From contig NC_043022.1 in assembly GCF_006345805.1 (NCBI RefSeq), positions 13,144,001 to 13,208,000 of the forward strand: a stretch of DNA of 64,000 nt. Direction: 5' to 3'. A model generated the notes under the pieces. The model saw nothing but the letters and a program-made list of their open reading frames with translations, was not told the origin of the DNA and made no database searches. Positions 1-64,000 of this stretch are shown here, one piece after another (position 1 is the stretch's first letter; each line of letters begins with the position of its first letter). The DNA is from Octopus sinensis. Its lineage: Eukaryota. The translations under genes and the position numbers were made by a program.

Positions 1-3000
1 TAGTGATTATGCTGCTGCTGCTGTTGTTGTTGTTGTTGTTGTTTCTGTTGAAAATGCCAAGGTTGCTTGTGATATTGTTGCTGCTGTTGCTCATCATCAT
101 CATCATCATCATCGTCATCTTCTTCCTCTTCCTCCTCTTCTTCGTCTTGCTGCCGCAGCTCTTCCTCTTCTTGTTGCATCTCTTGTTTTTGCTTTTCTTC
201 TTCTTTCTCTTGTCTTTCATCATCATCATCATCTTGTTCTTCTTCTTCTTTCTCTTGCTGCTGTTGTTGCTGCTGCTGTTGTTGTTGTTCTTGTTGCTCT
301 ACAGAATGGGACTTTGAAATGTCGTCGTCATAGATTTTCTCCTCCGAGATGCTCATATCAAAGCCTGGCATCTTTTTGCCAATCTTCTTCAGCAGCATCG
401 CATCCAGGCCATACAGCTTCTGTTCGAGCTTTTCACAAATCTTCTTACTCATGTCGGAGTTGTTCAACAGTTTCTCACTTTTATGCGGCGAATGCAAGCT
501 GTAAACCTTCTTGGATCGTTCGATGAAGTTGAACTTGGTTTTCACCTTACATTCTTTCTCACTGAACAGTTTCGAGGACTTCTCAGGGCAGATTATGTCG
601 TAGACATCATCAGATGCATCATCAAAGTCATAAATGTGATGACCAATGTTGCGGTTCGTGTCCGAGTTGCTGCCCTGCGTTTTGTCTATGGGGCTAGGGT
701 TACAGGTTGAGATTTTATTACACAGTTCATTGTCGGTAAGCTTGTTCTCTTCGCTTTCACACACAATAAGTTTATTGCCATCGCCTTCACCACCATATTC
801 ACTAAAGTCAAAATTATAGATCATTACATTTCCTTTCTTCATGTTGTCACACGGTGCCGACAGTTTGTCAACTGAAGACGCATTGTTCTCTTTATCAGAA
901 ACGGATTTCTCTTCCGAGGTTTCTTCTTTAGTTTCGCTGGTCACTTCTAGATTTTTGCTCTTGTCCAAGTCTTGTACAACATCAGGAGTGTCGAGTGACA
1001 GGACTGAATCACAGCTCTCCTTCAGCAACAAATAAGGATTGAAGTTTTTCATCAACTGTTTTCTAACTTTAATTTCCAGCCAGTCGGGTTTTATTTTATC
1101 AGAATTACAGTCAGTATTTGGTCTTTTGGCATCGATAAACACATCAGATACGCTCTCCTCCAATTCTTTAACACTGTAAGGACTATCGATGTCTTTGCTG
1201 TCCGAATGTGCAGGGCTTTCCATTTGGACAGACTTCTCTTTGATGCCATCCAAGTCAGTCGGTTCGTCCTGCTCACCATTGGGCTGTTCTACTGCTTCAT
1301 TTAATCCCATTGGGAACAAAAGAAATTCCGGTGTCTTTTCACAAACGTTCTTGGAAAGAAAATCAGAAACGGTCTTCTTAACTTTCTCTGTCTCATGAAT
1401 TTTCTCAAATTTCTTGATTTGTTCAGAATCTTGAATCTTCTCTGTGATATTTTCTGATTTCTCAAAATCATAAACGTCTTCAACCCCATGTTCTACTTTA
1501 TCCCCGTCTCCTGCTCTTTCCTCCTCTTCAGCTTCAGTCTTTTCCAGTTTCACGCACTCTTCCTTTGCGTCTTCGATTTCACTCTTTACAGTTTCGCTCT
1601 CCCCACTTTCGAAACCACTCTGCTTCGTTTCTTTCTCGCTGTCGTCGACAAAGTCAGTTGCGCTTTCCTTCAGATCTTCACACGAAGACGTCCTCTTAAT
1701 CTTCTGTTTTATCTCGGGATCCACATCAACGTTCACTTGCTCTTTGACTGGCAAAGATTCCACCTTCACTGAATCTTCTGCCTTCGGGCTGACTAAACCA
1801 CCAAAGTCTTTCACCGTTAGGGACTTCACGTCAGCCTGTTCCTCTTTTGCTTCCTGCTCATTGGTAAAAATCTCATCCTCATCTTCTTCCACCAGTGGCA
1901 TTTTCAATACATTCTTTTTAGAACTTTTCTTTGACTTAGTTTCATGCTTTTTCTTTTCCTTCTTCTTTTTCTTCTTGCTTTTGTTTGGTTTGCTCAACAC
2001 ATCTGGTGGTTCCTCTTCTGTATCAGCATGGTGGCTCTCTTCGGGATCTTTCGTGACCTCTTCCCCTTGATTGACATCCAAAAACAGGCAGTCTTCAGTC
2101 TTGTGAGAGAAAACTTCTTTGTTGGATTTTCGTTTTGCAAATGGTTTCACATCTTCCAAGTCGGCCGTCACCGTGTCATCGGCGTCGTTGTCGGACACTG
2201 CACAAGTGATGGCAGGTAAAGTGGATGCTGTCAAAGATGTGACATCGCCAGAAGGACTTACAGTCGTGATAGTTGTTGTAATGGTGTTTGTGGTCATTGT
2301 TGTAGTGAAAGTGAGTTGTTCTGCCTCAGTTTTAACACTTTCGCCTCCACTCGGGTAGTTTTCTTCAGACTTGACAGGAAAATAATCTTCACAAGGCAGG
2401 TCCATGTATTCCATATCAGTTCCTTCAGCTGTCAGTGGGTTTACATCAGAGCTTTCAGGAAGGCTGCTATCGAATGTTGCTAAAGACTTTAACACACCTT
2501 TCTCTTCTTTGCTTACTTTATTGTCAGTGGATCTCTTCGATTTCTTCTTCTTCTTCTCGGATTTCTTCTTCTTCTCCTTACCGGAAGACTTCTTGCGGTT
2601 GGTCTTCTCGCTTTTCTCGATCGTAGCTTCGTCTTGGCTGTCTTTTCTAGCATCGCCAGAACTGCTTCTCTGCTCTTGTAAGATCAACAGGGAACTGCTT
2701 ATTCTCTCTTTCGGTAATTTCGATGGAATTTCTTTGTAGTCTTTCTCATCTGGATCGCTATCGGACGACACATCAAGGACAGTTTTAGGCTTTTTGTGCA
2801 GAGGTCGAGTTTTCGGAGAGGGTTTCTTCGATTCCCGTTTACTCGGCATAGGCACAAATGTTGGGGGTTCTTCCTCGGACGAAGAACTTTCAATCACGTT
2901 GCGTTTCTTCTTCTTACTCGAAGTCTCGTCTTTCTCTTCGATTAACGTTTCCTTTTTGGAAGCCACAAAAGATGTACTTGTACTGCTTTCGTCATCAGTG

Positions 3001-6000
3001 TTCTGTACACTACTTTCTGTCTCGTCGCTGCGGCTTGGCTTGCTGCCCCTCTTTTTCCGGGTATTCTTCAGTTGATTCAACTTCTTCCTCATGTCTTCCA
3101 TTTCTTTGTCCTTGTTGCTGCAGGATCTCCGCTTCACCTTGTCGTACATAGACACGTACGGGCCATAGGCATCGAGGTAGAACTCGCTTTTCTTCTCGTC
3201 CCCAGATTTTTCTTTTTCAGATTTTTCCTTGTCTGACTTTTCCGTTTTCTCCATACTTTCAGATTTGTCGGATTTCTCCGTCTTTTCCGATCGATCAGAT
3301 TTATCCGACCTGTCCTTCTCGGGTCTTTCTGGTTTCTCCTTATCGGATTTATCAGGTTTATCTTGCTTGTCTTTGTCAGGTTTCTCCTGTTTATCTTTAT
3401 CAGGTTTTCCTTTATCTGGTTTTTCCTTCTCTGGTTTGTCTTTATCAGTTTTGTCTTTATCGGATTTCTCTTTTTCTTTTTCCGATTTTTCCTTTTCGGA
3501 TTTTTCAACTTTCTCGGATTTTTCCTTCTCTGACTTCTCTTTATCACTTTTATCCCGTTCAACTTTTTCCTTCTCTCCTTTCTCACACTTGTCAGACTTT
3601 TCACTTTTTGAGTCTTTCTCCGACTTCTCAAAGCGTTCGGACTTGTCCTTTTCCTGTTTCTCGGATTTTTCACATTTTTCCTTTTCACTCTTTTTCCTAT
3701 CGGAGCTCAGACGAGTGCTGTCTTTCCGACTGCGTTCCGATGCACTCCGATTGCTTTTCTCCGATTTGTGATAAGTCTTGCAAGATTTCGTCGAATCCGC
3801 TTCAGATTTCGTTTGGTCGTGTTTATGGTGAGACTTGCTACTTGACTTTGGAGTGGATTCACTCTCGACTTTCTCACTCTCGTGTTTATGGTGAGACTTA
3901 CTTGGTTTCAAGTTGTCAGCTTCACCTTTATCGTGTTCGCTTTTACTAGACTTAGATTTGCCAGAGTCTACCTCTTGTTTCTCCTGACTGTCGACAGATT
4001 TATGATGAGATTTTGCTAACGGCTTCCCCGCTTCGTTCTCCGACTTGTCGCTGCCGTCAGATTTGTGATGTGATTTTGTCGTCTTAGAAAGCTCAGATTC
4101 AGTTTTATCAGACTCTGCCTTGTGATGATATTTAGTGGGTTTCGACTGATTCTCACTGTCTGGCTCACTTCGGTGTTGGCTCTTGCTAGATTTTGCAGCA
4201 TCGCTTTTCACACTCTCGCCTCTCTCTTTCTCTTCTTTATCCTCTTCGGATTTCCTGTGGGATTTTACAGACTTCAATGCAGCGTCACTTTCTGCTTTCT
4301 CATTTTCGCTTTTGTGACTCGTTCGTCCATTTTTTGAAACGTCACCTTCACCACTTTTGTCCTCGCTTTTACTTTTCGACCGACTTTCAGTTTTTGACTT
4401 GGATGATTTCTCTTTCCTGTGGCACTCTTTCACCTCAGACTCACTTTTGCTGCTGTCTTTACGTTCTTTCTCTACTTTACCCTCAATGCTCTTCGAACGG
4501 TTTTTCTCTCTCTTTTCCGTCTTCTCGTGTTTCTTTTCAGAGTGGGTCGCCTTCGTCTTGCTCTTCTCTTCAACTTCATTCCCCCCACAATCTTTGTTAT
4601 TGGATTTACACTTATCAGACGATCGCTCACACTCTTTCTCCGTTTTCACACTACTTTTCGACTCCTTCTTCTGAGAAGTGGACTCGGCCGATTTCTTCTC
4701 CTCTTTCTTGTCAACTTCATTCGTTTCTTTCTTCTCCGTCTTTTCCCGACTCGGTATCTTAACGAGTTTCTTTTCCGGTGATTTGCTCGGTTTATTCAAA
4801 GAACTCGACGACACTTTCTTGTCACCGTCGTCTTTAACTTTGCTAGAATCACTGTGTTTTGCTTTCTTTCTGTGCTGCTGCACAGGAGTGGTCACTGGCT
4901 GTCCTTGAGCCACCAGGGGTTGAGGTTGAGTGGGCGTTTGACTTTCCTCTTTGATGAGTTGTTTCTCAACAGTTTCACTTCTCACAACTTCGGTCAGTTT
5001 TGAGGAAGGACAGTTTTTTGGTTCGATTTTCATCAACTTATTCCTAACAGGATCAAATTCATCACAAGTTTTCCTTTTACCTAAGCAGGAAACAGAGGAC
5101 GTGGACGGTATAGAAACAGGACTAGGGACGACATCCCTTTTCTCTTTTGCATCAAATTCACTGGTTTCTTCCAGCTTGAGATCTTTCTTTGGTGGTATCC
5201 AGTCAGCACCCTCCTTCTTGACTTCAATACCTAAAGGGCCTGTTGCCTCCTTCTTGACCACAATATCAGGGGTATGGTAAGATGGACTGACCACAGGACT
5301 AGTAGAGCCAACCAGAGAGCTTTCCGCAGTAGATTTTACAGAAAGTGAACTAAATTCAACTGGTGATGAGGTGGATGTTGAAGGTAACACTTGAGAAGGA
5401 TCCTCATTTTTGACAGACAATTCAGTTGTGTTGGAGGTAACCAAGTGCTTTTTCATTGAAGGAAATGTATCAGCTGGTGATTTGGTAGGGGAGCTGTTAG
5501 CAACTGCAGAATTTGACCAGAATTGTGGGGTACTGGTGGTGGTGGTGGAGGAGGAAGAGGAGGTGGTGTTGGTGGTTGTGGTGGTTATGGTGGTAGTGGT
5601 GGTGGTGGTAGTAGTGGCGGTGACACCTATCACAGGATGCTGGGGATAAACACCAGGAATGAAGTGTTGGTAGGAGGAAGAGAGGTTCAACGTTGATACA
5701 AATGGATTATAAAGGGGGCTGAAGTTCTGGGGCATTGTTGGGGGCATTTCTTTGGCAGCTGCTTTTGTACGGATGTTCATCTTGGGGGGAGAGTCCTCCA
5801 TGTTGATGGTGATCTCCTTCGGTTCATATTTCTCATTTATCTGCTCCAAGCGTTTAGAGTCTTGGTCAAATATACTGGACCGTGACAGTAGAGATTTCAC
5901 TATATCAGATGGTTCACTGCGTAAATTAGAAGATAAAACACCAGATCCGCTTAAAGAAGATTCCTTTTTTTTAATCTTGTATTTACCGTATAATCCAGGT

Positions 6001-8304
6001 GTTGAGGTGTCAACCGGTCGAGGGACTGGTGCCATATTTAGTTTTTTGTCTAACTGACGGATTTTTTCATCCAAAGAAGAACAGCTAAGTTCACTCAAGC
6101 TGTCAGATAAATTATCTTCAGCGTCTGGATTGGGGATCATGGACTTAGAGCCACTGGAGCTGGCAGCTAGGTCCTTGCTCAGCTGGTCTTCTTCTTTTTG
6201 GTCCTGCAATGCTAAACCTGACTCGGGTAAGTTTGAATTAGCTGTATCATGAGAAATATCAGACAGTGAACCGGCGGGAGACATGACCGGGGACTGCGAT
6301 TTGCTACTGCTCTGTGGCGAGAAACAGGGTGAACGAACTTTAGGTCCCGCAGGCATTGGCGGTGGCGAAGGACATAACTGAGGAGACTCCATAGGGGAAG
6401 CATTATGCTTCAATGCAAACCGAGGCAATGGTAAAGAAAGAGGTTCCTCCTTCTTTATTTCATGCCGAGGGTCTTGAATAATCTCATCAACTGACATCTC
6501 CTTCTTGATGATTTTAGTGCCAGACTCAGAATTGTCTTTCGACGTTATCATGTGGACCATTTTGTATTCTCTGGATTCTTTGTGACTGGATTCCGTAGAA
6601 TCCCGATTGTGTTCCGAATGCCTGGATTGTTCTTTAAACCGACCAATCACAGTGGAGAGTTCATCTTTCCCTGCTTCTCGACTCGACCGCCGTACCGTGC
6701 TCTCATCAACCTCCATTGACTTATGGTCTTTTTCGTCATCACTGCTCACTCCACCGCTTCTTTTCATTCGATAGAATCTGCCGCTGCGTACACCAGATAC
6801 CACTTCGTCCCCTTCCAATTTCTTTTTACGTTTAGGCTTAAACGACGTCAAAATGACGGTCGGCGACGTAATAGTCAATTCCTCCTCTCCCTCGCTATCC
6901 ATTCCATCAAGCATCACAACTTTCTCAGCAACCTTTTTCGGTTTTGAAATCGATTCTCCTTGGGTTTGTTCCAGTAGTCGTCGAGCTTCCATTTGTTTGC
7001 GAAAACTCTGAGACGGTTCTAGTTTGCGTTTCTCTTTGCTGTGTAATTCCGCCGCTAACCCATGCCGTAAACTGCCGAGAAGAGACTCGTCCGGTCGAAT
7101 CTTTCGCGGTACAATACGGCCACGGCCGTCATCACGCAGTTCGTCGTGCGTTGAGGATTCATTGTCGCTCGTGCTGCCAGCATCCTCAAGTTGCTTCAGT
7201 TTCTCAAGCAGCAATCGTTTCTCTCGATGAAGATGGCCAAGATCAGTTTCTGTGAACGAGCCATGATCAGAGTCATCATGGGCACTAGAATGACTAGAGC
7301 CAGTGTGGCTCGGATCTAACAGCTTGTGTCGGCTCATTCGACGCTTTTCGTGATGTAGTTCTTCCACCTTTTTTAGTAGCACCTGGTGTCTGTCCTGGAT
7401 TAATGATTCAACCAACCGACTCGAAGACGGTTGTTGAGATTTGTGGAGCCGCGACGACAGTATATCGTGCTTGCTATCATCAAATTCTCGACTCTTCTTT
7501 CGTGCTGGTGTCAACTCCGACCGTAGTCGCTCACTTTCCCCCTTTACATAAGACATTGCAGGGTTTCCAAGACACTTCACATTGTAAACTTTCTCGTGCT
7601 CAACGGCTCGCAGAGATTCTATCTTATCATCTGTTCTGCACATCTTTTTAATATCTCCTGTCCGTTCAAACTCGTCAAACGGACTAATTGGTCGAATTTT
7701 TGAATAAATGGGTGGTTCTTCCTCTGTGGGTGTTGGTGGGGTCTGCGGTGTCTGGGGAGATTTCGGTCGGAAAACCGAATCTTTTCTCCTCTCTCGGAGG
7801 GGCGTCCGGCTTCTACTCCGACTTTCTGTCCGACTCCCACTTTTACTCCGACTACGGCTTTTGCTTCTCCGCCTCACCGGAGAATGTCTGTAAGGAAAGT
7901 CTAAAGTAGTCGGGCTGTGGTCCCGAGATGACTGCTTCAACCGATTTTCTGTTCGTGAAGAATACTTTATTTTTGATGACGTTGAGTGTCTGTCTGAGAT
8001 TTCTAAGGAGTGGTGGTCAAGCCAGGAGTCATCACGCCCAGTATCACTCACTGCACTATCACTGCTATAATATTCGTATCGGTCTTTACTGAAACTTTCA
8101 TCATAACGACTGCCTCGACTTGACTCTTTGTCTAAATTCGAATGTCGGTCTTCCCGATAAGGACTGTGGTAACGACGCGGTGGAGTCACATTGCCCCGTT
8201 CCCGTCTTTCTCTTTGACTATAACCATATTCTCTCAATTCCTGCTCATAGGAATCCTCTTCAGTGAAAGGAGGAGCACTGCCTTGGCTGTACTCATCTAT
8301 GTGC
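1..8304 (-). CDS. SPEN: SPEN giant internal exon (>=8304 nt, ~2767 codons, continues past window start); low-complexity/disordered central region
   Basis: Acceptor ttattttgtag|G CAC ATA GAT at 8304 (phase 2). I translated large stretches of this frame by hand (about 3-1770, 3180-3250, 5520-6120, 6120-8304) and found no stop. It contains an RS tract (~7790-7870), the motifs SLDEKIRQLDKKL (~6040-6080) and SLLSRSSIFDQDSKRLEQ (~5845-5900) that recall conserved Spen segments, K/E/S/D repeats, poly-T/S, and poly-Q/E/D at 3-300. It is absent from the ORF track, probably because no stop is reached inside the window. Confidence 0.93.
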
Positions 8305-8477
8305 CTACAAAATATAAGACAATAGATAAAAATCAGAACAGTTTGCCAATAAAGATCACGACAACTACAACAACAACAACAACCAACTACATTCAGAGTA
8401 AATTTGAGCATTTCTGACAAATGTTAGTTTTCTAAGACTGTGGAGAAACGGTAAATCTTTGACATCATGCCTTAGTA

Positions 8478-8722
8478 ATTGATTAGACCAGGGGTTTAAC
8501 ACTAGTTAAATAGGGGTTAGGACAATAGTGATTGATTAGACCAGGGGTTTAACAATAGTTAAATAGGGGTTAGGACAATAGTGATTGATTAGATCAGGGG
8601 TTAGGACAATAGTGATTGATTAGATCAGGAGTTAGGACAATAGTGATTGATTAGATCAGGGGTTTAACAACAGTTAAATAGGGGTTAGGACACTAGTGAT
8701 TGATTAAATCAGGGGGTTTAAC
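8478..8722. repeat. Compound minisatellite (53-bp and 30-bp units)
   Basis: GATTGATTAGACCAGGGGTTTAACAxTAGTTAAATAGGGGTTAGGACAATAGT repeated with internally deleted variants. Confidence 0.85.
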
Positions 8723-9510
8723 CAATCACCCCAAAATATATATATTTATGCCAACGTTAGCCCCTTGATTTGAAAGGAAGAAAATCATAGATTCTTTGAA
8801 TTTAAAAGGTGTATTGAATCTACTTATATGGAGAACACAATTATAAATATAAAAAACTATAAAACAAATGTGATAAAATAAATATCACTATGAAGCAAAA
8901 GGATTTTCCTAGGAACTTTTTCACTTCAGGTTTTGGAGAAACGAGGTTTAATTTTTCTTACAATTACATCAAAATTGGGGCATTTTGATGCCAAAGCATT
9001 TTGGATACAGTCTTCGGGGTCCAATTGATCACGCTGCTTTGTCTGTTCATTAGAGTGGAAAATCCTTGTTTGCAAAGGTAGGTACTTGACCGTTTCCTCA
9101 TGCCAGAAGCAAAATTTCTGTTGCAACAAGGAACAGGTTTTTTATATAATCTTACTTTCGAATGAGTCCTCATTATCCCTGAGAATTTCATTTTTACTTC
9201 ACCAGGGTTAATTTACCCTGGTTCACCAATCCATGGATTAGGCGATAATGGCGATTGGTTGAATGATGATGATGATGACTGATGAGATGACAATGGCAGG
9301 TGATTAAATGACAATGACGATTGATTAGATAGACAACTTGATTGATAAGATAATGAAGATTAATTAAGATTGATGATAAAACATTAGATGACAGTGAAGA
9401 TAGATTAAATGATGCTGAAGACTGATGATTGAATAAACCTAGTAATAAAAAAAAAAATTTTTTTTTCAAGTTTTTGGCCGACACTTTTTTTTTTAGATAA
9501 TTAAACTTGC

Positions 9511-9708
9511 CTTTGCCTTTGTGTGGCAGGAAATTCTTCTGAGTAAGTATTTTCTGTGAAGTGACGCCCTCTGTAAGATCCTTGCCTCGACGAAGTGGCA
9601 GGAAAGGTTGTCGTACGATTCCTTTTTGTGGTGGTTGTGAACTGCGTTGCCGTGATGGCAACCCGGGATGTGGAGGAAACAGTGCTGACATTGCCAGTAG
9701 CTTCATAG
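9511..9708 (-). CDS. SPEN: SPEN coding exon (198 nt, phase 2/2) ending in a GC donor
   Basis: Acceptor ttgttgttgcag|C TAT GAA; reads YEATGNVSTVSSTSRVAITATQFTTTTKRNRTTTFPATSSRQGSYRGRHFTENTYSEEFPATQRQR; donor AAG|GCAAGT; phases match both neighbouring exons. Confidence 0.8.
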
Positions 9709-10458
9709 CTGCAACAACAACAACAAATTAAAAATTAATAAACAACATCACTGCAAAACAATTAGGAAGGAGGGGGGGATACTCTAAACGAGATGGATTA
9801 AAATGAACTTCAAAAGCATCCAATTTAGAAATTAACTTTACTATTTAAACTGGCAATATCCAAACCCCAATGTTCTACCTTTGTTTAAACTGGCCAGATT
9901 TGGCCTCTCACACCAACCTTACAATGTCATTCTAAAAATAGACAATCACCATCCTCATCATCATCATACGGCCATTTTCCATGCTGGCATGGGTTGGGCA
10001 GTTTGACCGGAGCTGGTAAGCCAGAGAGTTGCACCAGGTTCCTAAGTCTGTTTTGACTTTGTTTCTACAGCTGGATGCCCTTCCTAACTCCAACCACTCC
10101 ACAGAGTCGTTGGCACGGGTGCCTATTAGATGTCACCAACCCGGGGTGCCTTTTCAGTCTCACTGGCACAGGTGCCTTTTATGCCTCACTAGCATGGGTG
10201 CCTTTTTACGCCTCACTGGCACAAGTGCATTTTACATCCCACTGACACAGGTGCCCTTTACAAGCCACCAGTACTGGTGCCCTTTGCATGTCATTGGTAT
10301 GAGTGCCTTTTACATCTCGAAGCTATGGGACAAAGCATGATTACTTCAAAACAACATGAACAAATAAACAGGATATTTAATAGGTTAATCTGAATATTAA
10401 AGGGTTAAACTAGAAAGTAAAACAGAACTATTTCTACTGAAATGAGTCAAGTCTTTAC

Positions 10459-10643
10459 CGTGCAGTGTCTTCTTTGTAAGCAGACGGCGTTGCAGGTGAA
10501 TCGTAATATTCAAAGCTTGTTCCTCTGTTGTGTCTATATAAGCGACCACCTCGCTCATCTGGACGTTCTCCAGGCTGCAACTGGCCAGTCCGTTCCATTT
10601 TCTCAAAAAATGCTGTCTGACAATCTCGACTTGCAAAATCAAT
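10459..10643 (-). CDS. SPEN: SPEN coding exon: end of RRM4 and downstream helix
   Basis: ttgttgtag|ATT GAT TTT GCA AGT CGA GAT TGT CAG ACA GCA TTT TTT GAG AAA ATG = IDFASRDCQTAFFEKMERTGQ, matching SPEN VDFANRESQLAFYHCMEKSGQ as recalled; donor CG|gtaaag. Confidence 0.93.
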
Positions 10644-11703
10644 CTACAACAAAAGCATAAAAACGTTGTGCTTAGCGAGTTTATGGGTCGAATGGGGTTT
10701 TCTCGCTGGTTTTAAAACACAACTGAAATATCTTTTTAAAGAGAAAAAATTCCTAATGAATCCAGTAAAAACTGTAAACAATGAAAAACGAACCGTTAAG
10801 CATACAAAGCATCATAGAATTAATTGATTTTTAATTACAAAGAAACCCGAAGAGTCTCTTGCTAATTGCACCAATAACAACCCTACCGTATTATAACCAC
10901 GACCCACCAGCATTTAGCAGTTTTAATCGTTAAAGAGAATTCACAGTTTCCTCAAATTTAATCACAAAATACAAAATACGCAAATTTAGTATATAATTTC
11001 AAATGTTAATTAAAGCGTAAATTGAAGCATAATTTATATTAAAATGTTAGCAGCTGAGTTAGAAACCAATGACAAAATAAATGAATAATAAATAATAAAA
11101 TGAAGAAAAAAAAAATGATGTTAAACTGTATTTCAATAAAATTTTGTGGATAAATCAAAAATAAGGGAAGAAGTTAAACTAATTTTAGGAAAGTGAATTC
11201 CCCAAAACAACCAGGCCAGTTTCATTAATTTACAGCTCCAATACAGACTATAGTCTAAATGCCAGCATTCAATGTTTTCGATATCAACAAATTTACTAGG
11301 ATCTGTAATGCATAAAGTTTGGGCCTCATTGCTTTAAAGAAACACAGAAATAAAAGATATAAAATAGGAAATGAAGAAAAATTTAAATAAAGAGTTGAGC
11401 ATCAGGTAAGTAACATTTACTTTTGGTAAGTAAGAATTACTTTTGGTAAGTAAGAATTACTTTTCAATGAATTTTGGAATAAAGAGAGAGAAAATGGTTG
11501 CAAGAGAGAGAAAAGATATTTTCAGGCACAGACTTGTATTTTTTTCTTTTTTTTTCTGTATGTCTTTCACGGTGTGTATATTTTAAACTTTTTCAATGCT
11601 TAATCTATAATTCTATTCTATGCACAGAGTTCCTTAATGCCAGCCAGATAAATCTTCTGAACAGAAACAACACTACGTTACCTTGGCAGTGGATAACATA
11701 CTA

Positions 11704-12270
11704 TGAGCAATGCTATGTAACAATCTCAGCAGTACTACGTAATAATATAAGCAGTACTATATAACAGTATCAACTGTACAATGTAACAATCAGAGCAGTA
11801 CTATATAATGATATGAGCACTACTATGTAACAATCAGAGCAGTACTATATAATGATATGAGCACTACTATGTAATACTATGAGCAGTACTATATAATGAT
11901 ATGAGCACTACTATGTAATACTATGAGCAGTACTATATAATGATATGAGCACTACTATGTAATACTATGAGCAGTACTATATAATGATATGAGCACTACT
12001 ATGTAATACTATGAGCAGTACTATATAATGATATGAGCACTACTATGTAATACTATGAGCAGTACTATATAATGATATGAGCACTACTATGTAATACTAT
12101 GAGCAGTACTATATAATGATATGAGCACTACTATGTAATACTATGAGCAGTACTATATAATGATATGAGCACTACTATGTAATACTATGAGCAGTACTAT
12201 ATAATGATATGAGCACTACTATGTAATACTATGAGCAGTACCATATAATGCGAGCAGTAAGGACTATATA
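11704..12270. repeat. 22-bp minisatellite with a 44-bp higher-order dimer
   Basis: GAGCAGTACTATATAATGATAT alternating with GAGCACTACTATGTAATACTAT; about 8 identical dimers at 11881-12240, diverged monomers at the edges. Confidence 0.95.
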
Positions 12271-13340
12271 ACAATCAGAAAGCAAATAGACAAGGAGATA
12301 TATTTAGTAGCAAAAAAATCTACTAGCTAACAGCTGAAGTACTCTACAACATATAAAAGAAGATATGTATAGATAGATATGTATATGCACACATACGCAC
12401 ACAAATATATATATCTATATATATATATGCACATATATGAAAAGAATATTTGTATATAAAAAAGGCATAGTTGAAAAACATTCTAGAAGATTCGTTGGAA
12501 ACTGGACTCAGGTAAGGATGCCAGACAAACGGGTAACTCAGAGGTGGAGATGGAGGGGAAACAAGAACAATTTAGTTTCCTTAATGAGTTTATTTCAGAT
12601 CAGGTAAAACTTATGGGGAAAACCATTCAAATCAAATTTAAAGAAAAAATATCTTTCACAAATCTAGAAGATATCATGGACTTAAGCAACTAAGATATTT
12701 GTAGTTTGATTAAAAGAAAATAAAACCCACAAATATGTCTTTTAGTTTACTTTTAAAATTCTATAAAATACACAATAATTTGTTTGAAGTTTTTTTCGTT
12801 TTCCTCTTAATGTTGTTCTCTTTCTTAATGAACTTAAATGTTAATTATTCTTAAGTTAATCAAGAGAAAGGAGGGAAAATACAGTAAAACAATGTTTCTC
12901 TATCGAGTGTTACTCACTGGGAAAAACAATAATATTTGTAACAAAAGATAAATTGCAAGGAATCCACTGTTGTCCTCGAGGGTTTGGTAATATCGTGCCA
13001 TTGCCATTGTCATTAGAGATTGTGTAACATCAACATGATATAATAATAGTAACAGCTTATCTAAAATATTTATGTTATAGGTGTGGGTCTTGAACATATA
13101 TATATATATATATATATGTGTATATATATTGAAGAGACAGAATGGCAGGCAAAGAAAGCAATCGGCAGGAAAAGAGATGCTTGTAGAACACTTCAGCCTG
13201 GTGACACTTTATGAAAAGTTGTTAATAAGAAAATAGCAGCTTGAGACTGAGGTGGGGGAGTAAGGGGAAATGGGGAGAGCCATTCAGATCAGGGTTGGAC
13301 AACAAAGTTGTTTTTTTTTGTCTTTTTTTTTTTTAATTTT

Positions 13341-13881
13341 TTTTTTTTTAATTACTGGTACCATACAGCAAGCAAAGGACAAAGACAGAAAGTGCCAAAA
13401 GAGAGAATAAGGTTAAAAAAAAAAAAAAAGAGAAATTTTATCATGCTGACATAACTCTGATAATGCAGAAAAACTCTTCTGCATGCAGTGGCCCTATGAG
13501 GTCTGAACAGTCAATAGTAGAGAGGAGGAAATCATGCTTGCTATGATGTACGGAGTGGAGTACAAAAATTTAACAAACTAGGGTATTAAGGGTGGACGAA
13601 AGAATTTTTTTTTTTTAATTACTGGTACCATACAGCAAGCAAAGGACAAAGACAGAAAGTGCCAAAAGAGAGAATAAGGTTAAAAAAAAAAAAAAGAGAA
13701 ATTTTATCATGCTGACATAACTCTGATAATGCAGAAAAACTCTTCTGCATGCAGTGGCCCTATGAGGTCTGAACAGTCAATAGTAGAGAGGAGGAAATCA
13801 TGCTTGCTATGATGTACGGAGTGGAGTACAAAAATTTAACAAACTAGGGTATTAAGGGTGGACGAAAGAATTTTTTTTTTT
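13341..13881. repeat. Near-perfect tandem duplication, ~267-bp period
   Basis: ATTACTGGTACCATAC... starts at 13351 and again at 13618; the copies differ only in homopolymer length by eye. Confidence 0.92.
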
Positions 13882-14285
13882 AAACTTTTTTTTTTTTCAT
13901 ACAGCCAAGAAAATATGTATGACTAAATCATTCAGGTGCTACAAGATTGGTTGGTCTCATAGAACTAGTGTTTATGTGTGCATATGTATGTATGTATACA
14001 TATATACATACATGTGTGTGTATATATATATGTGTGTGTATGCATCATATATGCCTGTAAGTATGAGTGTGTACGCATATTAAAAGTTTTCAGTGCAAGT
14101 TAAGTTATATACATATATATATAGATATATATATATATGTAATGTATATATACATACATACACACACGCAAATATATACATATACACATATATACGTATA
14201 CATATATACACGTATATAAGTATACACATATATATGTATAACATATATAATATATATACACACACATATATATATACATATATAT

Positions 14286-14341
<56 letters not shown>

Positions 14342-14643
14342 TGTTCATTCACATATACCTCCAACTAAATAAGGACACAAAATTGATATTAACTTACATT
14401 GAGATGTCCATCAAGTCTAAAGTCACCAGTCTACAAAGATCCATCAAAGGGAAAAAATGCTAACTCTCAGAAATCGTAGTAAGGTTTAATGAGATTAATC
14501 AAGATATTAGCAAATATCAGTGAACAAAGTTGTAGTGGGAGGAGGGTGAAAAGGGAGAGGGGTAGGGATAAGAGACATTTTTTTTTTAGCGCAACGGAGC
14601 AAGGACTCAAAGGTGGGAGGTACCCCAGACGACAAGAGAAGCA

Positions 14644-14674
<31 letters not shown>

Positions 14675-15897
14675 TAATAATAAAAAAATAAAAATAATAA
14701 TAATAGAAAGAAAGAAGAAAAGGGTTTATTTGGGGAATTTTGTTTTACAGTAAAATGATAATTTTCATTTCTACATTAATACTCTCAGAATAGATGTGGT
14801 AAGGGCAAATATAGGAGAGGGAAAAGATTTTAAAAGATACAAAAATAAATAAAAATTGTGGTACTTATTTTAACCCAAAACAAGGTTTAAAGGGGATCCC
14901 TTCACCCAACCCCCACAAAAAGACTAACACTCCAACTACAGAACAAGTGACAAGATATTGGCGCCGTAAGCATTTGGTACCATGTCACTCTAAAACCAGA
15001 TGCCATGTGGGTCACCTAAGCATGTGCACAACATTTTCAAATGTTTTTTTTCTAAAACATTTTTTATCATGAAATTATATAGATTAATTATTTTGTTCAG
15101 TTAGAAAAGAAATTTGATTTCATTTTGAAAACCTTAGGTGCACACAACTCTACCTTGTGTACATAAGTATATTTTGCATGCACGTGTTCTATAATGAATT
15201 CATGTGCACAACTGCACAGCATAGCAAGTGATTTGGTTGTTAGGGTAAAATTTATGCCCTGAACACAGCAATCCACAGCACAAAATTTGAATAAAATCTC
15301 AAAACTTACATGCACAAAAATATATATATACAAAGATGTGCTGTCTGTAGATGTGTACCCATGTACACGATCTGCAACATATTGCCTGTTTAATGATTAA
15401 CTCAGGGAAGTAACACCCAGACAAAATAATTCTGATGGACATATGAGGTGTGCATGTGTGTTTTTTGTGAATGTGGATTTTATGTGAAAGAGATAGAAAC
15501 AGATAGATAGAAACAAACGGATAGATAGATAGAAGGAGAGAGAGTGTTTTAAAGCAATTTTCTGTTTGTTTGTTTTTAATTCATTTCAGAGAAACTGTTA
15601 ACCAGCTAACTATGTACGGACAGACTGTGACATCTGCCTCCATTCATATACAATGACTAACGAACATGAACCAACATGGTCCGAGTCATTTCATGGCAGG
15701 ATGAATGAGGCAGAGAGGAGAGAGAGGAGAGGGGAAGAGATTTTCCAGTAAGCAAACTCGGCAATAATGGCCTCAGAGAAAGGAAAAAGTCTAAACATAC
15801 TGTTGCTCTCCCTCTATTCCAGTCAGGGGAATTATACAAGATGGTGAACTTAATTAATAAGGATGTGTAAGAAGTCTAACAAAATAATAATAATAAC

Positions 15898-15963
<66 letters not shown>

Positions 15964-17786
15964 CCCTTCAATGACATCTGGTAACGGGAGGTGGGCAGAA
16001 AGAGAATGAAAAAAAAAAAAGTAATTGTTTTTAAAATCAGAAATAAATAATAAAAAAATTCTATTGCAATAAAAAAAAAAATTATTATAACAAAAAAAAA
16101 AAGAATTAAATGAATATAGAAACAAGTTAATTAAACTATAATTAGTATTTCAATTTAGCTAACAAGTTACAGCTTGTAAATTATAATAACTGGCGATTAT
16201 CTTTTCACTGACTAAAGGACATTAAACAATGTGTTGGTTTATGGAGTAGGCGGCATCATCATCATCATCATCCATTTATTTATTGTTTACTTGTTTCGGT
16301 CACTAGGCTGCGGCCATGCTGGAGTACTGCCTTGGAGGGGCTTCAGTCAAGCAAACCAACCCCAAATACTCATTGTTTTTAAAAACCTACTACTTATTCT
16401 ATTGGCCTCTTTTGCTGAACCACTAAGTTACAGGGATGTAAACAAACCAACAGCAGCTGCAAAAGCTGTGCGGAAAGAGGGACAAACACACACACATACA
16501 CACGTTTCTGCCTGCCAACTATCAAATTCATTTCCAAAAGACTGGTCAACCCTGTGGCCACAGAAGAATACACTTACCCGAGGTTCTGTGCACGGGGACA
16601 GAACTCAAAATGGCATGGCTGCAAAGCGAGCTGCCTAACTGCACATCCATACCAACATTTCTACAGTTTTTATCACAAAATAGACTTATTTCTTTCTACA
16701 ATTTAAAATCTGAGAGTATTTGTCTTGACGAGCTTTAATTTATGGAAACACTGCAACCATCAAAACTAGTTGGTGACACGTTTATCTCGACATTAAATAG
16801 GAAACTAGATTGGTTTAATTGCTTCTAAAACGGTTCAAACGCAAACAGCAATGAGTCTAAGTATGTTCGTTTGAATGTGTTAAGTAAAGACAGGGTCGAG
16901 GGACTGACACAAGGTGTTACAGGGGCCACTATATAACTATGTCAGAACAACAAGCTGCTAATGGAGCCATCAAAGGTTCAAACCACACAAAGATATCATG
17001 CAAATGTGAAATACAGCAAAATCAAGATGGAGAGGCTGGGTGGGGGTGATGGAGGGAAAGGGGAGAGGGACAAAAAAATCCCTTGCTTTTTCTTTTTTTC
17101 TTTTAGCCATGCATCATTAATTATATTTCTAGAGAAGTAATGAAAATAAACATTAAACCACTGGCAAGAAAAGGCTGTGAAGAGGGGGAGTGGGGATAGG
17201 GGGCTCCTTCGGGGAAGGGGAGGGGGTATCATTAATAATCATGAGATGACAGACAATTAGACCCAAACTTAATTATTATTATCTTTCTACTAAACAAAAT
17301 GTAGAAGTTTCTAACCAAACAGAAAAATACAAAAAAAAAAAGGGGGGGGGGGGGAAAAAAAGAAAAAAAAGTCTTCCATATTTTGATATTATGGAAACCA
17401 GAAGAACATTCCATGATGGAAAAAAGGAGAGAAAAGAAATGACTTGAGACACAATTTATGTAATTTAAGTGAAATAAGAACAGTTTAGAAATGAGGAATA
17501 TGTTGTTTGAGTGTGTGTTTGTATGTACGTATGTGTGTGCATAATATATATATATTTTAGTGATGGGTAAAATGTCAAAACGACATAATATAACGTGTAG
17601 AGACAGAGGAAGTGCTCAGACCACACTCAGTGCCTAAAATCCAGCATTGGACGAAGGGGTACAGAATTCATGGAAATAAGAGTTGGCTCTAGGCAATGGG
17701 CAGGTCAAACTAATATGTAGGTGTAACGGAATAAGATATGAACAGGTAGTTGCAAGACATCAAGTCATTTGTTTTGCGTATATATA

Positions 17787-18005
17787 TACGGGATGGGCCA
17801 AAAATCACACACCAGAATATCTGCCATTTTATTCATATTGTGTTGTTATTATTATTATTATTATATATTTTGTTCAGTATACACAAGTGATGATGATGAT
17901 GATGATTTTATTTATTCTATTCAATTCTAGAAAAACTAAAGCATGTCTTTAACAATTTCAGAGTGTGTGGAGCTTATTTTGTGTGTGTCTTTTGGCCCAT
18001 CCTGC
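17787..18005. mobile_element. Tc1/mariner-type MITE
   Basis: TIR pair (TA)CGGGATGGGCCAAAAATCACACAC / GTGTGTGTCTTTTGGCCCATCCTG; AT-rich non-coding interior. Confidence 0.65.
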
Positions 18006-18168
18006 AGATATGTCCTCACTTCTGTATAAATAGGCTACAAATGACTTGATGCCTTACAACCAGGCAGTTGGAAGGCATCAAGCCTGTTCATATTCTATTT
18101 TATTGTTCTTTTATATAACGGTTTTCAGGTCAAGAGGGAATATAACAACAAAGGCCAAGTGGATGTGC

Positions 18169-18199
<31 letters not shown>

Positions 18200-19599
18200 T
18201 ATCACAGTAAAGATGTAAATATAAAACAAAGACCAGGATGGTATAAAAATGCTAACAATGGTCAGAGACGTATTAGTGGCATCACTTAGTTTAAAACAAG
18301 ATATACACTGAGGACATTAAACAATGATTATTTTTGTTTCTTTAATCAAGATTCAAACTACATACGAATAGAAAGACAATTGTTAACTCTTTCAAAACAT
18401 CAACATTTTCAACAAACATAAAGCAGTCGTTGATAAATAATATTAACAAAGCCATAAAACTGAACCTAGCCTTAGGTCCATCTTGAACCCCAAGGCTCAT
18501 AAAATGGGGACTAAATCCAGTTTCTATGGCATAAGATTGTCTGAGATTACAACATATTTCCACTGAAAGAGACACTGGTCCTTTGCAGGCTTAAATTCCT
18601 CACTATAGCTGGAGCTAATTTTTAGCTGAGTGAAATGAAGTATTTTGCGCAAGAACACAATGCAATACTTGGTCCAGGAATTGAAACTATGACCTTACAA
18701 GGACTCTCTCTCTCTCAATATTTAACCTGCAAGTTGCAGAGCTACACTGAGCCCCAATGCCATCTTTAGCATGGTTTCTACAGCTGGAATCCCTTCCTAA
18801 CACTAACCCCTTGACAGAGTGCACTGGAGGCTTTTCTTTTCTTTTTGGTGCTAACAGCTCTAGTGAGGCTGCCATATTCAATATTATAGTCTAATTAAGA
18901 GAAACTATTATTGTTTTGTTATTATGATGGATAAACAAAAGAGCTTATCCTCAAAGAAATGATAGAGATCCATTTAGAGCTGTTATCAACTTTCAACAGT
19001 AAATTCTTACACACAGATGAGTAGGGCCACTCCTATCAAAAATTGATTAAAGCAGTTTGGGTTTATGGTATATGCTGCACATAAGTTTAAAAAAACGAAA
19101 AGAAACCGTGCATTTCTCTGAAAAGCCAATATGTCCACATTCAGATTACTTAAACAGATTGGTCAAAAATCTTGTGGCTAGAAAAGTCCAAAGACAATTT
19201 GTTCAGCTCTCGTAGCTCAATATTTGTCCGATATTGCATGATAAAATTTCATCTAGAATACATTAATCTAACTGTTAAACACTGTAGTGGCACTGACATG
19301 GATTAGGGGCTCCATGTAAAGAGGAGGTGGAGGAGGGCAGTCACATGAAGGACATTATAGACATTGCAAGTCTTGGAGAAGACTATGCCTCAATATGCCA
19401 AGTGTCATTTCGATTTGGTAGAGTCATCACCCAGAATTATATGAGACCTTCAAAGACTGAAGTGGAGATGGGTTCCATGCCAACAGACATTGACTGTGGG
19501 TCAGTCAGTCCTAAGAGCAGGCAAAAGTTCCCACAAAAGGCAGCAGACCTGTCATCAGATGCAAACAAATGAATGTGACTGGCCTCACATCAAAAGAGA

Positions 19600-19780
19600 A
19601 TTGGGTTAATATTTCATGGATAAGAAATTCACTAAAATCAAGGAAATGTGTGTGCGCTACACTCAGGTCAACACAATACCTGGATTTAAATCTGATAGAA
19701 AACTTATGGAAACAGGTCAACAGAGGGAGGAAATGCAGGAAATAAGATTGAATTGTATTATTAATATTATTTCATGGCCA
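19600..19780 (+). mobile_element. Tc1-like transposase fragment
   Basis: One frame reads YLDLNLIENLWKQV, resembling the Tc1 SPDLNPIENLW motif; no TIRs recognised. Confidence 0.45.
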
Positions 19781-20357
19781 CAAAGATTATTGTTCTTGAT
19801 CTTTAATGTACACATTCCATTTTATTGAGAAAAGAATTGTATTGTTTTAAACTCTTTCAATGCTAACTTGCCTGAGACCACTCCCGATTCTACAATATAA
19901 ACTTCCTGTTTTTAAATTGACCTAAAATGAAACATTCCATCAAACTTTCAGGTTTGAAATACCAGATTAATAATTCTTACAAATTTCAAAGCTAACTGGA
20001 ATAAAAACAGACTATTTTAACAGAAATATAGTAACGAAAGGCGAAATGTTCTGATGTTAAAAAAAGGTTATTTTTGTGTCAATAACTGCCTTAATGTTTT
20101 TTTTATTTACATTCCTCAAAAGTAAAAAAAATTCTCTTACTCTCCATAAATAGTTTGAATCCTGACAAACATAAAAATAACGAATGTGTTTAATCTTCAG
20201 TTTATAATTGTCTTTAAATTTAATGATGCCACCATAATTAAAAAAACAGGTCAGGGGAGGTAAATGAAAATATTTTGGCACAAAAGAAATATATATAAGA
20301 TTTTTTAAAAAATGAAAAAGAAAAAAAAACGGAAAAAAAGGTCACGTGGTGAATTAC

Positions 20358-20585
20358 CTGTATTCGTTTTTTCTTTAAAATTCTGCTCCGCATCTCATTA
20401 ACTGCATATTGTGCAGTGTCCATACTAGTAAAATAGATTAGTGCCCTGCCTTTGCAGCGATCAATCACAGCATGACTAACTTCACCATAACGACCAAACT
20501 GTTGACACAGAAGCTTTTCCGTCACCGACTCGGACAAGTTATCAAGCCAGACACAATTGGTAGGCATGCTTTTCCCGAATCCCAA
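20358..20585 (-). CDS. SPEN: SPEN coding exon: RRM4
   Basis: LGFGKSMPTNCVWLDNLSESVTEKLLCQQFGRYGEVSHAVIDRCKGRALIYFTSMDTAQYAVNEMRSRILKKKRIQ; LGFGKSMPTNCVWLD is a SPEN hallmark; ttttcag| acceptor, CAG|gtaatt donor, 228 nt, phase 0/0. Confidence 0.97.
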
Positions 20586-20924
20586 CTGAAAATAAAATAA
20601 AATAAAATAAAATAAAATTAAATTAAATTAAATTGAATTAAAATTAAATTTGAACAAAACAGACAAATTATAGAAGAACAAAAATGCAAAACATTGTGAA
20701 CAGAAACAATAGAATAGTTTGTTTCTTTACTATTCTAACAGGTTGATAGAAAAGATTGTGGCATTTGTTTTAAACGAGCAGTATTTGACCTTACAAGAAG
20801 GATGTTAGATCTGCTAACAGAAAACAAACACATTCTCAAACCAGATTTGCTTCAGTTCACCACCGTAACACTTAGAAAGGTTTAAGGGAATTGACAAACA
20901 AGATGAATAAAAGCTAAAAAGAAC

Positions 20925-21050
20925 CTTTATTTTATTCGCTCCTATGTGTTCTCCTTCCATTTTACGTAGTGACTTGACAACACTTGTGATATCTGCATAC
21001 TGTACAAATGCATAGGCAGATACTGCACCCTGGCGTTTGATATCAATATC
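20925..21050 (-). CDS. SPEN: SPEN coding exon: C-terminal half of RRM3
   Basis: DIDIKRQGAVSAYAFVQYADITSVVKSLRKMEGEHIGANKIK (RNP1-like YAFVQY); catcag| acceptor, AAG|gttctt donor, 126 nt, phase 0/0. Confidence 0.96.
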
Positions 21051-21644
21051 CTGATGAAGGAAAGGAAAGAAAAAAACACACACACATTTAAGAAAACCAT
21101 ATAGAAATGGTCCAAAAACAGCTAAGCTATTCAATTTACAAAAAACAAAACATCACATACAACTGCAGAAAACCGTCAATCGAAGTTTAATGAGAAACGG
21201 TTCAAACTAGAGCAGGACCAAGTGGAAGATGAATGAAGTGGTAGGAATTAGACAACAGAAGACACTTTTAACAAAAAAAAAAAAAAACATTGAATAAAAT
21301 AGGTCGACTAATGTAGAAAGGATGGGAAGTAATAGTTAGATAAACAAGAGGGTCTTGTGAACAAGGATATAATTTGGATTATATTAAATGATAATCATCA
21401 ACAATTACCATCTTTGGGAATGTTAATCTCTCAGTTATTTTTAAATGTTTCTCTGATACAGTGTCCCCCCATTTGCATACTTTTTGCAACAACTGCTTGT
21501 CGTTGGATGCCTTTTGCTCCCAGTTTCAGATCATTCAGTTAAGCAAGAAGAATGAAACCAAATTTGTCAACTAAATCAAAACCAGAAGAATTATGAACTT
21601 TGACCTAGAGCACAACAACAACAACTGTTATCAACATTATCATT

Positions 21645-21870
21645 TAACCCTTTAGCATTTCAACCGGCCACATCCGGCCAAAAGTATTCTGCCTGTTTTA
21701 TGTTCTAACTGGCCAGATCTGGTCTCTCACACTAACCCTACAATATCATTTTAAAAATTAACGGCTACCTCATCAAAATCTCATAGTTACAAGATAATAC
21801 ATAATTAGTTCAAGGCAATGTGGATAAAAAGGATTAATTTGGGCAGAATAGTGTGAACCCTAAAGGGTTA
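21645..21870. mobile_element. TTAA-type MITE, second family (related copies ~25500-25715 and ~50090-50300)
   Basis: TTAACCCTTTAGCATT...CTAAAGGGTTA ends; shared interior with the 25.5-kb copy. Confidence 0.65.
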
Positions 21871-22329
21871 TTGTCCGTGGTTCCATGCTTGCATGGGGTC
21901 AGATGGAATACATTGAGTCAGATTTTCTATGGCTAGATACCCTCACTTGTTTCCAAACAAGGTAATATGCACTCACAGCCAGAGATGTTCTTCATGGGAA
22001 TTTGCAAATAAACAACCTCACCCATAAGACAACGATGCTCATTGACAAGCATCATGTGATATCAAAACAAAAGTACACACACAACAGGCTTCTTCCAGTT
22101 TCCCAAATCCACTCATAAGCCATGTGTCAACCCCAGGCTAGAGCTGAAGACCCTTTGCTGAGGTACTACACAGTGGGATTGAATTCAAGACCATATGGCT
22201 TGGAAGAGAGCTTCTCAACCACAGCCATTTAACACTATGTTGTCCCACCATCAAAGCACTTCTGTAATAAACCAAAGATGAAACCCAAACACCGTTAACG
22301 ACTCAACAGAAAGTGTGAGAGTGACTCAC

Positions 22330-22478
22330 TATGATTTCTCCAAACGACTTGAAACGGTCTCTTAGTTCTTGTGTTGTAATCTCTTTCTCCAAGTTACCAA
22401 CAAACAATGTCCGTGTGGCCTTTGGATGATATTCATCACACTCAGCCTCAGGAGGACGGAATTCATTATCTTCAACTT
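22330..22478 (-). CDS. SPEN: SPEN coding exon: N-terminal half of RRM3
   Basis: EVEDNEFRPPEAECDEYHPKATRTLFVGNLEKEITTQELRDRFKSFGEII; HPKATRTLFxGNLEK is diagnostic of the Spen family; ttcccag| acceptor, ATA|gtgagt donor. Confidence 0.97.
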
Positions 22479-23624
22479 CTGGGAATAAAACAGTAAAACA
22501 GAAACATAAAACAAGTTTATTAACCTCTCCAGCATTGGCAACAAGCAAATCTACTACGGACAACTTCAGAAACATAAACACACACTCTCCTTTGTGGCAT
22601 ATATTCACACAAGCTTATAGTTTAAGGGGCCATAATTGTTGGGTTGTTGGCACAACCCTGAACACTTCATGTAAGAAAAAAAAAGGGGAGTAAAGTGGGG
22701 TCTCTCTATATTATTATAACATAATGTTAACCAAATTTTTTGTTGCATGAATAACTGAAAAACATGCCACTAGGAGGTAATCCATTCCAAGCTACACCCA
22801 CATAAATACATGAAATGAGGTTTTATTTGTCCATCTATCAACAGCAAATACATAGATAGATACGTGTGCATATTTTCCCTCTCGTCTTGTTTCTATCAAT
22901 CTATGGTTTATGTTTTTAGCAGAATATGAGAAATGTTATAATTTTCTGTACAAACTATGAAAATCTGAAGCTACAGGAAATGCAAACACGTATCATAATG
23001 GACCATTAGCACATGCTCTCCTAGCCACTTACATACATGCATGGTCTAGTGATGGTTTGTTGCTCAAATTTCAGTTTGGTAAGAGAATGTGTTCCCAGTC
23101 CCTTCATGTGTCGTCTGCTCATGGTCAACTGATCAAATATCAGCTTGTGTGAATTTCATATTCTTCAGAAAAACTGTTCGTTTGATCAATTAGGGAACTG
23201 TTCATACACAAGTACCTCCATTCTACTTCCTTCAAACAAGTAACAAGGCTCAGGGCAAGTTGTTTACCTTTTTTTTACACTCACCATTGCAGTTGCTAAC
23301 AAAATGCAACACACTTCTCACAAGTTTGTAACAGAAATAAATAATTCCTGACGGTACTCAATTATATAGAATTTAAGTTTCCATTACAGTTGACACCCAA
23401 CCTACTGCCAGTATCTATTTACCTGTGTACCTCTACTCATTACCTATTTACTACTTATACCACCACAGAGTTTCTACACAACATCCATATACATCTGTAC
23501 CTCCACACAATATTTTTTTTAAACACTTGTACTTTCATGAGGTGTCTATTCACAACAACTTCACTCCACACATTTCAATACACAACACAACTCAATATAT
23601 TTGTCAAGTAAAGAGACTACTAAC

Positions 23625-23713
23625 CTACACCTTCATGTGCCATAACTTTAATTTTCTTCCCAAAAAACATCTTATCTTGAGAAGCTTCCAAGGCCTTTGC
23701 AGCATCCTCTGGT
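23625..23713 (-). CDS. SPEN: SPEN coding exon: C-terminal part of RRM2
   Basis: ttgcag|A CCA GAG GAT...: (K)PEDAAKALEASQDKMFFGKKIKVMAHEGV(E); donor G|gttagt; 89 nt, phase 2/1. Not in the ORF track. Confidence 0.92.
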
Positions 23714-23936
23714 CTGCAACAGAATGAATTGTACAAAAAGTTTACAAAAAACCCCATAAAACTAAATCGTTTCATTTCAATATTAATGACACAAGATAAT
23801 CATGTAGATATTAAAGGTAATAGGAAAATACAGGTGAATATATGAAGAGAGAAAACAGGAGAAGATTGATGCCAAAGAAAGAAACTGTTAGCAACATTTG
23901 TAAATGAAATTATGGAATAGGGGAAAAGGGACTCAC

Positions 23937-24048
23937 TTTCTAAAACTGACCACAGAATATCGTTCTTCTCCTTGTCCTAGCACCTGCACTGAAGTTACTT
24001 TACCATGCTTTTTGTATTCATGAAAAAGCCCATCCCTAAGGCTAGTAT
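23937..24048 (-). CDS. SPEN: SPEN coding exon: core of RRM2
   Basis: ttttacag|AT ACT AGC CTT AGG GAT GGG CTT TTT CAT GAA TAC AAA AAG = (D)TSLRDGLFHEYKKHGKVTSVQVLGQGEERYSVVSFR, matching SPEN DTSLKDGLFHEFKKFGKVTSV; donor AA|gtgagt; 112 nt, phase 1/2. Confidence 0.96.
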
Positions 24049-24549
24049 CTGTAAAATAAAGCACAAATTAATATTTAATTATAGCAAGATATGCGGACAT
24101 TTGGATTGTCGTAGACCCAAAACAACAAGCCACAACATAGATTCAATTACTCATTTAGACTGATTGAAAATACAAGAAAACATCAATTTCATTTATAATT
24201 AGTGTCACTTAAAGTGTTTAATAAGGTCTTTTAAATTATTCAGTTCCATTTTTTCACTTTAATATAAATTTAACCCTTTGGATATCAACCTGCCCATTGC
24301 TTCTGATACAATTTTTTCTCATTTTAAAATGATCAAAAATTTTAATCTGCCATCAAAATTTCATGTTAGTTTATATTCTAAACAATTTAATAATGACAAA
24401 AGGTACTTTACTAAATTCTACATCATTTTTAAAAAATAATTCATACAAAAGCAGTCTGTTTCAACAGAAATCATTATCATCATCATCGTTTAACGTCCGT
24501 TTTCCATGCTAGCATGGGTTGGACGGTTCGACCGGGATCTGGGAAGCCA

Positions 24550-24679
24550 GGTTTCTACAGCTGGATGCTCTTCCTAACGCCAACCACTCCGTGAGTGTAG
24601 TGGGTGATTTTTACGTAAAAAGTCCCCACTACACTCACGGAGTGGTTGGCGTTAGGAAGGGCATCCAGCTGTAGAAACC
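24550..24679. repeat. Near-perfect 130-bp palindrome formed by a head-to-head junction of two copies of a dispersed repeat
   Basis: Base-by-base pairing about centre 24614/24615 (TTTTTACGTAAAAA); 65-bp arms with 4 non-Watson-Crick positions. Confidence 0.92.
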
Positions 24680-24862
24680 CTGCCAGATCAGACTGGGGCC
24701 TGGTATCCATGAAAACCTACAGAAGGGAAGTTGGCTTTATTTCTTGAAGATGGTGGGTTAAAGTACGAAGGGGGGCGCAGAACGGGTTCTTGTTGTGGAG
24801 GAGCTAGATGGCAACTCGCATTTTGACGAAAGCGATTAGTAATGACAAAGAGAGATACTTAC

Positions 24863-25041
24863 CACTGGATCGAAGAGGTAATCCCATTACACAGATTCCA
24901 AGTGGTTTCCTTTCAGCGCTCTGTGTTTCTGCCGTCGATGACTTGCTTGACATCATACTCTGACTCTCCGACTTTGAGTGTTTCTGACCCGACACAGACA
25001 CTACAGGCACCCGCCGTAGACTGCCTCGGCTACTGGTTCGA
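24863..25041 (-). CDS. SPEN: SPEN coding exon: Ser-rich linker and start of RRM2
   Basis: ttctgtag|T CGA ACC...ERKPLGICVMGLPLRSS(D), comparable to SPEN KSFGIKVQNLPVRSTD; donor G|gtaagt; 179 nt, phase 2/1. Confidence 0.92.
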
Positions 25042-25850
25042 CTACAGAAATAATAGACAAATTTACAGTTATACAATGAAATTATGAGAGTCTTTCTTTT
25101 AAACGTTATTTTCATGTAAAATTTATTGCTAAATCTTGGTAGAAAATTTTTTCCCTTCATATTCAAACTTGATGTCAGCTTAGCCCACTGCATAAAGTCG
25201 CATCTCATTCACCCACAGTTTAAAAAAGCTATTTAGTTAACTCCCTTAGAATACAGAAATGGTTATCTCCCCTATTGCACAGGGGAGGTAAGCCGAGGCA
25301 CAACATTTTTGATTAATTCCCTTGTCTACAAGGGGAGATAACTTATTTAATCGACTGTGGTGGCATTTGAACTCGGATTGTAAAAACGGACAAAATGCCA
25401 CTTTCAATCATGGAACACTATAATATTAAGAGTTTTATTAGTGCTGAATATATGAAGGGCAGCACTGCAGTGATTTTCCGTAGACATAAGAATATATTTT
25501 TACCCTTTAGCATTCAAACTGGTCATATCACACCAAAATATTTCTACAGGTTTTATTTTCAAACTGGCTAGATCTTGCCTCTCACACCTACCCTGCAATG
25601 TCATTCTAAAGTTAAACAATCACATCATTGAAATCTCAAAGATATGATATAATGCATGATTAATTCAAAACAATGTGAATAAATAAGGATTACATTTGAC
25701 AGGCTAAAGGGTTAAAATAGGGACCACATCTGACCCAATAAATATTGCGAACCCGTCATCACTGTAAATTACCCTCATGGCTGATGGAGAGTCCTGATTG
25801 AAAAGAAGAAGAGGAAAGGAGAGAATTCTGGAAAATGTCTTGATAATGAC

Positions 25851-26342
25851 CTTCTGGAATGTGATCTGGACCGACTGCTTCCCGACGAGGACTGACTGTA
25901 ACCACTACTGGAACTAGAGCGCGATCGACTTCGACTGGAGGAACGAGAAACTGATACAGAACCCTTACGTCTGCTGCTATGCCGACTGCTTGCTTGGGAA
26001 TTTGAACATGTCGGTGACAGTGTTGGGACCCGTGGCCGATCAAAACTTTCTCGATCGCTGGCATACTGCTCGTGATAGCGTTCATCAAAGGAATGCTTCT
26101 GCAAACTGCTTGTGATACCACTGGCTGCCGTAGCTACTGTACTGCTGCCTCCTCCACTTACAGGCACTGCACTGCTTTGGTTGACACCAGTACCACTGCT
26201 AACACCACCAGCACTCGTGCTGCCTCCACTAACTGCTGCTGCGGTACCACTCCCTGTACCACTGATAACACTAGCTGCTGCACCTGTGGCGGCGGTGGCA
26301 CCAGACACATTGGCACCGACAGATTTTGGTCGTTGAGCTGCC
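25851..26342 (-). CDS. SPEN: SPEN coding exon: Ala/Gly/Ser-rich then RS/Ser-rich region; 3' boundary uncertain
   Basis: gtattccag|G GCA GCT CAA; open frame ...HSFDERYHEQYASDRESFDRPR...SRSSSRSRSRSSSSSGYSQSSSGSSRSRSHSR; best stop-free phase-2 donor is AAG|gtcatt at 25850 (weak); a competing donor lies at 25772. Confidence 0.8.
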
Positions 26343-26396
26343 CTGGAATACAGAAACAGAGACAATTATTATAGCAACAGGAAAAAGGTAAAACGA

Positions 26397-26665
26397 AAGG
26401 TCAGAAGGGTAATGAAGGACGAGAGGGAATATACAAGGTCAGAAGGGTAATGAAGGACGAGAGGGAATATACAAGGTCAGAAGGGTAATGAAGGACGAGA
26501 GGGAATATACAAGGTCAGAAGGGTAATGAAGGATGAGAGGGAATATACAAGGTCAGAAGGGTAATGAAGGACGAGAGGGAATATACAAGGTCAGAAGGGT
26601 AATGAAGGACGAGAGGGAATATACAAGGTCAGAAGGGTAGTGAAGGATGAGAGGGAATATACAAG
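26397..26665. repeat. 38-bp minisatellite, ~7 copies
   Basis: AAGGTCAGAAGGGTAATGAAGGACGAGAGGGAATATAC; period 38 (26401 to 26439). Confidence 0.95.
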
Positions 26666-27131
26666 ATAGAACTATAATATGGAGTCATATCACAGAAGGA
26701 GAAAGAGGTTAGGAAAATGAGTAAGGGAAGTGGGCAAAAATGGATTGCTGCATGTGTGACTTTTATCATACTCTAAAGGTACAAAGGGCACAGCTGATCT
26801 CAGTAGAATTTGAACTCAGAACATAAAGAGCCAGCATTCTGTTCAATGCTGTAATGATTGTGTCAGTCCACCAATCAGAAATCCTCATCTACATAGCTGA
26901 GTCTAAGGCAACCCATCTTGGTGCTGCTCCTCTCTATGTTCAGCACTAGAAGCTAACAAAGCTCTGGTGATGAAGTTCACTTTGAAACTGTGTGGTTTGA
27001 GATGCAAACCAACAGTGCAGCCCTTCTGCTGGAACTTTAAGTTCAACCAATGAATCCATGAGATATTTGATAGATGAACATTGTGCAAATGGATACCTTT
27101 CACATTTGTGAGTATCTATCACTGATATATA

Positions 27132-27188
<57 letters not shown>

Positions 27189-27472
27189 GGTGCAATGGCC
27201 CAGTGGTTAGGGGCAGCGGACTCGCGGTCGTAGGATCACGGTTTTGATTCCCAGACTGGCTGTTGTTAGTGTTTATTGAATGAAAACACCTAAAGTTCCA
27301 CAAGGCTTTGGCAGGGGGTAGTGTACTCTTTCACCACAACTTTCTCTCACTCTTTCTTCTGTTAGCCTGCTCGCTTAGCCAGCGGGGTGGCGTCATTGAA
27401 AGGCTAAAACAATGCAAAGAGCATTGTGACCAGCGATGTGTAGCAACATCTGATGGTCTGGTCGGTCACGTG
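27189..27472 (+). mobile_element. tRNA-derived SINE, family A
   Basis: A box TGGCCCAGTGG and B-box-like GGTTTTGATTCC head followed by non-tRNA body, embedded between (TA)n tracts; the same head occurs inverted at ~30155. Confidence 0.8.
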
Positions 27473-28082
27473 ATATATATATATATATATAAAATCAGTA
27501 CATTAAACATACTTTGTGGTATTTATTGTGCCGGAGATGTACACAGATAGGTTTGTCGCATGTGCCATTAGAAATGTAGTAAAACAAGTGGAACCTAAGA
27601 ACCAACAACACTCATCATCATCATCATAATGTCCTCATTTCCACGTTTTCATAGGTGAAACAGAATCCTTTGAGGCAGGTGAGAGTAGGTGACAAGAAGA
27701 GCATCTGGCTGTAGAAAATCTGTTTCCCAGCAACGTGATATTTCTCTACGGCTGGAATATGTTTACACCAAAATTTTGGAATTGAACATCATCATCATCA
27801 TCATCGTTTAACATCCGCTTTCCATGCTGGCATGGGTTGGACGATTTGACTGAGGGCCGGTGAACCAGATGGCTGCACCAGGCTTCAATCTTGATCTGGC
27901 AGAGTTTCTACAGCTGGATGCCCTTCCTAATGCCAACCACTCCACGACTCTGCTTAACTGATTGCAACACTTGTAACTATCACACAATGTCAAGACAAGC
28001 AGAAACAGATGAAGATGCATGCAAAAGTGTTCTTATAATTTTTGTCTACCACATCCAATAACAGAAGACACTTGTCTACTGG

Positions 28083-28321
28083 CAAAGGTGGTGAGCTGGC
28101 AGAAACGTTAGCACGCCAGGCGAAATGCGTAGCCGTATTTCGTCTGTCGCTACGTTCTGAGTTCAAATTCCACCGAGGTCGACTTTGCCTTTCATCCTTT
28201 CGGGGGTCAATAAATTAAGTACCAGTTACGCACTGGGGTCGATGTAATCGACTTAATACCTATGTCTGTCCTTGTTTGTCCCCTCTATGTTTAGCCCCTT
28301 GTGGGTAATAAAGAAATAGGT
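28083..28321 (+). mobile_element. tRNA-derived SINE, family B
   Basis: GGTGAGCTGGCAGAA (A-box-like), GAGTTCAAATTCC (B box); near-identical inverted copy at 56877-57082; degraded copies near 26790, 44300 and 50350. Confidence 0.8.
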
Positions 28322-29799
28322 ATTACAGAGTGGGACTGAATCTGAAACCACATGGTTGGATAGTCAACTTCTGGAGCATATAGGAAAGCTTTAGTGAATA
28401 CTTGTTCACAAAATACAGAACATAAAATAGATTTGAACAAGAAGGGACCCACAAGAATAGAAGAGGAAGTTATACACAAAAGAGGGAAGAGTATAAAGAT
28501 ATAAACTGTAGTATATATAGAAAAAGGAGAGGCAAATTGAGGAGGAGAGTAAGGGATTGCTAGGAAAAGGCAAGTGTATAAAGTAGGAGTGTAAAATGGT
28601 ATTTTCAAAGTCGTATAAAGGATTGGTGGTAGAGATTTTTATCATGAAATAAAACTAGTACAAAGAAAGAAATGGAAATAAAAGGAAAGTGCAACCTGTA
28701 CAGTCTAGTGGGTGTGAGATTTCACTTTATCTACCCATGGAAAACACAAAAGCGAGCATCTAAATGGTTAAATGTTGCATGGCTCATTAAATTATGGAAA
28801 TGTGGTTTCCTGTTGTAAAATGCACACCCATGCAGTGACCCACTTTTATGCTTTCCAGGAAATCACGCTTCAAAGTGAAATCACACATGAAAGCATACTT
28901 GTGGCTTCAAAAAAGTTAAGGTACCATGAATTTGAACCAAAGTTGAGAAGTGCAATGTAGGGAATGAGGGAGCTTCAAACAAACAATTTAGAGATTTTCG
29001 CAGAACCAATCATATTTTTCACATTCCTTTTATAGAGTAATTGGAGTTTGTTATACTCCTTACCTGGGATTCATTCACATGACACATCTTATATAGAACT
29101 GAATGGTGTTAAGGAGACACACACACACACACACACAAGAGGGTGTCAGTATGGATAAGTAAGAAGCTTGCTTTGCAACCATACACTTTCAGGTTCAGTC
29201 TCACTTCACAGCACCTTGGGCAAGTTTCTTCTGCAACAGGCCAAGGCCAAGCAATAATTCGTGAGTGAATTGAGCAGACAGAAGCTACGCAAGCAGCTTG
29301 TTGTATATGTGTATGTGGTGGGGAGTCATTTTTATGTCTGTCCCCCCAGTTGTGCCCCCCCCTGCTGTGTTGCCTTTATGTTTACACCATTTCACAACAG
29401 GTGTCTTTGTAACTTAAAGAAGAAAAGCAGAATGATAAACTAGGAAATAAGTATATGGGTAGTTTTAACAGGCTAAACTCTAAGTTATGCATAACATGGC
29501 CTTTGTCTCAAACAACAGAAACTAATAAAAGCAGATATTATGATACTGTGCTTTATAAAGGAGATAACAGAGTGTCGAGATATTTTGCGCCTGTCCACTA
29601 CAGCAGAATTGATACTGGTGCCATGTAAAAAGCACCCAGCACACTCTGTAAAGTGGTTGGCATTAGGAAGGGTACCCAGCCATAGAAACCATGCCAGAAC
29701 ATCTGATGGAACTTCATGGGGTCCCCATCCTAACCAGCTCCTGTCAAGTCATTCAACCCATGCCAGCATGGAAAACAGATGTTGGAGGATTCTTGTGCT

Positions 29800-30155
29800 G
29801 ATGTTGATGTGATGTTGATGTTGAGCGAAGTCCGAAACGTGGTCCTTTGCTTATTCGTAAGACCCGCAGAAGAGAAAGCAGGTCAACCCCCCCCCCCTCC
29901 CGACACCGAGAGCATCGACGGATGGATGAATGAATGTGCATCCAGGCTCAGCGGTTGCGTAGGAAGTTGGGGACAAGAAACAGGAAGAAAGAGTGAGAGG
30001 AAGTTGGGCCGAATGAGTACAACAGGGGTCGCCACCATCGCCTGCTTTAGGTGCTTTTGCTCAATAAACACACACAATGCCCGGTCTGGAAATCCAAACC
30101 GCGATCCTCCGACCGCGAGTCCGCTGCCCTAACCACTGGGCCATTGTGCCTCCAC
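29800..30155 (-). mobile_element. tRNA-derived SINE, family A head with different 3' half
   Basis: Reverse complement GGCACAATGGCCCAGTGGTTAGGGCAGCGGACTCGCGGTCGGAGGATCGCGGTTTGGATTTCC; shares ~150 nt with 27189-27472, then diverges; simple-repeat tail. Confidence 0.75.
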
Positions 30156-30925
30156 TTGGTGCTGCTGCTGCTGATATATAGGAACAAATAGTATGATAGG
30201 AATGAAATAAAGTTGAGGGAGAGTAGCAGTGGTTATAACTTTGCTGAGAGAGAAGAGAGTTCTTGCTCTGGAGAGAGAGAGAGAGAGAAGGAGAAGGGGA
30301 CAAACAATGAAATGACCCATAAGGAATTAAGAAACGTGCTGATGTGCTGAAAGACTGAAGTGTCAACTGAGCAATGTGAATAGAACAGTTAGTAATAAGT
30401 AGGTCAAGTTCTATACAAATGTGACCTAAATTTATTATATGTCAACTGCAAACCAGACAAAATGGTTTGGAAGGTGGGGGGGGGTCTGGCTGATGTTCTC
30501 CAGAACCCTACACCAAGAATTTCTGATAAATAACGGTAAAGAAGCTCTAGATTTGTAATTTTACTACAAATGGTATACAGAAAATACTGGCATCTGTAAG
30601 TAGAAAAGAGACCTTACAAGGAACAACCCCCACCCCTCGCCTCCCCTGTACAGTGAATTGCAGTGGAATTTAGTCCAAACAAGGTTTTTATTAAGATGAA
30701 AATTCTTAAATGTACTTTGTGGTATCCAATGGATTTAGCACAGTCAAACTTTTTCTAAAATGGTTTTATGATTTTAAGGTTGTGGTTAAAAAATTTGTTT
30801 CTCAACTGCATGGTTGCCGGTTCAGTCCTACTGTTGTGTGACACTTTAGCCAAGTGTCTTCTACTATAGCCCCAGGCTGACCAAAGGCTTGTAAGTGGAC
30901 TTGGGAGATGAAGTCTGAAAGAAGC

Positions 30926-30967
<42 letters not shown>

Positions 30968-31278
30968 ATGTGCCCTTGTTGAGATATCATGTGATGGTCG
31001 TAAATGAGCATCACTGTCACAGAAGCAACAGTATTGGTTTCCAGTCTACCAGGAAAACATGTCTGGCCATGGGAAAATTTAACACTGCTTGGAAATAGGG
31101 GAGGGCTGACAACAAGAAGGGCATTTGATCATGGAAAATCTGCCTCAATAAGCTCCATTTGACCCATGCAAGCACGGAAAAACAGGCATTAAATGAAATC
31201 TGAAATGAGGATTTCCAGAGATGATTTTTGACTATAAAATTCATGTGAACTCAATTCTCGACAGAATTACCAACTCAC

Positions 31279-31443
31279 CGCTCATATTGCTTGGTAAATG
31301 TGGTTCTGTTCCGTTGGTAAGACCTCGACTGATGCTGCACTTGCTCATCATAAGGGTATCTGTTCTCAAACTGATTTGTTTCTCTGCTGCTACTGCTGCC
31401 ACTATAGTAATATTCCCTGTAGGTGTCCTCCTCATCCAAGCTA
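31279..31443 (-). CDS. SPEN: SPEN coding exon upstream of the Ser-rich region (most 5' exon found)
   Basis: tctttccag|T AGC TTG GAT GAG GAG: SLDEEDTYREYYYSGSSSSRETNQFENRYPYDEQVQHQSRSYQRNRTTFTKQYER; donor CG|gtgagt; 165 nt, phase 2/2, compatible with the next exon. Confidence 0.8.
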
Positions 31444-33395
31444 CTGGAAAGACAAAAAGAAAATAACAATTATTATAGCAGAATAACAATTTGAGGTTAG
31501 AACAAGGTTTAGACTGCAGAAACCTGGACATAAATAATAGAAAGTGTCAAAAATTTATGAGATTTAATAAAATTTACAATTGACATCAGCTTCATTGTAC
31601 AGACAGCTGAAATAGACAAAACTGTAGAGAAGGAATGTTATCGATGAGGTCAAGAAAGGTGATGAAAGGAGTCTGACAAAACTGATTGAATGACCAAATG
31701 ACTACTTAAGCAACTGATTAGTTTATTGGGTTAAAAGGTTACCCAATTGATAAATAAAGAAGTGAAACAGAATTTGTGCGTGTGTTTATTATTGGACCCT
31801 CCCAAGATACAACAAAATGCTTCAACACACATATTCACATCAAGAATCTTGCAAACCAAATACAAATATGAAATACAGGAAAGAACTGCTTGAAAGAAAC
31901 ACATGCATAGAATGTTTATTTAACATGTTTGGATGAAACAAAATTTGTGAATAATTATGTAATTAACTAATTATCAGAGGCAATGGCCGAGTCCATTTGG
32001 CGTTATGCCGTGCTTCAGAAGACCCACCAAGCCAAGTAAAACCACAGCCGTGACAGATGCCACTGTCACACAAATGTGCCAGTGGGACATAAAAACACCC
32101 ATTACACTCTGAGAGTGGTTGGTGTTAGGAAGGGCATCCAACCATAGAAACTAAGCCAAAACAGACTGGAGTCTGGTGCACTGCCCCACCCCAAGCTTGC
32201 CAGCCATGGTCAAACCATCCAACCCATGCCAGCATTCTTATATTAAAAAATGGTCATGTAATGTTTTAGCTCCAAATCAAAACTGCTTCATGAGGCTTTT
32301 CATCAAAAATGTTCCAACTGGCCGTCTTGGCTTTATACATTCAGGATAACATTGGACATGTTTTTTTCCTCATCAGAGAACACCTACCACCATTAAATGA
32401 TGTGTATTCATAATACACATGATTTACAGGTGTAAGGAAACTTTGAGACACCTTACGTAGTTCAAAGTTAACACGTCTCCACAATCAAAGCTAATCCACA
32501 GGAGTGATGTATGTAACAAGAGCACAGGCTCTTGTTTGTAGAAATCAACAAACAATTATTTGTTGATGCATAGTGATATTTTTAGATTTCCAAATCATGA
32601 GTTATGTCATGCTGAAGAGCCCAGAACAAGGGTGAAATGCTACTATCCATGACTAAGGGAAACTTTAATAAAAAATATTATAAGGAAATAATGGATACCC
32701 TTTTCACTCTTTGATAATGATTTCTCAATGTAAGAAAAATAAACTTAGAAACAATCCTCTTGCCTTAAGTATCACACACACACTCTCCTCTCGAGTAGCG
32801 GTTCCCAGTGAGTCAGCTACGTGTATAGTGATGACTGCTAAACAAATAATAATTCATGAGGTGGAGACACACAAAGTTGAAACATGGTTTCTCAAAGATT
32901 CCCTTTATACCAGTGGGTTGCATGCGTTATGAATACACATCGTCTAAAGCGAAGAGACGTTCTCCAATGACAAAAAGCAACAGTCATCAAGTATTCATGT
33001 TCAAATCTGCTAGAAGATATCGAGAATAAATAAATACAGTTATTGTTTGGAGTCCCTCAGTTCTGTGTGTACCTCATGAATAAATTATCATTAATTATAG
33101 CCTTCAAGGATATACACCAGCAAAAGCTACACACACACACACACACACACACACTGTGACATATGCAAAGTAAAGTCAGGTCAGTAAAAAAAAAAAAAAA
33201 CAAACAAACAAAAAACAAAAAAAAAACAATAAAACCACTTTCAACAAGAGAAAATTATAGATATTTTGTGTAGCTTGAAACCAGATCAACTGGGTGTATA
33301 TAGATGAGTCGTTATTGTGAGAACTAGGTTCCTGCTGTCACACTTGGTATATTTATTACAATTCAACATTCAGAGATAGGGGGAGAGGGGGAGGG

Positions 33396-33465
<70 letters not shown>

Positions 33466-33715
33466 ATTACACAAATATGAGAAGAGATAGCCAAAAACTA
33501 CAGAACTGGACCATATTATTTGGTATCTATAGCTGTTGTCACTGTCTCGGTTCCAAGTTCAATTTATGTTGACTTGATAAAAGTTTATTCCACTAATACC
33601 CCCCCCCCGCACCTCTACACACATACAGTCACCCCTCCCACTTACAAACGTTGTCCTTGAGCTTAGTGAAATCAATATGGCAACATATTTTATACACAGA
33701 CATGCAATTATCATT

Positions 33716-33766
<51 letters not shown>

Positions 33767-33907
33767 ATTAACAATAACAAACAATATTTCGTATTCTTTC
33801 CAGAGATCAATGTTTATCCCCCCCCACCTCTTTCTAATTTTTTTCATTCAATCATCCCTTAGCTGCAGATATGGTATAGGGTGGGGGGTCAGTGAGTGAG
33901 CGAGGGA

Positions 33908-33940
<33 letters not shown>

Positions 33941-34311
33941 CAGAAGCCATCAATAGTGATCCAGTGTGTTTGTACATCACAAAATAACAAATATATCTTT
34001 TACTAAGCCAGCAACGAGAACCTCCAATGTGACCAGCTCATTTGCTAGCAATAACGACCAAACTTTTCTTGCCTTTCTTACCAATAAAAAAAAAAGCCAA
34101 AGAACAAAAAAAAAAAAAAAGGATGGAATGGTCACTGTTGGAAAGTCATCGTAAGTCTACAGGTCAAAAATATTCCTAATGACACCATAACAGGGAAGAT
34201 GAAATGTTTTTAATTATCATAGGAAATTAATACCTGACTGTGTCAGCAAATCAGGGAATTAAATACAAAGATGGCTAAGACTGATCTTATTTTGGTTTTA
34301 TTTAAAACACG

Positions 34312-34432
34312 ACAGATCAGTTTTATTCAGGATTTTGTAGCTAAGATAGATCATAGTTTTATTCAGGATTTTGTAGCTAAGATAGATCATAGTTTTATTC
34401 AGGATTTTGTAGCTAAGACAGATCATAGTTTT
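34312..34432. repeat. 36-bp tandem repeat, ~3 copies
   Basis: GATCATAGTTTTATTCAGGATTTTGTAGCTAAGATA repeated. Confidence 0.9.
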
Positions 34433-36698
34433 ATATTTAGGACTTTACACCATGTAATGATTCTCCATATGTTTAGAAAACTATTCAATACAAGACACAA
34501 TGGTACTTACTAAATCTATTAGTATTAACAGAAAGACAAAGGTGAGACACAGACAGACAGGCAGGCAGACAGAGAGGTAGATCATGAAGGAGTGACAGTT
34601 GGCCTAGTTGCTAGGGAAACCACATTACTATACCAACTGATAATAGCTTAATGGTTTCTATTTCACTAACCACGACATCTGGGTGTATGGTTCCAGTTCA
34701 ATGGTTCCAGAGAGATATATATCAGGGAAGTAGATAATGTAATTGATAAGAGGCTGTAGTTATAAAGTCAGAGGTCAGTGTGGTTGAGCAGAGAACCCTT
34801 CCCACAATCACTTCTTCTTGTTTTAACATTTATACACAGATGAGAAATAAGCAAGCAGTTCTTAAAAAAAAAAAAGAAACCTCAACTTAGGAAAGAGACC
34901 AAACATTTCTCACACTCAGCTTAGTCTAGTGACCTGTTTGTTGTGTGTGTATTGCCACACACCATGCACTTGCTGATAGAGTGTGCAACTAAATGCCATA
35001 CAACCTTTAATCAAAACACCGTTTCTTCCAAATTTTGTGGTAAAAGAGAAAGAGAGGAAGCCAAGAAGAGAGTGACAAAAACTTCACTCTAAGTTAAAGA
35101 TATCGGTATAGGAACTTTTATGATTGAAGTTAATACAATTTCAACATCATCATCAATTAACATCCATTTTGACATTGGTTAGCAAGCTTAGAACATGAGC
35201 ATTAAATGATGACGATGATGATGTGTTGTTGAAATTAATGTTAACTGAGAGGTCTTGTCGTGCAAGTTACCTGGTAACCTCACTCGTGCCACATAAAAAG
35301 CATGCAGTAAGGGCATCCAGCCATAAAAATCATGCCAAAGCAGACATGGGGGCCTGATGCAGTCCTCCAGTTCACCAGCTCTTGTTGAACTGCCCAGCCC
35401 ATGCCAACCTGGGAAATGGATATTACTTGATGATGATGATGATGATCATCATCATCATCATCAGTGTATGTGTGCGTGCGTGCGGAAATATTTTAACCTA
35501 TAATAGTTTCTAACATGGGTAAAGATTTTTGAGAGGATATGGCTAGTATTTGAGTGTCACTGGCTGATATTATCAATCTCAGGACAAAAAAGGAAATCAA
35601 GCTCAGTGTCATTTGAAATTAAAACAATAACGCAACGGCCTGTAACACAGCACCCTAACAACATTAAGGTCCGCAAGAGCAGCCTAACACCAACAAGTCT
35701 CAACCAGTGAGAACAAACATAATAAACAACAACGTCAACAACATTAATAAGCAAACATTGTGTTGAGGGACACATCGTTATCAGCAAGTTAACGGCCTGA
35801 CTGCCAATACAGTGTGGGTTATGAATAAATAAGTACAGAGTTGAATTGAGGGTCACACTCTCGACTGACATAGATTTCAGTTACTTCTGGAAATCCAATA
35901 TTAATTTACCAGCCTTAATTATATTATTCATTATGCTAGTAATTATACTTTGGCAGAGAAATAGTACAGCAGAATACAGCAAAAATATTTTTAAATAAAT
36001 AACAGCAAACTGAAAGGTATTCAGAGGATGGTGGTGTCTTTTCAGCCCCAGGTCAATCTTCACTGAGCCAACCCATAATCAGACACATCCCAGCCTTAAA
36101 CATTCAAGTCTTTTTGAAGTGTGTCTAGGACAGGAATGCACAACCTTTCTGGTCCAAAGAGCCAACAAATCATGCAGTCAATCACTCAAGGCAGGCCGCA
36201 AAATATATCATATAATTTGGATGATCAAGAAACATACAAAAACAGTAAAAAAGAAAAGGTTAATAAAGACACGAAGGAAACTTAATATAAGGAAACATAA
36301 TCATAAACATTAATAATTAAATACTATTATATGTGTGTTTTCAGTGTGTGATTGTGGTACAAGCAGTTCGTTATGTTAATTTTCAGGTATTTGTTAAAAC
36401 AAGAAAGTCTTTGCAATATAGTTTTACAGGTTGCAGGTTGTGCATTGCTCATCTAGGATTACATTATTGAAAGTATTCTTTTTGGGACCATATTTCTGTC
36501 GAAATACATTGCCTTCGTTCCGATTAATTTTGAAAATAATGAAAAATGTAGTAAAATGATTATCATTGTTAAACTGGTGTTTGAAATATAAATTAACATG
36601 AAGTTTTGATGGGAAGCTTTGATCTAGATTGCTTTAAGACGTGAAGTTTGTATCATAAAATCAGGGCCAGTTTCAGACGGGTCAAGTATCAAAAGGGT

Positions 36699-36915
36699 TA
36701 ACCCTTTCAGTACCAACCCGGCTGAAACTGGCTCTTGCTTTCAGTCCAAATGTCTTGTTTTCATAAGTTTTGAATTAAAATCTTCCACTAAACCTTAGTC
36801 ACAGTTTATGTTCCTAACACTAGCTGAATGATAACTAAGTTTATTTTACTAAATTCTAACGTAATTGAAGGAAACACATAATATCTCAAAATAAATACAG
36901 TAACAAAAGGGTTAA
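36699..36915. mobile_element. piggyBac-type MITE (same family as 56120-56348) abutting another MITE end at a shared TTAA
   Basis: TTAACCCTTTCAGTACC...GTAACAAAAGGGTTAA; interior clearly similar to 56120-56348; junction AAAAGGG-TTAA-CCCTTT. Confidence 0.75.
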
Positions 36916-37614
36916 AGTCAATCCAGTCAAAGTCCAACTGGGCAGAGATAGCAGCATGATCTCCCACATCTCGTTACACCCTAACATCTTCAAAAAGAGA
37001 CACACATTGGCTCATGTAAATTGCTGATGAACACCTTGGTCATAGATGGATCGTGTTTGATCATAAACTGCTACATCACAACTAACCTAACCACTGTGAT
37101 TACAGGGTTTTATATCTTGAGCCTGAATGAAACCCACGAGGGGAGAACGTTGTGCCTCTCTTATGACCACACAAACAATATATTGAAGGGAACAACAAAA
37201 TGTCGTCTGGCGCCCAAAATCATGTTCCATTTAATATTTCCAGTTTACTTTTTTCTAATTCATTTCTGAATTCTATAAATTTCATTCAACAACAAAGTCT
37301 TCTACCTTCAACATTATTACTTTTTTTAAAAACCAATTCTTTCATTACAAGTTTATTATTTACATTCCCTGTTGAGACACCACCACCAACACCAACACAT
37401 ATATACCCCCCCCCACCGTTGTTTACCACTAATCACTTCCCTCCCTCCTCCCTCTCTCCTTTAAGTTTGCTCTCAGTTGCCCCAGATTACCAATGGTAGT
37501 GGGGGGGGGAAACCCACACATACCACCCCACCCGTCCATTACATCAACTCATTAAATAGCCTGACACCCAGGTCCAGTGCCAAGTTTTAAAAGTTTCTGG
37601 AAATGCAGGAGAGA

Positions 37615-37778
37615 GAGAGGGGGGCGAAGGCAGAGGAAGGGGGGCGAAGGCAGAGAGGGGGGCGAAGGCAGAGGAGGGGGGCGAAGGCAGAGGAAGGGGA
37701 GAAGGCAGAGGAGGGGGGCGAAGCAGAGGAGGGGGGAGAAGGCAGAGGAAGGGGGAGAAGGCAGAGGAAGGGGGAGAA
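37615..37778. repeat. Purine-rich ~18-20-bp tandem repeat
   Basis: GAGGAGGGGGGCGAAGGCA variants, about 8 copies. Confidence 0.85.
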
Positions 37779-38611
37779 TGCATACAAAGCTATCAGATCA
37801 CATGCTTCTCAGACAAAACAAAACACACACACAAAAAAAGTCAAAGTTCCTCATTGCATTCAAGTCATCATTTAAAACCTAAATTAAACTAAATTAATCA
37901 CTACACACACACACACACACACACACAAGCTACTACTGATACTGTCGCCACCACTGCCAAGCACAACCACTACCACAATGACACACACACACACACTACA
38001 TATCAACAGTGACACACATACAGACCTCTCCCTCCCTCCCTCCCCACTGCCATCACTACCACATAGTCATCACCACCATCACCACCACCACCACCACCAC
38101 CTGAATCAGTTTAATGAAGATTTCTGACTGACTAAGCAGCCTAGTGAAGAATCTCATAAAGAACCTCATAAACCTGTTTTAAAACTATTCTATACATTTC
38201 CAGAGTAGTCAGTTCAGTTACTGCAGCCGCAATAATTTACACAATAGACAGGCATGAAAGCCATAGGCTCCACCTAAAAAAAAAATTTTTTTAACCCCCC
38301 CCCCCCCCCCCCAAAATCAAAGCAAATCTGTGCCATATTCACTAAAAATATATGCTGCAGCTATCCGTAAGAAATATTACGTAGTTTGTTACAAAGGAAG
38401 ATATTGGAGACAGGAGGAGAATGAGTCCAAGCAAACACATCTACCATACCAAACACAGAACAAATGGAAATCTAATTGCAGATATAACACACACAAACAT
38501 GAAATATGCAAATTAGCTGGCCTGTCACTTTTGGAACTGAATGTCAGAACATCTCATTTGCATACTGTTTTTTTTTTTTCATTCCCTACAAATTTCATTG
38601 TAATTTATTTT

Positions 38612-38644
<33 letters not shown>

Positions 38645-38862
38645 TTGTGTGAATGCATGTCTCAGTGCGCATGTGAACGTGTAGATAGATAGATAGATAG
38701 GTAGATAGGTAGATAGGTAGATAGATAGGTAGATAGGTAGATAGATAGGTAGGTAGATAGATAGATAGGTAGGTAGATAGATAGATAGGCAGATAGATTC
38801 ATTGATAGATAGGCAGATAGATTCATTGATAGATAGGAAGATAGATGGATGGGTGGATGGTA

Positions 38863-38898
<36 letters not shown>

Positions 38899-40518
38899 TT
38901 ATATTTATATGTATCACACTCCATTAACATGTATGTCTGTATTGTAGCTACTGCACGCCAGACTGCAGAAGCCACTGCATTGCCAACATCTATGCACCAC
39001 ATTGCGGTCGTTTAGTCACTGCTGCATCCATATAACACACACACACACACACACATATAGGTACTTGATAAATCTGTGTTGGAATATGTGTGTGCATATG
39101 TGTGTGTGTGTGCACATGTGTATGTATGTATATGTGTGTATACACACACACACACCAGAAAATATACAGAGAGAGAGAGATAATCCTAAACTGAAAACAG
39201 TCAGTTTGGCTGACATTTTCTGACTCAAAAACATTGAAAGTTTACATTTCAAAATCTAGGCTGGGACTTGGTGAAGAGGGGGGAGGTGTGGTGTATGTAA
39301 GAGGTGAGGTGAGATTGGAGGGGAGAGGGAGGGAGAGGGGGGAATCAGTTTCTGGATTATTCTGTCTTAGATGTGTTTTGATGTCTGAGAAGAAGTGACA
39401 TGTGATATGGCAAAGGCAGCTGAACAGTGGTGGTGGTGGTGGTGGTGGGGAGGGGGGGCACGTCCCCCCCTTACTCCCTCCCTCCTTCCTTCCCTCCTTC
39501 CCATCCCTCACCGACCACCACAGCTGGTAGCTAGAAAATGTTAAGAACACAAGAGCAGCTGTACAGACATGATAGGAAGGGGGAGAAGGAGGAGGAGGAG
39601 GTGGAAGGGAGACATATGGAGTTTGAAGGCAAAATTGAATAATGTGAGGGCGGTGGTGGTGGTGGTGGTGGTGGGGAGGGGGGGAATGATTAGGCAGACA
39701 ATATTGCACATAATTATATGGAGAAATAAATAAATAAATAAAAATAAGGAGCTCAGGGAAATAACTTAAGTGGGCCAATGGCATGAATATAGATGATTCA
39801 TCTAGGTGATGCACTGCATGTCTGTGTCTGTGTATATATATATATACATACATACATGCGTATATATGCTGTGTCTATCATATAGTTTCTGAAGGTAATG
39901 TATTGCATGTCTTTGTTGTTTGTGAGAGAGAGTGTATGTATGTGCGCGTGTGTGTGTGTATATACATGCATACATACATACATGCGTATATATGCTGTGT
40001 CTATTATATAGTTTGTGAAGGTAATATATTGCATGTCTTTGTTGTTTGTGAGAGTGTGTGTATATATATATACATATATATATATACATATGTATATATT
40101 TCTCCATGATTTTCATAGCCTCAATAAAAGAATACATATGTATGTATATATATATATATATATACACATATATATATATATATATACATATACACACACG
40201 TTATGTGTGTGTGCATACATACAATGTACATACCCCGTGCTTATTATGTAATTCGTGTAGGTGATGTGCAACGATTGTGTGATGTGTGTATATATGTGTC
40301 TGTGTGTATATATATATATATTGTCTGTTTTTATGTCGGGTTATTATAAAAGCAATTGAACATTAAACTGCAAAATTACTCAATACTTCTTTTGTAGAGT
40401 ACATAATATTCATTACATTTTTACAGGATGAGGCTGCGACTGACTACGTTGGTTTCATGAAAACTGGCAGCTCAAAACTTCACTGTCACAGCTTCTCTTG
40501 TATAAGCATTAAATATAG

Positions 40519-40559
<41 letters not shown>

Positions 40560-41931
40560 GTTGGCAATTATATGTTATAATTCCATATTGCTACTGTTTA
40601 CATGTCGCTCAGAGATTTAATATACCTTATTTCCCCCTTTTTTCGAAATTACCAGCAGTTCATAGCTGGAAAAAGCATTTAGTATTTTGCGAGTGGGGTG
40701 GGTTTTCATCACTAGCTGGTGATTAACACATGCTGAGGACGGGTGGTTACCCACCCAGAAACTCGAGTCCGTGTGTATCACATAAGGCTAGGGATGGGAG
40801 TAATGACCACCCCTCGCAAATACTAATCAGACACAGAATGTGTGTCGTTAGCCAGCTGGAAGAGATGTCTTCCTGGGGTTATAAACGCCAGTAGCAATGT
40901 CCCATATAGGACGCCACACTTGGTTGGCAGTTATATGTTACATATATACATATATATCTGTAAAATAATATGTGACAATTATTCAATAGCCAATTTATTT
41001 TACAGATAAATTTCCTCTATTTACATAATATTGGGGTCTCTTTCTTTCTTTTGTTATCATACCGTTTTTACCAATATATATATATATATGTGTGTGTATG
41101 GGTGGGTGTTAGATAGGGACTATAGACATACATGAAACAATATTATTGTCTATGTGGCATCCAGAATATAAATAGCATGAGATTTTCAAGGGAGGTATTT
41201 AGATCATTTCGGCGTTCTCGTTACCATATTTCTGTTTAAATGCACTACCTTTTGTTTCAATTAATTATGGAAACAATGAAGTTTTATCATTATCAAACTG
41301 ATGCTTGTCACAAAAGTTTTGAAGAAGTTTACTTTAAAACAAGGAGTTTGTATCATAGAAACTGGGACAGTCTCATACAGGTTAGTACCAAAAGGGTTAA
41401 ACAGAAGCAAAGACTAAAAACCCCTGCTCTATTGCCCCTTTTGTCCATAGTACCCATATGCCATTTTCTATCACTGCATTTAAGCCTTGTTAATGCTTCA
41501 TACTCATATACTGGCCCTTATTAACCATCTACATTGGGACTACTTTATAAAGAATAGCTTTAGGAATAACGGTCCCTATCTGGCCTACAAAAGCTTAATG
41601 AGCTTGGACATCTCTGATCTACATCTCACCAGAGACAAGGAGGTATGACTCAGTGTTAGAGATTACAGATGTGTACATAGGCAGTATATATATATCATCA
41701 TCATCATCGTCGTTTAACGTCCGTTTTCCGCGCTAGCACGGGTTGGACGGTTTGACCGATATATATATATATATATACTAAACTTTTTTTTTAAACTTTT
41801 TTTATTTGTTTCAGTCATTCGACTGTGGCCATGCCGGAGCAGCGCCTTTAGTCGAGCAAATCGACCCCAGGACTTATTCTTTGTAAGCCTAGTACTTATT
41901 CTATCGATCACTTTTGCCGAACCGCTAAGTT

Positions 41932-41985
<54 letters not shown>

Positions 41986-44900
41986 TGCATGCACACACAC
42001 ACACGCACAAACACAATTGCAGCATGGAAGAAGTTTATAAGCCATTTAAAGACACACAAAAACCGCTAGATTCACTTCAACATTTAAATTTAATTTGTCA
42101 AAATTAAGAAAAAAAAGATAGTCATAGCTACCATTGGTGAGTTGGCACAACTCAAACACGTGTGTATGCATATAACATCTGGGACATGATGCAGCTCTGT
42201 GGGTCACTGAATCCTGGGGGGGGGTAGAGAGATGGCCATGTTGTCGTGCGTGTGTAATGTGTATGTTGGCGTTTAATACATATACATACGGAGAGGGAGA
42301 GATGGGGGTGGGCAAGAACGCTAAGTAGAATTTTGAGGATATTGTCACAACTCCAAGCAAATATATAAAGTAGACCGTTGAGCACATTGTCACAAAGAAA
42401 GACATGACAAATCCATATTCTATAAAGTCAGCCCAGACTGGATTTGAACTCAGAACATAAGGAAACCTGATTAGAATAGCACAATGCATCCTGACATCCA
42501 CTTTACTGTTTCTGACATCGACCGCTCAAGAATAATGAGGGATTACCAATTAGAATAATGCGTATCAAATAACAAGGGATTTACCAATTAGAACAATGTA
42601 TCAAATAATTAAGTAGTTGACTATTGTATGACTAACTTTGTAGTTATGGTAACTTAGATCGGAGAGAGGGGGGATCAATAATTATGGGGAGGGGTAAAAT
42701 TTGGGTTCGCTTTTTAATTAAGTAAGAGGAAATGGAGAAATAGTGACTAATACGTTTGATGATAAACAATTTTGCAAAAACAAAAAATTGATTGGTGTGA
42801 TTTTTTGGGGGGCTTTTTTTAAAATTTCCCCCACAATCAAGTTTTTACATCACCCAATATAGCCCCCACCATCACCTCCATACACATACATCAGCCTCTA
42901 ACCCTCATCTACCATCACCCCAAAATACATGAGCCATGACTTCCACCGACCACCACCCCGTAATTAGTTGTCCCATATAATGTGTAATACAAAAAAATAG
43001 TTCTATTACCATTTATCCCCTGTAAAATGTGAAGTAAGGTACTGCCTGCCTCTGAATGTTGTCACCAAATTAACACATTAATTAACCCGGTTACTCTCAA
43101 AGCTGGAAAGTTAAAGCAAAATCTTGGTGGAGGGAAAGAGAGGGGCAAATTAAAGCAACACTGTCGCAACCTTATATTTAATACCAACTCTTCCTCAGAG
43201 TTTGTCATCATTTTAGCATCCACTTTTCCATGCCCGCATGAGTTGGCTGGAATTGGTTGAGGCAGATTTTCTACAGTTGGATGCCTTTCCTGTCACCAAC
43301 CCCCATCTGTTATAGTTCATCAATTAAAGACAGAATCAGTAAAATGCCAAACAGTTACCTCATTTCTCTTTATAACAAGCTCAAATCCTGCTCCGACTGA
43401 CTTTTATTTTTCATCAACCAAACTCTTGTGATCCATTATTATCACTTTCAATAAGTCTATTCTCACCCACCTCTGCCTGCATTCAGTCTTCATCAACTCT
43501 TCCTATATCTTCCTCGTTTCATTTCTTTCTACCCTTCACACACACCCTCCACATTCAATACTCATTTCTCAGACCAAGCAACATCATGCTTTTTACACAA
43601 GCATCATAAAATCTGCCTCTCACCCAGAGGAACAATCCCTTCAGTACCAGCAGAGGTAAATAGTTCCTGGAACGTTTTCTACTCTATTCTTATCCAGTCT
43701 TCAAAACACACACACACACACACACACACGGTTTCCATCAACTAAATTCATCCCCAAGACATTGTTCAACCTGGGGCTACAGTAGAGGCCACTTGCCAAA
43801 GTTGCAGCGCAGTGGGACTGAACCCTAAGCCAAATGGTTGCAAAGCAAACTTCTTAACCACACAGCCGTACCTACACCTTTTCTATTCGTACATTGAGAG
43901 CATTCTAGCCACTGCTAATTAGGTCACCTAGGTAACAGAAGCCATCGTTTAGTTATAAGGAGCCAGCAAAATATTTAGAAGAATCTATTCTAAGGCTGCT
44001 GTTATGGCTAGTTTTTCCTTTTCTACATACGAAACAGCCCCTTTCCTTTGGTTTGCCTGTGTTCCCAGTAAACACGTGTTCATAGTTTACACTTAAGACA
44101 CTACAAGGAAAATCAATATAAAACCTGAATTTAATCATCATCATCATCATCGTTTAACGTCCGTTCTCCATGCTAGCATGGGTTGGACGGTTCGACCAGG
44201 GATCTGGGAAGCCAGGAGGTTGCACCAGGCCCAGTCTGATCTGGCAGTGTTTCAATGATGATAATCACGGCAACTTAGCTAAAGTTTTAGGAGAGGAGGT
44301 TAGTCAATTACATCGATCCCAGTGCCTAACTGGTACTTATTTCATTGACCTCAAAAGGATAAGCAAAGTTGATGTCAGCAGAATTTGAACACCTCGGAAA
44401 GTAAAGACAAAAGAAATGCCACGAAACATTTTGTCCAGCATGCTAACAATGTATCATCATCATTTTCAACATCCATTATTCTATGCTTGCATGAGCCAGA
44501 CAGAGTTTACTGAGGCAGGTTTTCTATGGCCAGATGCATTTCGTGTTGTTAAATCCTCACCTGTTTCCAAGCAAGGTAATAATTTCCCCATGGCCAGGTA
44601 TGTTTCCATGGAAGACTTGGAAACGAATAACACTGCTTGTATGAACGTGACACAGATAGACGTATATACATCAGGCTTCTTTCAGTTTCTGTCTACCAAA
44701 TCCACAAGGCTTTTGTTGGCCATGTGTGTGTGTGCTTGTACGAGCCATGTCCTAGCTGTTATAATAAGCAAAAGTACCATTCCAAATATAAAAACAACAA
44801 CACTGTAATGTAGGTGACATTTAAAAAGAGACCAGAACTGATTATTGACTAAAATGACTCAAATGACAAGAATTAACTTTATTCATTACTTCACAGAAGA

Positions 44901-47900
44901 AGCTGATGTAGCTGGGGATCAGATCAGCATGTTTAGAAAAAAATTATGCAGTTTTGTTTGGAAAAAAAGCAACAAACAATTGCTACTGTCTTGCCAAAAT
45001 AATGCTTTTACCATTTTCCTTTTCCTTGTGTCAGTCATTGGGCTCTGACTATGCAGGGAGCATTGCTTTGAAGGGTGTAGTTGGGCAAATTGATTCCGGT
45101 ACATTGGTCTCTTTCGCCAAACAAGCATTGGCTACGAAATGGTGGTAGGAAATATACATAAAGACACACGCAAAAAATCACAGTTTCCACCTACAAGATT
45201 CACTCAAAAGCCATTGGTCTTGATTCAGGATTAGAGTGAAATCACTTGCCCAAGGAACCAAGCAGTGGGAGTGAAACTGAAACCCCATGGTTGCAAAGCA
45301 AGCTTTTTAGCCACACAACCATGTCTAATGACATCGATTGGACCAATCAGCCATGTAAAGCATTCCAAAACCCCAAAATCTGCACACACAGAAATAGACA
45401 GACTGGAGTGATGTTGATTACTAATGGCAACAATGCAGTTGTGTAAAGAGTGGGATACTTGGGTCACAGGCAAATGGCTTATGGCAATGTAAATAAGGGA
45501 TTCGACTAAGACATTAAAAAAAGGGGCTTGAAAACTATTTGGGAGTTCTTTAAAGACAAGCAACGATGAAGATGAAAGCAATTCTCTTACATTATCATCA
45601 CTTGAATTCTCTAATTTCTTCACCATACAAATGATATTTGAGGTCAACTAATTCTAACAGTATCAATACAATGTTAATCATACAAAGCAGGGGTTGGCAT
45701 TTTTTCTTTTTTTATATCATTGGCCTTTGTCATGAAATCATTAGTAACTTAAAAGCCTGCCCACCATCATGAAAGATTTCTAAAATAAAACTAAAAAGCA
45801 TAGTTAATAAAAATAATTTCTTGATTTAAAAAACAATAATTCCTTCATTTTTTGTGTTGTTACTGATTTAAAGAAAATATCAAATGAAATTGATAAAGAT
45901 AAATAATTAAAAAATCAGTCATATTGATACAGTTGAAATATTTAATGTGAAATACATGTTTGGTAAATATTAGTTATTATTGCATTGATATTTGGCTGGA
46001 AATTCGTGAGTTTTAGCCTTAAAATTATCCCAAGTCTTCTAGATTCCCTTCACTAATGGTCAAAATTGTTTCAATCCCCTATATAGTCACATAGGCCCCT
46101 AAGGGCCAATATCAATCACTTTGCTGAACCTTGAATATAAGGTAAATATAGTATTAGCTAATGTGTAGTCTTAATCAATCATTGGTACTGATCAAAGGGA
46201 CATTTAGAAGGGGAGTTTAAAACTAGTTGAGAGTGAATAAAAGGTGAACATTAAGGGGAATGAGATTCTAGGGGTTCCTGCTTCTCATGATACCAATACT
46301 AAAGTTGGTATCAGACACATTCTAGAAACATATAAGAACACTCGCATTCAAAGCTCTTAATAGATTCATTTTATAAGGTTTGAAACAGGAGAACGACAAA
46401 AAGATTTAATGCCACAAAATATTTGGTTTCTGTAAAGACAAAATATTCATTTTCATCTAATTAACAATGATAATTCTTTTTAAAATGTATCACGATAAAA
46501 TATCATCATCATCATCATAATTTGACATCCATGTTTTCTGTGCTGGTATGGGTTGCATGGTTTGATATGATCCAATGGACACAAGGACTGCATTGTGTTC
46601 CAGTGTCTGCCTCAACAGGGTTTCTACAGTTGGATGCCCTTCCTGATACTAACTACTTTACAAAATGTATTGGATGGGGCTTTTTTCATGCCACCAATTG
46701 CCATCTAGCTTGCAAGATTATGAACCTAAAGGGACAGCTTTATGCTAGGAGATGAGAGGTACAAAATGACCATAAAAAAATATGTAAACTAAGAGCAAAT
46801 CATTAGGAAGTTTGTTTCATAACAAACTTGTGGTTCAAACTTTGGTATTACGACACAGAACTTACTGAAGTCCCTTCTACTTATGGTCTCAACCGTTTTG
46901 AGTAAACAGAAACTGTACTGAAGCCCATCATAGTGTGTATGTGTGTGTGTAAGAGAGAGAAAGAATGATATCGCCCTTTAAAAAAAATCAATGTTCTGAC
47001 AAAAAAAAAATTAACTCAGCTATTGAATAGGATAGGGATCACCAAAATATGGGGTTTGATATAAATTGACTAACCCCACTAAACTGGTGCCCCAGGATGG
47101 CTGCAGTCTAACGAAACCATTGAAAGAATAAAATGCATGTGTGTGTGCACGCACAGGCACACACACTTTGCAGGATATTTTATCAACAGAAGAACAAGAA
47201 TCTAAACACATCAAGTTTGTTTTTGTGTCCCATTGAAAACTAACGACTCTAGATGTAGCTTTGCCGTTCTCAAGATGAAACAACTTCGAAGTTGTATGTA
47301 AGGTTTGTAATTTCATACAAGAGACTAATCAAAAGAGGAAACACCAATTTATAACAAGATAACAGTCTGGTACTTCACCGAGACACGTTGGAATAAATGG
47401 GAAATATTCCACAACAAATTACTGTATTTTATTTCTCTACAAGCTGCTCTATTTTATATTTGATATTAACAGAAAAATTGGGCTGCAACTTATACAAATG
47501 GTAAAGCTAAAACTATGAAGGAAAAATGTTTTGCACCAACACTGAACATTAAATAGGGGTGGACTTATACACAAGTAAACATGGTATCTTGGGTAGTAGG
47601 GGAGCCAGTGAGGGAGCCTCTACATGATTGCTTAACCTACCACAAGTAACAGTCAAATTTCCCTCAAATCACATGCCACTAGCTTACAAAAAAGAACATG
47701 TTGGATGTGGCCGTAGATTTCTTACACCATAGTAAAGAGATGAGATGGCCATGGGTAGGTAGGATACCTGTTCGATCAGATCTAACCTGGGGCTAAATAA
47801 CATTAATCTAGAGTAGAAACCTGAAACCAAACTCAACTGGAAGTCCAGTTCAGTACGGACTCAGTTATCTAACATCAGTAAGCTCAAATCAGAAAGCGAT

Positions 47901-50649
47901 ACCAATACATGGCTTTCAGTTTAGACCAAGGATTCTCAACTGTTTCTGACCTCTGAACCCTTTTGATTCCTATTTTGCTAGGGTGGACCCTCATAGCCAT
48001 TTGCTGTTTAAAAAGTTCTATTGTATTTTTATTATTAATATTATTAGGAATTATATTTTTTTAAATTGTGAAAATATTTTATGTATTGTACAAGTATAAG
48101 CAATTTATTGAGAGATAAATTATAACAACAAAATCTTACAATGGATCCCAGTTGAGAACCATTGGCTTAGACAATGGTAGTGAACCTGACATAGGACAAT
48201 AGAGCAGGCGAGGAGTATGATTTATAGTACAGACTAGTGTTGGTTACTTTTGCTTGAATAGAATGATGACACCCAATTAATCAAAGTGCTAATTAATGTC
48301 ATGCTCTCCTATCATGTTAAATATCATCGTTGTCATCGTCATGGGTTTAACGTGCACTTCTCCATGCTTGCGTATCTCGGATGGAATTCGTTGAGGCAAA
48401 TTTCCTAATCAAATGTCCCTTCTTTGTCGTCAACCCTTACTTGCTTCCAAGGAAAATAATATTTCCCTATGGCTAGACATTTTCATGGAAGCCCGAAAAT
48501 GAATAACACTGCTTATTATATGATGGTTATGCTCATTTAGAACCATCACATATCAAGACAAGGATACGTACATACACACAAACTTGTTTCAATTTCCATC
48601 TCCCAAATCCACTCACAAGGCTTTGGTCGACCTGGGATATAACAGAAAGCATATGTCCAAGGTGCCATGCAATGGGACTGAACCCAAGACCACATGATTG
48701 GGAAGCATACTTCTTAACGACACAGCTATGCCTGTAGGGAGAACAAAAATCTATAGAGATTTTTACAGGAAACTTCTGTGTCTACCTGATTAAGTTTAGT
48801 AATAACTTTGTGGCGAAGGCTTCGTAAATAACTACTTAAATGAAACCTCTAAAATATCAGAAAATACTTAAACCCTTACAGTGTGAACAGATGCAGTATT
48901 ATTGTGGTTCCAGGGAAAATTGAGAGGGCCCCATTTCACTCTCTTGGCTCAAAGATATTGGCATTGGTTAATGAGTGACTTAGCGGTACAAGAGCTAACA
49001 ACCAGCTAGAAATAATAGACAAATCTTTCTGAAATCTTTGAGAAATGAAGCCAATTTTATTTCTCATATCTCTCCACAGTCAATAAGATTAAGATACCAG
49101 TGAAGTAATGAGGGTTGATGGTACTGAGTAACTAACCCCTTCCCTCAAAATTGCTGGTCTTATGCCTAAATCAGAAACCATTATTTGTTATATTTTCTGT
49201 TTCCTCTAAAAATGATACACTGTTAGAATTCTTTACTGATTCAAGTTTAATGTAAAACACACTAGTCATTACCCAGGCACAATGTTCACAGTGTGTGTGT
49301 GTGTGCACGCGCATGCATACGCATGTGCTCACTAAACATCAGTAGAAATGTGGTCACAACACCACCACCACCCATCCCAAACCCTACAGAAATTTCCTAG
49401 CAACATCAATACAATTACTAATGTATTTTATCAATTTGGGGCTGTTTCACTATATCTATAGATGTGTGCATGCATGTATCACTACTGTGCTCAGATAAGG
49501 TATTGCTTTGTCTTCCATACCTCCATAATCATAATAACAAGTATTAATAATCCTAATTTTCTTTAATTTGCCCCAATGGCTCAAGATGTTTGGAGACAAT
49601 ACAAATACAAAGGTGAAATAGAAAAAGGAAACCAAGAAATGGTGAGGCAGGAAGTTACACAAAGTAAAAAAAAAAAAAAGACTAGTGAGTTAACCAACAG
49701 CAATGAAGACACATTAATTAATTAATTAATTAATAGCAACAAAGAACCACAAAACAAGTAAGGATCATCTAAAATGAAGGGCAGGGACCAACAGAATAAT
49801 TCGAAGCATTTTACGTCCAACAACAGATTGTCCTACACACCAAACAAGTGCCGTTTTTTTATTTCTTGCCACAAACTAAAAGTCACGCTATTAATGTAAC
49901 TAATTTAACCATGTTAATTTAACTAGTACCTCCCCACCCCCTCTCTTTCTCTTTTACTTTTCTCTTCAATATGATACCTGAAGTATCATATTTGATGGCA
50001 TAAAAGACCCACTCCATTTCCAGGAGTATGTATGCAATACTAAACTTTGAGACCTTTTTTTTTTTTTATCATTATCATCATCATCAACGCTTCAGCATTC
50101 CAAATTATTCTGTCAAATGTCATCCTTATATATTCACATTGTTTTGAATTAATCACGCATTATCTTGTAGCTTCAAGATTTTCATAATGTGATTGCTTAT
50201 TTTTAGAAGGACATTGTAGGGTAGGTGCGAGAGGCTGGATCTGACTGGTTTGAACATTAAACAGGTTGAATATTTAGGCCAGATATGGCTGGTTTGACCA
50301 CAGAAAAACTGAGAAAATCTTCAATGTGTCAGACAAAATGCTAATTAGTGGTATTTCTTTCAGCTCTTTACGTTCCGAGTTCAAATACCACCGAAGTCAA
50401 CTTTGCCATTCATCCTCACGGGGTAAATAAAATAAAGTATCAATCAAATACTGGGGTTGATGTAAATCTAATTAACTAACTCCCTTGACCCTAAAATTGC
50501 TGGCCTTATGCCAAATTTTGAAACAGTTATTATTATTATTATTATCATTATTATTATTAGTTTTCAGTCATACCAATCCAAACTGTTACAATGAAACAGA
50601 GGAATTGAGTATGTGTCCTTTACAACATTAAATAAGTTATAACATTAAT

Positions 50650-50684
<35 letters not shown>

Positions 50685-51372
50685 ATGTATACACAGGGGA
50701 AATGGGCAACAGAAAGCAGGTAGTGAAACAACACACTGCTGTTGTTGTTGTTGTTGTTGTTGTTATTAATAGATGTTCCAACTGGCAATAATTAAATCAG
50801 AAAATCTGAATGTGCTGATCAATAAACGGACGATGGAGAAAATAGAATCAGAAAGAAGAGATTTAAGCAGGCCATTGGAATCTGTCCAAATATCCGCATG
50901 TGGTGGTGGTGGTGGCTGCCAGTAGTTGTGATGACGACGGCAGACGACGAAGCCTTGGAATCCAAATTACAAGTGCAGAGGAGGAGGGTGGGTGGCAGTT
51001 GGTTATTAAAGGCATAGATGCATATAGACAGGCACACACACACACAAATACACACAATATAGAGATATATAATGCATGCGTACATGGACATACATAGATA
51101 TACATGTGAGTGTATGCATGTATGTATATATGTGTGTGCGTGTAACCCATGCTAGCATGGAAAACGGACGCTAAACGATGATGATGATGTGTATGTATAT
51201 ATATGTGTGTATGTATATATATATATGTATATATGTGTATATGCATATATATATGTATATATATATATATGTGTGTATGTATATATATGTGTATGTATAT
51301 ATATATGTGTATGTATATATATATATGTATGTATATATATGTGTATGTATGTATATATATATTATGTGTATG

Positions 51373-51445
<73 letters not shown>

Positions 51446-52057
51446 ACGTGTGTATCTGTAGAATCAGTAGTTTTAATCACCATTACACACTAAATTTGCA
51501 TGATATCTGGAATCCATGTCATGACTACAATAGGAGGCCTGATAAAACAGCTGTTGTTACAAGCTGTGACCATCCCCGTCAAACGTTGTCATATACTAGC
51601 TACAAAATATGTAACCGCTGATAAACAAAAAAAAAATCGAAAGAAAAAACAAACAAACAACAACCACAATTTCCTCAACAAATGACATAACTGGAACCTG
51701 AATTTGCTGAAGTGTCTACTACTATTACTACTACCACAAGACAAGAGAAATGGTGGTAGTGGTGGGGGCTAATGATGACAATGATGATGATGATGGTGAT
51801 GATGGTGATATCAGCAGTAGCTTGGCTTAAGTAGGGTGCAGCAGTGGTAACAGTATAAAGATAAAGGTTGAGGAATAGAGAGGAAGGTGCAGTCGTTTTC
51901 GGGGAAACAATGTCGGATGTTATCAATGGAGGCCAATAAGAAAATTTTAGGCATTAATATTTCAGCAGAAAAAAGTTGTTATTGCCAACAGTTTGAGAAA
52001 TATTTACTAAAATAAACACAAAGAGTCAGGTAGTTAATTAGGTGGAAGCCACAAATC

Positions 52058-53957
52058 GGTTAATATAGGGCGTAACAAATATCAGAAAATCAAAAAAAAA
52101 ATGTGTGTAATAGGTGTAAAACAACTTCCTATGAACGAATATGAAAAAAAAAATTCGCGCACGCGAAAGGGGGGTGGGGGAGAGGCCTCGGAAAATTCAC
52201 ATCGGGAAGTTCCGAAAGCGTCTGAGGAGCTGACCCGGGCACCAAAACAAAAAAAAAATAGTGTAATATGTGTAAAACAACTTGCTCTAAACGAATATGA
52301 CAAAAAAAAATGCGCTCTCGCGAAAGAGGGGTGGGGGAGAGGCCTCGGAATATTTATATCGGGAATTTCCGAAAGCGTCTGAACCGGGCACAAAAACAAA
52401 AACAAAAACAGCGTAATAGGTGTAAAACAACTTGCTCTAAACGACTATCATGAAAAAAATGCGCGCTCGCGAAAGGGGGGTGGGGGAGAGGCTTCGGAAA
52501 TTTCACATCTTCAGTCCACGGCCTTTAAACTAAGAAAAAATAGTGTAATTGGTGTAAAACTACTTGTTCTAAACGAGTATCAAGAACACACACTCACACA
52601 TGAATCATAAACTCCGTATTTCGCAAAAAAAAAAATAAAGAGAAGAAATTCTGGAAAAAGTGAAGAAATGTTGGATCTCATTCCTTGGTTAAAGCTATTT
52701 TAAACATTAAATTTATGCTTTTTTTGAAATAGTTCAGATATATGCAATTCTTCTCACTTATTAAGATGCATTTATCAGAAAAAAAGAGACAGAAAAAATT
52801 ATTATTTTGTGTCAATCCTTCCCTAATTATCCTTTATTAATTAGTTTTGGCGTGTATTTTTTTCCCAAATTTATTTTTTCACCTTTACAACACTGTTTAG
52901 TAAAGCAATTAATTATCTTTATAATTTGCATATTTGACTTATTAATCAAAATTCTCTAGATGTAATATATACTAAGTAATGCATCCTTCATTTATGTGTT
53001 CCGTTCTGTATTATGCATGCGTGACTGTTTGTATGTAAGTGTGTTTAACTGTGCACATGAATGTGAATATTAAAGAACATATTTATTTACTATGATTGTT
53101 ATTTTCAGAACAAATAAATCTTTTGGCTGTTATGTTATTGATGTTATTATTATTGCTAGTTAAAGGGTGGTGACTTGGCTGAATATTTTGAGTCTTGTAG
53201 TATGTAGTTGTGTTAGTCAATATTCTGAGTTCAAATCCAACTCATTTCTTTATCATCATTATCGATGGACCACTCAAAGAGGTATGTATACATTATCATT
53301 TTCGTAACATAATTTCTGTAGTATTTCAAGATGTTTCTGACACGTATTTTGATTCACATGGCGGAGATCCAACATTTCTTCACTTTTTTTTTTGCGAAAT
53401 ACGGAGTTTATGATTCATGTGTGAGTGTGTGTTCTTGATACTCGTTTAGAACAAGTAGTTTTACACCAATTACACTATTTTTCTTAGTTTAAAGGCCGTG
53501 GACTGAAGATGTGAAATTTCCGAAGCCTCTCCCCCACCCCCCTTTCGCGAGCGCGCATTTTTTTCATGATAGTCGTTTAGAGCAAGTTGTTTTACACCTA
53601 TTACGCTGTTTTTGTTTTTGTTTTTGTGCCCGGTTCAGACGCTTTCGGAAATTCCCGATATAAATATTCCGAGGCCTCTCCCCCACCCCTCTTTCTCGAG
53701 AGCGCATTTTTTTTTTCATATTCGTTTAGAGCAAGTTGTTTTACACATATTACACTATTTTTTTTTGTTTTGGTGCCCGGGTCAGCCCCTCAGACGCTTT
53801 CGGAACTTCCCGATGTGAATTTTCCGAGGCCTCTCCCCCACCCCCCTTTCGCGTGCGCGAATTTTTTTTTTCATATTCGTTCATAGGAAGTTGTTTTACA
53901 CCTATTACACACATTTTTCTTTTGATTTTCTGATATTTGTTACGCCCTATATTAACC
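52058..53957. mobile_element. Foldback-type non-autonomous DNA transposon, 1.9 kb, ~600-bp modular terminal inverted repeats, exact TSD
   Basis: Ends GGTTAATATAGGGCGTAAC...GTTACGCCCTATATTAACC; CACAAATC duplicated at 52050-52057 and 53958-53965; arms ~52058-52680 and ~53364-53957 are near-identical reverse complements; AT-rich spacer with no convincing ORF. Confidence 0.9.
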
Positions 53958-54196
53958 CACAAATCATGAGAAAGGACAGTGAGCTTTCATGCTTCTTTCT
54001 TTCTTTGTCTGGAGCCAAACTTAGGTTTTAGATAGGAAGGGAGGGGGGAAGTTCTTTGTTTAGTGAAAGAGACCAAGGTCAATACAGTTAATATATATAT
54101 ATATATACAAGGGTACAACCAATGTGTGTTTGTAATATGTCTGAAGTACAGTTAGCATATATGCCTGCAGTTCTTTAATAAATATATAATATATAT

Positions 54197-54231
<35 letters not shown>

Positions 54232-54437
54232 TCTCTTTTCTCTTTTACTTGTTTCAGTCATTTTGACTGTGACCATGCTGGAGCACCGCCTTTAATCGAG
54301 CAAATCGACCCCGGGACTTATTCTTTGTAAGCCTAGTACTTATTCTATCGGTCTCTTTTGCCGAACCGCTAAGTGACGGGGACGTAAACACACCAGCATC
54401 AGTTGTCAAGCAATGCTAGGGGGACAAACACAGACAG

Positions 54438-54468
<31 letters not shown>

Positions 54469-54630
54469 CATATATACGACAGGCTTCTTTCAGTTTCCGT
54501 CTACCAAATCCACTCACAAGGCATTGGTCGGCCCGGGGCTATAGTAGAAGACACTTGCCCAAGATGCCACGCAGTGGGACTGAACCCGGAACCATGTGGT
54601 TGGTTAGCAAGCTACTTACCACACAGCCAC
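54232..54630 (-). mobile_element. tRNA-derived SINE, family C, apparently full length
   Basis: Reverse complement starts GTGGCTGTGTGGTAAGTAGCTTGC...GGTTCAGTCCC (A/B boxes); partial copies at ~22080-22230, 30790-31010, 41800-41930, 43720-43870, 48590-48730, 63220-63385. Confidence 0.8.
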
Positions 54631-55199
54631 ATATATATATATGTTCTTAAAATTTAAATCTACATCTTTATCTGTATATCTACCTTCTCTAAAATGTTAC
54701 TACTTGATTTGAAAGCTTTTATATTATTGGAAAACCTATATAATTGGCTGAAAAGCACTCAGCATCTTAAATCTGCTGTAATTCTTACAACTTTTAACAA
54801 AATGTTGTGGTGTGAAACAATTGTACCAAATTACCAGAGTCATTCTTGTTGCTTATTTTTGATTTTATATATACACACACACACACACACATACATACAT
54901 TGTGTGCGTGTGCACAATCTGTAGTATAGTTAATATACCAATAATATATACATCTAATACAGTTCCATTTCACCATCTACTTATAGTATCTTGCCATGCC
55001 ATTTCTTTTTTGGAAGTTCAGCTTTCAGCATTTCTGTGAATGACTTGGGGGTCCTTTCTATTTATATTAGGAGTAATTCTTCATCAAACTACCATCCTTC
55101 ATACCCTCTCTTTGACACATCTGATTCCTTTTATACCTCTCCCTCTCTCTCTCTTTCAGCAGCTCAACGGTATCCTGTCATACATATACACTAAAAGGA

Positions 55200-56870
55200 T
55201 ACATCTTGCAGTAGTACCACATTCACTTCACTTCTTCCTAGCTAGCCTCTACAGCCCCCACATTCATTGCTCATGTTTCACAACCATGCAATAACGTACT
55301 TTGTACACATGCATCATACAATTACTCTTTATTCAGAAGGGGAAAGAGAGAGACAGACAGAGATAGGGGGAGACACAGAGACAGACAGACAGACAGACAA
55401 TCCTTTTGTGTTAGTAGCTAAGTAAATGGCTTCCTCAAATTTTCCCACCCTGTTCTTACTCTGGCTACTACATCCTCTGCTAATTAGTCACCTAAAAATA
55501 ACCGAAACCATTAACTACTTCTATGAAGCTTTTCAACCATTTCAAAGAGAGTTTATTTCCTGGGTCCCCTTATTGTTAACTACTCCTCTTAATCTATCAG
55601 CTTTCATCTGTCACTACTACCTGTGAGCCCACTATTCCCATTGAGCACCCACAGTTTACAAAGGTAGGTGTATAGAATCCATACTTATTCTTTTTTCATT
55701 TTCATATTAAACATGGCCACTTTCCAGATGCCAGTCAAGTTCTGCTGCCTTCTCCTTCTGCTAAGTTTGCTTGGAGGATTCTTAATTCAAGGCTTTGGTT
55801 CCACGTTTGGAATTTCTTCTCAAATCTTTCAACAGATTACTCAACTATAAAAACTAGGTCATCAGCTAAATTCCTTGCTGAACTCATCCACTCTCAACTA
55901 GCAAACAGTATCTCTCAACTAATTTCCTTAGCAACCATCAAACAGCATACAGACTGATATTCTGTCAAAAGTTTTCTCTATGTCAATGAATGCTAAAAGT
56001 ATGGCTCAGATCTTCTGCAGTTATCTCACAAAGAAGTGGGTACTGGTGGTAATTTGCCCTGATACAAACACAAACGACAACTCATCTCAATTGATTCTCT
56101 TCTCAATCTGATGTACTACTTTAACCCTTTCGTTACCAACCCGGCTGAAACCGGCTCTGGCTCTGAGTACAAATGTCTTGTTTTCATAAGTTTTGAATTA
56201 AAATCTTCCACCAAACCTTAGTCACAATTTATGTTCCTAACACCAGCTTAATGATAACTAAGTTATTTTACTAAATTCTTTGTTATATTTAAAATAATTG
56301 AAAGAAACACAGAGCATCTCAACAGAAATACGGTAACGAAAGGGTTAACTTGTAACTTCACTTCTAGGCCTTTGAATTTGATGCTTCCATATGACCCTTC
56401 CCTGTACTCCCTGGTGGGCTATGCCAGTGACTGGCTCATCTCATCTTCTAGAGAATATATTCAGCATTTCCTCAACTATTCCTGATGGTCCAATTGCTTT
56501 GCCAGCTTTCATACCCTCAATCACATTTTCAACAATACAACATCTCCTACAGACTTCAGTGGCTGGTCACTCCATCAAATCTACTTGGGATGGTCTCTCA
56601 TTCTTTCATGCTGTTTTCTCATTCACCACTCCTCATAACATTTCTCAACTCCATCCTCTTGATGTCTCTAAGGTCAAGCGCACTAATGTAACTCTACACA
56701 AACTTTACACTGACACTACTCTGCCATCCAGAATACCTCGCTTGGAACACTGGCTCACCTCATACCTTCAACTTTTCTCTGTGCTTAGTATTCCCTTAGG
56801 ATGCCTAGTTTCTCTTCTACCCACCTAACATTGTACCTCTCCTTTCTTCCACTCTTCCAACATGTGTCTC
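55200..56870 (-). mobile_element. Degenerate LINE (RTE-like) reverse transcriptase relic
   Basis: Minus-strand fragments LAFIDIEKTFDRI (~55960-56000, RT motif) and DACVQSTLLHGCET (~55272-55316, RTE-type post-RT motif) with many stops; interrupted by a MITE. Confidence 0.65.
56120..56348. mobile_element. piggyBac-type MITE nested in the LINE relic
   Basis: TTAA CCCTTTCGTTACC ... GGTAACGAAAGGG TTAA perfect ends; a second copy of this family lies at ~36699-36915. Confidence 0.85.
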
Positions 56871-56876
56871 TTATCA

Positions 56877-57082
56877 TTAATGTATTTCTTTACTGCCCAC
56901 AAGGGGCTAAACACAGAGGGGACAAACAAGGACAGACAAAGGGATTAAATCGATTACATCGACCCCAGTGCGTAACTGGTACTTCATTTATCGACCCCGA
57001 AAGGATGAAAGGCAAAGTCGACCTCGGTGGAATTTGAACTCAGAACGTAACGACAGACGAAATACGGCTAGGCATTTCGCCC
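56877..57082 (-). mobile_element. tRNA-derived SINE, family B (5'-truncated)
   Basis: Reverse complement of ~28115-28320. Confidence 0.8.
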
Positions 57083-57966
57083 GACTTCATCTCCAACATC
57101 ATTCCATCACAATATCACTTCCTGCCAGACTAAAAACTCACACCAAAAACACATCTCTTCAGTGACTTGCAGTAAGGTGTTTCACAGAAATTCCCAAATG
57201 TTTTTCCAAGGTATACTCTCCCTCCTTCTCAAAAAAATGTCGCCTAAAACTTTCTCGAACCTCCAGCTAGCACTTTCTTTTCCCAGAATGCCTTATATTT
57301 TCTTTTCCCAGAATGCCTTATATTTTCTTTTCCCAGAATGCCTTATATTTTCGGCTTCATTTAGTTTCTAGTCAGGCGTTACTCATCACAACTTTCTGTC
57401 ATGTCACACAATCACAACCAGAGGAAGAAAAGATTGGTATGCATGAAAATTTATTCAGTAAAACTTCTTTTATATGCAAACAATTTTTTCTATACACTTT
57501 TCAGTAATATATGATTTTCTTTCTTCGCTTTGTGTAAAACTCACCTTGTGATTAAATGCTACAAATTGGGGTCGGGGGGGACAAAAGGTTGAAAATGTGT
57601 TAAATTGAATAAAACAAGTTTTATTTGTTAACATGGGTCTATTATATATCAACGTGTATAAAAATATATACACAAAACGGTTTCCATGTAAAAAATATTT
57701 ATGTGAAAACAATTTTGTATCTTACAGAGATGTACTTGCATAGCAAGTGACCTGATCTGAGATCGTGTGCTGGAACGAAAACAATTGCAGCATAGAAGGT
57801 GTTTATAAGCCATTTAAGAAACACACAAAATCCATTAGATTCACTTCAAAATTTAAATTTAATTTGTCAAAATATTTTTGTCGCTTTGAGACCGCGACCT
57901 GTTCACTGACAAAACTCCGTGCTGCATCTTTATACAATTTTGTATCTTTATTTTGTTATAGATAGA

Positions 57967-58808
57967 TACATGGTATCAAAAAGTTCCCGGACCAGTTGTG
58001 TGTAGTAGAAAATAACTTATTTACCTAAGTTTTAGCCTCATCTTCTATGAAATAGTCACAGCAATACCCCAGCAATACCCCAGTCCCAGTGTTCCTGCCA
58101 GTTTTGGGATCCACAGCCTGGAAGTAATTTTTCGTGAGTCAAGGACTTTTTGCGATTCACTCTTGATCTTGACAACAGTGTTAAAACTGCAACTTTTGAG
58201 CAGCATTTTCATCTTGGGGAAGAGATGGAAATCCACAGGTGCTAAATCTAGTGAATTGGGCAGGTGTGGAAGTAATACCATGCTGTTTTTGGCAAGAAAC
58301 TCACAAGTGAGGAGAGCTCAATGACAGGGGATATTGTCATTACGAAGAATTCTTTGTGCTCCACACATCCAATCACTTTTGCCAAATGTCTTCCTTCAAA
58401 ACATCGTTGATTGTCCTCCAAATTTCCGGAGTGACACTCACATCAGGTTTTCTCAGATTGCTCATTGTCTTCCAAAGACATCCTTCCACTCTTGAAGCTC
58501 CCATGCCACTCGACTCATCACCATAAGTTTGCCAAAGCATGCTCTGTGTCTGTGTAGCAGTTTAACACAAAACTTCACACTGGCTCTTTGTTCCAACTTC
58601 CTGCTCATGACAAAAATCACAGACTACAGCATACACACGTGATCACAAAAACACAAATTTCACAACTTGCAAAGTAAACACAGCAATGCCACTCAGCACA
58701 TTGCCTCATCAAGGCCAGTGCTAGCTCTCGTTGCATACACAACCATGTGCTGCCATCAGTTGGCACACTACAGAACTAGTCCAGGAAGATTTTGATACCA
58801 CCTCATCT
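57967..58808 (-). mobile_element. Internally deleted, degenerate mariner (Tc1/mariner) element
   Basis: Imperfect TIRs (TA CATGGTATCAAAAAGTTCCCGGACCAGT / ACTAGTCCAGGAAGATTTTGATACCACCTCA); minus-strand remnants QSMLWQTYGDE..FKSGRMSLEDNEQS (HTH region) and EFLAKNSMVLLPHLPNSLDLAPVDFHLFPKMK (YSPDLAP motif). Confidence 0.85.
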
Positions 58809-60419
58809 ATAATAGAAATATTTACCACAATAAAACTTACTTTATTCAAATATATATAACACATTTTCAACCCTTTGTTATTGGACACACGCATGCGCAC
58901 ACACACAAATAATTTGTAGCATTTAAGGACAAGGTCTTAACCAGAAGTGGTTTCTAATTTATGTACAAGGCCAGCAATTATGATGGTGAGTGGTTAGTGA
59001 TTGCAGCTACTTTAATTTATCAACCTTTAATGAATGAAAGGCAACGTTGACCTCAGCAGGGTTTGAACAAATGCCACTGTGCAATTTTTCTCCCCCAACC
59101 TACCATCAAGGTTGTTTTTAACTAATAAATAAAAGTATGGCTAAAACTGAGACTGGCAAATATTGTTTTTCCTTCATATAAGGTGAGAGAGGTTGCATTG
59201 TCAAAACGCCAGATTTGAACAATGCATACGTCTTGCATGGATGAATTTTCAAGCAGAGAGACAAGGGGTGGAGGAAGGGAGATGGGGAGGTGGAGAGATC
59301 AACATACAAAATATCGGGAGGGGGGGGTTACACAAAAATGTAATGGCAGCATTATATCTGATACTGCATTTTACTCCAGTAAACAGGGAAGGGTGCTGTA
59401 TTTACAATAGGATTTCAAATACAATGCAACTCCTTTTTGTAACTAAAAAATCGATAATATATTTTATCCTCTTATCTTTCTTTCTTTTTTTTTTAGTAAG
59501 AGGGGGGGGTATAATGCTGCCTCCCCCATTTTGACCTTGATGTTTTGTATTAAATTTCTCACATACATGAGTAAACATGATGCATGTGCGTTATCCCTCT
59601 CTCTATATATATATAGAGTGTGACATACAGACAGACAGAAATAAGGTAACACCAAACATTGATATGGCTAGTTGTTCTTATACCAGTATCCAATGCAGTA
59701 AATATATGTCTGTAATACACTTAATGTGTATGTGCTAGTACAGTTAATGTATATCATTGTGCAGTGATGTTTGATAGGACAGTTTAATCTACGTCTGCAA
59801 TACAATTACTACATCCTTGAGAATTAGACATCTTTGCTACCAAAATTTACACCAGGCTCTGGTGCCTATTTCGGTTTACAAAATAACTCATTGGTGTGAC
59901 TAATGCTATAAAGTACCTTTTAAAGTGATGGATGATGGTATAATTACCAATAAACCTTATCAAAGTAGTCCATGCTTATCTCACACCTGTGCTTAGGGTG
60001 TGGGGGAAATCTATTGAAGACTACCATGAAACTTTGACCCAATGTAGCTTTCAGTTACTAAGTAACTTGACATTACATTCAACAAGGACAAAATATCTTT
60101 TCCTAGTAATGCCAAACAAAAACTACTAAAGTCTGTTTAGTTACTACCTTAAGCGTGTTTCTCCTTTCTTACTAATTTTGTGTTAAATTTTGGTACAAAA
60201 GTATTTTCTCTTCATAGTATTAGCTTTGCCCCATGGACAAAAGTTGCACCTCGTTTTTTTTTCTTTTTTTCCCCAGTTTAACTCAAGTATTAAAAAGCCC
60301 AACTTATACACAAGTAAACATGGTCATTCAACTCCAACTAAACCCTGCTTTCCATTGTAGAAAAAACAGTTCCTTAGTGTTGCCTTCTCACCTATCTTCT
60401 CTCAAGTCCCACTAAATCT

Positions 60420-61300
60420 TAAAGTCGAGGTTTCTGGAACTACAATCTCAGCGTCCTTTCACTGTACGATAAACCCATCACTTTACCAGATCTTTTACTC
60501 ACTCTGAGCAAAATTTCTCATCAACTGGAAAGGAGCCTATGGTTATCATAGAAAGGGGTTAAAACATTTTTTTTTTGTTTTGTTATTTTACATCATGGCT
60601 ACCTTAGACTACACATTGATTAATAAGCAACCCTGTTCATATTTTGTCACAAAGGATAAAAACAAAGAATAATGTTCTTCATTGGCATATTGAGTTAGTT
60701 AACACTCTACTCAATCTACAATTAGGACATCCAACACATCCCTGGCAAAGCTAACAGCAGCCTATGCTATTACCCGATGCCACTCTACAACATTGTTTCC
60801 AAGGAACACTATTTATATAAGCTTTTGTATCATCCTGGAGTGACTCAATTATAGCAGTATGTCAGGTCTAAAAACTTACACCTCATATGGTCGGAACGGA
60901 AACCACAGTTCCTCATCCCCCACAACCATCTGAGTCACAGCGTCAACTACAAAGACCTTTTACCATTGTCTATCTCTTACTGCTTGCAATCAGAGACGAA
61001 TAATCAAGTTTTCACTTTACAGTTCCACAGTCAGATATGTCAGCTCCTGTAGCTTTTACTGTCTTCAAAAATATATTCTTCACGTTTGTTGCCCCAGTTT
61101 CAATCGCTTCAGACTAGTGACCCCTAATGTAAGTCTCAAGCTATTTGAACTTTAGTGAAGAACAATAACCTTGTTGAAACTGTAAACAGCTCCATACCAT
61201 CCAACTGGAAAATAAAAGAACCTCTAAAAGGAGCACTGTGAAGAAATACAGCACTTCCTTTTTATTCAAGAAAGCTGGCAAACAATAGATTGAGATTTTA
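60420..61300 (+). mobile_element. Degenerate Gypsy-type LTR retrotransposon pol relic (RNase H to integrase)
   Basis: Frameshifted peptides in pol order: SEQNFSSTGKEPMVIIE (RNase H EKE-like), KNNVLHWHIEL, DIQHIPGKAN, HPGVTQL-QYVRSKNL (integrase Zn region), LLAIRDE-SSFHF, SDMSAP, APYHPTG (integrase core). No LTRs identified. Confidence 0.7.
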
Positions 61301-62262
61301 AAGGATAACTACCCTATAAAATTAAATCCTTCCTTTACACAGTGACAAACTTGATGCTTCATGGAAGACTAAACTTCACCATCACTTACCAAAGGGACAG
61401 TCTTTATATGGAGGGCTGCATGAACCTGGAGAAGTTTTACTTTGATGGTTTAATACTAACAACAAATATGAGCCAAAAGCTGACTATATTGATGTGTAAT
61501 TGATGCTACACATCACAGTGCTCACATCTGATACCAAAATGATCAAACTGACATTGTCTTAATTGAAGATATAAGCAAATTCTAGAAGACCAAGCTTCAC
61601 AGAAAATACAGTTAAAATATCTAACAATGAATATGAGCCATATGCTTGGACATATTACAAAGATGATCAAATCAACACTGACCCATGTGAAGATACAGCC
61701 AAACCTGAAAGACCAAACTCCACAGGAAATCACTCAACCTCTGATTCTACTGAACAAAGTTCCATTGATTTCTGCTGGGTTGTTGATTTTTAAGAATCCA
61801 GTCCAAAGAATCCCCCGAGTTCATTGACGGATGTTTCATCAATGACTACCACAGTGACAATGTACTGAGACCTCAAGCTCAACAAACAGGTGAAAGGGGA
61901 ACGGCCCCTCCACCTAGTGTTGATCTGATTAGTAAAGAGCAAACAACCACAAATCTATTATAAAAACTTCTACATCACTCAATAAGGAACTGGAAACCAC
62001 CACAAAGACTAAATGCACTAATGACTGGTATGAAATCATTGTTATGATGTGTTGAAGGTAGGCAACCAGCCATTTGCAATAAAACAAACACATTTGGACT
62101 TAAATTTCAAATAATGAAGCTGAAGACATTGGCAAAAAAATTCAATTCCCAGCAAATGTTTCGATCATAACATTGATTACAGGTCTATGGGGCAATCAAT
62201 GTTTATATACTGTTAATAGAAGTCCATAGTTACAATTGACATACATCTACAGTGCAGATAGC

Positions 62263-62459
62263 ATACATCTGTAGAGCAGTTGACGTACATCTGTAGAGCA
62301 GTTGACGTACATCTGTAGAGCAGTTGACGTACATCTGTAGAGCAGTTGACGTACATCTGTAGAGCAGTTGACGTACATCTGTAGAGTAGTTGACGTACGT
62401 CTGTAGAGCAGTTGACGTACATCTGTAGAGCAGTTGACGTACATCTGTAGAGCAGTTGA
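62263..62459. repeat. 22-bp minisatellite, ~9 copies
   Basis: ACATCTGTAGAGCAGTTGACGT repeated with two single-base variants. Confidence 0.93.
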
Positions 62460-63446
62460 AATATGTCCATAGTACAGGTGAAACATGCCTATACTATATA
62501 CATATGCCAAAGGTAGTCCAGCTACTATGTCTACAGTTTGGTTAAAATATGTCCAAGGTGCAAATAATGCATTCTATAGCAAGGGTGCATTTAGTTAAAA
62601 TGTTACTTTAACAGTTGAAGTACATCTACAGTATAGCATTACAAGTAATATATGACCACAATACAGTAATTATACACCTGTATTTTATACAGTCAACATA
62701 TATGTAGAAAACAGTTAATCCATGTTTACAATATAGAAAATATCTGCAGTAAGAGCTCATGCGTCTGAAATATATCTATGTCTACAGTACAGCAATTATA
62801 TCGATACTAGAGTCCGTATATGCATCAAGCATTGAAACCTATCTATAATGCAGCTATTCAATATATGTTGTCTCCTAAATTTCTCATGTAACACTGATAT
62901 TTCTGTAGTTCAGCTAATGCATTATATAACACGCAGATACGACAGGTGTTCGTTATTGATAATATGTATAATACAGTCAATATGTATTGGCATCGTCATT
63001 GTTTTAACATTCTCTTTTCCATGCTTGCATGAATCAGACAGAGGAAGTGTTTCTATAGCCAGATGTCCTTTCTGCTGCCAATCCTCGCCTGCTTCCAAGC
63101 AAGGAAATATTCCCCAACGGCTAATTGGGCCCAGACAGGTTTATGCCGAATATTGGAAATGAACATCACTACATATGATGGCAAGACAAGAATGGACAGA
63201 TGAACATGGGGACAGACACACAGACACACGATGGGCTTCTTTCAGGTTCCATCTACCAAATTCACTTACAAGGCTTTGACTGGCTCAGAGCTATACTAGA
63301 AGACACCCATCCAAGCTACACATTGGGACTGAGCCCCAAAAACCATATGGTTGCAGACAATAAAATTCTCAGTCACACAACCACACCTGTACCTGTGATG
63401 ACATTATATATATACATACATATTTTATATACATACATACATATTT

Positions 63447-63480
<34 letters not shown>

Positions 63481-64000
63481 ATATTATTCACACACACACA
63501 CACAAAAAAAAAATTCTCAGAAAAAAAATATTACAGTTTATACACACTTCTCAGAAACAAAATATTACATTTATACACACTTGTTTTAATTTTATGCTGT
63601 TCCAAATGTGTATATAGATAAACAGTTACTGTATGTTTTGTACGACAAGAAACTCAATCCATGCCAGCATGGAAGACAGGCATTAACAGAGGGTGGTGGT
63701 GGTGATAATGATGTTTGTTGTACAGTAGTTAATAAGACTGATACTTATTTATGTCTGCAGTAATGACAGTGAGGATTAATATCTAAAAATATAATTAAAG
63801 ACTGCAAGAAAAAAAAACATATATATACACACACATACACAGAAATTAATTAATTGAAAAAACCCTCCAGTAATTGCAGCTAAGTGGGATTATTTTTTTT
63901 TAATCAAGTGAAAACAGAATTCTTCAATAGTGATTAAACAAGATTGAGATTACTAATAAATTGATGATACGGAGATAGATACTGGTTGCAGGTGCATGTT

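What the first reader, a model, noticed from the sequence alone, without database searches (positions are those of the whole stretch)
52050..53965. Young foldback transposon with ~600-bp modular inverted arms
This 1,900-bp element has perfect GGTTAA...TTAACC ends and an exact 8-bp TSD (CACAAATC; 9 bp CCACAAATC if the last C is assigned to the target). The arms differ by only a few substitutions, homopolymer lengths and one ~23-bp indel, and the ~680-bp spacer is non-coding. Long modular TIRs are typical of Foldback/MULE (9-bp TSD) and Galileo/P-like elements. I do not recognise this family, so it may be undescribed. High arm identity implies recent mobilisation or arm homogenisation, and so a possible autonomous partner.
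Basis: partly seen in the sequence, partly recalled or inferred. Interest (0 to 1): 0.7.

Follow-up and report, generated by a model that had tools for sequence, protein, structure and literature searches.

The report
Non-autonomous Merlin transposon with foldback arms
This is a real 1.9-kb non-coding "cut-and-paste" transposon with two near-identical 600-bp inverted arms in an animal (probably octopus) genome, and related copies elsewhere place it in the known Merlin superfamily, not the Foldback/Mutator or P groups, so it is tidy but fairly ordinary.

Summary
Window 52058-53957 is a 1,900-bp element with perfect GGTTAATATAGGG... inverted ends. It is flanked by an exact 8-bp direct repeat, CACAAATC (9 bp if one C is shared). 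The arms are 622 and 594 nt and 99.5% identical. Each holds about 3.5 tandem subrepeats of roughly 150 bp. The 684-bp middle has no coding capacity.

It is a non-autonomous foldback-type DNA transposon, but the superfamily is most likely Merlin (IS1595-like DDE transposase), not MULE/Foldback or P/Galileo. One arm reading frame hit two proteins in a 1.8-billion-protein library. Their contigs carry homologous subrepeat arrays (blastn E 4e-26 and 3e-40). In one contig, L010, the array starts with the same GGTTAAT at the collinear position and runs straight into a decayed Merlin transposase C-terminus (Pfam PF12762). The closest relative of that remnant, in L014, lies in an internally deleted Merlin with GGTTAT ends and an 8-bp duplication. 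GG termini and 8-9-bp duplications define Merlin.

I found no autonomous copy with these arms, no second copy in the window and no empty site, and the source genome could not be searched. Merlin is already reported as abundant and recently active in octopus. Verdict: new member of a known kind, modest interest.

The parts
52050..52057 (.). Left target-site duplication, CACAAATC (9 bp, 52049-52057, if the terminal C is assigned to the target)
   Evidence: Read directly. Chance of an 8-bp match is 2.5e-5.
52058..52679 (+). Left inverted arm (TIR), 622 nt, starting GGTTAATATAGGGCGTAAC
   Evidence: 591 of 594 aligned bases are identical to the reverse complement of the right arm.
52058..52094 (+). 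Outer (terminal) domain of the left arm. It carries the GG terminus and the GGTTAAT heptamer shared with L010.
   Evidence: Element position 1 is collinear with L010 position 290.
52095..52532 (+). Three tandem subrepeats: U1 52095-52250, U2 52251-52400, U3 52401-52532 (the last is truncated). Conserved blocks are GTGTAATAGGTGTAAAAC...AACGAATATGAAAAAA and TGCGCGCTCGCGAAAGGGG..GGGGGAGAGGCCTCGGAAA.
   Evidence: Alignment A1 with units from L010 and L011.
52533..52586 (+). Partial fourth subrepeat (first conserved block only)
   Evidence: (families D3/D4).
52587..52679 (+). Inner domain of the left arm. It is unique sequence and includes a 20-bp imperfect tandem duplication at 52637-52675, which accounts for the 25-bp indel between the arms.
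52680..53363 (.). Middle domain (spacer): 684 bp, 28% G+C, non-coding. It has no similarity to the arms, to the rest of the window or to the related loci.
53364..53957 (-). Right inverted arm (TIR), 594 nt, ending ...GTTACGCCCTATATTAACC. Approximate layout: inner domain 53364-53431, partial unit 53432-53485, three units 53486-53920, outer domain 53921-53957.
53958..53965 (.). Right target-site duplication, CACAAATC

Best explanation
The element is a non-autonomous, internally non-coding member of the Merlin superfamily of DDE cut-and-paste DNA transposons, and it has a foldback-like architecture.

**Shown**
- It is a discrete insertion bounded by perfect inverted ends and an 8-bp (possibly 9-bp) target-site duplication.
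- Its arms are built from an outer domain, about 3.5 subrepeats of roughly 150 bp, and an inner domain, around a non-coding middle.
- Homologous subrepeat arrays exist in at least two other loci from related hosts.
- In one of those loci the array begins with the same GGTTAAT and adjoins a decayed Merlin transposase C-terminus.

**Inferred**
- A Merlin (IS1595-like) transposase encoded elsewhere in the genome recognises the GG-terminal sequence. It probably also binds the conserved blocks repeated in every subrepeat, which would act as multiple binding sites.
- That transposase excises the element and re-inserts it across a staggered 8-9-bp cut. Repair of the stagger creates the flanking duplication.
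- The family arose from autonomous elements by internal deletion. L010 looks like an intermediate that still keeps the 3' part of the gene.
- The two arms are 99.5% alike while neighbouring subrepeats within an arm are only about 84% alike. So the subrepeat array is old, and the arm-to-arm identity is recent. Either this copy or its master is young, or the arms are kept alike by gene conversion or hairpin-templated repair within the element.

The insertion lies at least 25 kb upstream of the SPEN-like coding exons. Nothing suggests a function for the host.
For: **Real insertion.**
- Perfect ends and an exact 8-bp duplication.

**Merlin's non-coding hallmarks are met.**
- The ends start with 5'-GG and the duplication is 8-9 bp.
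- The defining features come from PMC8101967: TIRs of 24-462 bp, conserved terminal GG, 8- or 9-bp duplications, a DDE_Tnp_IS1595 transposase, and "all other Merlin families" start with GG.

**Link to a Merlin transposase.**
- The arm reading frame 52101-52379 hit P0027 (E 1.1e-4) and P0028 (E 7.2e-4) among 1.84 billion proteins.
- The C-terminus of P0027 matches PF12762 DDE_Tnp_IS1595 at 40.5 bits, above the cut-off of 27.
- Contig L010, which encodes P0027, has this layout:
  - GGTTAATTTGCAGCGTTAC at position 290;
  - three subrepeats of about 170 bp;
  - then directly ...GSIIYSDSWAAY...VNHSQNFVDP...HTQTIERLW..., the Merlin D and E blocks;
  - 23 nt at the contig end that read as the reverse complement of the subrepeat G-rich motif.
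- The window arms align to L010 (E 4e-26, 67-71% identity over 260-450 bp) and to L011 (E 3e-40). The alignment puts the element's first base opposite the L010 GGTTAAT.
- Twelve subrepeat units from the three loci align with shared conserved blocks.

**An independent Merlin relative has the same kind of ends.**
- The closest relative of the remnant, P0029 (68% amino-acid identity), lies in L014 inside an 1,157-bp internally deleted Merlin. That element has 131-bp TIRs starting GGTTAT and an 8-bp duplication, AAGGAGGG.

**Host context.**
- L011 carries the same SINE family as the window.
- Merlin is reported as unusually abundant in Octopus bimaculoides (191 sequences; PMC8101967).
- Octopus vulgaris has 18 Merlin families, 2 of them recently active (PMC13282606).
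Against: - No full-length Merlin with these arms was found. The superfamily link rests on one short metagenomic contig (L010, 1,662 bp) whose right arm is represented by only 23 nt. A chimeric assembly, or a Merlin relic that merely lies inside an unrelated foldback element, cannot be formally excluded.
- The relatives are only 66-74% identical to the window arms.
- No second copy, no empty site and no copy-number estimate could be obtained, because the source genome is not in any searchable collection.
- The 622-nt arms are longer than the 462-bp maximum quoted for Merlin.
- An 8-9-bp duplication and long TIRs with subterminal repeats also fit animal MULEs (Muta1 makes 8- or 9-bp duplications; PMC5225508).
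- A MULE/Foldback family (Tm1) has the end motif CGGTTAA (PMC3169594), so GGTTAA alone does not discriminate.
- The terminal 33 nt are not significantly similar to the subrepeat core. Multi-site transposase binding is therefore an inference.
Confidence: 0.72

Rival explanations
1. It is a Foldback element of the Mutator (MULE/Phantom) superfamily. A FLYWCH/MULE transposase would mobilise it and make 8-10-bp duplications.
For: - Most described foldback elements are assigned to Mutator.
- Tetris has the same layout of outer domain, tandem repeats, inner domain and middle domain, with 8-10-bp duplications (PMC4079207).
- Muta1 gives 8- or 9-bp duplications and has long TIRs with subterminal repeats (PMC5225508).
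- Tm1 has a terminal CGGTTAA motif (PMC3169594).
- The element itself has a G-initial terminus and an 8/9-bp duplication.
Against: - The only homologous arm array found next to any transposase sequence adjoins a Merlin (PF12762) remnant, not a MULE one.
- An independent Merlin relative has GGTTAT ends and an 8-bp duplication.
- No MULE domain was found in the element.
Confidence: 0.13
2. It is a foldback-like derivative of the P superfamily (Galileo-like) or of hAT, both of which can make 8-bp duplications.
For: - Galileo shows that long, internally repetitive TIRs evolved in the P superfamily, and that the repeats carry extra transposase (THAP) binding sites (PMC3688188 and PMC3573991, listed; cited in PMC4079207).
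- An 8-bp duplication fits hAT and the P element (from general knowledge).
Against: - Galileo makes 7-bp duplications.
- P-type ends start CA... and hAT ends start YARNG (from memory; Yuan and Wessler 2011 could not be read). Here the ends start GGTTAA.
- Re-registering the ends on the internal TAGGG leaves flanks that are reverse complements of each other, not direct repeats (read).
- The relatives link the arms to Merlin.
Confidence: 0.04
3. It is a foldback transposon whose transposase superfamily is still unknown. The Merlin remnant in L010 would be a coincidental passenger (a nested or captured relic, or an assembly chimera).
For: - Foldback middle domains are variable and often hold unrelated DNA (PMC4079207).
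- L010 is a single short contig, and its right arm is only 23 nt.
- L011 has the subrepeat array without any transposase sequence or a recognisable GGTTAA end.
Against: - The remnant sits between the two arms in the position expected for an internal deletion derivative.
- The element meets both non-coding Merlin criteria on its own (GG ends, 8-9-bp duplication).
- The nearest relative of the remnant carries GGTTAT ends.
Confidence: 0.09
4. It is not a mobile element. It would be a local inverted duplication (palindrome) of a tandem-repeat block, made by replication or repair error.
For: - There is only one copy in the 64-kb window.
- No empty site is available.
Against: - An exact 8-bp direct repeat abuts the point where inverted complementarity ends.
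- Homologous arrays lie in different flanking contexts in other loci.
- A transposase remnant is associated with one of them.
Confidence: 0.02

Closest known systems
Merlin superfamily (Feschotte 2004; IS1595/IS1016-related DDE transposons), including the families reported in Octopus
   Same: - 5'-GG termini, an 8-9-bp target-site duplication and long TIRs.
- Internal tandem repeats occur in several Merlin families (PMC8101967).
- A homologous-arm relative (L010) retains a DDE_Tnp_IS1595 remnant.
- Merlin is abundant in O. bimaculoides and recently active in O. vulgaris (PMC8101967; PMC13282606).
   Different: - This copy encodes no transposase.
- Its 594-622-nt arms exceed the 462-bp maximum quoted.
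- The arms make up 64% of the element, which gives a true foldback architecture with subrepeats of about 150 bp. The Merlin papers I could read do not describe that.
Tetris (Drosophila virilis foldback element) and Drosophila Foldback/Tm1 (Mutator/Phantom-linked)
   Same: - The same four-part anatomy: outer TIR domain, tandem subrepeats (220 bp in Tetris, about 150 bp here), inner TIR domain and a non-coding middle domain.
- 8-10-bp duplications and no autonomous copy known (PMC4079207).
- Tm1 has a terminal CGGTTAA motif and 9-bp duplications (PMC3169594).
   Different: - Those families are assigned to Mutator, Tm1 by a FLYWCH/MULE transposase.
- Here the only transposase sequence linked to the arms is Merlin-type.
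- I know of no sequence similarity to them, and this was not tested because their sequences are not held.
Galileo (P superfamily, Drosophila)
   Same: - Long TIRs with internal tandem repeats that resemble Foldback.
- The repeats carry secondary transposase-binding sites. That is the model I use for the conserved subrepeat blocks.
   Different: - Galileo has 7-bp duplications, CA-type ends and a THAP/P transposase.
- None of these is seen here.
Internally deleted Merlin in L014 (ENA ERZ26858995, ctg126575)
   Same: - GGTTA- terminus and an 8-bp duplication.
- Loss of the transposase N-terminal part, with the remnant starting at the same IYSD block.
- Tandem repeats lie upstream of the remnant.
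   Different: - Its TIRs are only 131 bp.
- There is no sequence similarity to the window's arms or subrepeats.
- Its repeats are about 60 bp and lie inside the element, not in the TIRs.

Membership tests
Merlin superfamily | Target-site duplication of 8 or 9 bp | tested here: met
   CACAAATC at 52050-57 and 53958-65, with an alternative 9-bp reading. Criterion from PMC8101967.
Merlin superfamily | TIRs begin with conserved 5'-GG | tested here: met
   Both ends read GGTTAATATAGGG.... Criterion from PMC8101967.
Merlin superfamily | A DDE_Tnp_IS1595 transposase is encoded by the element, or by an autonomous family member that shares its TIRs | tested here: inconclusive
   The element itself codes for nothing and the window holds no Merlin gene. 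L010, whose arm is homologous at 66-71% and starts with the same GGTTAAT, keeps a PF12762 remnant. No intact gene between the same TIRs was found.
Merlin superfamily | TIR length within the reported range (24-462 bp) | tested here: not met
   The arms are 622 and 594 nt. This is a descriptive range from the first survey, not a mechanistic limit.
Foldback-type elements (structural class) | Very long TIRs that make up most of the element, with internal tandem subrepeats, outer and inner domains, and a short non-coding middle | tested here: met
   The domain scheme is that of PMC4079207.
Foldback/MULE (Phantom) family | Mobilised by a MULE (FLYWCH + MULE domain) transposase, with autonomous relatives that share the TIRs | tested here: not met
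   No MULE domain in the element. The only transposase sequence linked to homologous arms is Merlin-type. The source genome could not be searched, so this is absence of evidence plus contrary evidence.
Foldback/MULE (Phantom) family | Target-site duplication of 8-11 bp (usually 9) | tested here: met
   8 or 9 bp. Ranges from PMC6446971 and PMC5225508. This feature does not discriminate MULE from Merlin.
Galileo / P superfamily | 7-bp (Galileo) or 8-bp (P) duplication, CA-initial termini, and a THAP-domain transposase with binding sites in the TIR repeats | tested here: not met
   The duplication is 8/9 bp and the termini start GG. No THAP or P domain was found. The terminal consensus is quoted from memory.
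hAT superfamily | 8-bp duplication together with short TIRs that start YARNG | tested here: not met
   The duplication length fits, but the termini are GGTTA and the arms are about 600 nt. The consensus is quoted from memory.
Any transposon family | Several copies with different flanks, and empty sites in the same or sister genomes | not testable with these tools
   There is one copy in the window. The source genome is absent from the searchable collections. Diverged relatives in other flanks exist (L010, L011).

The most novel reading that the evidence does not exclude
Merlin would be a third DNA-transposon superfamily, after Mutator and P, to have evolved a true Foldback architecture independently. 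In this reading, an octopod lineage of Merlin elements carries nucleosome-sized (about 150-170 bp) CpG-rich TIR subrepeats. Their blocks are conserved across hosts and act as arrays of transposase-binding sites. The family is still mobile, and such arrays could seed satellite DNA, as Tetris does in Drosophila.
Probability: 0.3. Interest if true: 0.45.

Novelty: new member of a known kind. Interest (0 to 1): 0.3.

Why it matters
- **Annotation.** Classifiers would probably label this structure "Foldback/MULE" or "unknown TIR". The evidence here lets it be assigned to Merlin. It also gives a concrete terminal sequence and subrepeat consensus for finding the rest of the family and its autonomous source in cephalopod genomes.
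- **Mobile-element biology.** Foldback architecture would then be a convergent end-state reachable from yet another transposase superfamily. The conserved subrepeat blocks are testable candidates for Merlin transposase binding sites, and nothing is known biochemically about Merlin transposition.
- **Host genome.** A 1.2-kb near-perfect palindrome is a potential site of fork stalling, hairpin RNA production or ectopic recombination upstream of a SPEN-like gene. There is no evidence of any such effect.

Tried and rejected
**Searches that found no further copies**
- Other copies in the window: the terminal 28-mer and 15-mer, the subrepeat core, and blastn of the whole element and both flanks all found none.
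- The arm ORF 52082-52405(-) against the 5.8-billion-protein index gave no hits. An exact look-up of a 50-aa arm ORF was not on record.
- Exact-pattern scans: viral contigs three times and genome contigs found nothing. The metagenome-contig scan gave one hit, L001, which is a chance match with unrelated flanks.
- Looking for an autonomous partner: the last protein search, with the L010 remnant, gave only four short Merlin fragments. L014-L017 have no similarity to the arms.

**Structural ideas tested and dropped**
- Similarity of the terminal domain to the subrepeat core, to argue for reiterated binding sites, was not significant against shuffles (p about 0.08-0.5).
- TTAA as the real duplication (piggyBac or Kolobok style) was rejected. 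It would leave the 8-bp direct repeat unexplained, and the ends would then start TATAGGG.
- A hAT-style registration on the internal TAGGG was rejected. The flanks would then be reverse complements, not direct repeats.
- CpG richness as an age marker: observed/expected CpG is 1.26-1.30 in the arms against 0.46 for the window. The diverged arrays in L010 and L011 are also CpG-rich (1.13-1.33), so it is a family property, not proof of youth.

**Host and literature checks**
- Organism identification: the SPEN exons found only relatives (closest is 93% amino-acid identity, with exon DNA 79-88% identical), from Logan runs without organism names. Run accessions and SINE sequence strings are not in the paper library. 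The octopod assignment rests on my recollection of the SINE and on context.
- Rfam and tRNA scans of the window found nothing.
- The Yuan and Wessler 2011 table of duplication lengths and termini could not be read.
Full report

Yes. The sequence shows a 1,900-bp element at 52058-53957. Its first 28 nt, GGTTAATATAGGGCGTAACAAATATCAG, recur only once in the 64-kb window, as the reverse complement at its other end (0 expected in shuffles).

The 8-mer CACAAATC lies directly outside both ends, at 52050-57 and 53958-65. Inverted complementarity stops exactly at that junction. Because the right end finishes in C and the base before the left copy is also C, a 9-bp duplication (CCACAAATC) is an equally legal reading. 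The chance of an 8-bp match at a fixed place is 2.5e-5 with the window's base composition. Only 3 of 62,084 positions in the window carry an identical 8-mer at that spacing.

A gapped alignment of the arms gives 622 against 594 nt. There are 591 identities, 3 substitutions (99.5%), three 1-bp indels and one 25-bp indel. The 25-bp indel coincides with an imperfect 20-bp tandem duplication in the left arm.

Each arm contains about 2.8 full copies plus a partial fourth copy of a 149-157-bp unit. The 684-bp middle (28% G+C) has no ORF longer than 67 aa. A six-frame Pfam scan of the whole element found nothing. With the loop shortened, the arms fold as single-stranded DNA into a hairpin that is 95% paired.

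**2. Surroundings**

The window is animal nuclear DNA.
- Exons of a SPEN / Msx2-interacting-protein-like gene (RRM domains) lie on the minus strand at about 20.3-24.1 kb, with probable further exons either side.
- The element lies at least 25 kb upstream of these exons, in microsatellite- and SINE-rich DNA.
- From memory, the SINE next to the element (54236-54620) and its ten or more copies in the window look like the abundant octopod SINE. This is not a tested identification.
- There are no tRNA genes and no Rfam families.
- No second copy of the element, its spacer or its immediate flanks occurs in the window.

**3. Finding relatives**

DNA scans of the public collections found nothing useful, and one arm reading frame found nothing in the word-indexed protein database.

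The opposite-strand arm frame (52101-52379) was scored against 1.84 billion representative proteins. It gave two hits, P0027 (E 1.1e-4, two stretches) and P0028 (E 7.2e-4). Both are gene calls made on eukaryote-like DNA.

*L010.* P0027 lies on L010, a 1,662-bp ENA metagenome scaffold. P0027's N-terminal two-thirds are translated subrepeats. Its C-terminus is a Pfam PF12762 DDE_Tnp_IS1595 domain (40.5 bits against a cut-off of 27), which is the Merlin-type transposase. The DNA reads, in order:
- a (CA)n(TA)n microsatellite and unique flank;
- GGTTAATTTGCAGCGTTAC at position 290;
- three subrepeats of about 170 bp;
- immediately afterwards, ...GSIIYSDSWAAYHLIGNLVYTHFQVNHSQNFVDPTNSSIHTQTIERLWGSIK, an in-frame stop, then ...RYLKQYLSRFVF... 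This is the second-D and E blocks and the C-terminal tail of a Merlin transposase, now a pseudogene;
- about 500 bp of unique DNA;
- at the contig end, 23 nt that are the reverse complement of the subrepeat's G-rich motif, where an inverted right arm would begin.

*L011-L013.* P0028 lies on L011-L013 (Logan runs SRR11869385/391/394). L011 has six diverged subrepeats of about 165 bp. They are preceded by a copy, about 80% identical, of the same SINE family as in the window.

*Homology of the arms.* blastn of the window element gives E 3e-40 to L011 and E 4e-26 to L010 (66-74% identity over 260-520 bp, both arms). The alignment is collinear, so the element's first base falls on the L010 GGTTAAT. 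A 12-unit alignment (A1) shows two strongly conserved blocks:
- AGTGTAATAGGTGTAAAAC-ACTTGCTG-AA-GAATATGAAAAAA;
- TGCGCGCTCGCGAA-GGGG-GGGGGAGAGCCCTCGGAAAGTTCAC.

**4. The transposase side**

The L010 remnant retrieved four Merlin fragments. The best, P0029 (68% amino-acid identity by tblastn), lies on a 313-kb eukaryote-like contig (L014), beside a 2,241-aa Helentron-type ORF. It sits inside an 1,157-bp internally deleted Merlin. That element has 131-bp TIRs (97% identical) whose ends read GGTTATCCTTAAGG..., and it is flanked by the 8-bp duplication AAGGAGGG.

So an independent, bona fide Merlin relative has the same first five bases and the same duplication length as the window element. L014-L017 share no DNA similarity with the window arms. 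The window contains no Merlin coding sequence. No autonomous partner was therefore found.

**5. What it is and how it most likely works**

*Definition of Merlin.* The superfamily is defined by a DDE_Tnp_IS1595 transposase, TIRs of 24-462 bp with a conserved terminal 5'-GG, and 8- or 9-bp duplications. Several families have internal tandem repeats (PMC8101967).

*How the window element compares.*
- It meets the two non-coding criteria outright.
- Its arm sequence is homologous to an arm that still adjoins a Merlin gene remnant.
- I therefore read it as a non-autonomous Merlin element with foldback architecture (confidence about 0.7).

*Shown:* the insertion signature, the modular anatomy, homology to arrays in other loci, and the physical link of one such array to a Merlin remnant.

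*Inferred:*
- mobilisation in trans by a Merlin transposase that binds the GG terminus;
- probable binding to the reiterated conserved blocks as well, by analogy with Galileo's secondary THAP sites (cited in PMC4079207);
- integration across a staggered 8-9-bp cut;
- origin by internal deletion, with L010 as a plausible intermediate.

*Age.* Units within an arm are about 84% alike while the two arms are 99.5% alike. The subrepeat array is therefore old and the arm identity is recent. That means either a young copy or homogenisation within the element. The data cannot separate these.

CpG observed/expected is 1.26-1.30 in the arms against 0.46 for the window. The diverged arrays of L010 and L011 are also CpG-rich, so this is a family trait and not a clock.

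**6. Rivals**

- *MULE/Phantom Foldback.* This is the serious alternative. Most foldback elements are placed there. Animal MULEs such as Muta1 make 8- or 9-bp duplications and have long TIRs with subterminal repeats (PMC5225508). Tetris has the same four-domain layout (PMC4079207). Tm1 even has a terminal CGGTTAA (PMC3169594). Against it, no MULE sequence is associated with these arms, whereas a Merlin one is.
- *P/Galileo and hAT.* Both are disfavoured by the GG termini (terminal consensus quoted from memory). Galileo is also disfavoured by its 7-bp duplication.
- *Coincidental passenger.* The Merlin remnant in L010 could be a coincidental passenger or an assembly chimera. L010 is one short contig, so this remains possible (about 0.09).
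- *Non-mobile palindrome.* A local palindrome that never moved is very unlikely, given the exact duplication and the homologous arrays in different contexts.

**7. Novelty and verdict**

Merlin is reported as unusually abundant in Octopus bimaculoides (191 sequences; PMC8101967). A 2026 annotation of O. vulgaris lists 18 Merlin families, two of them recently active with 11 insertions (PMC13282606). Long TIRs and internal tandem repeats are known in the superfamily.

What I did not find described is a Merlin element with full foldback architecture: arms of about 600 nt making up 64% of the element, built from subrepeats of about 150 bp. No paper in the library combines foldback elements with cephalopods. 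Repbase and Dfam could not be consulted, so the family may already be catalogued.

I rate it a new member of a known kind, with modest interest (0.3).

Noticed in passing
window 54236-54620; partial copies at 41759-41930, 16286-16503, 30809-30966, 48564-48685, 63220-63351, 43731-43838, 29192-29314, 44656-44721, 22081-22183 and 45181-45284: An abundant SINE-like dispersed repeat. It has two halves separated by a CA/TA microsatellite, and one half is tRNA-like (…GGGACTGAACCCGGAACCATGTGGTTGG…). From memory it resembles the very common octopod SINE. A copy about 80% identical heads the related contig L011. Rfam and ARAGORN report nothing for it.
   Followed up: partly
window about 20355-24052 (minus strand), probably also 25775-26365 and the K/R/S-rich region 1-8000: Exons of a SPEN / Msx2-interacting-protein-like gene with RRM domains. 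The closest database relative is only 93% identical in one exon, and exon DNA is 79-88% identical. The source species itself therefore seems absent from the protein collection.
   Followed up: partly
L010 about 784-800 and L014 about 10215-10230: Two unrelated internally deleted Merlin copies both lose everything upstream of the same transposase block (…IIYSD.W…). In both, tandem repeats abut that point: 170-bp TIR subrepeats in L010 and repeats of about 60 bp in L014. This could be a coincidence, a deletion hotspot or a shared exon boundary.
   Followed up: no
window 52058-52679 and 53364-53957 compared with the flanks: The arms have CpG observed/expected of 1.26-1.30, in a genome region at 0.38-0.46. 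The spacer is at 0.54. The homologous arrays in L010 and L011 are also CpG-rich. This suggests constraint on the CGCG-containing motifs, or escape from methylation.
   Followed up: partly
L014 10781-17506: A 2,241-aa ORF lies immediately beside the deleted Merlin copy. It carries Helitron_like_N, PIF1, OTU and Exo_endo_phos domains, which is a Helentron-type rolling-circle transposon protein.
   Followed up: no
window 51187-51441 and 54178-54231: Long compound TA/CA/(ATGTGTATGTATATATAT)n microsatellites bracket the insertion region. Similar tracts produce the many spurious '[12 protein letters not shown]' ORFs across the window.
   Followed up: no
window subrepeats, e.g. 52176-52199 and 52152-52168: Each full subrepeat carries small palindromes: TTCGCGCACGCGAA / TGCGCGCTCGCGA, and CGGGAAGTTCCG / CGGGAATTTCCG (a GGAA-N-TTCC core). 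The first is conserved in L010 and L011. The second is replaced there by other sequence.
   Followed up: no
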